NCBI RefSeq assembly: GCF_018977255.1
Contig: NW_024704742.1
Coordinates: forward strand, 109,866,001-109,930,000
Source: Callorhinchus milii
Lineage: Eukaryota
Length of the DNA stretch: 64,000 bases
Direction of reading: 5' to 3'
Positions 1-64,000 of the stretch are shown here, one piece after another (positions within the stretch are counted from its first letter, which is position 1; each line of letters begins with the position of its first letter). Made by a program: the position numbers and the translations under genes. The notes under the pieces were generated by a model. The model searched no databases, had not been told where the DNA came from, and saw nothing but the letters and a program-made list of their open reading frames with translations.

Positions 1-169
1 AAACTGCTGATTTATTGACTGTTGAAGTGGTTTAGATATGCTTTTCATGCTTTAAATTAAACACTTCCTCAAATATGCTGTACTGTCCATCCATCTACTC
101 ACCAGAAAGTATTGGAACTCTCTAAGTTGTATTTATATTAATTTATCTTTGTTTTTTCTTAACTTACAG

Positions 170-289
170 AATAATAGCACTCCAGAAGAGCACACACTGT
201 ATGTCTGGGATCACTTTATTTCCAAATCTTCTGTCAAGAATGTAGTATTTGTTGCCCACAGTTATGGTGGACTGGTATTTGTGGAGTTG
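170..289 (+). CDS. FAM172A: FAM172A/ARB2A internal coding exon (120 nt, phase 0/0)
   Basis: Pyrimidine tract and AG at 168-169, GTAAGT donor at 290. Translates [40 protein letters not shown], matching recalled vertebrate FAM172A including the AHSYGG hydrolase-like motif. Confidence 0.95.
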
Positions 290-2637
290 GTAAGTATTTC
301 TTTGTTTTCATTGTCTGTTACAACTCAAATTGTTCTATTTTCTTTACCACGTGGGTGCACATCAAACATATACCTCTCTATTCAGAGAATTCCAGAACTT
401 TACCACTCATCCAAGGAAGGAAAATCTTTTTTTTAATCAGGGCAAAATATCAGGTGACTGCACTGACTAATTAATATATTTTACTTTGTTAGTAGTATGA
501 AGCTTAATGGTAAAATTGGTCGATAGCAATTAAGTGAAAATGGTGTAAGTCTGTTTTTCTTGCTTTGAATCTGACTGGGATGAATATAAAGTCATCAAAT
601 ATCATATTGTAACGATATTTTATGAATCTGAAATTCAAATTTGGGTACATCATCTGAAAAAGCTTTGTTGTTTTTTGATTAGAATGAATATCTTTCTTTT
701 TGATTAATTACTGACAGTAATGCAAACTTAATTTATATTTTGGGATAGCAGCTGGGATTTCTATCATAGACGATGAAGCATTACTGTAAATGGTGACATC
801 AAGTTTTAAAAAGACAGCAGTTCTTTCTATCTCCATAAAAAATGGAGAAGATCTTTATCCTTTACATTCTTAAAATGCTCTTGCATTATTCCCTTAACGG
901 ACATAGATTTGAAAGTGATTTATTTTTGCTTTCATGCTTTTTGTTATTAAAATCTAGTCAGACACATTTTTAAACTAAACTGATTTAGTTCAGACCGAGT
1001 TTAACCCTTTGGTTAAATTAAATGTGCTATGAAAACTGTTTTAAATGTAGCTAATGTTGAGTTAATAAATGTGAATTTATATGAAGTAAAATAAATTAAA
1101 GCTTACTGTACAGTAATGCTGTTTTTGGGTTTGATAGAAATTAATATAAACAATAGAGAATTACATACTGGTCCATCACAACATTGTGTAGTGGATGTGC
1201 AGCTTACTAAGAAAAGAATATCAAGGAGAAAACGTGTTAGCTTGTTTTATTTATTCTTTGCGCACCAAAAGCTGGTAAAGTGGTGCATAACTAATATGGA
1301 TTTATTTGGATTTAATCCAAACACTTGGATTTATAATTGTTCTTGCTTCCCAAAAAAATTAGAAGAGGAATGTGCAATGTCTTGTGTTTGTAATAAGAAA
1401 TATTATTAATTTTTGAACAGAAAAGTAAGGTGTTTCAGCAGAAAAGTTGATATGTATGATTCAGATTTAGTGATGCATTTTGTGAATTTTTCATGGAGTG
1501 TAATTGTGTCACCAACTGCAGTTTTGAAATAGACTATGAGCTGATTGACCTTTAGACGGTGAAGTAGTGGTGCATTCTATGGATATGGTAAATGATGTTT
1601 GCCCTCAGACCAAACAATTACAAGTCTTCCCACCTAAAGACATAAATGAAGGGTCGTGGATGACCACTGTGACATTCCTTCTGTCTATGTCTCTCATCAC
1701 ACTGGTGGATATTTTTTCCTCCTTTGTTCTGTGTTACTATAATGCATCCAGATGTCTCAGGGTAAGACTTGACATCTGACCTTGGGGCTTTAGGGTGAAG
1801 GTGCCCCCTGAGCCTGTGAATTTATCCCAGGCTGGGCTAAAGTCTTCCACAAGGCATTTTGGTCTTGGTGCAGGAAGTAACCAGTAAGTAAGAAATTACA
1901 AGGGTGCTTTGTCAGGAAAAGAAGATAGTAGGAGGAGCAAGTTCTGAAGACTGCTTACACTGCAGGAGCTGAATGCATGAACGGCATGACATAATACATC
2001 CATGGGCACATCTAATATCTGTCACAAAGAAACCAGAACTTTTAAAAAAAAAACTGACATTGATGTATCATTATGACTTTGCAATAACGGGTGTGACAAT
2101 TAATCATTTTGGAACAGAGTATCTGTTTCCCTTCAGTATACATCGTGTGACTCCAAAGAGCTTTGGAATTGTTTAATATACTTTTTTTGTTGTGTATGTA
2201 TCACAGTTTATCTATAGGCTTCTATGTTTTCTGAAGCAAACATATTTGCTTTTTTGTATGCTGAGCATACAAATATTAATTTCTATTAATATTTTTAAGG
2301 TTTAAATTTAGATTTTGTTTAGAATGAACATTCTTTACAGTTTGGGATTTGTTTTGTAACTCCCATCAAAAAGGTACCATCTACTATATGTTATACAAAT
2401 TATCTTAATGGGAGGTTGTCTTTGTATCTATTTTATCTGTAGGTCCCTTCCCTATTTTGTAAAAATGCAGTTGCGAGATTTTATAGAATGGAACACACCA
2501 TTCTCATAGTTATATTAGGGAAAGCAGGGTTAAGGCTATTGTGCCATCAGTCTGAATAATTAATGGTGGATTTTCTTTCCAAGGCTACTTTTGAGGAAAA
2601 AGCATAAACCAGCACTGCTATACATTTTTTATGAGAA

Positions 2638-2790
2638 ACAACAACAACAACAAAATTCCATTTATAGAGCGCTTTTCACATCGGGAGGACGTCCCAAGGC
2701 GCTGGACAGTTGGGTCAGGACCCGAGCAGGGGGAAATGGTCAGGGTGAGGGGAGGGAAGGGAGGGAGCGAGGAGGGGGTAGAGAGTCGAG
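2638..2790 (-). mobile_element. L2 LINE 3' end fragment with (TTG)n tail
   Basis: Reverse complement of the 3'UTR and tail of the L2 at 10745-11339; near-identical to 20244-20410. Confidence 0.85.
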
Positions 2791-2875
2791 AAACATCCTT
2801 TTGCTAAACACAATAATTTGTGAGCTGCTTGTGTGCTTTATGTCTTGCAAAATGGCAAAATCCTTGCACAGCATA

Positions 2876-3138
2876 ATTATAATAATAATAATAATAATAA
2901 TCCTTGCATTTGATATAGCGCTTTTCACGTCGGGAGGACGTCCCAAAGCGCTTCACAGAACACACTGTAAAGTGAATTGACTGTATATTTGTGGGCGAAC
3001 GCGGCAGCCAATTGCGCACAGCAATGTCCCACAAACAGTCGTAGATTGAAAATGACCAATTTAATTATTGTTTTTGGTTTTTTGGAGGGATTATTATAAG
3101 GCGTGTGGAGTAAGGAAACTTGCCCAAGGTTTCGCCCT
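2876..3138 (-). mobile_element. tRNA-derived SINE with L2-like tail and (ATT)n, 5'-truncated, short subfamily
   Basis: Near-identical to 45607-45915. Confidence 0.85.
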
Positions 3139-4362
3139 GTTAGTCATGGTAGCACACTGTTCAGGGGTATAGTGTGTTGAACATCAAATCTGTGTTCAAG
3201 AAGATTATTAAAATTTTGATATTTTATTGATATTACAGCAGGAAATCTATGTACTGTAGTTTTAAAAACATCAAGTCTCCATATTAATTATGCAAAGTTA
3301 CACTGCAATAAAGATAGATTTTGTAATAAAGAAAAATAGAAACACTATACTGTAGTTCTTCATATTGCTCCCAATGTGTTTGAAAAGAGAAGGGTATTTC
3401 TCCTGATCTCTTGGCCAACAGTCCATTACATTTTTAAAAAATGATCATTGACTTCATGTGTGTTTGTGGGACATTACTGTAGCGTTTGCCTACAAATACA
3501 CAGTTACCAAACTTTACAGAAACCTCTGTGAAGTGCTTCGAGAAGTTTTGATGTCAGAAAGCACAAATTCAGATGTAAGAGTTAAAAAGAGTTTCTGTTT
3601 TTGTTACCCATATACATAGAAAATTATGGAATAGTTATAGTATGCATTCCAACCAGCCCAGGTCTGTTGTTGAATAGTTGCTTGAAGTTGATTAAGCTAT
3701 CATACAGACTTGTCAACATCACAACTCCTTAGCATTTGGCTTTGCTTTGCTACTTCAGTTGAAAACGAAAGTCTGGGATGTGTTGAAGAAATCATTCCTG
3801 AATCTGTGATGCCTTTCTCCCTAAGAATAAAGAGAAGATAGAATTATGGCCCGATTCACGTAGTTATTTTGAAATAAAATGATGATGCAACAGATGTCAT
3901 ATTTTTGATACCAGCCAGGGAAATTATTTAGATCTTGAATCCATGCATGATAACAAATGTAATAATTCCTGTAATAAATAAGTTAGATTATAAATCAGTG
4001 AGTTTTATTCCGTGATTTAATCAGACTGCAGTAATTCAAATGAATTCTAGGTACCTAAACATTTGAGATGACATTAAGGAAAATGAGTGTTACGTTTTCT
4101 AAAAGTGTAATATATTTTGATATATCCCAACTGCACACCATATATGCAAACTGCACACCATAAAAAAAACTCCCAGAATGTAATAGTAATATAGTAAAGC
4201 AAATAAAAAAATCTTGAACTAAATAAAATGTTGATATTTCTTGCTGCCTCTTGTGCCTAATGCTTAGTCAAATAAATGGCTAAGCATAGCAAAACAATGG
4301 CAAAAAAAAGAGGCAACAGACACAATGTGTGTCAGAGAGTTACTCACTAGTTTAGCTCAGTT

Positions 4363-4453
4363 GGGTGTCAATTTGGCTCATTTGGTAGCAGTCTTGCAAC
4401 AACAACAACAAAATCACATTTGTATTGCGCCTTTAACATCAGGAGGACGTCCC
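4363..4453. mobile_element. DeuSINE head fragment (+) followed by an L2-tail-only insertion (-)
   Basis: GTGTCAATTTGGCTCATTTGGTAGC resembles the head of the other DeuSINE copies; then (CAA)n...GCGCCTTTAACATCAGGAGGACGTCCC. Confidence 0.6.
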
Positions 4454-6172
4454 ATCAAATGCAAAGAATTTTTTTTATCAATCCAGGAAAGATGTTCCTA
4501 CTTAAATATTGCACTTTTTTCATAATATCCACTTGAGCTAATGGAGGAACTGCAACCAATTGCCAAAGCAGAAATCTTGCAAAACGTAATAACAAGTAGT
4601 ATATATTTATATTATAACTGGTATGGATTGGAGGGACGTCACACCATCTGAAATATGAAAACAGAACCTGAAGGTCTCTTTCTAAAATTAAGATGTTAGA
4701 CCCAGCTGAACTCCTCATAGATGCTTAGAAGTCCCTAAACTATTTTATTAGCGACAACTGAAATTATAATTAGCAGGACTAAAGTGGAAGTTTAGTGCCT
4801 TACCTCCTTGCGTTTTTAATTGATTTACAAAAATCTCTCCCTCTCTAATTAGTCAACAATTCCTGTTGGTCACAGTGGAGCACTGTCTCCTAATAGATGT
4901 GATTCCTTTGTTGCATTTTAGAATGTCAAGACCAATAGGAATTAATCTGTGTTGACTAAATTGAAATAGTATACTGTGTAAAAGACCTATGCCTGTGGTG
5001 GTCAGTTACAGGTCCATTTTGCAAATTAATCATTATCCTTCAAATTCCTTGGGTAAAACAACCCTGTGGAGAAATCTCAAAGGATATCTTTCCTTTCGCT
5101 TGATTTTGTCCATGCTCAGTGTAACTTTTCTCTTCCCATTTCCTGCACAGCAACTTTACATAATCTATTTCCCATTATAGGTATCAATTGGGCTGTGTTG
5201 CTGTAAGTAAAAGAAAGGTTTTCTTGGAACACAATTACATTAATTTTCTGACTGCGATCTTAAGATTTATTTCAATAAATGAATGATGATTGTAGCAACT
5301 CAGAAATGGTCAACACATTCCAACTTATACAAAGATGTGGAATGAAAAGTTGAGGTCAATTTTTCAAAAACTAAATCAGTGTTAAGACTGATGAATGATG
5401 TCTGGAACATTTTCGTATGAAGCAACCTATTGCTGGGTAAAGATTGTGCATAGTTTCCAAGGAAGCAGAAAAAGAGGACATTACAGAAGGTTTAAGAGGT
5501 ACACAAATCCGAGCACTACAAAAATGTCTTTACGTAAATGTTTATTGTCTTCACATGAGAACGATGAAAGGAATACTTTTCTATCTATGGCTTCTAATAG
5601 CAACTTAAGACAGTCTCGATAAGATATAGGACAGGGTACATGCAGAATAAGGTTCCTTCATCTTAATCTCCAAAGAGAACAAGCCAATACCAGAATTGGA
5701 TATTTTCTACTTCTTATACCAATCATAAGTATAGCTTCTATGAGTTATGTGGGCAAATGAATTCCCATTTTAAACTGAAACATGGAAAGCTTGACTTTGC
5801 AGACCTGTATCCACATGTAACAAGGACACTGTAATTTCACATAGGAACTTTACAACACCAGATAATGGAGGCAATTATCATCAGTTTGTGTTGTACTTGA
5901 ACTCAGATTCCAACGGTGAAATAGAGATATGTTATCCACTGCCTCGCACAATCTATCAAAGTCAGATTTTCTGATTATTGTTAAGACACTTGTCCATTGT
6001 CTATTTCCCTAGATGAAATTTGCCTGCCACAGAAGCCTCATAATGTAATTAAATCACAACCTGCTTTTAGATTCAACAACTGCATTCAATACATTCTACT
6101 TCCTATCATTTAGAAAGTTATGGTTAAGATGTTCTCTGATCAAGACCCACTTGAGGTGCACAAATTGATTGA

Positions 6173-6550
6173 AGTGTCAGTTTGGTTTGGTTGGTAACAA
6201 CAAAATTACATTTGTATAGCGCCTTTCACGTCGGGAGGACGCTTGAGTCAGAAGGTTGAAGGTTCAAGTCCGTTGACTGGACTTCGAGCTCATAGCCCAG
6301 GTGGCACACTGCTGCCATACTCAAGAAGCGCTGCATATTGGAGTTGCCATCCTTTGTTAAAGACATGAAATCAAGGTTCTATCCACCAGTTCAGATGGAT
6401 ATGAAAGATCCCATGACACTATTCGAAAAGACTTTCTCTTTCTCCAACAATGCTGCAAACAAATCAGTCATTCACTTTAATGGCTATTTGTAGGACCTTG
6501 CTGTATGCAAATTGGTTGCTAAGTGTGTAGGCGCAATATCAAGTGCAAGG
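6173..6550 (+). mobile_element. DeuSINE (SacSINE1/AmnSINE-like Deu domain), interrupted by an L2-tail insertion at about 6196-6241
   Basis: tRNA-like head GAGTCAGAAGGTTGAAGGTTCAAGTCC; Deu-core-like GATCCCATGACACTATTCGAA and TGCTGTATGCAAATTGG. Confidence 0.75.
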
Positions 6551-6699
6551 ATCATTTGGAATTTGGTTTATTATTGTTAATTCAGGTTGTTGAGACATAA
6601 AGGGGCTAACCAGGAGAGTCATAAGGGTGATTATGAACCATGGAGTTGCTTTTATAGGAATAATGTAATGATTCCTGTGATGTGCTGCCTTATCACGTT

Positions 6700-8068
6700 G
6701 TTGAAACATGCTAAGCGCTTCACAGGACTAAATGTAGAGAGTGATTTTATAGGCAAACACAGCAGCCACTTGCACACAGCAATGTCCCACAAACAACCAA
6801 GAAGTGAATGACCAATTTGTTTAGTCAAGCAAATGAGGAAACCTTTGCTTAAGAGTATCATACTTAAGATTATACAAAACCAAACTGAGTTCCATGCATC
6901 CCACCTATACATGGAAATTCCTCTCCCTGAAGGAACACATCTCGCTTACCCAATTACAGAGAGTATTAAGCGCAGATTTCCTCTGCTTCCAGGGTGCTTA
7001 GCTATAGGTTAGTGTAGACCGGAACCCTCCCTCCCTATGTTTGCACAAACTCACCTCACTGCTTGATCCTGGACTTTTCAAATGGGTCAGAGGAAGCCTC
7101 TCCGCTGCATCCCCAGGAGCTCAAATCCATAAAGGAGGACTGTTTACACACATGTCTTGTATGCCACAAGCTTGACCTGCATTGGGACCTTGCTGTTCTT
7201 GAAGAGAGAAGAGCACGACCAGAATCATGATTCCGCACTTGGGGGCGCTCATCATCATGTCTCACCAGGGTGGCCGAGTGTTCAAGGTAGCAGGTGCTGC
7301 ACAAAAAGTCCCCAGGTAAGTCTGCTAGCAATACAATATTGTCTGCAAACAGAAGCTTGTCAGAAAAGCCTGGAACAGATACACCAAGTCCGTCCCCCTT
7401 AATGTCACCTAAGATGTGATTGATGAATACCTCGAACAGGCCAGCCTTGCCTTTCCTCCCTTTCAAGAGGGATGGGTTTGGTGAGTCCACCGTTGACCCT
7501 TACACAGATCTTGAGGCTGCAATACATATTCCGGATAAAATTCAAGATTTGGCCTTGTATTTTCATGGCTTCCAGTTTCATCATGAGAGGTTCAGGAGGC
7601 ACTAAGTCGAAAGCCTTGTAGAAGTCGTGAACGCAACATAGATACATTTTCCTTTAGACTTACGACATTTTGTGAAGTCATCTAAAGCTAAAACCTATCT
7701 GTCACAATACTCATGAAAATGGAAGCCAGCCTGTTTCTTGCTGATCAAACCACGAGCTTCCAATGCGTGCAATACAAGTGCAGTGACTACCCGAAGCATG
7801 ACTTTAACAGCCACTGAAATCAATCCAATTCTTCTGTAGCTTTCGGTCTCACTACGGTCACCATTCACCCTTGTAGATAGTAACCAGAATTGCACTCTGG
7901 AAAACTGATGGAATGCGGGAATAGTTGGCCAGAACAGACACCAGGAGAAACTCTTTTCGAACAGTACTTATGGGTACTTTAAAGTCTACCTGAACAAGCG
8001 ATGATCTAATGACAGCACATCCAACAACGCAGCACTCCCCAACACTACCCTGGAGTGTCAGCCTGAAC
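6700..8068 (-). mobile_element. DeuSINE split into two parts (about 6700-6820 and 7922-8068) by the RT element
   Basis: The 3' half (GCAGCCACTTGCACACAGCAATGTCCCACAAAC) and 5' half (TTGGCCAGAACAGACACCAGGAGAAACTC...GGAGTGTCAGCCTG) are collinear with the copy at 11985-12313. Confidence 0.7.
6820..7920 (-). mobile_element. Degraded non-LTR retrotransposon reverse transcriptase, not CR1/L2 (RTE/RTEX-like, clade uncertain), with its 3'UTR
   Basis: Frameshifted RT motifs SYRRIGLISVAVKV, KQAGF, DFYKAFDLVP, ER-RQG, LFEVFIN and LLFADNIVLLAD across ORFs 7695-7895, 7405-7647 and 7056-7490. The 3' 150 nt match the end of family X. Confidence 0.85.
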
Positions 8069-9383
8069 TGTTGTAATATCACTGAATCCAAATCAAGGGT
8101 GTGTTAGTAAGCCGCTTTATTCTAAAAAATCCACCATTATAAACCACACATCCTGTCTCACTCATAGTGTACTGTGCTTCATACCCTTCTTATTATTAGT
8201 CCTTTTGTTAATTGTTAATTTACTCTTAAAGGAGTATCCAACAATTGTGAGCTTGATGTCCTTGATATCAGGATGACAATACAGAGACCGCAAGCAAAAC
8301 ATTTTCCAAACCAATTCAACCCTTTTGAATAGTAGTCAGCAGAATACCGAGGCAAGACCTGGATACAATCGATTGTTCAGTCCATTAAGCTTGGCAACCG
8401 TTTTATTGTGCTACTTGGCATTGGCTAAGGTTAAAAAGGTATCAAATAGAAGCTCCACCACAGTACTTTTTTAATGTGTCAGACTCTTCTGGAGAAGTTC
8501 AGAGTGCAGTTAAAATGTAATCAGATAAGATAAAAGGTATACTGCAGAAATCAGTCAACAGTATCGAGTGTTGTAAGGTTATGAACAAAATACCAAGACA
8601 CAATAACAGTAACATTTGAAAAATATTATGAAATCAGCATATGTTAAAGCAAACAGTGATTCTGTCAGTTTACTATCCTTTTGACTGATTACTACAGTCA
8701 GACTCTGCCAACGTTGCCATGGGAGTTAATTTGAAACCAGACCAATACTAACATGGTTTATTTTTACTTGGCTCTGTACTGTACAAAGCCATTTTCTTTT
8801 CTTTTCAGACAGTTGCTTTATTTGTGATATATGCTTTTTGCCCACTGGAACCACCTATTGTGCAGAATGAACCAAATCACAAAGGATTCATCATTGCATA
8901 TTTACTGACTGTGACTGATACAGCTGTAAGATCTTATCCAATCCCATTGATCTATTGCGCATGTTCACTCCCTTGGTTACCAAAATGTGCATCTGTTTGC
9001 ATAAAGCCCTGGGCAAGGTTCTTTTTCACATTGATTGGCCCGTCCACAGGAGGCTGATGGGTTCTTGCATTGATCAATGCATTTTACCAGACAGTCATGT
9101 TAAATTTTGATTAGTTAAAACTGAAAGAATAATTTGTGATATGTTTTCATACTTTGCTGTGAATTTATTTATAATCTACTGAGCAGTCAAGTCAAGGCTG
9201 GTTATGATCACAAGAAAATGGAAGAAAAGCTAATAGAGGATCTTTGATCATGTGCCATTCTTCATGAATTTTGGCCTCAAACAATGTTTAGTAATTTGTC
9301 GTTTCTTAATTTTGAACTGTTATTTAAATAACTAGAATAAGAGTCCATAGAAGTTAGAAAATCCAATCTATAGTTTGCTTTAT

Positions 9384-9495
9384 TATATAATAATCCTTGG
9401 ATTTGATATAGCGCTTTATCGTGTCTATGAGACATCTCAAAGCGCCTCACAGAATATACTGTAAAATGAATTGACTGTATATTTTGTGGGTGAAA
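9384..9495 (-). mobile_element. SINE 3' tail fragment
   Basis: AATAATCCTTGGATTTGATATAGCGCTT...AATTGACTGTATATTTTGTGGG as in the full copies. Confidence 0.75.
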
Positions 9496-9696
9496 TATTT
9501 TGTTATTTAGCTTCTGAATTTTTTTTAATTTAGTTATTTAGCATTGGTTTACATACAAATCTAACACTGCATTTCCAGATCAAGAAAAGCTTTCCAAACA
9601 GATACATGTAGCCTTAAATAAAAGTGTTTTATAAATCATTGTAAACCCGATAACTCTTCCATACAAATTATTGTAAAACCGGTAATTCTCATTTGT

Positions 9697-9985
9697 TGTA
9701 AGTGGGATCTTTTTGGAACATAAGGTGATGTGCTTGGAATCAAGGCGATCCTTATGTGTGGCAGTTTTAGTAGGTTGGTTTCTGAGCCAGGCAGGTCCAC
9801 AGTACTCCAAGGCACTGATGATGACAGACTAGTCAGCAGCCTGGCTCGTCAGCAGGATTTGAAGGTTGGCCATAGTTGGACAAACAGCGGGAAGTTTGCC
9901 AGTCAGTGCTCGCTGTTTTAGATAGTTAAACTCCAGCAGTCCACCAACACACACACTCCGGTCCTTTAGCCTTGCCAACCTGGGT
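9697..9985 (+). repeat. Family X copy, internally deleted
   Basis: Shares TTCTGAGCCAGGCAGGTCCACAGTACTCCAAGGCA, AAGTTTGCCAGTCAG, GTTAAACTCCAGCAG and CTTGCCAACCTG with 19320-19770. Confidence 0.8.
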
Positions 9986-10606
9986 TTAATAGTATAACAC
10001 ACAAACTTATCCTCACATAAAAAGAAAATGTTTTTCCCCCAGGTTAGACTTTTTTGTAGTTTTTAATGTTTCAGTTACAGTAGAGATCTAATTATCCTCA
10101 CTAATTGAAACCAGTCCATTGCAGATAAGCAAATAGTCTGAATAATTGGACATAATATAAAATACCAATCGGCTACAGTGCTAACTAAAAAATTGTTCCA
10201 TTAGGAGTTGTACTATCATTATACGATACTTTGGAAATATTAGTGGCATCCAATCAAAAACATTATTCCCCCCTTTGGATCCAGCCTTAGGTAATTTTGC
10301 TCACTTCTATTTACAAATATTGCTGCTAATTCATGCCAGTACCTGCTTTGAAACTAAGAGTGCTGTACGTGTATTTGTAGCAGGATAGAGCCGTTCACAT
10401 GCTGGACAATCATAGTTGCTGTCTCCAATGTCTTATCATAATCAGTGCATTGAAAATTAAAGGTTTAGGTTTACAGAGTTTTCCAAAGGCCACTAACACC
10501 AGCAAATGAATAGAAATAAAAACTATACTTGAGAGCTGTGTAAAGAGTATTGAAGTGATTCTACAATATCTGACATAACTAAAAGGCCTAAGCTAAATAC
10601 AATCTA

Positions 10607-10695
10607 TAATAATAGCAGTAATCCTTGCATTTGTTCTAGCGATTTTCATGTCTTCTAGACTTCTCAAAGCGCTTCACAGTATATACCGTAAAGTA
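10607..10695 (-). mobile_element. SINE 3' tail fragment
   Basis: ATCCTTGCATTTG...CAAAGCGCTTCACAG tail motif. Confidence 0.7.
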
Positions 10696-10744
10696 AATCT
10701 AGATTTAAGGGACATATAGAGAGTTGACCTTTTATCCTTTTACG

Positions 10745-11339
10745 TCATTCAGAACTCTGCAGCTCGTGTACTGTCCCGCACCAGGCTTCGGGACCACATC
10801 ACTCCTACCCTCGCTCGCCTCCACTGGCTCCCCATCCACCAGAGGATTGATTTCAAGATCCTCATCCTCACCTATAAGGCCATTCACGGCCTTGCTCCCT
10901 CCTACCTCTCCAACCTACTATCCCCCTACCTACCTGCCCGTACCCTCCGTTCCTCTGGCTCCGGTCTGCTCCACGTCCCCCGCCCCAACCGCCCTACTAT
11001 CGGTGGTCGGGCCTTCAGCCTCTCAGCCCCGAGGCTCTGGAACTCCATCCCCCAGTGCCTTCGCCTTGCTTCCTCCCTTTCCTCCTTCAAGGCCGGTCTC
11101 AAAACCTTTCTCTTTGACCGTGCCTTCAGCTCCCCTCTCGACTCTCTTCCTCCTCCTCGCTCCCTCCCTTCCCTCCCCTCACCCTGACCATTTCCCCCTC
11201 CTCTCTCCCTCCCTTCCCTCCCCTCACCCTGACCATTTCCCCCCTGCTCGGGTCATGACCCAACTGTGCAGCGCCTTGGGACATCCTCCTGACGTGAAAG
11301 GCGCTCTATAAATGGAATCTTGTTGTTGTTGTTGTTGTT
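10745..11339 (+). mobile_element. L2 LINE 3' fragment (ORF2 C-terminus, 3'UTR, (TTG)n)
   Basis: Encodes LHWLP..RIDFKIL and LWNSIP motifs; 3' stem-loop and TTG tail. Confidence 0.9.
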
Positions 11340-11384
11340 TTAGAGGGCTCAAACAGGAAATAAAGCATATTTTCGATGGCAAAG

Positions 11385-11757
11385 GGTAGATTAGCTTAGT
11401 GGTTAAAGCACTCGCCTCACAGGCAAGAGGACCCGGGTTTGATTCCAGTGCAGGGTGAAATGTTGGACATGCTTCCTTACTCCACACGCCTCTGTTCACC
11501 TAGCAGTAAGTAAGAACTCGGTTGTTAGATGATTGGTTGATCGCTTTTCTGAAGGTAATAATCCCTTCAAAAATAAAGTTAAAAAATAATAACTGTTTGG
11601 TTACCCAATCCCTGACTGTTTGCAGGATACTGCTGTGCGCAAGTGGTTGCTGCGTTTTGCCCACAAAATATACAGTCAATTCACTTTATGGTATATTCTA
11701 TGAAGCACTTTGAGACGTCCATATCAGGTGCAAAGATTATTATTATCATTATTATTA
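11385..11757 (+). mobile_element. Full-length tRNA-derived SINE, long subfamily
   Basis: A box TAGCTTAGTGG, B-box-like GGTTTGATTCC, Deu-like 3' part, ATT tail. Confidence 0.85.
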
Positions 11758-11984
11758 TATAGAAAGACAAAGCAGTGCCACCCTTCCAGTGATTTTTTTG
11801 CTTCTACGCTCACAATTCTTAGGGGGGCATGCAGCTGGAGGGAGAAGATGGGCCATCATTTCATCAGATGTAGATCACAGAAACTATAAGGTATAGCTAA
11901 ACTCACAGATTTCAAAGAGACTTCCAAAAGGTCTATTTTCTTCGGAAAGTTCAACGATTCTCGGTTACAACATATTTTGTGCAA

Positions 11985-12313
11985 AGTGGCACATTTTGTG
12001 GGTAATATGTGGCAGCTAATCGTGCACAGCAATGTCCCTCAAATAGTCATGGAGTAAGTGACCAAATTTTATTTAGGGGATTTTTTGGCCACGAGACCAG
12101 GAGAAACTCCCATCTCTTTTTGAACAGTGCCAGTATCTTTAAAATCCATGTGACAGGCAGACGGGACCTTGGTTTAATATCTCATCCGATGGACGGCACC
12201 TCCGACAATACAACACACTCACAGCACTACTTTGGAGTGCCAGCGTTTACTATGTGATTCCAAGTCCTTTCTGACTTAGAGGCAAGATTGCTACCACTGA
12301 GCCAGGCTAACAC
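11985..12313 (-). mobile_element. DeuSINE
   Basis: TCTCATCCGATGGACGGCACC core; head GCTACCACTGAGCCAGGCTAACAC. Confidence 0.8.
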
Positions 12314-13927
12314 AGATGAAAAAGATTGGTAAATTACTTATCATTGACAGTTTTCCTTTCAGATTTAACAAGGCTTACTTAGCGCACTGTACTTTACATT
12401 GAAAACTGCTTTGTAGTTAAAATTGTTGTACCTTGTTTTACATTGCACCCTGATTATTGCTACTTTTATTAAGAGTTGATTAATTTAAGTGATCATTAAT
12501 TAAACTGGAATGATTTATTGCTCTTATTCAGCTGAAAGATTCTACCTCATGTTTTCGTAGATAAAAGCTGAAAAATACAGCCCAGCCAATGGGGCTGAAT
12601 GAAGATAATAATCCTTGCATTTGATATTACATCTTTCACTTTAAGAGGACTTCTCAAAATGCTTTACAGGATTTCCTGTAAAATGCAGTAATTGTATATT
12701 TTGAAGGTGAATGTAGCAGCCAATTTGCACATAGCAATGTACCATAGATCACTTTACTGAAGTCTGAGGTGAAAGGAAAATCTCCCTGCGAATTGATCGT
12801 CCCACACCCCCCGGCCCCTCCCCCCATAAAATAACATGATTTTCCTATTTGTAAGTCAAGCCTGAAATTTAGACGAATTTCTAATTGCAAATATATTGGG
12901 ACTTCTTGATTTTATGGTTATAAATTTGTTTTTTCAAAATACTTTGAAAGAATTAAAGCAATGGAACTAACAGTTTGAAGATATTTTTATGTGAAAATAA
13001 ACCCTTAATATTTAGTTTCAGGGATTAATTATTTTAAAATGCCTCATCATATGTTATATATATTTTCTGATATTTATTTTACACTGGAGTCTTTTTCTTC
13101 ATTGCATCACAAGAATACCCATCAATATGGCCTTTGGTCAAATCTAACTTACCATAATGTTAAGATTATTTCCTTTCAAGTATTTATTCAGATTTCCCAG
13201 CTATGATGCTGGTGTTCCAATTTGGTTGTCACTATAGCCTGTTATTTGGCAAAATAGATGTCCAGTCAAAATGAGAGACTACATTTGTGAAATCTTCATT
13301 TCTGACAGGTCTTTAAAATAATTTAATTTAGCTAAACATGATCATTCACGGGATGCATTTGTGGGCATGTGATCACTGCAAGTATGATTCAATAGAAGGG
13401 TTGAATAGATGCAGCAGAATCTTTTGTGGTGATCTTAAATGGTCATTATTCATAAGAACAAGGAAAGTTGAGGGTGATAAAAGCATCAGTCCACTGAAAC
13501 TCATTCATGTCATACCTTAAAGCTCCAGTTGTGCGAACAAGAGGAGGTCATTCAGAATACCCATCAAGCCGTTGTGGCAATTTATTAGATATTAGATGTT
13601 TCAATCTTATTTCCCTGCCTTTTCTCCATACCTCTTACATCTTTACTTTTCATGTATCAATATGTCTTCCTTTTAAAAATCCCAATTGATTCTGCCCGTG
13701 AGGCCTTAGAGGCAGTTCTTTCCACATTTGCACAATTTTCTGGGTGAAGACATCTTTTCTCATTTCACTGCTAACTGTCCTAGTTCCAATCTTAAATTGC
13801 TTCCTGCAGTGCTTTTGCCTCTATGAGTTAACTTGATAGATTATTCCAAACATTTATCACCCTACGTTTCTTTTTTGATGCTTTCCATTGATGTCATCTG
13901 GTCTAACTTTATTGGCTTACTCAATCC

Positions 13928-14037
13928 ACGACTGTTTGTGGGGCACTGCTATCTGCAATTGGCTGCTACGTTTCACTCATAAAATATACAGCCAATTCAC
14001 TTTACAGTATATTCTGTGAAGCAAGGATTATATATTA
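13928..14037 (+). mobile_element. SINE 3' fragment
   Basis: ACGACTGTTTGTGGG...CAATTCACTTTACAGTATATTCTGTGAAGC. Confidence 0.75.
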
Positions 14038-14689
14038 CTTGGAAGCTTCAGTCTGGCTTCACCTGATCAATATGATTTAATATTTATATACTTCAGTGGG
14101 GTTCCGTAACCACCTCACAAGACTGTAAAGTCTATAGACTGGGATAATTCTTCTTTTGTATCTTTATTATATTGCAAGTGTAGCAGGAGCTTGATTAATT
14201 GTGCTCTTATCAATTACCACACGGGCACCACTCTGCCCATCTCAGGGCCTGCTCCTCTCACCATGCCACTCTGCTCATTCAAAAATCAGACAATCAGAAC
14301 GTAAGCTGAAACAAGCAGAGAACAAACAAAGTTATAAAGATTTTAAATGGTACTTGTAATGAGTTTGCGCATTTTCTTCAGAAGCATGAAACTGAACCAA
14401 AGAAAAATGCATTTTGTGTTCAAATTGTGTACATTGTGTAAGAGATAACATTCAAAGTCTAAAGTACCACTTTTATATGAAGGTCTGTGGTGGTTAACCT
14501 TTGTATCAAAATTATTTAACTTTTTTTCATTATTGGAAACATTTGTAATTACAGGAATCTGGGAGCACGGTTTTTCACTAATTTCAATTATTCACACAGG
14601 CAGGAGTAGCACAGTGGGAGTAGCTTTCTATGGCAGGAAATGTATGTGTTCTATATCTTTTTTAATGAAATATCAGAATCAAATCAATC

Positions 14690-15133
14690 CTTTTGGCCAT
14701 GTCAGTAGTCTGGTTCCTGAGCCAGTCAATTCTGCAGTGCTCCAAAGCACTGTTGATGACAGGCTAGCCAGCCTGGCTAGTCGCAAGATTTGGAGAGGCA
14801 CAATAGTCAACGGGCAGATATTCTTTCCACTTGGCTCATGTTAACCTGCAAGCCAAGCCCAAACCAGTAAAGCAGCAGGAATGTGTAGTTTTCGCTGGTT
14901 AAACTCCAGCAGGAACCTGAAGCCACCCTCTGAAGTCCCCAAGCCTTCCCTACTTACACCTAATATATTTTGGAATTAGATAAGCGAAGTATGATTCTGT
15001 GGGGAGAGTATTCCATTCCAGAGAAATTTCTGTGTATAAGTGGCAATCATATTTGGAGTTCTCAGTTTGGTTTGGATACTCTTAATTATGGTGATGAATT
15101 CTCATGAATCAGACACCCAGCAGACCTAAAAAA
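14690..15133 (+). repeat. Family X copy including the 3' terminus
   Basis: GGTTCCTGAGCCAG...GTTTGGATACTCTTAA...TCAGACACCCAGCAGACC followed by an A tract. Confidence 0.8.
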
Positions 15134-15219
15134 ATATATTTTTTATGTACTAGTAATCAAAACTGAAAACGTTTTCTAATTTGGGTCTGACTTATGCATT
15201 GTAAAGCTTCAGTAGATTA

Positions 15220-15760
15220 TTATTTTACTGTCTTGGCTATATATCCTTGCATTCTATTAGCTATTTTTAATTGCTTCACCACTTTGACATGTCTACCATA
15301 ACTCCCAAGTCTTTTTCTAAGTCTCCCTGATCTAATTTGATTCCATTCATCATAGACTTGCCCCACATTATTTCCACCTTTGTGTAATGCTTTACATTTA
15401 TCAGCGTTATATTTAATTTGCCATGTGTCTACCAAATTGTATAACCTTTCTAAATCAGTTTGCAAATGTTTTGCTGCATTTTTTATCTTATCTGCTTGTT
15501 TGATTTTTGGGATGTCAGCAAATCTGACCAGTTTACATAGTTGACTTCAGTATCTTGATCATTTACATAATTTCATGACAATAAAGATCTGAATAATGAA
15601 TTCATAGGACTTAACTAAATACCGCCGCCACAGTTTAACATGACATCCTTGCAAGTGTTCTCCGTTTTCCATTATTTAACTGGTTTCTTATCTAATTCCT
15701 GTTCAATCCTGAATTCTTTTTACTTTAGACATTTTTGTAGCATTTTCCAAAAGCTTTTTG
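15220..15760 (-). mobile_element. Old CR1 LINE ORF2 fragment
   Basis: Translates QTDLERLYNLVDTWQIKYNADKCKALH and ANRMQGYIAK, typical CR1 post-RT motifs; KFAD-like motif near 15515. Confidence 0.8.
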
Positions 15761-15920
15761 ATAGTGCTCCTAATTTATATGATATCTAAGCTATTTTACC
15801 TGTAAGATGCTCACAAATGTCAAGGACATTCCTTAGGCTTGCTGGCTATTTTGTATGAACGGATATAGTTGTAAGAACTATCAGAACAAAACAAAAGCAG
15901 CTTTCAAATTAAGACAGTAT

Positions 15921-16395
15921 TATTTTGGTTAGCCGAGGTATATGATGCACTTGGAAACCTATCACTGTGCTTAAATGTCGTTAAACCAATCTACTAAGAG
16001 CTACACATATGTATATTATTTTAAAAAGATATATAAGAAAGCATTAATCAAACCACTAAGAGTTACACTTATGCTCTGTGAGGCACTCCATGTCCATGCG
16101 CTCCATGTCCCCCACCCTGCCCACTCCACCATCGGCAGTCATTCCTTTAGCTCTCTGCCACTACCTTCTGGAACTACATCCCAGAACCCTTCAGCTTGCC
16201 CCTCCCTTGCCTCCATCAAGGCCCATCTCAAGATCTTCCTCTTCGACCGGGCTTTCGGTCATCTTCCCACCCCACCCCCCTTTTAGGCTATGTTTTGTGG
16301 GGTTATCTGCAGCTGGGTGAAAAATTCCAACTCCCAGTGACAGGCTTGCTCTTCTAACACCTACCAGCAAGCCAGGATAGCTGGTCCATCAAGAC
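15921..16395 (-). repeat. Fragmented family X copy (3' end 15921-15975, body 16315-16395) with an L2 fragment (+, about 16085-16290) between the parts
   Basis: Reverse complements read TTAAGCACAGTGATAGGTTTCC...CTCGGCTAACCAAAA and CTGTCACTGGGAG; the L2 part has CCATCAAGGCCCATCTCAAGATCTTCCTCTTCGACC. Confidence 0.6.
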
Positions 16396-16532
16396 TGAAT
16401 GAAAGAAATTATAGAAATTAATTCCCAAGTCTGAAGATAAGAATGTTTTCATAATTCTTGCACGATCTTAAGTTTAAAGGCAAAATGGTCTTGCAGGCTA
16501 AGACTAGGTGGAATTTCATGCTACTGATAGTT

Positions 16533-16660
16533 ATAATAATAATAATCCTTGCATTTGATATAGTGCTTTATCAAGTCTTCGAGACATCTCAAAGCAGTTC
16601 ACAGAATACACTGTAAAGTGAATTAACCTTATTTTGTGGGCAAAATGCAGCAGCCAATTA
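16533..16660 (-). mobile_element. SINE 3' tail fragment
   Basis: (AAT)n-CCTTGCATTTGATATAG tail. Confidence 0.75.
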
Positions 16661-19319
16661 TACATTTTCACATAATACATAGCATAGCAACTTTAGTTAT
16701 ACTCAACTCCAGGGTCCTCTTTGCACAATATAGCATGCTTTTCAAACTGCTTAAGCAAATTGATATAACTTCTTGAAAGGTTCTCTCCCTCATTTTTTTC
16801 TGTACTGCGTTTTATCATTTATTCTCCTATTAATTGATTTATTCAACTATTTGGGAGAATGTTCAAGCGGAATTTAATACTTATTTTACGTACTTGGCAT
16901 TATTGTTTTAAAAGTAGTCCATTTACCCTCAACAAATATAATTCAGCAATATTTCTCAGTTAATTTCCTTTATTTTTTATTTCATTCCTTTGAAGATTTA
17001 CCTTTCAAAATAACATTCCTTTGTCATATACTTCATTCTATATTGGGTCGCTATGGAATCAATATCCACACTGATACACTCTCCCAGTGTAGTTAAACTT
17101 CTTCTACAGTCACTTAGATCATTGATTTTACAAGGTTAATTATGTCCTGGTGCAACTCTTCAGAAAGATTCTGGCTACTCATGGCACAACTAGGCATTAT
17201 CTTAATCTTCAATTCTGTTTGAAAACCATTTAATTCTGTAACTAAAAATGCTTTTAATTCATTTTTAAATAGTAATTTAATTTTAGCCTTGCACATCAGT
17301 GGGTATGTTAAAAAAAACTAATTCAACAGTTTTGTAAATTTCTTTCATTAAGAAGTAATGTAGAGTGCTTTGGAACAGTATGTTGAATTTACATTTCATA
17401 CTCCCATAAACACGCTTAGAGCTGAGGAATGCTGTAGGCATATGTAAAGCATTGTGTAGCACTACAAGTTTTTTAATGTTAGTATGTCCTTATGTATGAA
17501 TTTTATTCAGTTTTCCAGGTAATGTTATTGGCTACTCTTAAAGGGAAAACATATGAGAATGTTTTAAAATTTGAAATTCCACAAATATAATTGTTGCTTT
17601 GAGTTTGCTGGGACTTCAAGACATCCTGGACATTATGAAGATAGATTTGTTTTTGCACAAATTAATACCCGCTTACTCGGTAAAGGCTTGCACTGTGCTT
17701 TATTTTGAAGTTAATTTTACTCAGCTTTAGAAAAAATGCAATCCTTCTCGGTGTAGTGTATACTCCATTGGGTTGTTCTTAAGAGTGCTGAAAAAGAAAG
17801 GAAGGAGAGGGAAACAAAATTCTCTAAATCCCAAATGGTAATATATTTGGACGTGTGCGATCTTTGGAGTATTATTGGGATTTGGGAATGTAAGATAGTA
17901 TTATTATGCAGTCCAACTCTCATTTTATTCCCCTCATTCTGATACAATAATTAGATTTTTTTTTTAAAAAATCATTTTTATAGATCATCTCAGAGCTGTG
18001 AAGGCTGGGTAGAGTTCATTTCAGAAGGGTATCAAAAGTTCTGTTCCTAGACTGCTAACAACGTCCCCCTATCCCAATATCAGAAAGAGTAATTCTCATC
18101 CAATTCTGCCTTCCCACTGCAATATCACAATAAAGTCTCCACATGAAACAGCTTACCTCAGTAACTGACATCTAAACCTTTATTTTCCACATAGCAATTC
18201 AGTACTCCAGTGTTCCATATCTGTGCTGCTTCCAGAACTTGAATTTTGTGGTTGGAAAAAGCAATTATTGCACTTGTTTTAATAACATGTACAAGTTAAA
18301 AGAAGCTATTCTAGCTGTCTCTACAATTGATGTTAGATTCCCAGATGTTTCTGCATTTTACTTTTTTCATAGCAAGTTTTAGTTCTAGTATTTCCTCTGA
18401 GTTTCCTTCAGCCTTAAGTATTCCTATTACCACAATCATTTCAGGGTGAGAATGTAACCGCATCTCCCAGACGAGAGCATATCATATTTCCTTCATGGAA
18501 GAGTAGTTTACCTTTCTACTACTCAACCTTTTGTAGAGGTAAAATGTAAATGTGAAGAATTGCTATTGGTACATACAATTTGTGTTTGATCTATGGTGTA
18601 CATTTTGAAATATTATCATGAATAACATACAGTATTTGAGCACTATTTTCTAGTTCTGCAGTGGTCTTTTACTCTCTTCTACCACAGAATACTAGTCATG
18701 CATTACGATATGGATGGAACAGTGAAGTGCAATTGAGATAAGAATGAGCTGTTCCAAGTCATACTGTACATGTCATATTGGATTAAGAGTCACAGCAGTG
18801 TACTCACAGGATACAAAATATATGGACGGAATTGCATCTTAAACTCTTTGGGTCATACAAGTTATGGCAGCAAAGAATGTTGTTGTTGCACTATTGTATT
18901 TTGTCAGTACTATTGTATTTTGTCATTGTTAATCAAATTTATTCCTTAAAACTAACAGTAATGAAGTCTCCATGCTATTCTCCCAAATTATTTGAGTCAC
19001 AAACCTGCATTTATTAACAAGGGAAGCTTGTATCCAATAGGAATGCTTGTCCAATCAAATTTGAATTATCTGCATCTAAATTACTAAATTTTGAGAACCA
19101 AAGATCTGGAACAAGAAATACAATAATAATAATAACAATAATCCTTGCATTTGATATAACGCCTGTCATATCTTTGCAATGTCTCAAAGCGCTTTAAGAT
19201 GTCTTAGTTTCCTCAGGCCTCTGTACATTTAATCAGTTTTATAAGAGAACCTCTGATCAGACCATTAGTTTCTTTAAATCAAGGTATCTTTCTGCAAATG
19301 TTACGTAAACATACCTTTT

Positions 19320-19770
19320 GCTATCCTCCTTGCGCGAGGGAGGTAAGTGGGGTCTCCTTGGAGCTGAACTGGCTCCAAGGTGACATGCCTGGCAATGGAA
19401 TGTCGGAATTGAGCCCTCTGTGGCAGTCTCGGTAGTCCGGTTCCTGAGCCAGGCGGGTCTGCAGTACTCCAAGGCAGTAATAATGACAGCACAGCCAGCT
19501 TGGCTCATCGGCCGGGATCTGGAAGGGCAGACCAGTCACTGGGAGCAGGGAATCATCCCACTCAGCTCCTGTTAAGCCTGCCCTAACGGGTAAGGTGGTC
19601 CTAACTGAACAAGCAGCAGGAAAGTTTGCCAGACAGCAATATCAATGGCAAGCTATTCGATTTTAGCTCAGCAGTACCCCAACGCACAGTCTGGGGTCCC
19701 CGAGCCTTTGCTCTTGCCAACCTGCACTTAATCCTTTTTGGAAGCATGGTAATAGGCTGACCAAAAAAAA
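19320..19770 (+). repeat. Family X, best-preserved 5' body
   Basis: GC-rich; hairpin CCTTGGAGC-TGAACTG-GCTCCAAGG; ends AAGCATGGTAATAGGCTGACC(A)n. Confidence 0.85.
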
Positions 19771-20243
19771 ACTTTTGCATCCATGACACTTTCTGCAGCT
19801 AATTTAATGGGAATGTTTATTTAAAGTCAGTGTTTTGGGACATCCTCCTGATGTGAAACGCACTATACAAATGTAATTTTTTGTTTGTTGTATTGTATAA
19901 CTCAAAACTGACTATTGAAGTGAAAAATCAAATAATAAGAGGTTTTGACATACCCTTGGCTAGAAATCAGTGGAAGTGCTTTGGTGACCTGCAGCAAAAC
20001 ATTTTTGAAACTTCTAAATCTTATGCAAAAAAGTAATTTGCAACCTGCAGAGTCTTTGAAATAAATAAATAATCAATAAATAAATAAAGTGTTGTGTTGT
20101 TTTAGCTAATCAGTCCGTAGGGTATTATTTTTCTTTTACTGTAATATTTATAAATCAATACACTGACATTTTTATTTCAGATATGAGTAGTTAAAGCACA
20201 GAACGTTTTTATATATGAAAAAATATATTCTAAACATCTATAT

Positions 20244-20410
20244 ACAACAACAAGATTGCATTTATGGAGCGCCTTTCACGTCGGGAGGACGTCCCAAGGC
20301 GATGGACAAATGGGTCAGGACCCGAGCAGGGGGGAAATGGTCAGGGTGAGGGGAGGGAAGGGAGGGAGCGAGGAGGGGGTAGAGAGTCGAGAGGGGAGCT
20401 GAAGGTACGG
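20244..20410 (-). mobile_element. L2 3' end fragment
   Basis: Near-identical to 2638-2790 and to the reverse complement of 41496-41771. Confidence 0.85.
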
Positions 20411-20719
20411 AGTGGGAGTTATTCCACTGACTGATGAGATGTGGTTTGTATCTTCATTTTCTCACATAGAAACCTCCTGAAATGTTTAGGAGAGTTGATG
20501 ACAAGAAGGATTGGCACTTATCCAGAAAGTGAAGAATAATCAAAGGAAGAGGCTATCTGCACCACCTTCTTTGACACCTTCTTAGTACCTGTTTACTGAA
20601 TGTCTCCCTTTTAATAATAATAATCCACAATATGGTATGGGATTATTGATAAAACAAATGCTTTTTGACGATCAAACATTACCAAAATAATGTGAATATA
20701 TGTTCGTATACTACACAGT

Positions 20720-21035
20720 ATAATAATAATAATAATAATAATCCTGGCATTTTATATAGCGCTTTTCACGTCTTCTAGACGTCTCAAAACGCTTTACAGA
20801 ATATGCTATAAAGTGAATTGACTGTATATTTGTGGGTGAAACGCGGCAGCCAGCAGCAGTGTCCCACAAACAGTCGTGGATTGAAAATGATTAATTTATT
20901 ATTGCTTTGTTTTGGAGGGATTATTATTAGGCGCATAGAGTAAGGAAACCTGCCCAAGGTTTCGCCCTGCCTGGCATTGAACCCAGGTGTCTCGTTTGCA
21001 AGGCGAGCACTCTAACCACTGAGCTACAAGACTCC
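20720..21035 (-). mobile_element. Full-length tRNA-derived SINE, short subfamily
   Basis: Head (CTCTAACCACTGAGCTACA on the + strand) and (AAT)n tail. Confidence 0.9.
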
Positions 21036-21219
21036 TTAAAGTAAAAAAGGTTACTTTAATACTCAGGTTAAGGTTAATAGTCTAATGCACTGTCCAACAA
21101 AGTAAGGGACTATTTTTAATGTTACAAAGTTTTAGTTGAGGAAAGCAGTCTCCTCAACTTTAGCCAAAGTGCAGTTCGGGATGGGAATTATACTTCTAAA
21201 TTGTTTTTTCGCCCACAAT

Positions 21220-21330
21220 TTCACCCACAAATATACAGTCATTCACTTTACAGTCTATTCTGTGAAGCGCTTTGAGATGGCTAGAAGACGTGAAAAGCGC
21301 TATATCAAATGCAAGGATTATTATTATTTA
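21220..21330 (+). mobile_element. SINE 3' fragment, inverted relative to 20720-21035
   Basis: CACAAATATACAGTC...ATCAAATGCAAGGATTATTATT. Confidence 0.8.
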
Positions 21331-24300
21331 TTGCTTAGCTTTCTGGAGTACCAAAAAAGGTATGAGTCAATATAAAGTTGACTGATAGAAATCGGATGAT
21401 GCAAATAATTAAGATACTGGATGAATATTGAGTATGCAATTAGATCAGCTATTTGTGGTGATCCTAATGTTTTTTGTACCTATTATATGTTCAAAAAAAC
21501 TGAGAGCAATTGTAATTGGAATAGTTTCCTAGCAATAGGTTCCGAGTAGAAGCTATCATTATTATTATTATTATTATCATCACAGAAGGGGATACGAGAC
21601 GTAATCACAACAAATTGATGCTTTGGAAAGCTCGCCAGGTTATGTTCTCATTGTAATGAAATGCAAAAATCAACAGAAGCATGTCTTACAAATGTCATAT
21701 ATCCCTGTCTGAGAAGAAGTCCACAGACAGTACTGTATTATTTTTTGCTGAATTATAGTCTATATTGTGGGAGGAATGTCGCTTTCTGAAAGTATTAGTT
21801 TTGCATACAGATACAAATTAGACACCTTTTACATGACACTGTGACACAATTGAGCAATTGTGCTAGGAAATGGAAAATTAGCCAATTTTATCTAGTACAT
21901 TAAAGTGTTTACATGTGCCACAAATTGTTTGCTCCTAAAACAATTTGTGCCTGCAGTTTTGTCACTTATGAGTACAATTATAATCACTAGAAAATAACTG
22001 ATACCTGGTGTTACTGTAAATTATCAACATGGTAACACATGTAAACTGTGTTGTCTTACAAGTAAAGTTGACCTACTTTCCCTATGCATTGAAACTTTTG
22101 CAAGGTTCTGAATTAAATGAAATTGCTTGATTTTCTTGAAGAGTGTCTCCTTTTAAATAGCGTTTAGGTGGTCCAAAAAAATAGACGTTTGTACCAGATG
22201 CCGTGGGATTATTGATAAAAGAAATGGTTTTTGAGGAGCGTTTTGCTATTTTCCGAGAACACTGAGATCATATTGGCAGACTTGCACAAGGCCGTGAGAT
22301 GGATTGAATTCCATAATAGCCAAGATCAGGTTTCTTTATGTGCCTGGAATTGAAGTTAAGTATGTAAAATGATTGTTTTATCTTTAATTCTTTCTCACCT
22401 TGTGATTTCCCACTTTGGTTTCTTGGTTTCCAGGTATTCCAATGGGTTTGACTCAGTCCACACAGCATAAAAACTCAAATTGCATGAAACATTACAACAG
22501 CTGCACTTTACAATAATGCAAAGTTAAACATGCTAAATAGTTGAATATAACAGTTACAGAATATGTGTACATGATTATTGGAAACTGTCAGCTGTCACTT
22601 TAAAAAATTATGTGATGGACACTTTCACCCTTTTTAGTGAGGCAGGTTTGATATTATTAGTCAACAATTAAAAGCAGTTGAGAACACTCCACTTCTATTT
22701 GCATCTGAGGATTTCTCCAATGATTTCTCTGTGATCAAGTCCTGGCAGCTTGGCAGCTATTCATGCTACATAATTATCCACTTTGCTAGCAATTTAAATG
22801 ACAAGTCTAGAAGACCATATAACACCTGAATGACATTCAGTTAAAGTAAAACAATCATCTTGTATATTTACAATTTCTTTGACTGGTGTTTCATATATGA
22901 CATTTTTGACTTATCTAGTCACCAACATCTAAAGTTTATTTTCATCTGTGTTCCCAGTTTATACTTATGATTTCTTGCATGGATTGATAAGATTAATGTA
23001 TTACTTTCCATAATTCCCAAAACATGTGCCAAAAATATCCCTACCACAAAGCTAAACTCCAGGATTTATTTAATTACTAGATGAATGCTGGATCCTTGTA
23101 CTAATTTATTCATTTGAACCAGGTCTCGGCAGTTCAGCATTCAGCAGTTCTTATTACGTGGCTTTACAGTGAGTGATTTTGCTCCACTTTCTGACATCAG
23201 CTCTCATGCATGGCCTGTTATTCTGAGGTGGAATTGTTGAGCTGTCTAGAACATTAAAAACATGTTGGCCATGTCAGGATTTTTCCCCTTTCGTTTTTCC
23301 TGTTATGAGAGGCGTCAGTTTTTTCTTTTGCCTCGCATTTAACCATCTACAGATGATAACACTAGGGGGCACTGCTTATCCTTGATGTGAACATCTTTTG
23401 GGAAGATATGGAAAAAACACAGATGATTTCTTTAACTCTAATCTCATTAATAATACAACTTCTATTAAGAAACTCCTGGGCTATTTAGTCTGCTTGTTAT
23501 TGTCTATCCAGCCTGTAAATGCAAGCAGATGCAGATAAATTTATCTAATGGAAGGAACCGTTTTATACTGCAACAGTCAAGTGCAAACACGATGCACCCC
23601 CTCCCCCCATCACATTGGCTGGCATTTTTTTTACACTCTATATAATCTTGGCAGAGCTGAATAAGTTCAGTGTGGCCTGTCATGGGTTTCCGCACCCTTG
23701 CCAGCCATGCTATTAGCCACAGAACATGATGAGCTGTTTTAGAGGGATCATTGTGGGGGCAGGCAGTGTGTTTCTTTTGAACTGAGGAGAAAAAAGTTTA
23801 TGGAGAATATGGAATGAAAGAAAGAAAGAAAGAAATAGTTCAAATGATGTATTAATTACAAGGATGATAATCAAGGAAAGTAATAAATAGTGATAAATTG
23901 AATACAAACGTACATTTGGATTTAATATATATATGAAACAAGGAATGTTTATAGATGCAAACAACATACACATGTGGTTGCTTGGCTGATTAACCACAAA
24001 TCAAACTTATGCACCCTTGCCTTCTATTAAATTCTTAATTATTTTTATAAACATTCTATTATTGAGAGGCTCCCCTCCTGACGTGAAAGGAACTCGATCC
24101 AAATGTAATTTTTTGTTGTTGTTGCTGTTGTTAATGGGGAAAGGTAATGCAGCAGCGGGCTATACAGATAATAGGTAACAGATTTGAATCCAAATTAGCT
24201 GATCTCAACCTGAGGGAACAACAATTGGCCTCAGTGACCCTAGTTTTAAGGAGGGAAAATCAGACATAGTTTCAAACTCCTTTTTGCTTTCTTGACATCC

Positions 24301-25019
24301 ATAAAGCAAGGTGTGTCTGAATGGACCTCAGGAGAAGATTAGGCTTGGTTGTGATGTCCCCGTAGTCAAATCACCTGCAGATTGAATAAAGTTCTGGAGG
24401 GCATTGGCACCTTTGCAACCATACCCTAGAGGGAGGAAAGCACAATGAAACTACCTTAATGAAAGCAGGGAGAACATTTTGCAAGAAAAATAATCCTACC
24501 TTTTTTAGATTCCAATAGGGACTAATTTACAGTATTTCTTAAATGTTAGAATTATCATCAATTTCATTCTGGAAATAGACTTCATGGAGCGCAGTTCCAA
24601 ACATGTGTTGACTTGAAGTAAGTACTTCTGGACACCAATTCTTTTTTGAGGAATTCTATAAAAAATTACTGCTAAATTAGACTCCAGTGTTAGCGGCAAA
24701 TCTATCTGCTCAATCGCTTTTTGTATTTTTTCTGTCCAAGTATATTGCCCTTCAGAAAGTAAAACTCACCAATTTCTTCTGTTTAATTACATTATGCCAA
24801 ACAATTGCACAGTTTAATTTTTTAGTTTTTCAAAGTGATTTTTTCAACCTTCCCCTTACTTTTGTTCCCACCAAGGATCTCACTGAGCCTGGTAGACAAG
24901 ATGCTTTCAAACCTCTGCATTTGCCCCCATTCAATTGTTGTTCACAATGATTTGACTAAGACTAGCAATTCTATGTATGAGGTATGTGCACATAAATCTG
25001 TTTATTATCTGTTTCAGAC

Positions 25020-25897
25020 ACACGGAATTTTCTACGTGTAGGTGGTACACATATGTCTGGTTTGGATACTCTTAAGCATGGTAATGCTGTGACAGATCAA
25101 TCTACTGTGTGTAAAAAAACATACTCAATGATTTCCAAAGTATTCACGTTCAGGTGTCGGTTTATTTAGATTAAGATGCTCCATGGCCATTGTCCCAAAG
25201 ACAACAATGGCCATATTTGTTCACACTGAAAATGTATTGAGTCCTTTGAACCTCCCTGAAACCTGAAACAATGATTTGTTAAGTTCAAAGGCCTTTTTGC
25301 CAAGTTTGGGCCGACCTCCAAAACTGTTTATTTGGAGACGCCTTTGGGGGAACAGCAGCAGATCTGAAGGTCAGAACAAGATAGAGAGTGAGAGAGAGAG
25401 ACCTTTTTAAAAAGAGAGCGAGACCTGCCTGACTGTTTTTGTACTGTGAAGAAATTGTACCATTTTGCTAAGCAAAACAAATTGTTGGTAAAACCTTCCA
25501 TTTTTTCTATATTTGTTTAATTCTTTAATTTGCTGATTTAAAGTTTCTGTATGTTCAAATACGTTGATAGCATTCAGAATTAAAATCTTATTCTTTAATT
25601 GGAAAAGATGCTGGTGTGATTGCTGATATATTTCCATCCTGATTTTGTGGAGGCTAGAGCAATTTCTTGGTGTTTTATTGTCAGCCCAGGTTAGTCTGAG
25701 TTTGATTGTTTGAGTTTACGTAATCAGTCCATGCTGCAAAATAAGCTCAAAAGGAGCAAAGCCAGGTGCAGCTGAAATTTGTAGTAACCGAGAAAGGGCC
25801 TACAGAGGTCATTCGATAAGAGACAAGCCAGACAATCTCAAATTCGTGACAGATGGGTTTTCGTATGTGTCAGACACCCGGCTGACCAAAAAAAAAT
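25020..25897 (+). repeat. Family X 3' end split by an insertion (parts about 25020-25087 and 25852-25897)
   Basis: GGTTTGGATACTCTTAAGCATGGT resumes after the insert as GATGGGTTTTCGTATGTGTCAGACACCCGGCTGACC(A)n. Confidence 0.8.
25088..25851. mobile_element. Probable solo LTR (764 bp)
   Basis: Begins TGTGAC and ends GTGACA (TG...CA, imperfect inverted ends); cleanly interrupts a family X copy; flanks AATGC/GATGG could be a decayed 5-bp TSD. Confidence 0.6.
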
Positions 25898-26188
25898 GTA
25901 CAAGATGCCGCCATCTGAGATGTTTCTTAAAAACAGAAATCATTTGCTCTGTAAATGGATAGAAAGATGTTTAAAAGAATCAAGAAAATTATTAAAATGC
26001 TTATCTGAATTATTGTGACTGATTCAGATATTTGACTATTTAAAACTAAAATGTTAATCTGTATAATAATCACACAGAATAAAACTGAATCCCTATAACA
26101 GATCAGGGCCATAATATCCTTGTGTCATTGCAAAGAAGGATATAATTTGCTGAGCAAGTTGAAAAATGTTGCTGCCATTATACTACCA

Positions 26189-26575
26189 GGTGTCAATTTG
26201 ACTCAGTTGATAGCACTATGGTTTTTGAGTGAGAAGGTTGTGGGTTCAAACCCTACTTTGGAAATTTGAACTTATAATGTAGGCTGATACTCCAGTGCAG
26301 TGTTGGGAGCCATGTATTGTTGGAAGTGCCATCCTTCAAATGAGATGTTAAACCGAGCTCCTATCTGCCTGTTCAGGTGGATGTTAAAAGTCTTCCTGAT
26401 ATAATTGATAATTTGCTTCATGGCTGTTTGTGGGACATTTCTGTAGACAAATTGGCTGTTGCATTACCCTACAAACTACACAGTCATTGCACTGTACAGT
26501 AAATCCTGTGAAGTTTTCAAGATGTTTTGTTGACATGATAAGTTACTATACCAAATTTGGTTATATATCAAATGC
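26189..26575 (+). mobile_element. Full-length DeuSINE
   Basis: Head GTGTCAATTTGACTCAGTTGATAGC...GGGTTCAAACCC; core GAGATGTTAAACCGAG...TTCAGGTGGATGTTAAAAG. Confidence 0.85.
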
Positions 26576-26579
26576 AATT

Positions 26580-27006
26580 ATAATAATTCTTACCATTGGT
26601 AAAGTGCCTTTCACATCCGGAAGACATCTCAAAGCTCTCCACAGAATATACAGTCAAGTGGAGGGACGGATTTTTTTGTCAGCCAATGGGGCAGCCATAT
26701 TACGAATCACAATATCCCACAATGCATGACCAATTTTATTGGGGGACTGTTGGCCAGGTCACCGAGAGAAACTCCCTTCTCTTTTCAAATAGTGCTATGG
26801 GATGTATAAAATTCATCTGAAGATAGAGATAGGACCTTAGTTTATTGTCTCATCCAAGACGTTTGCACCTCCAACAATGCATCACACCCCCAGTACTGCA
26901 ATGGAGTGTCAGCTTAGACCATGTGAATTCCAAGACCAGGTGTGGGACTTGAACCCATAATATTCTGACTCAGAGGCAAAAGCTACCAACTGAGCCAGGC
27001 TGACAC
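26580..27006 (-). mobile_element. Full-length DeuSINE, tail-to-tail with the previous copy
   Basis: Ends GCTACCAACTGAGCCAGGCTGACAC; core AAATAGTGCTATGGGATG. Confidence 0.85.
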
Positions 27007-29603
27007 ATCCATTTGTTTCTTGATTAGTTATTGGTATAAATGAAACATCAAATCATTTACATAATTTCACAACAGCTTGTATTTACACATGATACAGGAT
27101 GGGGATAAGGGTCGAGCTGGTGGTGTGAGAGAAGGGTGTAGAAGAGGGTGAGATGGAGAAGGTGGAGGCAACTGAGTCATTCTTTTCCTATTTTAATACT
27201 AATTCCAGTAAAACCAGTCATCCTGAAACATTAGTTTTGTTTTCTATTTTTGTGTTGTTGAACCTGTTGTAAATTTCCATCATTTTCTGTTTTTATTTCA
27301 GAAATACCAGGTGTTTTGTAATATCTTGATAGTCAATCACAGATTTGGTGTTGTTTGGCCAGTGATCTGATAGCTCTCTTTACAATGACATGAGCAGTTT
27401 TATTATCTTTTATTTATTAGGCTGGCCATGATTAGTGGTGTGTGGTTATGATTTTTAACACCTAAGCTAGTGATTGTTTTGTTTTGTGATGTTAACCTAT
27501 AACTGCACACAAATGCAATTTGGAATCTCCTTGTATTTACACAGTGGAATGCTAAAAAATTTCATCCTGCAAATAATTGTAAAAGAGTAATGTGGAGAGA
27601 CAGAGAGTGAAAGCATATCACATGCAGTTCAGTTTTCTCTCACTTTGACTTCTGGTTTAGCTGCCCCTCTGTCTATTATGCATTGGGTATAGATGCATAA
27701 TATGCAAAACTGTTGATTGATCTGCTGGACATCCATTCAGAATTGTTTAGCATTACTGTAGAATAAGGTTTCAAATCCGATTGCTAAAAAGACCACTTGA
27801 CCACCATCATTTTATATTGAATTTGCAACATTCATAAACATTTAAAGAGTGCAGATTGACTTGAATTTCACCAAATTCTTTGTGGATATCAACAAACTTA
27901 AATTTCCTTTTCGTTTTAAATGCTTAGTCCATATAAAATATATCTACTCATTAACTAACTGCCTGAAGCTTTAATCTTTTCTGAACTGTCACCACATCCA
28001 GGGTCAGAATTGTAAAACAAAGCACAAGGCCTGCGTGATATTTACCAGTTCTATAATGTTATACATGCTATACATGTTTACCAGTTCCATAAAACATTGA
28101 TTCAGAATCATTTGATTGATTAACAGGCCAAGAATAAATTGAGTTCTCTTTTCAGTTAATTTAAAGAGTTGCTTTACTTTTTGAAACCTATTGGTGAACA
28201 ACAATAAATGAATCCTTCAAATAACTGCAGTTGGTTTTACTAGAACACACTTGTTAACCTTTCAACAGGCTTTAATGAGATTTTCCAGATTTAACAAATG
28301 ATGAAGAATAAGGCTCCCCATCAGTTCCCCCAGAAACCGTCTGTAAAAATCAGGATCCCATCATCATTTCCCCTTTTTAAAAAATCTCATCTTCATAGGA
28401 ATACCAATTGATTAACAAATCATCATTCTTCTAAAGAGATTTGGCATCTGTATCACTTCTAAATATGATAATATGACCATTTATGTATATCCCTTTTAAA
28501 ATTGAGAAGGTGGAGTGACTGACAAATATTATTAGGAGAATATTAAAATTATTACAAGTTTCCTACTTTTGGAGCTCTTTTAAAAGATTTTTCAAAAGTA
28601 CTATGTTTAAAATAACAGTTCCATTTTAAAAGAGACCAACTTTTTGTCTTTTAAATAGGTTTTTAACAATAAGTTATGAAGAATTGTGCTTAGAATGTAA
28701 TACTGATTACAATGCTCTGTTCAAATGGGAATTGATGATGTTGCTCTCTCTGCAAATAATGTGACTCTCCATAAGGAGTCACATTATTTGCAGAAGGAGC
28801 TTTCAGTCACTGTCAATTGATTTGTTATCGATTGAACTCAGTATGAATGGATCTTTATCAATCAGTATAGATAGTACATTGATTAATCATAGTATCTGTA
28901 GAATTTGCTGTGTTTAGGATGTAATAATTGCTCATTTTATTTTCCTGGTACAAATCACCTATGAGTAATCAGACCTTAGTCCTGTTGTAATGGATTTTTC
29001 CCCTTCTAGCAGGATGTTGCTTTTGGCTATAGAAAGTTAATTTCAAATACTGATTTGCTTGCATTAATTTCCAAGCCATTTACTGGGTAAAGGTGTGGAA
29101 GGAATATCATAGACATCACAGCACTCTGCTGATGCTGATTGTTCATTATCCCAAGCCAGAAGGAAACTGTGTTAATGTGAAGGCCCCAATGTGTTGCCAC
29201 TGATAAAATCTTTATAACCATTTCTCCCTAAGGCTTTTATATACAGCATATAAAAATCTAGAGGCACCAACACAAAAAAGTTTCAGTTCTTTTGGCAATT
29301 TTGCAGCTCTTTTTCAGATGGACAGAGATAAAACTCATCAGATTAACAAGAGACACAATGAAAAACAGTTTGAAAAGCACTACTAACTGAGCCAGGCTAA
29401 AACTTTCAAGAGCACAGTAAATAAATACTGCATTGCATGTGTTATTAGGTTATAACCTTAACTATTAACTTGAATTGAAGGCAGTAGTTGTATTTTATTG
29501 AATAGCTGCCATCGGTTAATTAATCTTGATAACGGTAATGAAATTTTTTTACTTTCTTTCATAGCAAAGCAGAAAGTAGAACATTTATAGAGTTAAAAAA
29601 AAG

Positions 29604-29772
29604 GCAAAATACTGCAGATGCTGGAAATCTGAAATAAAAACAAAAGTTGCTGGGAACATTTCAGGTCGATGACCTTTCTGACTAAAGGTATTCAACCTGA
29701 AACGTTAACTCACATTCCTCTCTCCATAGATGCTGCCTGACCTGCTGAGTATCCCAGTGACTTCTGTTTTTA
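29604..29772. repeat. Short fold-back repeat with hammerhead-like remnants, possibly Penelope-derived
   Basis: Inverted arms 29636-29655 and 29752-29771 (17/20 match); central CTGACTAAAGGT-ATTCA-ACCTGAAAC; a more decayed relative at about 27215-27320. Confidence 0.6.
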
Positions 29773-30384
29773 ATTATAGAATGTATTTCATTTAAAAGAA
29801 GGCCTCAGAGAAATGAGAGAAAGATTTAAAGAAAACATATAGCAAAGTGAAATAATGATTGAGAGCTTAGCCACCAATAGCTGGAGTTGAAAGAACAGTG
29901 GGGGGTAGGTGGAGGAGAAGGGGGGGGTCGCATACAAGCAGAGATGTAGGGCTGCAAAAGATTGTATGTTTGGAGTGCATGTAGTTAGATCAGGGCCTTC
30001 AAATTAATCCACTAGGTATTGGGAGGCAATATAGCTTGGCCCTAATTGGCAGGGGCTTGTGCAGAAGAAAACTCAAGTGCAGAGTTCTGTATGTTAGTTG
30101 AAGCTTCTAGAGCAAGAGGAGAACAGCAAGACTAATATTGAAAAAAATCTATCCTCGAGCTTATGAAAGTATGGTTAAGAAAGCTGTCAGTGCACATGTG
30201 TCAAATATGAATTTTTTGAGTAATTTAGTGGCTCTTTTCACAATATGTCAACAAATGTGGTCATGTTTAGTCAACATTTCTTTTCCCAATTTGTCGCCTA
30301 GTAGTCGAAATCTTGACAGATCCTAAATCTTGTGCGAAAAATTTCTCCTCACCTCCCCTAATAAAAAAAAGGAAGGAAAAAAAA

Positions 30385-30625
30385 ACATTTTTCACATCGC
30401 GAGTTGTTTGGATCTGGAATACACTGCCTGAAAGGGTGGTGGAAGTCGATTCGATAACAACTTTTAAGAGAGAAGTAGATAATTATTTGCAGAGGACAAG
30501 TTTGCAGGGCTATGGGGAGAGAGTGGGGGGAGTAGGATTGATTTGGATGGCTTTTTTCAAAGATCCAGCACAGACACAATGGGCCGCATGGCCTTCTTCT
30601 GTGCTATATAATTCTATGATTGTGT
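30385..30625 (+). mobile_element. CR1 LINE 3' end (HER1-like)
   Basis: Translates FFTSRVVWIWNTLPERVVEVDSITTFKREVDNYL; tail ATGGGCCGCATGGCCTTCTTCTGTGCT...TTCTATGATT. Confidence 0.85.
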
Positions 30626-31967
30626 AAAAAATCACCACATTAGTTAATTTGTTGTTACAGTTGTTACAAAATTTGATGATAATAATAATCTAGTTATTTG
30701 ACATGGCGCCTTTCACATTAGGAGTAAACAATAAAGACCTTCTCAAAGGTCTTTACTGTTTACTGTAAAGTGGAGTGATGCATAGGGCCGAAGGGGAAAA
30801 CTACTGTCACATATTTGTTTTTTGGGGGGATTTGAAATCGGAGGATGTTTTACAAACATCCTTTTTATAATAAAAATATAAGTTATCATTATAGGTAATT
30901 TATTGTCAATACAATATGTTAGGGTCCTGAGATTGAGTTGTTAGAGTAGAACTTTTTATTGCATTGGTATTTACAGGGATACTCGTAGACTTCTCTGCAC
31001 TCTCTATTTCATTGTTGAAATAATGGAGCAGGTGCACTGTTGTCAGTTAAGGAATCCCCTTAGAGTGTCACTCACTGTATAATATTGACATCATTGTGAC
31101 TGGTCTGCTCAGGAATCAATTGTGGGCTGGCATTTCCTCATTTCCACTGAGTATTGCACTTGAGTGACACCTGCTCACGTATTTGCACAACAAAATGGAG
31201 TATGTGGATTTTCAGAAAATACGTTAAATTCATTGAACCAGTGTTACTTTACATAATTAAAAGATGAGCACTTTATACAGAGTTGCATTGTGTTTATATT
31301 TAAAATCCTAGCAAGTGGTTTTCCATCACAGAATTTATTATTAGTTGTGAGGTAAATGCTATTTCTATCATTTAAAGGACTAGGTGTGGATTTGGCCGTC
31401 ATCATGTGGTTAATTGGAATTTATGTTTACATTAATACTTAGATTGGTTAGATATGTCAGGTCTGACTGACTGCTTGCTGTGCACAAGAAAGATCTTTGT
31501 CTGTGTTGTCAATTCTCTTAGTATGTTTGACCGTCATGTTTGAGCTCAGTCTGAATTGTAGATGTTGGAATATGCATGTATAGCAAGATGCCATGTCAAC
31601 ACACCAATATGGCTCATCTCCACAGTTCTCCAAGTGACAATTTCCCTATTTTGACTCATCTGACAGCGAGGTGCTGACCTTCATGAGACTTTATGCTTCT
31701 CTGCATTGAGACAGGGAAGGCCATCCTATCACTCCTGAAACTTAACTTTTGGAATGTACAGAGGCCTCTAAGCAGGTCATAAAACCTCTTTCAGGCTACA
31801 CATAGCATGTGAAGGTGAGAAGCCATTTAAAAAAGAATGGAAGAATGAGGAAAATCAGACAGAAATAGACATTTTGGGTCAGGTAAAATGTATTCATATA
31901 GTATTCTGTTATCTTTTAAAGCTACTTTGTCTAAAAAAATATAAACTAATTATTATTAGAAAAAGAC

Positions 31968-32516
31968 ATGCTGGTGACTAACTTCCTTGGGTGGAGATAA
32001 GCAGGGTCTCCTTGGAGCTGAACTTGGAGGTGACATGCTTGGCAACAGAATGTCAGCATCAAGCCAACCCTCTGTGGCAGGGCACCGTTGTTGACAGCTG
32101 AGATAGCCTGACTCATTGGCAGGATTTGGAAGCTCAGACCAGTCACCGAGGGTAGGGATTCTTCTCACCTTCTGCAAGCTAAAGCCCTAATGGATAGGGT
32201 GGTCCTCGCTGAATCAGCAGTGGGAAAGCTTGCCAGTCAATGCTCTCAATGGCAAGCTATACAGTTTTAGCTAGTTAGACGCCAGCAGTAACCCCAACGT
32301 ACACTCTGGGGCCCCAAGCCTTGGCTCTTGTGAACCTGCACCTTATACTGTTGGAATTAGGTAAGGAGGATGTGTCCCTCCAGTGAGAGAGTGCACATTC
32401 CATTCCAATAAATATCTTTGGAATTTTCATTTATCGGTGATACGCATGAAACTCTCAGTCGAGTTCGGATACTCTTAAGCATAGGTTTCTGCATATGTCA
32501 AACACCTGGCTGACCC
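31968..32516 (+). repeat. Family X, near full-length copy (about 550 nt)
   Basis: From GCTGGTGACTAACTTCC...GGGTCTCCTTGGAGCTGAACT to GGATACTCTTAAGC...GTCAAACACCTGGCTGACC. Confidence 0.85.
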
Positions 32517-33424
32517 CCCACCCCCAATAAAATCAATCAAAAATGCCTTTAGAAAGACAGTTAACTTACTTAAGTCATATTGTCTTGCTTTAGAATACAG
32601 ACCAGCTTCTTGCACACTTACAAATAGCTGACTTCAATAACATCAATTTGTTATCAAAATCAACCTAATGAGTAATGACCCAGGAGTTGGCTTTCTTTTT
32701 TAGCACAGGAAGCCTGCTGGTTTTCTGAAAGCATGCGCGGTGAATGCAGAAACACTGACCAGGGATCATGTTCATTTATAACTCTGTTGGGATTTTATGG
32801 ACCACAACTGAAGAGTTATTATGGAGTTCTGCTGTTTTGAAGGATTTGGATAAACCTCATTTGTAAACACTTACATGTATGAAAAATCTTGATATTTGGG
32901 AGTATATTTAATAAATAAACTAAAACATGTGACAAACATTTTTGTAACTGATCTATTCTAAATTCTGAACATTTAAGAATGACTTTTCGTCAGAACAGCT
33001 TTAATTTCTAAGCCACTTATTGTTTACTACTTTACATTGGGATAGATAAAATATAAAAATATTTTAGAATGTAGTTGGGGGGTACTATATTAAAAAAAAA
33101 CGATATGATTCACACGTCAACTTTCACATGAGCATGAGAGATGTGATTCATTATTTATTAGTAATACACCACCAATATAATTAAAACACCAAATATGTCA
33201 TGAAGCATGAATATACTCCTATGGGTATATTACATTGGGGGCCAAAACCGTGATCTTCGCAACCAGCAATCACAGCAAATATTGAAAGCTGCCAGTAATT
33301 GGATGGGGGGAGGGGGTGCTCCATAGCTGGAAAAGCTTTAGAGGATTGAAAAGGTTTGAATGACATATCTTTTACCTTCACTAGTTCAGCTTCCCTTCCC
33401 CCCCACCCCTACCCCCCCACCCCC

Positions 33425-33680
33425 CTCAATATTGCCCACCTCCATCACTATCTCTCCCTTTGGGCCGCCAAGACCCTAATCCATGCTTTTATCACATCCA
33501 GGCTTAACAATCCCAACTCTCTTCTCCCTGGACTTGTCAATTCTTCTCTCCACAACCTGCAAACCATTCAGCTCTGCAGGTCATGTCCACTCCTGCACTG
33601 GAGCCCGTGAGCCTATCAGCCCTATCCTTCTCTGGCTCAACTGGCTCCCCATCCCCAGAGGATTGAGTTCCAGAGACTAG
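33425..33680 (+). mobile_element. L2 ORF2 fragment
   Basis: AAKTLIHAFITSRLN and LNWLPIP motifs. Confidence 0.8.
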
Positions 33681-33869
33681 GAATAAAATCTAGCCGCTTG
33701 TGTGGAGAATAAATACCAGACAGACTGGTATTTATACTGGGCCGGGTGACCTGTTTCTGAGTTGTACTAATGATGAATCTATGTACATGATATGAAACAA
33801 AATTGGTGAGAGTATTTCCCGAAAGGGTTCGGGAGACAACCTGACAAAATAATGCTGCACAGGCTGCAA

Positions 33870-35537
33870 TAGTGCTAAGTTTTTTGCATCAGTCTTTACC
33901 AAGGAGGAGACGGTAACCTATCTGATCTGGAAAAAGAACTCAGGGATGTCGCAGAGAAAAGTTGGAACACTATTCATATCACTGCCAGCATGGTTGCCAA
34001 ACAGCTGTGTAAACTTAAGGTAAATAATTCTCAGGGGCCGGATAAATTGCATCCGAGGATCCTTAAGGAACTAAGGGAGGAAGTCGCAGAGATGCTGGCA
34101 CAAATCTTTCAAAAATCACTGAATACTGGAGAGGTGCCAGGGGACTGGAGAAAGGCAGATGTTACTCCTATTTTTAAGAATGGTAACAAAAGTGACCCAA
34201 GAAACAACAGACTAGTAAGTTTGACATCCATTGTGGGTAAAATTATGGAGACTCTTATTAAAGATAAATTCCTGGAGGTTCTGGACAGAAATAAAATCAT
34301 AAATGATAGCCAATATGGATTCATGAAGGGAAGGTCTTGCCAATCTAATTTACTGGTTTTCTATGGCAGTGTGGTAAGGGAGCTTGATAAGAGAAACAAT
34401 GTTGTATATCTGGATTTCAGTAAGGCCTTCGAAACAGTTTCTCTTGAGAGGCTGGTAGTGAAAGTAAAGAAAGAGGGGATCAGTGGAGGTATATTACAAT
34501 GGATACGCAATTGGTTGACCGGAAGAACCCAGAGGATGGTGGTACAGGGAATGTCACCAGACTGGGAAAATGTAACCAGTGGAGTTCCACAAAGGGTCTG
34601 TTTTGGAACCTCTTTTGTTTAATAATTTTTATAAATGATCTGGAACTAGGAGTCGCAAGCACAGTGGCTAAGTTTTCAGATGCCACCAACCTAATGAAGC
34701 TGGTAGATTGCGAAGCCTAACAAGATAGGTTACATGGGGATTTTAACATATTTGGTAATTGGGCAGATCGATGACAAATGAAATTCAATGTGGAGAAATG
34801 TAATGTACTTCACATGGGAACAAAAAATCCTGAAAGGGACTATTATTTGAACGAAAGGAAAATAATATGTATGGAAAATGAAAGGGACCTGGGGGTCCTG
34901 ATTGACAATAAATTGGAGCTCTCCCAACAATGCTCCGGGTCAGTGAGTAAAGCAAACCAGATGTTGGGATGTATCAAAAGAACGATAGCAAGCCTAAATA
35001 TTGGGGTAATCCTGCTACTGTATAAATCATTGGTGAGACCATACAATTCTGGTCACCACAGTACAAAAAGCATATTGGAGAAATCGAGAAGATACAGAGG
35101 AGAACAACCAAAATGATTGAGGGAATGGAAGGACTGGACTATGAGGAGTGACTAAATAAATTGGGCATGTTCACACTGGAAAAGAGAAGATTGAAAGGCA
35201 ACATGATTACTGTCTTTAAGATGCTAAAAGGGCAAGACAATATAGATCTTGACAGGCTGTTTCAACTTGTCCAGAATAGTAAAACCAGAGCACACGGCCT
35301 GCGATTGAAAGAGGGGAAATTCAGAACAAATCTACGCAAACACTATTTCAGTGAGCGAATAGTGAACCTGTGGAACCTGTTGAAGCAGGTTGAAGCAGGA
35401 AGTGTTGATTCTTTCAAACACAGAAATAACATTATGGGATATAGGTAGTTTGGGACATCTGTGCATGCGACCGCCAGGAAGGTGGAAGGCGAACTAGATG
35501 GACCTTGGGCTTTTTTCATGTAGCATTTCTTATGTAC
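33870..35537 (+). mobile_element. CR1 LINE, 5'-truncated, with decayed RT and 3'UTR
   Basis: GPDKLHPRILKEL, QYGFMKGRSCQSNL, YLDFSKAF, SGVPQ, degenerate KFSDA, FNVEKCNVLH, FSERIVNLWN; multiple stops and frameshifts. Confidence 0.95.
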
Positions 35538-37907
35538 ACTGAAAGCATACTCTTCACAGAGTCCTCTTCCCTTTTAAAAATATCAATGACATTTTGGTCA
35601 TCAGTTTGGAAGACAACTGGAGAAACTACATGTGATCTGTCCCTTTTCCAATAAATGTTTGTGAAGAATAAGTCTATGTTCATATATCTTACGGAATTAT
35701 TAATTCATGTATCTGAATTTTATTTTGGTTGTTTTCATATCATATTTTGAAGTCTGCAGTCTGAAAGTATTCTCCATGTTTAGTCGTGTGTTCCAAATGA
35801 ATATATTTATATTTGAGTCATGTCTCATTAGGGTGCTCTCCCCATTTCTGCATAGAGAGCAATTGTTTGTTAAACTTCCTTTTCCTCGTCTCACCATTGA
35901 CGTTCTTGTAGATCGTTTGCTCCCCTTCCTCATTTCCGTCTTGTCAGTCAGCAACTGTGCTTGGTGGATCAGTTTTTCCTATTTTTCTTTTTGTATGTGC
36001 TTTGCACGTGGCAGCAGGCTCCTAGCAGGATAGGAAAGGGAAGTTATTGCTGCTCTGTCCTCACTGCCTATAATAATAAATCATAACTCCCCATCCTGTC
36101 AGCTACAGCTATCTTTTAAAATGCATGTTGCCTTAACAGTTTCAGTTTACACAGTTTGCATCTCCCAATGGCCACTAAAGTTGAATGGCTTTTCCTTCCT
36201 CATGTTAGACAAGCTTTGCAAATAATGAATGGGGAGCTCTGGCCCTTACTTCAAAGCACAGGAAAATGAATGTTGGCTTATGCGATTGCTGTATTTCTTA
36301 TCCAGTTGCCACTGTTTGAATAAAAACTACACGTCTACCTTGAAGGCAACTGACAAAAAAACTTATCTTTTAACTCCATCGCTAAAAGGATGCAGTTGCT
36401 GTATTATAAAATAAATATATTCTCTGCTAGTTAATCAAAAAGTACTCAGACAGCCATAACAAATGAGGTTCAAATGTTAGAATTTGTATCTTCCTTTTTT
36501 GTAGTTCATGACATACAGAATATTAGCAGTGATAAGCATTTACATGTTTGTATCTTTACAACATTATTAGGCTTAATATAGAGAATAATGAGTACTTGAG
36601 AGTGATTAGAAGGAACTATAGTAATTTATTTGAAGAAATAAATCAAGACGCACAATTCAATCACTTTATAATCATCGTCTGAACCCTGAACACGTCAAGA
36701 CTGTCCTTACAGTTGAATAATAATCCTTGCATTTGACTTTCACATCCAGAGGGCATAACAAAGTGCTTCACAGTATATATTGTAGTGACTGTATAATTCA
36801 TAAGCAAACTCAGCAGCCAGTCTGCGCACAGTAGTATCCCACAAACAGCTGTGAATCAAATTACCATTTTGGTGATCATTGGCCATGGTACTGGAAAAAA
36901 CTCCCTTTTTGTCGCTCATGACATACTGAATATGAGCAGTGACTATTTTAATGACTTTTTGGGGGACATCACTGGGTCCAAATTTGCTATTGCATTTGCC
37001 CACAAAATACTTTTATCACTACACTTTATAGCAGTGGTGGGCAACCTTTATGGTCAGGCAACAACATTTTTTTTATTACCATAAATCAAGAAATACCTAA
37101 TCAAGAAAAAGACTGAAACCAAGCTACCAATCGAACACAGACTTATCTAGACTCATGCAAATGTTCGGAATTGCTTCTTCAAGGCACCTTGGCCTCAGGT
37201 TAGCCACCACTCCTTTACAGTTTATCCTGTGTTGTACTTTGAGACGACCCCCCGGTATGGAAGACACTATATTAAATGCAAGGATTATTATAGAGAACAG
37301 TTATTATTTATAAAGAATGTGTAATGGATTTTGAAAAAAAACTAGGCTTTACAATTTGTAGAATCTATTCTCTCTTTCCTGTTATACCATAGTTCATGTA
37401 AAATGCATATTTTATAAATACAATATGTTTTTATTTCTGATTTGTTTTCATCAACATGTGTGTCACAAATATTTGCTTTTGTTAAGGTTGTTAAAATACA
37501 ATACACAAGGGACATAAAGTATTTTGTACTGTTCACATTTTTTGCTCTTAGCAGGTTGGGGGAGGGAGCATAATAATTTTATATGCATTTACATTTATCT
37601 GGTGGTTTTGATTGTCATATCAATTCATATTTGATTGTCATGAATGAGTATTTAAGACTCATTTTAATTATATTGTCCTTTTCCCCTCTTGTAATGCTAT
37701 TGATAAATGAAATGATTGATTAAATGACCATAACTAGGGAACATTATTGGACAATATTCTTATTAATATATTGATAAACATGAAATACCATGCCTTACCA
37801 TCAAAGCTGCTTTGTAGTGATGTTACTAAATGGAACTTTATTTACTCTTCCTGTGTAAAAGCAAGACTCAGTTTAGTAAACAAATACTGTGATGTTCTTT
37901 ACTGTAG

Positions 37908-38024
37908 ATGATTCGGCGAGAGACAGAAGTGAAGAACAAAGTGATCGCCGTAGCACTCACAGATTCTGTCCATAATGTTTGGCACCAGGATACTGTAAAG
38001 TCTATTTTGGACTGGATGCAAGAG
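37908..38024 (+). CDS. FAM172A: FAM172A/ARB2A internal coding exon (117 nt, phase 0/0)
   Basis: TAG acceptor ending at 37907, GTAAGA donor at 38025. Translates [39 protein letters not shown], in frame with the previous exon. Not in the ORF track. Confidence 0.95.
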
Positions 38025-38669
38025 GTAAGACTTCAATGTTGGTCTCAATGTTATCAATGTTTAAGATACGAAATTAATTAACCTTAGAGACAAGATTTTT
38101 TTTCCGTCAGCAATTCCTGTCTTGGAATCAAACAAGTCTTGTATTGTCAATGCGACACAGTGTGAATCTGAGCAACAAATAGAAGTGTAATACAGTCCGA
38201 TGTAGTTTTACATTAGACAACTTTGGAACCGTTTTAAGGATATGATAAGTTAATTGCAATTTCCGAAGACTCACTTGCCAATTTCTAACTCATAACTATG
38301 ACCTCAATTTGTATTCTGGATTTTCTGATGAAATATTCCCAGTAACAGTTTCACTTGAAGAGAACCATCTAACATAAAATAAATGGTGGAATAATACATA
38401 CTTGTAACATTTTAATTTCTTAGAGGCACTTTCTTCATGAAAAATATCTATCAAACTAATTGTTTGAAAAGGGATGCAGCAGAGCCGTCTGTTAATTTCA
38501 TCATATTAGGCTACATTCCGATTCATCATTCTCATATTTATCATTCTGATAGACTGGCTGACTGTCTAGTAATAGAATATCAGAATCAAGTTGATCCTCT
38601 TTGGCAATCTCAGTAAACAACAACAACTTGCATTTATATAGCGCCATTACCGCGGGTAACAAATCAGAA

Positions 38670-39120
38670 CTCAGTAGTCCCATTCCTGAGCCAGGCAGGA
38701 CTGCAGTGTTCCATGCAACTAGCTCATTGGCAGAACTTGGAGGAGCAGCAACAACAACAACTTACATTTATGTAGCGCCCCTCAAGCAGGGCAGGGTCCC
38801 AGAGCCCTTAATCCTTACTCCCAAAGCAGAACAGTCATGGGCAAGGACACATCCCACCTGCAAGCCAAAGCCATAATGGATAGGGTCCTAGCAGGACAAG
38901 TAGCGGAAAAGGTTCCAGGTGAATTGGTTTTTGATGGTTAAATTCCAGCAGTAACCTAGTGCATGCTCAGAGGTCCGCTAACCTTAACTCTTGCCAACCT
39001 TCACCTGATACATTCTGGAATTAGGTAAATGGGGTGCATCACTCCTGCGAGAGAGTGCAACACTTCTTTTCAAACAAAGGGAAATTTCCATACATAAGTG
39101 GAACTCTCAGTCTGGTTTTG
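38670..39120 (+). repeat. Family X copy, diverged, with a (CAA)n L2-tail fragment at about 38748-38780
   Basis: TTCCTGAGCCAGGCAGGACTGCAGT, CTCTTGCCAACCT, GGAATTAGGTAA, GGAACTCTCAGTCTGGTT. Confidence 0.75.
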
Positions 39121-39346
39121 TTGTCACTTGGTTACGTCCTTTTCAGAGAGCAAAGTGGGAGAGAATAGTGGTTAAAAAGGAGTTTTAATTATCTTTCTAC
39201 ATACAACCATTTGTCTCAGGTACTATTTATGTACACATATTATTTGGATCCGTTTTATATTTTGTTTCTGTCAGACTTCTTTTTCAGCTATTGTCTGTAT
39301 TCAGGGTGCAACAAATAATATCCTATTGCTATCTTAAATTAGTATA

Positions 39347-39650
39347 ATAATAAATAATAGTCCTTGCATTTGATATAGCGCCTTCACAGAATATACTGTA
39401 AAGTGAATTGACTGTATATTCTGTGGGCGAAATGTGAATTGAAGTGACCAATTACTTATTTTTTTTGAAGGATTTATTACCCCTGGAAAAGCGATCCGCC
39501 AATTATCTAGCAACCGGGTTCCTACTTACTGCTAGGTAAACAGAGGCATGTAGAGTAAGGAAACTTACCCAATATTTCGCCCTGCCGGGAATCAAAACCA
39601 GGTCTCTCGCTTGCGAGGCCAGTGCTCTAACCACTGAGCTACAATACTCC
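39347..39650 (-). mobile_element. tRNA-derived SINE, long subfamily, with internal deletions
   Basis: Head, GTTCCTACTTACTGCTAGGTAAACAGAGG segment and AAT tail. Confidence 0.85.
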
Positions 39651-40219
39651 ACAGCTACAGAATTCCACAAATTAGAAACTTTGACAATTATAGTTCATAG
39701 ATGCATAGGTATTTTGAAATTATATTTAGCATTTTAAGTGAGATATCTAGGCTGAAGAGTTTTTTTGTCGGTGTAGTTGCAAATTGCATTTAGACACCTT
39801 TTTATCAGCACTTTTCAAGCTTAGGAAGGATGTTGTTTTTTCTGACGAGACAAAACTGTTGAAGACTCCTGTTCCTAATTCCCTGTAGATTTAGATGGTC
39901 TGAAACCATTTGGCCACATTCAATGTAAGATGAATTTTGTTTAGTCATCATTATATACAGGATGCAAGCTCCACTTTTGCCATAAAACACAGGGTGACAA
40001 TCCAGACCCAGACCTGCAAAGTATGAGCCTTTATCTGGTCTAGTATTTGAGCATTATTTTAACTTATGTTTTATAATAATAATAATAACAATTCTTGCAT
40101 TTAATATAGTGCCTCTCATGTCAGGAGGAACTATTCTGAGGGCAAATGTGGCAGGTAATATGATACAACAATGTTTCAGAAACAGATATTGTAAAAAATC
40201 TAATAATATAAATAAAAAA

Positions 40220-40550
40220 ATTCTAAAGTGGCTAGACAATATAGATCATGATAGGCTGTTTCAACTTGCCCAGAATAGTAATACCAGAGCACACAGCTTG
40301 CGATTGAAGGGGGTAAGTTCAGAACAAATCTATGCAAACACTATTTCAGTGAGCGAACAGTGAACCTGTGGAACAGGCTCCCTAGGATTGATTCTTTCAA
40401 ACACAGATGAAATAGTTTTCTTTTAGGAAATAACATTATAAGGTATGGTACATAGGTAGTCTGAGACATATGTGCATGCGACCCCCAGGAAGGTGGAAGA
40501 CGAGCTAGATGGACCTTAGGCTTTTTTCGTCCAGCATTTCTTAAGTTCTT
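40220..40550 (+). mobile_element. CR1 3' fragment, same family as 33870-35537
   Basis: Collinear with 35220-35535. Confidence 0.9.
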
Positions 40551-40944
40551 ATCTAAATAAAAACGCAAATCGCAAATAGTGTTGTCAGATATTTCAAAGT
40601 ATAAATAAGGAATATAAAAGCTCCAATGTTAAAAAAAACAGGTTTATGGATAAATGTGAATCATATAGATCAGGAAGATCCAGGTTCAAACCTTGTCTTT
40701 GTTGGGCTGACTAATTTCAGAGCAGATGTCGCAAAGGTGGCGATAGTTTTACTTGCAGACTGTTTCTTGGCTGAGAAAATGCCTGAAAAATCCAACAAAA
40801 GGGCGGAAATCAAAAGCAACCTGGGAAAAGGACTTCACTTAAAACAATAGGACATTGATTGCAACACTTAAGTATAATTAGGACAACCAGTGTGATAGGA
40901 TTGTTGGCCAACAAACCAGAAGAAACTCACTTCTCTCTGCTATG

Positions 40945-41340
40945 TGTATCTGCTTGGCTGAGTTGGTAGTAATCTAGCCTCTGAATCAGAAGGTTGTGGG
41001 ATAATGTTGAACTCGTATTGTCTTGGCTGACACTCCAGTGCGGTCCTGCAATGCGATAAGTGCCATCCTTCGGATGAGATGTAAAATCGCGGAATGTCTG
41101 CCTATACATGTGGATGTTAAAGACCCCATGGCACTATTTGAAAAGAGAAGTGTGTTTCTCCCAGTGGCCTGACCAACGATCCCTGAAATAAAATTAGTCA
41201 TTCACTTCATAGATGTTTGTGCACAAATTGCTGAGCACAAATTAGTTGCCAAATTTTGCCTATAAAATATACAGTCACTGAACTTTACAGTATATTGTTA
41301 AGAGTTTTGAGACATCCTTTCAACATGAAAGGCATTATAC
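40945..41340 (+). mobile_element. DeuSINE
   Basis: GCCATCCTTCGGATGAGATGTAAAATCG...GACCCCATGGCACTATTTGAA. Confidence 0.85.
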
Positions 41341-42828
41341 GACATCCTCTCTGTCTGTGACCAGGGCTCCTTCTGCCTCCTCGTCCTCCTGGACCTCTCT
41401 GCTGCGTTCGACAGTCTACCACACCATCCTCCTCCACCACCTCTCCTCCCTCATCCACCTAAGTGGGACCGCACTCGCATGGTTCAAGTCCTACTTTCTC
41501 TTTGACCGAGCCTTCAGCTCCCCTCTCGACTCTCTTCTCCCTCCTTGCTCCCTCCTTTCCCTCCCCTCACCCTGACCATTTCCCCCCTCCTCGCACCCTC
41601 CCTTCCCTCCCCTCATCCTGACCATTTCCCCCCTCCTCGCTCCCTCCCTTCCCTCCCCTCACCCTGACCATTTCCCCCTGCTCGGGTCCTGACCCAACTG
41701 TGCAGCGCCTTGGGACGTCCTCCTGACGTGAAAGGCGCTTTATAAATGGAATCTTGTTGTTGTTGTTGTTGTACTAAACCAACGGCCTTGGCTTCATCTC
41801 GGCAAATGGTTTCTCCTCCTGCTCCCGCTCGGTCACCTATGGGGTACCCCAGAGCTCCATCCTTGGACCTCTTCTTTTTCTCATCTATATGCTCCCTCTG
41901 GGCGATGTCATCTGCAGACACGGGGTAAACTTCCACATGTATGTGGATGACACACAAATCTACTTTGCTTCCTCCAGCTGTGACTCCAGGTCTGCTGATG
42001 TTCTATTAGCTTGTCTAGCAGACATTTAGGCCTGGATGAGTGCAAAATTCCTGCAGCTGAATGTGGACAAGACGGAAGTCACACTCTGGCTTCCGTCAAC
42101 ATCTTCACTCCTGCAGATCTGAACTCCTCATCCTCTCTTAGGTCTCCCTCACAATTACTGAAAAATCTAGGTGCTTGGTTTGACCCCCACCTTCTTTCCC
42201 CACATCCAGTCCCTGTCCAGGACCGCCTTCTTCCATTTCCGCCACATTGCCTGCCTCCGACCGTACCTTACCCCAAATGCAGCCAAAACCCTCCCACCTG
42301 GATTACTCAAATGCACTCCTCGCCAGTCTCCCCAGCTCCACTATTCAAAAAATCCTGCTTATTCAGAACCCCCATCTCACCAGTTCTGGCCAGGCTCCAC
42401 TGGCTTCCCATTACCAAACGGGTCGACTTCAAGATCCTCAAACTCGTGTTCAAATCCCTTCGCTCTCTGGCAGCTGCCTCTTGCCTACCTCTCTGACTTC
42501 CTCACTCCCAAATCCACCATCCGGCGCCTCCACTCGACTGGCACAGGCCTCCTGCCTGTCCCTCACACCCTCTGTCCTACCAGAACTCTGGAACACTCCC
42601 CCTCAATCCATCCGCCTTGCCCCTTCTCTCCCTTTTTCAAGTCCTGCCTGAAAACGTTTCTTTCGAACGTGGGTACGGTCACTCACCCCCACCCGCGCTC
42701 CCTCCCCCCACCATCTTGGTGTCAGGCTCCATCACTGTTAAGCGCTCTGAGACGCTACCCTGTGTGGAGGGCGGTATACAAGGGCAAGTTGTTGAATACC
42801 AAATTTAAGGATTATTATTAATAATAAA
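41341..42828 (+). mobile_element. Older L2 RT remnant with a nested younger L2 3' end (41496-41771)
   Basis: LLDLSAAFD, HMYVDDTQIY and LHWLPITKRVDFKIL motifs; the nested insert is flanked by TACT (41492-41495 and 41772-41775). Confidence 0.9.
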
Positions 42829-42829
42829 T

Positions 42830-43035
42830 AGCACCATGTGATTTTTAACATTTAACTGAAAAACACATCGTACTCTCAATTTAGCATCTCATCCAAAGAG
42901 TGGCATCTTCAATAATACAGGCTTCCCCCAGCACCTTGTTGGAGTGTCAGCCTATGAGCTCAAAGTCCTGACATAGGTCTTGAACCCACAACCTTCTGAC
43001 AGAAGTGAAAATGCAACAGACTAAGACAGCATGAC
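42830..43035 (-). mobile_element. DeuSINE 5' half
   Basis: TCTCATCCAAAGAGTGGCATC, GGAGTGTCAGCC, CTTGAACCCACAACCTTCTGAC. Confidence 0.75.
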
Positions 43036-43954
43036 ATAAACATTGAATGAGTGGAAACAACTACAGCATTAAATGAATTAATTAACTTTACGTAAGAATA
43101 TCACCCAAATAAGCATGTTACCCTTAACTACTCTTCATGGATGTATTTTACTCTTTGTCGTCTGTATATGCCTTCCATTTTTATCTTTTTAAAATTTGCT
43201 GGTGGGAGTCTTTCAACTGCAGAATTATGCCTTGCAGCTACATATTAATATTGACAGGTAGTGAGAATTTTACAAGATTAAGATAATAGAACTGGGCTCT
43301 AAAGCACAGATTGACAGAAAGAAAATGTTTCATTGAAAATACTATACTTCCAGGGGTTCCATATATTATGAGGAAACTGGGTCCAATGCTGATTGAGGCA
43401 GGAAATAGCAATTCTAATTAAACTATCCACTTTTAAAATGGTTATGCATTTCTTTAAGAAAATATGTGGCTGGATTACTTCTCTGAAAATGTTAAGGTAT
43501 CCTGTTAGCAATTTGAACAGAGATAAGTTGTAGTTGGAGCAATGTTGGAGGAATAGATTTGACTTCAGCATCCCCAGGCTAAAGAGTGACATAATTGGCT
43601 GGGGATCCTGTTATCGATTCTGATGTATGAAGTATTTAAAATTTATTATCTAATTGTGCTTATGTTTGTAAGATATTCATTGATCATGCAGTCATCAACA
43701 ATTCAGCTCTTATGATTAAAAACTGCATCTGCTGAAACTTCTTACTGGTGGAAATAATGTTCCTGAAGGTGTCAAACTAAAATAGCCACTATACTCTTTG
43801 ATGCTTACAATAGATAGTTCCTTGACTTGTTGGAAGTACATCTGAAAAACAAGTGGGCACAGTCTCTTCTCAATGCTCTTTGGTTCATAAATAGGGATCA
43901 GTTGATGCTTTGTGTACAAGTCTATTCTTTCTGTGGACTTTTATAGTTAGCCAA

Positions 43955-44260
43955 AATACAACATTTGTACCCTTCACTTAGGATAACATCTCAGAGTGCC
44001 TCACAGAGATCGAGTCAGACAAAAGTGTGGGTGGGGGGTAGGGTGACCAAAGTCATGGTCAAAGAGGTTTCAAGGTGGCATTTAAGCACAGATAGAGAGG
44101 AGAGAGCTCCAGAGGTTATGGTTATAGTCAAAGGTTCGGTCCCGATGATGAGGGTGGGATATGCAAAGCAAGCCTGAGCAAGCCTGTTCACGTGGGATAA
44201 TGTCTTGGAGTGCCTCACAGTGATCAGGAAAAGGGGGAGAAGGAAGTGACCATATACACA
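43955..44260 (-). mobile_element. Old L2 3' fragment
   Basis: Reverse-strand LKCHLETSL-like C-terminus and L2-type tail. Confidence 0.55.
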
Positions 44261-44519
44261 ATCGAAAAGGCCCAGAGGCCGCTTATAACCAAAGTGCTAA
44301 ACGGTGCCCAAAGTCAGTGTCTTCAGGTCACTATTGATGTTGAACAGAAAGCACTGCTATCTCAGTGAACTGACATGAACGGCACTTCCTGTGAATAGTG
44401 CTCAGACGCACAAGAACCCATGTCAGCATCATTTCCGGTGCTTAGTGCGTTTACATAGCAAGCAACATCAGCAATACATGGACACAAGACACAGGAAGTG
44501 ATGGCAGTTGCAATCTGAT

Positions 44520-44967
44520 CCTCCACCAGCTGTGACTCCAGGTCTGTCGATGTTCTGTCTGCTTGTCTGGCAGATATCAGGGCCTGGATGAGTGCAAACC
44601 TCTTGCAACTAAACGTTGACAAGGCGGAAGCCATATCCTTGGCTCCCGAACCTAGGCTCTGCAAACACGGGGTAAACTTCCACATGTATGTGGATGACAC
44701 ACAAATCTACTTTGCTTCCTCCAGCTCTTATCGACTGGCTCCGGCCTTCTGCATGTCTCTCATGCCCTACATTCCAGCATCAATGGCCGCACTTTCAGCC
44801 ACTACATCCCAAAACTCTGGAACACTCTTTCTCTATCTCTCCAACCCTGTCCCCTCCTTCCCCATCTTCAGGTTGTGCCTGGAGACCTTCCCAGCCTTGG
44901 CTCGGCATTGTGCTCCGCCACTGTCAATAGAAATGCAGGGCGCTATATAATGGGGTTGTTGTTGTTG
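44520..44967 (+). mobile_element. Rearranged L2 fragment with (TTG)n tail
   Basis: WMSANLLQLNVDK lies upstream of HMYVDDTQIY, the reverse of the order at 41911-42080. Confidence 0.8.
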
Positions 44968-45606
44968 AACTGGAGAACAGACGTTTTTTTCAAGTGCGGG
45001 AAGCTGGCTGGTTAGTGCTGGAAGCTAGATATACCCCACTTCGTTAGCACATGCCCATTGTAGTCGCACAATATAAGCGAGGCAGTGGTAAACTATGGGA
45101 GGAGAAGAGTTATATCACGGGTCCTTGTGAACCATTTTAAGCCCAACAGGGAGTTATTTTATTACAATTACCCACAAGTGTCCTCAAGTTCTTCTTGGTA
45201 GCCCAACAAACGGCTTTACTAGTGTTTTATGAGTTAAGTTCAATATCAGTGTGAACTAGTTCACTGTCTCTTGGCATTTTCAATTTAGGTTCAGTGTGTA
45301 AGTAATGTATAAATATAGCAACAAAAGGCCCGTACCACTTTTACCAAATGGAACCTTGAGTTTACTACTCTTTAACTGTGTTTGAGCTGTTATTCAGTGT
45401 TCTGCCTTGCCTAAAAGTAAAGCTTACTGAAAATTAAACAAAAGAATAACATCTCTGTTCAGGTAAATTATGAAACTAATTGGAAAAGTTCATCAATAAT
45501 TCCATTAAATTAATTGTTTATAACCAGCCACAACTGTATTAATGTATTTTTTTTAAAAGACTTGTATAATCCCCCTCTTTCTGTAACTCAAATTATCAAC
45601 ATCTGT

Positions 45607-45915
45607 AATAATAATAATAATCCTTGCATTTGATATAGCGCTTTTCACGTCGAGAGGACGTCCCAAAGCGCTTCACAGAACACACTGTAAAGTGAATTGA
45701 CTGTATATTTGTAGGCGAACGCGGCAGCCAATTGCGCACAGCAATGTCCCACAAACAGTCGTAGATTGAAAATGACCAATTTATTATTGTTTTTTTGGAG
45801 GGATTATTATTAGGCGTGTGGAGTAAGGAAACTTGCCCAAGGTTTCGCCCTGCCAGGAATTGAACCCAGGTGTCTCGCTTGCAAAGCGAGTGCTCTAACC
45901 ACTGAGCTACAGGAC
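45607..45915 (-). mobile_element. Full-length young tRNA-derived SINE, short subfamily
   Basis: Intact A and B boxes and (AAT)n tail; near-identical to 2876-3138. Confidence 0.9.
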
Positions 45916-46094
45916 AGTAAATTAGATAATGTGTTATCTAATTTACTGGTGTATTTTATTTTGGTCACCTGGGAAACCTATCATCATGCTTATGAGTATC
46001 CAAAACAGACTGAGAGTTTCACATATGTTATTCACCTACCTACGGAAATTTCCCTGTGCTTGGGATGGAATATGCATTCTGAATCTCTTGAGGA

Positions 46095-46478
46095 ATTCAC
46101 CCTGTTTACCTAATTCCTGAGAGTAATAGGCACAAGTTGGCAAGAGCCATGCCTATGGCCTCCAGAGTATGCTTTGAGGCACTGTTGGATTTATTGATGA
46201 GAGCACTGTCTAGCAAACTTCCTACTGCTTGTCCACCTAGTACAACTCTACCCATTAGGTTTTGAGCTCGCAGAACAAATCGGAACTGAGTGGGAAGGAT
46301 CCTTGTAACAGTTCCTTGGAGCTTTGTCTCACTCAGAAACTGGATTACCAAGTCCACCACAGAGGATTGACTCAATTCCGACATTCTGTTGCCAAGTACG
46401 CTACCTTGGAGCCAGTTCAGCTCCAAGGGGTCCCTACTTACTTCCCCTTTCCCCCCAGGAGAAAAGTCACCAGTATGC
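46095..46478 (-). repeat. Family X copy
   Basis: Contains CCTTGGAGCCAGTTCAGCTCCAAGG (same hairpin) and TTACCTAATTCC. Confidence 0.8.
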
Positions 46479-48994
46479 TGGATGCAACAAATATAGTGCT
46501 TCAGCATCAAAAAAAAATTTAGAAAGTGATACAACTAAAAGTTTTAATTCCAATTACAATAGTGATCAAGACATTGGCCCAAGCACCAATATATATTGAT
46601 GGACCCAACCACAGTTTGTTATCTTTTCTGCTTAATTTTTTTTCTCACACATATTGGGTTTTCCAACGCCATGCACCGTTCCCTAAGAGGATGAACAAAT
46701 AGGTCATCTGTTTTTAAGTATCTGCCAGTTCAAATTTGAACTCGCCTTTAGGGGGTATGTGAAAACCATGTCAGTTCACAGTTCACTATACTTCAATTTC
46801 CCCTCATTGCCTGCCTGAGAAAAAGTACATGGCCATTGCTAAGCACCCGCCCAGAGAGTCTGATGGGGATTGAAAACCTTGTGGGTGTCACAGGAGAGTA
46901 ACCATGTTCTACCACTCTGTGGCACTGTGCATCAAAATGCCAACATGGTGCAACACCCTGCCACCCAACTTTTAATATACTGAGTAGCAACAGATTGCAG
47001 TAATTCAAACTGTTACCTATTTAAGGTTAGATTTACTATTATTTATTAAAGTATTAAGACGTTGGCTATAATTTCTGTTTATTATATCTAGGGATAATAT
47101 TCTTCCTTATACATTTCCTTGTAAAAGGTCACAAATTCTTCATAGACCCGGTGAAAATTCTGTTTTGATATAAATTAGTGGTAGCTTTTAAAAAAGGTAA
47201 ATCAAATTGGTAACATGCTAAGTCTTCTTGTCATTATTTCTGTTCTCCTTAAAGCAAACATGCAAGTATGTAAGCGTAATAATTAAATTTTCCATTACAA
47301 GGGCACCTATTGTATAGTAAAGATAATCCATCAATTGTGCTATTTGATTGTAAATCAAAAACATGAAAAAACACAGTGGTGCCTAAATAATATTTGCAAC
47401 GTGTGTAAAATGTGTATGAAATAGTTTGGTCTGATTTTTTACTAATACTGTACATAAAATAATTGGCTTATTTCTTATATATGAATTCTAATCACAAATT
47501 GCCCCCGGTACTTACTAATTGCTCCCATTGTCCTGGGACCCATTCACATATATAGCTTGTATCTTGGTTAGATAAAATATCTTTAATTTATCATAGTAGC
47601 CTATTTTTAGAAGCTCAAGAAGACACGCTTTTTGGCATACAGCAGTAGCTGTGATGAATGATTAGACATTAAGTCAGCCATTTCCATATCTTGACACTAT
47701 GTTCCACAATGCCTTTAACTTGCAGACAATTAAACTACTTTAAGGAGAAAAAGACTTCTTAAATGTGAAGTAATCGAGCATAATCTTTTAGCCTTTATGA
47801 TAAAATATTCAATCATTTCTGAAAATAATTACTGCTTTTATTTCAAATGGGTGCCATATCTAATAATATTTTAGATGTACAATTTCCAAGTTTTGCTATC
47901 TTCATTTAAAGCACTTCACTTTTCTAAATCCATCTGTCAATACAGCTTTGCATTGATAATTCCTGAGTATATTACATGGATAAAAGCTCATCATTGAAAA
48001 TGACAGTCCATTGTCAAAGTTTTTAAATTGTATGAAGGTTTGTAAAATATGCAAAAATAAGTATTAATAGTCTAATTATTGTATTAAAAAACTGACATTT
48101 GGAACACTACAGGACAGCCTGTTTGTTTTCACATTATTGCACACAGTTCAATAGTTTCATTGATCTACTGTTTCTCACTAAAATCTGCCATGCTTTGTGA
48201 ACTTCACTTTCTAATCCCATACAGCCACCATGCCTTTATGTTTTTTTCTGCTCTCCCTCGTCCCAGAACAGTAGGGTTGCCTTGACAAATCTATTCAAAA
48301 GCCATTCTTCAGCCTTTATTGGTGGGGACTGGAGCCTTTGAAATTCTTCTACTTACTGCACCACAGCTGACATCTTCTTCTAGACAGAATGAATTAAAGA
48401 AATACAATAAGACACTTGATCTATCAGTAAAGGATCTTTCCACAGTAGGGATGGATTCCATAGTAGCAGCCAGGGCAGTAAGAATCTAAAAATGCAGATT
48501 ATGTATTTGTTTGTCAAAAGAGCAAAATGTATTTGTTCCTATACTTGGTTGTTTTAAAATGGCAAATGAACAAAAACATTTTTATCTTTTAGCCAAAACA
48601 CTGCTTTTGTATTTGGAACTATTCCGTAGAAAATTAGCAGATTACATGACATTTTAATAGTGAAAGCATGCAGAGATTCAGCTGATCTGGAACATGGGTA
48701 TTAGAAATGCAGATTATAGTGAAAATGACTGGAATGTGTAAAACACCATATTAGCTTGCAGGGTTATCCTTTAATGTGCCAATCCTTGAGCATTCAAACA
48801 AGCATGCGTAATATTAGATGCTCTTTTAAAGATGATATTGCAGTATATTCTACTGACTTCCCATTATAACTTAGAAAGTGCCTTTTTATGTCAAAATGTC
48901 TTTACATTAATTATTATTAAGTATAGTGTATTTTTATAGGCTTTTGTACACAGCAAGGACGTCTTGAGACAATTAATCTGGAGGATTTTTAGCC

Positions 48995-49205
48995 ATGATA
49001 CATTTTTGAATGTTGTAGTTTTTAATATCCACCTGAAGGACAAGCTGCAGGTCCGCTGTTTAACATCTCATCCAAAGGATGGCACCTAAGATAATTTGGC
49101 ATATTGGATTGACAGCTTGGACTATGAGCTCAAGTTCTGACATGGAGCTTGAACTCACAACCTTTTGACCCAGCGGCAAGAAAGCTACCAACTAAACTAA
49201 GCTGA
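48995..49205 (-). mobile_element. DeuSINE fragment
   Basis: TTTAACATCTCATCCAAAGGATGGCACC, TTGAACTCACAACCTT. Confidence 0.75.
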
Positions 49206-50182
49206 TAATTGGTTTGCATTATAGTGTACAACTTTGTTACAATCATCAGCTTTTATTGTACTGAAAAGTTATAACAAAATACAGAGTGCGTGTTATCACA
49301 GATTACAAACTTCTGTATTTAATTATAAATCAGTTTTCGATTAAACTTAATCCTTATCCCATTTTTGTCCTTAATTATCAAGTCACTTCCTTAATCCATC
49401 ACCAGTAATTTTGTTCCTACTAAGGTCCACTCCAGAGGACTTTATTTAGTAATGTGAACTACACTACCCAAATATCACTACTACAACCGTTTTGCATTCA
49501 TTGAAAGTCTCCAGCACTGACAAAAGTGTTATCTAGTTTTGTTAAGGATAATGAAGCAATAAGATAACTTCCTATTTATACTTTAGTGTTTGCATCCTGT
49601 GACCACATTGCTTAAGTCAGGGCAGCATTGTATTTGAACTTTTTTATTCAATGTATTAGAATGATTCAATTTTGCTGTAATGTACATGCTTAGTGCATTA
49701 AAATAGTGATGCATCTTTAAAGATAGGCAGTTTTCTTTTCTCAATGTAGGAAAAGTTGCACTATGCCTTTTCATGAATGCTCTGACAGAGGATCCAGCAG
49801 AGACCAAAAAGATTGTGCAGAATTCTTAATTTCAGTCTCAAATTGTAAGAGGCTTAGCTTACAGGCTAAGACTAGGTAGAAAGGTAGGCCCAATGTACTT
49901 TCACGTACTTACCAATGTTCAATCTTTTTTTCAAGAAAAAAAACTTTTATTTTTAAAGTACTAACGTTTAATATTTCACTGGCTAAAAATTATTTTGATG
50001 AAATGTTATTTGTGGACTACATTTGGGCATGTGATAACCCAAAATAGAACATTTCGGAGCCTATCTAAATCCTTGCTTAGCTTAAAAACATTCAAACTTA
50101 GCAAATTCTCCAAACGTACTAAACGAGCCAAATTTCAATTTAGAAGGTAAATATACAGTACAGTTTCACGCACAAAATATGG

Positions 50183-50350
50183 TTTCGCCCATAAAATATA
50201 CAGGCAATTCACTTTACAGCATATTCTGTGAAGCGTTTTGAGACGTCTAGAAGACGTGAAAAGCGCCATATCAAATGCAAGGATTATTATTATTTGTATC
50301 GCGCATTTCACGTCGGGGGGACGTCCCAAGGCACTGTATTATTATTATTA
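50183..50350. mobile_element. SINE 3' end (+) with an L2-tail insertion (-) inside its ATT tail
   Basis: GGATTATTATTAT|TTGTATCGCGCATTTCACGTCGGGGGGACGTCCCAAGGCACTG|TATTATTATT. Confidence 0.75.
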
Positions 50351-51127
50351 CTGTCATTACAAGATTTCACTAAACAGATCTCTTTGTTATAAAACATGAA
50401 ACAAATTCATTCTTACAGGAATAGTTGTTTCATCCCTTTAAACAATGATGAATATATAATTTAAAAATGGTTATTGAATTCTTGAGGGATACAAAACTCT
50501 GGTCATACTTCAAGAAAGAATATTTCTTTTTTGCAACTTGTTCAGAGATTGTAATTTGATCAGAATGGTTTAAGCTATTTGTATGGATACTATTTGCCAC
50601 ACCATTTCAATGCATCAGAAGTAAGCTTGTTGCATTATTGACTAAGTTTAAGAATTACAATTTGGTGCTTGTTCTCAGTCAGTGCAATGTGCATAGTGGA
50701 TCAAGAGAGAATATACTTTTTAAAAAAAATGCAAAAGGGACAGAAGCAGTTTGGGACGCTTTGGGACATCCTCCCAATGTGAAAGCACTTTGAGACGTCC
50801 TCACGACGTGAAAGGCGCTCTATAAGTGTAATTTTGTTGTTGTGAAGAACAAATGCAGAGATAAAAGTGAAAGTAAATCACCTCAGTATAAAAAGAACGT
50901 AAAGGTACACTGAAGATTGAAACTCAAAATGAAAAGGATTATGTAATGTGTATTACTTTCCAAATCTTTTGATACTTGCACGAAAATAATTATTATATCA
51001 TCCATCATATTAACTCCACCCAACAAGATTTCATAGGTCAATACTTTGTACATTTTTAACTGGCATGAAATAATTTAAAAAACATTATGACTATGTTTCC
51101 TGGTAAATTGAAGAGGAAATCCCTGTA

Positions 51128-51496
51128 TAATAATAATAATAATCCTTGCATTTGATATAGCACTGTTGACATCTTTTAGAAGTCTCAAAGCGCTTCACAG
51201 ACTATACTGTAAAGTGAATTGACTGTGTATTTGTGGACGAAACACGGCACCAATTGCACACAGCAGTGTCCCTGTCGTGGATTGTGTGACCAAATTATTA
51301 TTGGATTGTTTTGAAGGATTATTTGCCCCAGAAAAACGATTACCAATCGACTAACAACCAGGTTCCTACTTACTGCTAGGTAAACAGAGGTGTGTGGAGT
51401 AAGAAAACCTGCCCAACATTTTGCTCTGCCGGGAATAGAACCCAGGTCTCTCACTTGCGAAGCAGGTGCTCTAACCACTGAGCTACAGGACTCCAC
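51128..51496 (-). mobile_element. Full-length tRNA-derived SINE, long subfamily
   Basis: Head ends GAGCTACAGGACTCCAC; middle segment present; AAT tail. Confidence 0.9.
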
Positions 51497-54400
51497 AAAT
51501 TAGTGTTAATCCTTCACTAAGGCGCTTCTGTGAGTTTGTCGGCGAGTTCTTTTCTACAAATTCCAGAATATTCAAATTTCTCAGTCCCTCTGTTTCTGAT
51601 CACAATTTTTTTTAAGTGCTGGCATAATTTTATATGCTAAGGCAACCAGCCTCAATGACTGTTCTAGATGCTCTTGCTGCAGGCTTTCCAAACTGCATCT
51701 AATAATCTTGTGCATAATATTTCATTTTAGCTTGGTTTCTAAGAGAACTAAGAAATATGAACCTACAGTGAGAGGAAGGTTCTTCACTGACAGTCTCAGT
51801 GATTGTGACGGCTCTGTTAGCTGCAGCTTGCTTCCTTTTTCCTTGTCTGCAAGTACAAAGAAAAGAGAAAGCAAAGGAGTGAGTGAGAGTTTAGACAGAA
51901 AATACGAGAAAGATATGGAAATTAGACAGAAAAGGCAGATCCAAAAGAAAACGTACAAGACAAAGAGCAATCATTTACTTTAAATCACACTAAATAATAC
52001 TGAAGCAGTTTAAAAAAATAATATCAAAACAATAACGACATACATAATGTTTGTACTTATTAAAGTTTCTTTCTCAATATTGTAATCCTCAAAAAAACTC
52101 TACCCAAAATGTGCGATTCAGTAATAATAAAGAAAATGTGCAACATGTCAATCCGCCACAAAAAAGAAAGTCATATTAACATTTTGGGTTTGACCCATAA
52201 GAACTGACTCCACCATTTTATATTCCCTTCTCTTTTTGGACTACAGCAATATGCATGCAGTGCCCCATTCTGATCAAAGATTGTATGTACTGAGTATCTC
52301 ATTGCTCATTCTCATTCACTAATGTTGTATCAATCAAGGCGATAGTAAATCCTGTATTCAGGATTTGAATGCTACTTTTTCTGTCAGTCTAAATAACTGG
52401 ACATGTGGGAATTAGTTGATCTTGGTATCGGAGTTGAGTCAGGGTTAAAATGGATTATGGGCAGGTTTTTCTCTCAAGGGATATCATTTCTCTAGAGTGA
52501 AATAAGCACAACTCAAGGTAAGATATTGAAAGGGAAGCCTCCTTCTCCCTACCTAAACATAGGGAAAGGGTCTATTTGCACCTTTTACTTATTTACTTAC
52601 AGTAGTCCAAGCTTCTCCAGATACTATTTGATGGAAAGATCCTCTTCTGTGAGCAAATGCATGAGTTGCTGGAGGGTTTTAAATACCCATTGCAAAGTGC
52701 TTTGGATACCGCCCAACATGATACTTGGGGGTGGATCCAATCTCCATGTGAGTTTGCCATGTCTACAGGCCAAAGAGGGTCAGCAGCCCTTAAATAGTTT
52801 TTGTTGTGGTGCTAAGGTTCTGTGCTGAGATCACAGACACTATGGCTGTGGTTCAATCATCATAGAAGTTCAAAAATAATCTTTCCGCAGGCTCCAACCT
52901 GCCTTGATTGCCCAGTGGTGTAAATTGTATAACTGTAGATCCTGTCTGATTTAATAGGAATCATAGAAGACTATAAGAAGTCAGGCATGTTAAGTACAGT
53001 ATAAACAAATCTTTTTTATTTCATCTTTTTACCTTCTATTTGATCTTTTATTCTTCTTTATTTTGCATTTGCCAAACACCCCTAAAAGCTCCATCACCAG
53101 TCGGTATGTTTTACCTGAGAATGATTACTCTGTTACGTTTGTTTTCAGGCTTTAACCCACGTGATATCTCCTGCTCTTTACTCAGTAAATTATTATTCTT
53201 TTTCTTTGTTTTAAATTCCTTATTTTTACAATTCAGTGTTTGACTCCTGCTGGTTTTAAAGTTTATTGTTCTTAGGTTCAATTCCCAGCAGTAAGAAAAT
53301 TCACGCTGTAGCCCTGAAGCTTCCTACCAGCATCACAGAGGAAGCACAGCCTCCCTTAGGTCTGTTATTGTGTACACTGTAGGCAACGAGGCTTCAGCAT
53401 TAACAATGGAGCAAGACCAACTGTGACTCAATGGAGAACGCACCAGTTCTTGTCAGGTCTATGGAATTGAGAAGTTTCATGATTTGCTCTAGTCACTGAA
53501 TGCCTTACCAGCTTTGATTACATTGCATAGCATTTCAACTTAACTTGGTCACACCAAAGAAAGGGATTTTTCATATGAAATTGAATGATGTATTTCTTGG
53601 AAAAGGCAAAAGCAAAGATTTTTAAAAATGTAGAGATTTCTAAAGATGCTGCCATTAAAGTCAATAGGCTGATCATGCATCATGAAATCAGGGTTTACAA
53701 ATAGAAATGTAAGATGATTTTCTGTATTCAAAGTGATTCACTAAACTAAAAAATATTTTAGGTGAACACTGGGCTTAGCTGTTTCTTTTAACTTTTACCA
53801 TTTGCTGAAATGTCTTGAATAAGCCAGGTTCTAACCAGATTCTCAGTTTATCAGCGATTGCTCTGTAAGAGCCCTTCACACCTCAATCAAAGAATTATAT
53901 AGTGTATGAATTATTATCATTACACAAGGTATTATTACAGCGACTTTGAAATAAGGATACTGATTTAGGAGAATTGTGCATCATTGCATAGTAGTTTAAT
54001 ATGATGTTTTATTTAGCAGATAGGATTCCAATATGGACAACCATTTCTGCTCAGCATATTACCGTAATTTATACATTACATTCAACACTAGAACAAACAA
54101 AGAAAAAGAAACATGTTCTCATTTTCTAACCTTGTTCTCTAAGATTCTGNTTTTTTTAGTAAATTATTTTATCTCACTTTGCTTATTCTAATTCTTCCTG
54201 TTATTTTACTAATACTACGCAAGTGAGTGAGAAGGCAAAAGTGAAATGCCAAGCAAGGAAAAGGGGTTAGGGGCGTAGCGACTGAAGGCTTGATCACCAA
54301 TGATCCAGTCAGTAAAAGACAAGATGACAGTTTCTTGTTTTTCCTTCCTCCCTGTGGGGAAGGTGTCTGGCATCTGCTAGGCATCTATCCTTAATAGCAC

Positions 54401-56483
54401 AGCTAAGAACAGGAAGTCATCATATGAGGAATTGTGGGCATGCATCTGTATCCTACTACGTACTGTGTGACACTCTGACTTCAAGCAGCATCACCGTTGA
54501 AAATGCCCTTTTTTGTAAACTGATATAATTCAACTCACAATTATACCAATATTTAGAATACAGAATATTACAATTCAGGAAGTTTGCAGGAATTTTACTG
54601 CTCATTTTTTTCTTAAAAACATATTTGTGTCCAAATGTCCCTTCATATATATAGTTTTAAATGATGTAACATCAGATGCTGACAAAAGAAAATACTTCTA
54701 CAAATGAAAAACTTCCCATTATGTCAGTTGTTTTAAAATAACTCATTAGATTGTACAAGAGTCATCTTGGATTAAAATTACATCCCTTATACAGCACATT
54801 AGGATCAGCCCGTGACCACCAACTATCCTGACACCTGAACACATTTGACAGATAAATTGCAAAGTGTAGTCTGACCCTAATTACTAAATTCTGACCCAGG
54901 CCAATTCTAAAGAACTTTTAAACCTAGTTGCACATGTGCAGAGCTCTCCACAGCTCCAGCAATAGTGATTTGGAGCTGGTAAGTGTATATTTAGCTTCCT
55001 GCTGCAAATCACTCTTCTGTTGGAAAGATACACTTTTGCTGGTGGTGGTGCTAGCAGATTCCCATTATGTCCAGCAGTTTTAGTCATTACCAAGAAAAAA
55101 AACATATGTGATGGATATTTCTTAGAAATCATCACACCTGTTTTATATTGGAAGTATTATTTATGTCAAGTTAATAGCTTTCCATAGAATCTGAATCTAT
55201 GGCCCTTTCTACAGCAGGATTATAATATATTTAACACCTAGACACTAGGCTGTCCATCTTGCTAAATTCATTTCTTTATTCTGAATTATGATTACCAGAC
55301 TAGTAAAATAATGAGCTCATGATTGCAACATGATCCCAGTGGGTGGCCAGAATGCAGAAAACATTTACTTTGAGACCCAAACACAGATACTAATACAAAA
55401 CAGACTCAAAAAGTTTCCACACAATTTTAAATTCCAAATTCCCCACTCTCAGTATTATGATGTCTCAATTACTAATCTCAGAAGCCCGGAATTTAGCATG
55501 GGGGCAAATAATATAGTTGCAACTGCAAGTAAAGGTGATTGGAACAATATCTTTCTGACAAGGCATTTTAATGAGGAATAGATTGTTGTCTAATTTTCCA
55601 ATGACTTGAATATTGCATCATGTCACAATTTTATAAGGTTATGTTATCTAATTTTCAAATAATCTTGTATTCAGTATCACACCAGGAAAATTCTCAAATT
55701 AGGCAATTAAACTCAGACACAAACAGAAAACTTTGGAAGGTGTTGACTTGTGGTGATGCTATCAAACCATATTCAGGTGTTGCTTTTCAGTGCCTCTCGG
55801 TTTACTTCCTGAAACTATAAGATTCTAAATCTTTTTATCTTTCTGTGAATAGTTCTGAGTGCATTGTCAAACTGGGATCATTACTTAAGGCAGATAAATA
55901 TGTGTGTTGATAACTGATCCTACTGAGTTGATCCCATTAAAATAGTTTCTGTGAAATTTAAAGTACTGTGCATCAATTACTCTATAAATAAATTTAGAGA
56001 ATCAGTTCTGATTTATGATAATGTCATTGTATGAAGATAAATCAGAATTGTTTTGGGATCAATTTTAATTTGTAAATTCTGTTTTGCTTTATCTAATAAC
56101 CGTGTTCTGGATTAAATCCAGATTTTATTTTGTAATATTGTCCTTTGAATATTTTATCCCCGACTTAGTCTGGATCTATTATATTTATGTGTTTCTGCTG
56201 GCCTCTGTTTTTGTTGTTTGTTGTTAAATTTTTCTTTTTGTACATGAAAGAGCAATGCATATATATGTGCATTGCTCAGAAATTGTCTATGCATCAATAA
56301 ATTCTGGAAAAAACAATAAAAAGTATTTACTGATTTACAGCTGTTCAAATCACTTCCTGATAGGAAATCTCTAATTAAAAAAACCCAAGAAATGTCTTAA
56401 TTTCAGGATGGAAAAAAATATTGGTTAGTTAAGTATTCAAACTCTTAACTGGGTCTAAAAGTACATCTATTTTTATTTTCCAG

Positions 56484-56568
56484 CACTGTCGTAATTGGGT
56501 GTCAAGCTCTGAACCTTTGGACGCACCAGTAGAATCCATGTTACCAGACTGTCCACGAGTCTCTGCAG
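56484..56568 (+). CDS. FAM172A: FAM172A/ARB2A coding exon, probably penultimate (85 nt, phase 0/1)
   Basis: TTTTATTTTCCAG acceptor, GTAAAT donor at 56569. Translates [28 protein letters not shown](G), matching recalled human [29 protein letters not shown]. Confidence 0.95.
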
Positions 56569-57045
56569 GTAAATAAAGATACAGTGAACAGATATGTTGC
56601 CTACTTGAAGGGGAAGTCTATTGTGTTGACTTGTACAAAGTATTAGATGCTTGTTGATACCCATTTAATCTGTACCCCTTCAGGAGAGGAGGGTAGAAAC
56701 AAGATAGATAAGTATTTTAAAATACGTTTAGATATTCAGGGTTTCTGACAAAAGTTGAAAAAGAATTGTATGTCACTTGTGAGGTCTTATGTTGAATAGA
56801 AGGATATTGTATGTGCTGAAGAGGGTTTGAAAAAGAGGGAGAATGGTAATTCTGAGACAGAGCTCTTAAATTATGTGGATTGACAGATAGTTGAACATGT
56901 CATCAGTCAAAATTAGATTGATAGAGATTATAATTGAAGGAGGTTAAAATAATGAGCAGAAAACTTGTATAGATATAGAAAAGCTATTTGTAGAGTCAAA
57001 CTGTGAGCTGAGTAGTGGAGGATGCATAGGTGTAAAATAAACCAT

Positions 57046-57330
57046 AACAATTTACATACAGTAGTCATGAGATTCTCTCAAAGTTCTTCACACAGCTGAT
57101 TTGGAGTCTAATTGGCCAGTGTGTGGGGGTGGGGGGAGAGAGATGGTAGTCAAAAAGAGGTATTAAGGCAGGTTTTGAAGGCAGGGAGAGAGGTGGTAAA
57201 ACAGAGGGATGTTCCAGAGAGTATTTGAAGGTTCATCCACTAATGGTGGGATGGATCGGGCGAGCAACATGAAGCAGATCAGGGTATGCTGGACAGATGG
57301 AGCGGCCTAGGGAGTAAGATAAACATTCCT
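57046..57330 (-). mobile_element. Old L2 3' fragment
   Basis: GCAGGTTTTGAAGGCAGGGAGAG and GTTCCAGAG (reverse-strand FK..L and LWN motifs). Confidence 0.55.
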
Positions 57331-58229
57331 CAAGTGAGTAGATATTGCTGTCATCTTTCTGCCCACAACTCGGACATGCATCCCTTCCCATTGAGCGATG
57401 GTTCCACTAGTTGGAGGTGTGGAGCTTGAGCTGCTTGCCTCTGTAAACCAATCAAGGTGGATTCCAAACCCTGAATATACAAACAAGTGTTCGCAAACCC
57501 AAACTCCGGGTAACACCTTCCAGCAGCTGTCCCAACCCCAAGCTTCAGAATTTCCTCATCACTAAAATGACGGACATCTGCTATCAGCATAGTGAGAAGA
57601 CCTTTAAAGTGACAGTTTGTGATATGCCATCTTAGGGGATGCATAGAAGTAAAATAAAAAACAATTTACATAGTGCTTTCCACGACATGAGATTGTCTCA
57701 GAGTTCTTCACACAGTTGACTGGGAGCCTAATCAAGAGGGGGACGTTGATGTTCTTGAGGTAGAAGCCCAATGCCGCACACCAATCTTACTCAGCACAAG
57801 CTGCTTAATCCAAGTCCTCATTTGAGGAGCTTTGGCAAATAGCCGTGTCTGCTGTGAAGCCGCCTCTGGCTCCAGGGTGCTCAGCGACACATCAGTGTAG
57901 AACGGAGCCCTCCCTCCCTGCAGCCGCTTATGCAAAGGGGAACATTGTCTGCAGTGGACAGAAAGCCACATAGTGGAGATGTAGGAATTGGTGAATATTT
58001 GTATGTTTTGTTTTGATAACTTTTGAGATCAGGAAGTATTTGTTCAGAACTTTTCTTTAGAAAATTGAAATGGTGGGACCCAGTTCATGATAGGATAAAT
58101 TGTATATGGTCTGTGGAAAGAGGGAATGTATTAGGCGTTTTTTGTTGTGTGCTTTTTTTATAATTATATTCTTAATAGCCAGTCGAGTGGACTAATCTTA
58201 CTCAGCACAAGCTGGGTAAAATTAGCATT

Positions 58230-60847
58230 TTGCCCCCCCAAATCCTCCCCCACCTTCATCTCTGACATCTCCACCCTTCTAGCTTCCCTCTGCCTCTGCT
58301 CCGACCGCCTCATCATCCTACAACAACAACAACAAAATTATATTTATAGAGCACCTTTCATGTCGGGAGGACGTCCCAAAGCGCTGAAATCCTAGGCGAC
58401 TTCAACCTCCACTTCACCCCCCACCCTTGCTCCACCTCCTCAGATTTCTCCTCTCTCCTCTCCTCTCTCAACTTCTCCCTCCACATCCACTCTGCTACCC
58501 ACGTTCACGGCCACCCGCTCGACTTGGTGATCACCCGGGGCCTCAGCGTCTCGGATGTCACCATCACCGACAAGGCCATCTCTGACCATCATTTTATCTC
58601 CTTCAACTCTATATCCCTCTCCCCACTGCCTCCAAACCTACCACCATCTTCTACTGCCCGTGGAAGAAGATCTCCCCGCAAGCCCTGGAATCCTCCTCCC
58701 CCTCTGGCCCATCTCCCGCACCAACCCACCTTCTGCGCTTACTCCTCCACAACACCGTCTCCACCCGGAGGAAGCCCTTGCCCCCCTTACCTCCCGAACT
58801 GCCTCCTATTCCCAATCCTCACCCTGGTTCAACAGCGACCTCCGCTCGCTCAAGCGCCAGGTGGGGGCTGCCGAACGCACTTGGCTCAAATCCAGCCTAA
58901 CGGTCGACTGACACACCTGGTTGGAGACATCAAAAACCTACCGCTCCGCTCTCGCCTCGGCCACATCATCCAGGTTAATCCTGGAGGCGGAGGGCAACTC
59001 CAGGCTCCTGTTCTCCACCGCCAACCAGCTCCTCCGCCTTCCCCGCCACGCCTCGCAGATTCTTTCCTCCGACTCCCACTGCGAGGAAATGCTGGACTTC
59101 CTCAAATCCAAAATCAAGGGAACCCACTCAGCTGCCACTGCCCTCCCAACATCCATCCCTCCCTACCCCCCCTCCAGACTCCAACCACTACCCATCCCTC
59201 CTTCCACACCTTTGAACCTGTCACCCCCTCCTCTGTCATCACCACCATATCCTCCATGAAGCTCACCACCTGGTCACTGGACCCCATCTCCACCCCTCTC
59301 CTTAAATCCCAGCTCCACCTCCCTGCCCCACTACTCGCCGACATCCTCAACCTCTCCCTGTCATCTGGCACTGTTCCTTCTCCCCTCAAAACAGCCACTA
59401 TCACCCCCACCTTGAAGAAACCTTCCCTCGACCCATCACAGCTATCCAGCTACCAGCCCATCTCCCACCTCCCTTTTCTGCCTAAGGTCCTCGAGGGATC
59501 CGTTAACTCCCAGCTTCGCTCTTTCCTCTCCTCCCACTCCCTCCATGAACTCCTCCAATCGGGTTTCCGTGCTGCTCTAGTCAAGGTCACAAATGACATC
59601 CTGACCATGTGTGATCAGGGCTTCTTCTGTCTCCTCGTCCTCCTCGACCTCGCCACCGCCTTTGATACTGTGGACCACTCAATCCTCCTCCGCCGCCTCT
59701 CCTCCCACCTCAACTTTCAAGGTTCTGTCCTTGACTGGTTCAGGTCCTATCTTTCACACCGCCTCCACTTTGTCTCTGCAAACGGCTTCTCCTCCAGCCC
59801 CCGCTCCGTCTCATGCGGACTCTGTCCTCGGTCTCCTCCTCTTCACCCTCTACATGCTCCCCCTTGGTGACATCATTGGCAGACATGGGGTAAATTTACC
59901 CATGTATACGGATGACACCCAACTCTATCTCTCTGCCTCCACCCTCAACTCCAGGTCTACTGACCGATATCAAGTTTTGGACCAGGGACAACTTTCTCCA
60001 ACTGAATGTCAGCAAGACCGAGGCCCTCCAGCGCCTCCGCAACTCGGACGCTGGCAGTATCAGCATCCATGGCTGCACACTCAACCTCACTAAGCCAGTC
60101 GGGAACCTGTCTTGTTTGATTCCGAACTGTCCTTTCTCTCCCCCATCCGCGCCATGACCTGCACTGCCTACCACCACCTTTGCAACATTGCCAGATTCCC
60201 GCACTGCCTCACCCCTTAGGCTGCCGAAACCCTTACCCATGCATTCATCACCTTAAGGCTTGATTATGGAAACTCCCTACTCATCAATCTCCCAACTCTT
60301 CCCTTCACAAGCTGCAGATCATCCAAAACGCTGCAGTTCGTGTACTCTCGCACATCAGGCTCTGCGACCCCATCAGCCCCACCCTCGCCCGACTCCACTG
60401 GCTCCCCATCCCTCAGAGGATCGAATTCAAGATCCTCATCATCACTTTCAAGACGATCCATGGCCTTGCCCCCTCTTACCTTTCTGACCTGCTGACTCCC
60501 TACCAACCTGCCCGCTCCCTCAGTTCAGTGGGCTCTGGCCTGCTCCATGTCTCCTGCCCGACCCGCCCTACCATCGGTGGCCGAGCTTTCAGTCTCTCTG
60601 CCCCCGCACTCTGGAACTCCATCCCATGGTCCCTTCGCCTCAGTTCCTCCCTTGCCTCCTTCAAGGCCGGTCTCAAGACCCTCCTCTTCGATCATGCCTT
60701 CAGTCACCCTCTCACCTCTCTGCCTTCCCTCATCCCTACCCCACCCCTCCCCCATGCTCGGGTCCTGACCCCTGACTGTCCAGCGACTTGGGATGTCCTC
60801 CAGATGTGAAAGGCGCTCTATAAATATAATTTGGTTGTTGTTGTTGT
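58230..60847 (+). mobile_element. L2 LINE, about 2.6 kb, decayed endonuclease-RT ORF2 and 3'UTR
   Basis: Endonuclease motifs LIILGDFN (split by an insert), GHPLDLVITRG, SDHHFISF; RT motifs [37 protein letters not shown]; (TTG)n tail. Confidence 0.95.
58321..58388 (-). mobile_element. 68-nt L2-tail-only insertion with ATCCTA target-site duplication
   Basis: ATCCTA at 58315-58320 and 58389-58394; removing the insert restores LIILGDFN. Confidence 0.9.
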
Positions 60848-62499
60848 TAATGACCTGCAGCTCTCCTTTCTCTGTGTGGCTCTTGGGTCGCAGGTAGAAA
60901 ACAGACAATTCCTCAACATCAGAGCAGGTGGTGTTGGCCCTCTGCCAAATTATTCTTTGGTGAGGGGAATACACTTATCACTGTAAGATCCATCCATGAT
61001 TGATTCATGATTACACCAACCAAGCTGGATTGTCAGTAGGTGTTGAAGAGAATAGAATTCTTTGCTCCTCTTTTATACATTTGGCTAATTTACCAATAAA
61101 TCAATTTTCATCTTACAATATTTTGAACTATATTAAGTGACGTGAGTTGCTTGATCGACAGGATGCACATTAACTAATGCACAGTATTTCAGGAGACATT
61201 TCAGGGGAAATTTGTACAACACAGAGCATAGATACAACAGTCAGAACAGAGTGAAATAAATGGAAACTGCTTGATGCAAATGGACAACATTTGAGCCAAA
61301 GTTAGCCTTTTTTTTAAAAAAACGTGAAAACAAGGGTAACAAGACTGTGAAACTTGAGAGAAACATGCATTTTCATCTACTGGTGTCTGAGATGGTTTTT
61401 CAATTTAACTTTTAAGATTATGAACAGCAACAAAAAAAGAAAATTCTGAGGTGTTTGTAGAATGTTGTTGAAATGCTTATAAATACTTGATAGCGCTGTA
61501 TATCTATGCTGCAGCACTAATGTCCATATCAAATTGGTCATTCATATCGAACATGGTCATGAGTCTCACAGTCACACTCTATTCTGCCAGCTCCTGCTGC
61601 TAGCTGTCCTACTGTTTCATTACAGTCTTCTTATTATCAGCATTCCATTGTCTGACTATTTATTAATTATCTAAGCCATGCAAGAGGAAAGCATGGCAAA
61701 CTTAATATACTGATTATATAAGTGTGAATTATTTTTTCACTTTTTAGTGGAAATTGAAATTACAGATACCGTGTTGTAGAAGGGGCACTGTTAAAATGGC
61801 CACCAGTTAGCACTTCCAGATCGTCACGTCATCATCGACGTTACTTCCTGCACACAAGCAATGAGCAGGAAGTTGGCAATGACTTTTGTGAATATTTCCA
61901 GCTGCTGCTAGGACACCAGGAGAACTTCTGCTCGCTATACACAAGAAGCCAGCTAGTCAGCAGTGGCAGCCAGAAGTGTACTGGGTCTGGTATACCACGG
62001 GATTCACAGCGCAACCGTGTAGTAAGCAGGCCAGTGCTATACTGTGGGATCAGGCTGTACTTCCTTCCAACACTGTGTTACAAAACCAAGCATCAGAGCA
62101 ATTCCGATTGGGTTTCATAATTTACTACAAGTTTTATTTAATTGTGTCCATTTCCAGCACAACCACAAGAAGTTTCAGTAAAGTCGCTAATGCGATCAGT
62201 AGAAGTGATGTGAAGTTGTTCCTGGCAAATGTTAGTTCCCACTATTGGCTTGCTCCTGCAATTAGGAAGAGCAGACTACAAGTTGAGGTGATGGCACAGC
62301 TCGTTCTTAATGCTCCATTATATTCACACGTTTTGCATGTGCACAGTTTCCAAAAGGGAATGCTTGCCACTTGAGGACATCATTAGGACTGATCTCATGA
62401 GAATTTCATGCTGGACCTGCGCGGAACTAAAAAAACAAGAAAAGAATCTTGGCCAACGTGCCTTCATCTTTTTTGATGGTTTCAACTTTACCTCACCAA

Positions 62500-62914
62500 A
62501 TTCCACAGATCCCACATCAGGGTCCACAGACCAGACACCCATGTTCTTGCCCTCATCCTTATCTTTGGAAGTCTCCGTGGCCTGACCCCCATCTCTCTAT
62601 CAGAATTGCTGTGACAAACTCCACCAGACACTCCTTCCACTTCACCTGCTTCATTGCATTCATCCCCTCCACCTTACCATTGGCAGATGAGTTTTCAACC
62701 GCTTTGCTCCCACCCTCTAGAACTTCCCAAATCACTCTCATTTAAGGCTTGAAGAACTCATCTAAAAAAAAATCTATTTGACTGTGCTTTGGCCACATCT
62801 CCCCTAACCTTCATGTCACCTTCTTTGCTCAGACTCCTGCTCGGCTTTTGAAAAGAACTTTGAAATGTTCTCCCTAAATGAAAGACACTGCATGTGTAAA
62901 TTGTTATTGTTGTT
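62500..62914 (+). mobile_element. Old L2 3' fragment
   Basis: GAGTTTTCAACCGCTTTGCTCCCACCCTCTAGAAC motif and TTG tail. Confidence 0.6.
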
Positions 62915-63936
62915 GGGAGCTTTTTCTAGCTATTAGCCATTGCTAATATTGTAATGTTCCCCATTGAGCTGTATACCACTGTGTTCAGTTTATTACTTTG
63001 ATGTCAGTAGCAGTAGTGTAAGATAACCCAGCATTTTATACCTTTACATGATGTTTTACTCTGGAACAGTGAGCCGTTAGGGTTCATTTGTTGCAAACAA
63101 TTTCCTCATTTGACTAAGACACAGTTTTTTTTTATAGTCAGGGCTTAGTTTGTGATTTAAATTACTGAAATCAGAGTGTATTTCCTTGCTTGAATGCTCA
63201 CACAGTTATACCTCTGAAAGCTGTTCTACAGGCTTATACTTTGTTAGGACTACTGCAGTTGATAGCAGGTGTGCAATGCACTCTGCATTCTTTTCCCATG
63301 CTTCAACTGCAAAGCCCTTAACACCAAAGGTTTATTTTCTCTGTGTTTCAAATCTAGTGGCCAGCTGATAATGAAGATCCAACTTACCATGTCATTAACT
63401 TTCCCTACAACTAATTAGCTGATCAACAAAATATACTGTGAGATGTTGACAGGAGCACACAAGTGCATATTTCAATTGTATGTAAAATGCTATTGTGTCA
63501 GCTAAAATGGAATGAAGAGGTAATAGATGCCAGATTTTACATTACACTGGAAAAATACCCCAAATTCAGTAAACTCTTGTACATGTTGTCATGAAACGTA
63601 CCGCATTTCTATATCCAATGTACCTCTAACACAAGGAAATATTATTAATTTTGAAGGTTGGTGGGGAAACATTATTTTAATGCAATCAATGCATCAAATA
63701 ATATTAGTTAATTTCATAATTTTTACTACATTTTGATTTTAGTTTCCCCAATCTCTGAACTAATCTTTAAATGAATGCAGGCAACTTGCTCTCATATTTC
63801 TACCAGTGAAATTGTACGAGAAGCAATTGTACGAGTAGGTGTTTGAGAATTACCTGGGTCACCATGTTCTCCACTTATACCTTCCTTCTCTTCCTGATAG
63901 TAAAGCAGGATTGTTATAAACACCCTGGTTAGAATT

Positions 63937-64000
63937 GTGGAGTCCTGTAGCTCAGTGGTTAGAGCACTCGCCTTGCAAGCGAGACACCTGGGTTCATTTC
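63937..64000 (+). mobile_element. 5' tRNA(Ala)-like head of the SINE, running off the window end
   Basis: TAGCTCAGTGGTTAGAGCACTCGCCTTGCAAGCGAGACACCTGGGTTC matches the heads at 45915 and 51496; TGC in the anticodon-like loop. Confidence 0.85.

Follow-up and report, generated by a model that had tools for sequence, protein, structure and literature searches.

The 64,000-nt window, the whole stretch of DNA that was analyzed, is repeat-rich with a GC content of ~37% and contains CR1 and L2 elements, tRNA-headed SINEs and a SINE family that we take to be of the DeuSINE type from its core sequence and tRNA-like head. Together with a match to an elephant-shark protein, these repeats suggest a cartilaginous fish as the source. 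Near 7 kb, one copy of the DeuSINE-type family is split by a LINE fragment that carries a reverse transcriptase (RT) and ends in a tail common to an abundant repeat, family X. The features of this locus are as follows.

6713–6818, minus strand: interrupted SINE, 3′ half, SINE profile positions 292–403 (E = 2.3 × 10−20)
6819–7936, minus strand: whole insertion, a 5′-truncated and internally deleted LINE copy, delimited by the joints of uninterrupted SINE paralogues
6819–6977, minus strand: late 3′ UTR and short A-rich tail, corresponding to family X from position 427 onward; contains a small local duplication
6983–7304, minus strand: end of the RT and thumb region, breaking off at profile position ~1028 (profile match and reading by eye)
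7305–7925, minus strand: RT core spread over three reading frames and covering profile positions ~645–856, with stops and with FADN at the catalytic motif
7937–8070, minus strand: interrupted DeuSINE-type SINE, 5′ half, SINE profile positions 112 to ~290 (nhmmer, E = 4.4 × 10−21)

The flanks correspond to positions 112–294 and 292–403 of a profile built from the other SINE copies of the window, and the two halves meet at position ~292 around one block. In each of the four runs, contigs of uninterrupted SINE paralogues pass directly from 6818 to 7937. The flank match and these joints show that 6819–7936 entered as one insertion and postdates the SINE copy that it splits, as an earlier note on this DNA had proposed. 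No target-site duplication was seen at 6819/7936 among the repeat families shown (the five largest of 13). The AP endonuclease is absent from this 5′-truncated copy.

A six-frame profile search resolved the RT into collinear minus-strand pieces (7865–7629, 7644–7438, 7439–7317 and 7236–7045) scoring 15–63 bits, the last of which matched profile positions 940–1002 with 29.9 bits; the remainder of 6983–7304 was assigned by visual comparison with the profile and with the copy at 57.8 kb. Together with phmmer, this search recovered the frameshifted minus-strand RT that had been described before, including the peptides then quoted. The copy is broken by frameshifts and stops, has an internal gap of about 50 codons near 7225 and is dead, since its catalytic motif reads FADN. 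Pfam RVT_1 matched one of five RT pieces (E = 2.4 × 10−4), under the Pfam cut-off. A phmmer search with the window RT retrieved 226 proteins at E ≤ 0.001 (best 2 × 10−15), and a word-indexed search with the read-through RT frame returned none of 2,144 candidates. No relative was found in viral contigs (0 of 191). Searches of the ESM Atlas gave unnamed RT clusters only and those of the PDB gave L1 and R2 only, the latter being uninformative for the clade.

Two IQ-TREE phylogenies placed the window RT in a clade of single-ORF endonuclease–RT–CCHC LINEs with support of 100/99 and 100/100, apart from the CR1/L2-like, L1-like and DUF6451-bearing rows; the clade rows had been collected from this RT outward, which favors its placement among them. 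The trees comprised 66 and 64 of 115 rows after near-duplicates and surplus clade rows were removed by hand, two rows lacked the anchor motif and the group names are our own. Within the clade, the window RT sits on a long branch without a supported sister. Its profile scores agree with the trees: 213 bits against the clade and 74–135 bits against six other groups, among them the CR1/L2-like profile (102 bits), the DUF6451-bearing RTE (113 bits) and one separate group that we presume to be animal RTEX-like (108 bits). The RT is thus set apart from CR1 and L2, as the earlier note had it, although an approximately unbiased (AU) test on a short alignment did not reject its union with CR1/L2 (P = 0.146). 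The alternative label then offered, RTE, does not hold in the strict sense: the RTE rows form a separate branch and score far lower than the clade, while their union with the window RT was likewise not rejected (P = 0.0525). Deceiver and Inkcap, both named in the available text of PMC4427930, and Vingi were other candidate groups considered for this RT.

The clade set consists of proteins P0002–P0151 and loci L001, L005 and L081–L086, and its members are 39–45% identical to the window RT, the closest reaching 45% over 195 columns. The best relatives are single proteins of ~1,200–1,500 aa, mostly encoded on contigs of 4–5.5 kb; each shows one ORF of that length, and an upstream ORF1 could lie beyond the contig ends. 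An AP endonuclease is present in 13 of the 15 relatives scanned, and a terminal CCHC in 116 of the 128 relatives of at least 600 aa; no CCHC was seen in the LINE fragments of the window. DUF6451, a marker of RTE, was found in none of the same number of relatives scanned (0/15), and the clade differs from the DUF6451-bearing RTE also by its terminal CCHC. The RTE clade is not known to have a C-terminal zinc knuckle. Elements of the RTEX (RTE-X) clade have a separate ORF1 upstream. The relatives are mostly metagenomic, with few named hosts: the fern Adiantum nelumboides, the chytrid Batrachochytrium salamandrivorans and one nematode-labeled contig.

Two side observations concern these loci. L081–L117 are LINE elements, some of them full-length, that lie inside bacterial and archaeal genome bins; the bin labels most likely reflect eukaryotic contamination. 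In L001, L002 and L005, 5′-side sequence was seen by eye to recur near or after the poly(A), which suggests tandem insertion or long terminal duplications.

Elsewhere in the window, a second fragment of the same LINE and nine copies or partial copies of family X were located.

57750–57950, minus strand: second fragment of the same LINE, continuing the ORF past the 6983 break point, profile positions 1017–1068
9690–9993, plus strand: family X, 3′ part lost or deleted
14653–15137, plus strand: family X, with the motif B hairpin at 14894–14911
15924–16392, minus strand: family X, split by an L2 piece at 16100–16271 (E = 1.3 × 10−7 and 0.27)
19307–19770, plus strand: family X with an internal deletion, poly(A) and a candidate target-site duplication, as well as a 9-bp hairpin (19356–19380)
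25011–25125, plus strand: family X, short 3′-end copy (E = 6.6 × 10−7)
25854–25895, plus strand: family X, possible very short 3′-end copy, weak (E = 1.2)
31964–32518, plus strand: family X with ORF C terminus, 3′ UTR, motifs A and B (32170–32295) and A-rich end
38556–39140, plus strand: family X with two short younger insertions inside; motifs A and B at 38855–38958
45955–46480, minus strand: family X, the highest-scoring match to the clade C-terminal protein profile across the window

L2-type pieces of later date lie within the X copies at 38556 and 16392. The candidate target-site duplication of the 19307–19770 copy (19307–19321/19764–19778) is decayed. A-rich ends are found both in X copies and at ~6820. 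The window also holds decayed CR1 RT and L2 RT copies at 33975–35041 (plus strand), 59220–60850 and 41341–42440 (plus strand), the first two of which served as in-window controls, and five tRNA-like SINE heads (45845–45916, 63941–64000, 51421–51492, 39577–39648 and 20962–21033).

The tail of the RT copy belongs to family X. When a family X profile of 602 positions was made from six other copies, with the 6819–7936 locus left out, it matched 6977–6835 at positions 427–582 with E = 3.5 × 10−17, which bears out the claim that RT copy and family X have this tail in common; the X copies cited in its support, at 32335–32516 and 14950–15133, were correctly located. In pairwise alignments, the tail is only moderately similar to X copies (identities of 76% over 58 nt, 63% over 131 nt and 87% over 30 nt), so the tail and X are the same family rather than the same sequence. 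The tail does not directly follow the true end of the RT gene, a point that the earlier note missed, as the ORF is broken at ~6983, before the C terminus: it stops at profile position ~1028 and the sequence resumes at X position 427. By profile positions, about 190 codons and 427 nt (~1 kb) are missing at this join. The second fragment, 57950–57750, has 57 nt in common with the first (82% identity) and extends the ORF in frame as far as profile position 1068. A further short stretch from this region of the LINE lies 400 nt from it in the same frame (58175–58215, minus strand), and the two have a 21-nt exact stretch in common.

The contig pieces listed, 32 of about 54,000, include one identical to the locus that spans 6894–7073 with no differences in two of four runs, and the junction between RT and tail is therefore not an assembly error. 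Among the paralogous pieces listed, all seven that reach 6980–6988 end there, six of them with at least 36 unaligned letters, and these seven probably repeat few loci across runs. No listed piece carries a paralogue across the join, and an unbroken copy running from RT through CCHC to X was not seen in the 64-kb window. The join looks specific to the 6819–7936 copy.

The link between RT and family X was also found away from this locus, in X itself. The 5′ part of X translates as the C terminus of the clade, with LLGG..W..V.RFL followed by a RADA-like motif, as in the relatives. In a frameshift-aware scan, the X consensus scored 22.7 bits against the C-terminal protein profile of the clade, a value reached by none of 500 shuffles (best 17.2), with a profile range chosen after the motif had been spotted by eye; the top peak of the same scan over the window was the X copy at 46480–45955. 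Single X copies gave nothing significant against the clade C terminus by plain profile search, tblastn or hhalign, and a DNA profile of X matched none of 80 loci. X opens within conserved ORF codons and not with a piece of 5′ UTR, the 5′ UTR of the parent being unrecovered. It also lacks the head derived from tRNA, 5S or 7SL by which a SINE is recognized: none of the five tRNA matches in the window falls at an X copy, none appeared in 19250–19800 at a relaxed threshold and no Rfam family, ribozymes included, was found in the X copy stretch searched.

Read from its sequence, family X is the last ~600 nt of the LINE, comprising the final ORF codons and the 3′ UTR, and the RT copy and family X very probably form one LINE family. 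Since X is the 3′ end of the LINE itself, the two are linked by descent and X is not an independent SINE. The earlier note had cast the RT as the mobilizing partner of a non-autonomous family X. The tie between the two stands and is not a matter of chance adjacency; what falls away is X as a separate element that borrowed the 3′ end, because X carries the ORF codons and 3′-UTR motifs of the LINE.

X peptides were also compared with proteins, and one of 3,992 candidates matched: an elephant-shark CSN5 gene model (P0156; E = 4 × 10−8), which ends in an in-frame X copy (residues ~258–363) with 52% and 73% identity to two copies in the window. This copy reflects either exonization or a gene-model artifact. 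It cannot date family X, because the elephant shark may itself be the source of the window.

Two 3′-UTR motifs, A and B, are common to X and the relatives (L001:4230–4500, L005:5273–5365, L081:4377–4512, L082, L083, L086 and L098). An RNA model built from nine relatives and no window sequence ranked X copies first to third among 13 window matches (E = 3.5 × 10−4, 5.7 × 10−4 and 0.21); an earlier four-sequence model had given E = 0.027 and 0.15 on X copies. In 20 loci of other LINE groups, many of which may lack a 3′ UTR, the nine-relative model found nothing below E = 0.89. Motif B, present in 11 of 21 clade loci examined, consists of a T-run followed by a 5-bp stem, usually with a 7-nt loop. 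Across nine relatives and four X copies, with long-loop rows left out, 94% of 65 cells of this hairpin are paired and two-sided changes occur at four of five pairs, compared with at most 54% pairing in slid controls; the structure was defined from the same sequences as were scored. The hairpin lies 141–266 nt from the poly(A) in seven relatives and 232 nt from it in X. T-run hairpins of a similar kind occur in the 3′ UTRs of insect R1-clade elements. Rfam searches of six relatives yielded nothing beyond a weak match to the R2 RNA element over the motif B region of L086 (4494–4599; E = 0.16, below threshold), which is probably due to chance. Neither motif corresponds to an Rfam family or to a description in the literature searched.

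In LINEs as a class, an ORF-encoded protein nicks DNA, primes reverse transcription at the 3′ end of the RNA and often halts early. Judging from the relatives, the intact element would have been ~4.5 kb long, with one ORF of ~1,300 aa encoding AP endonuclease, RT and a C-terminal CCHC, followed by a 3′ UTR that bore the two conserved RNA motifs and by a poly(A). Its protein probably recognized its own RNA through these motifs. Transposition would have proceeded by target-primed reverse transcription from the 3′ end, with most copies halting early and giving rise to family X. Many may have halted near a 9-bp hairpin ~530–550 nt from the end, where the RT could have stalled; this hairpin (19356–19380) is present in both predicted folds of an X copy, while the overall fold of that copy (19312–19765) is no better than shuffles (z = −1.26). 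The 6819–7936 copy would have reached ~2.4 kb, inserted at an A-rich site of the SINE and lost ~1 kb between the thumb region and the late 3′ UTR, bringing the RT next to the tail. No tail-bearing copy between 0.6 and ~2.4 kb was seen in the window, a gap that a discrete master element would explain as well.

Three other explanations were weighed against a single LINE family with X as its tail. An origin of the RT from an ordinary CR1 or L2, now heavily decayed, would agree with the AU test, in which the short alignment did not reject this grouping; both trees, the twofold lower CR1/L2-like score and a tail unrelated to the local L2 and SINE tails make it extremely improbable, and the CR1 of the window behaves in reverse, with 278 bits against the CR1/L2-like profile and 126 against the clade. 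The locus could also be a template-switch chimera or a chance juxtaposition, in which an RT fragment lies beside a short repeat unrelated to it. The abruptness of the join in the middle of the ORF would fit this, as would the lack of a paralogue across it among the pieces listed. We nevertheless regard such an origin as highly unlikely, given that X carries the protein C terminus and 3′-UTR motifs of the clade independently of the 7-kb locus and that the SINE halves fit exactly around one block.

The third explanation concerns how X copies arose. We lean slightly toward their derivation straight from full-length LINE RNA; a lesser but real possibility is that X became a discrete headless non-autonomous element of ~600 nt, a 5′-truncated LINE copy that came under a host promoter and served as a master copied in trans by the parent RT. 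This would keep the pairing of the earlier note, but with an X that stems in its entirety from the LINE. Such an element is conceivable because four of ten tail-bearing copies start within ~25 nt (model positions ~5–28, by eye). Two more start at ~70–80, however, so that the starts spread over ~80 nt. The window holds nine X copies against two ORF-internal fragments, but ordinary 5′ truncation likewise enriches tails. In run X1, at 80% likeness, contig depth is 52,271 in one tail bin versus 7–4,129 in the RT bins; it is sensitive to the threshold, with 340 and 1,074 in neighboring tail bins, and is not copy number. RTE-type LINEs often yield non-autonomous derivatives, yet those described in the available text of PMC7245038 retain part of the 5′ UTR at their 5′ end where X has ORF codons. 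X also has neither a Pol III head nor a known ribozyme. Separately, paralogue depth at 7029–7216 is ~10 times that of RT bins further 5′, which may reflect either the threshold used or a second abundant derivative that carries a deletion.

Among known systems, the unnamed endonuclease–RT–CCHC LINEs resemble the window LINE in RT clade and in thumb and C-terminal motifs, and resemble X in motifs A and B and the poly(A) end; the window copies differ in being all dead fragments and in lying in a vertebrate. RTEX elements have an AP endonuclease and RT as the clade does; the tree contains no labeled RTEX, and the group that we presume to be animal RTEX-like is separate from the clade. In the parts of the sources available, L4, L5 and ALINE are RTEX relics in human (PMC5753468), green-algal RTEX end in short repeats rather than poly(A) (PMC3747384) and Batrachochytrium LINEs are labeled LINE/RTE-X (PMC9926174). 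Chytrid proteins fall inside the clade, and that label is not mapped to these particular proteins. RTE and its bipartite derivatives, as far as PMC7245038 is available, show a single ORF and short elements with the same 3′ end, as here. Sharks and chimaeras have comparable SINE/LINE pairs in the accessible text of PMC3747384, namely HE1/HER1, SINEX-1_CM with CR1-2_CM and SacSINE1 with a CR1-4_DR-like LINE. Like X, these SINEs have a 3′ end in common with a LINE of cartilaginous fish; unlike X, which is headless and has a partner of another clade, they are tRNA-headed with CR1/L2-type partners.

Horizontal transfer, raised in the earlier note, is without support, as the closest relative is only 45% identical. 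The family has many paralogues in its host: in run X1, 16,162 contigs align to the 1.4-kb stretch, SINE flanks included. The portion of PMC9004415 available argues that old vertical inheritance often accounts for LINE clades that are patchy in vertebrates; it also lists an RTE-X fossil as old as the jawed vertebrates. A bolder reading, which we consider unlikely, would make this a deep, formally unnamed LINE clade distinct from RTE and animal RTEX, with a 3′-UTR signal (motif A and the T-run hairpin) retained in fungi, in microbial eukaryotes and in a vertebrate alike, that entered cartilaginous fish by old horizontal transfer and yielded an abundant headless ~600-nt non-autonomous family consisting solely of LINE 3′ end. 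The literature searched, which lay outside Repbase, most subscription papers and supplements, held no description of the clade, the 3′-UTR motif or family X; with this coverage, such absence is weak evidence of novelty.

What the window preserves is an old and inactive LINE family from a lineage that is uncommon, and family X is the tail end of that LINE. An unclassified abundant repeat is now tied to its parent LINE, which is mostly an annotation result. It would be weightier if the clade is unnamed, if it is patchy in vertebrates or if X is truly a headless non-autonomous family. The conserved 3′-UTR signal offers a nucleotide-level marker for decayed copies and a testable candidate for RNA recognition by the RT, and a cartilaginous fish is shown to have once had abundant copies of a lineage met here otherwise in fungi, a fern and metagenomes.
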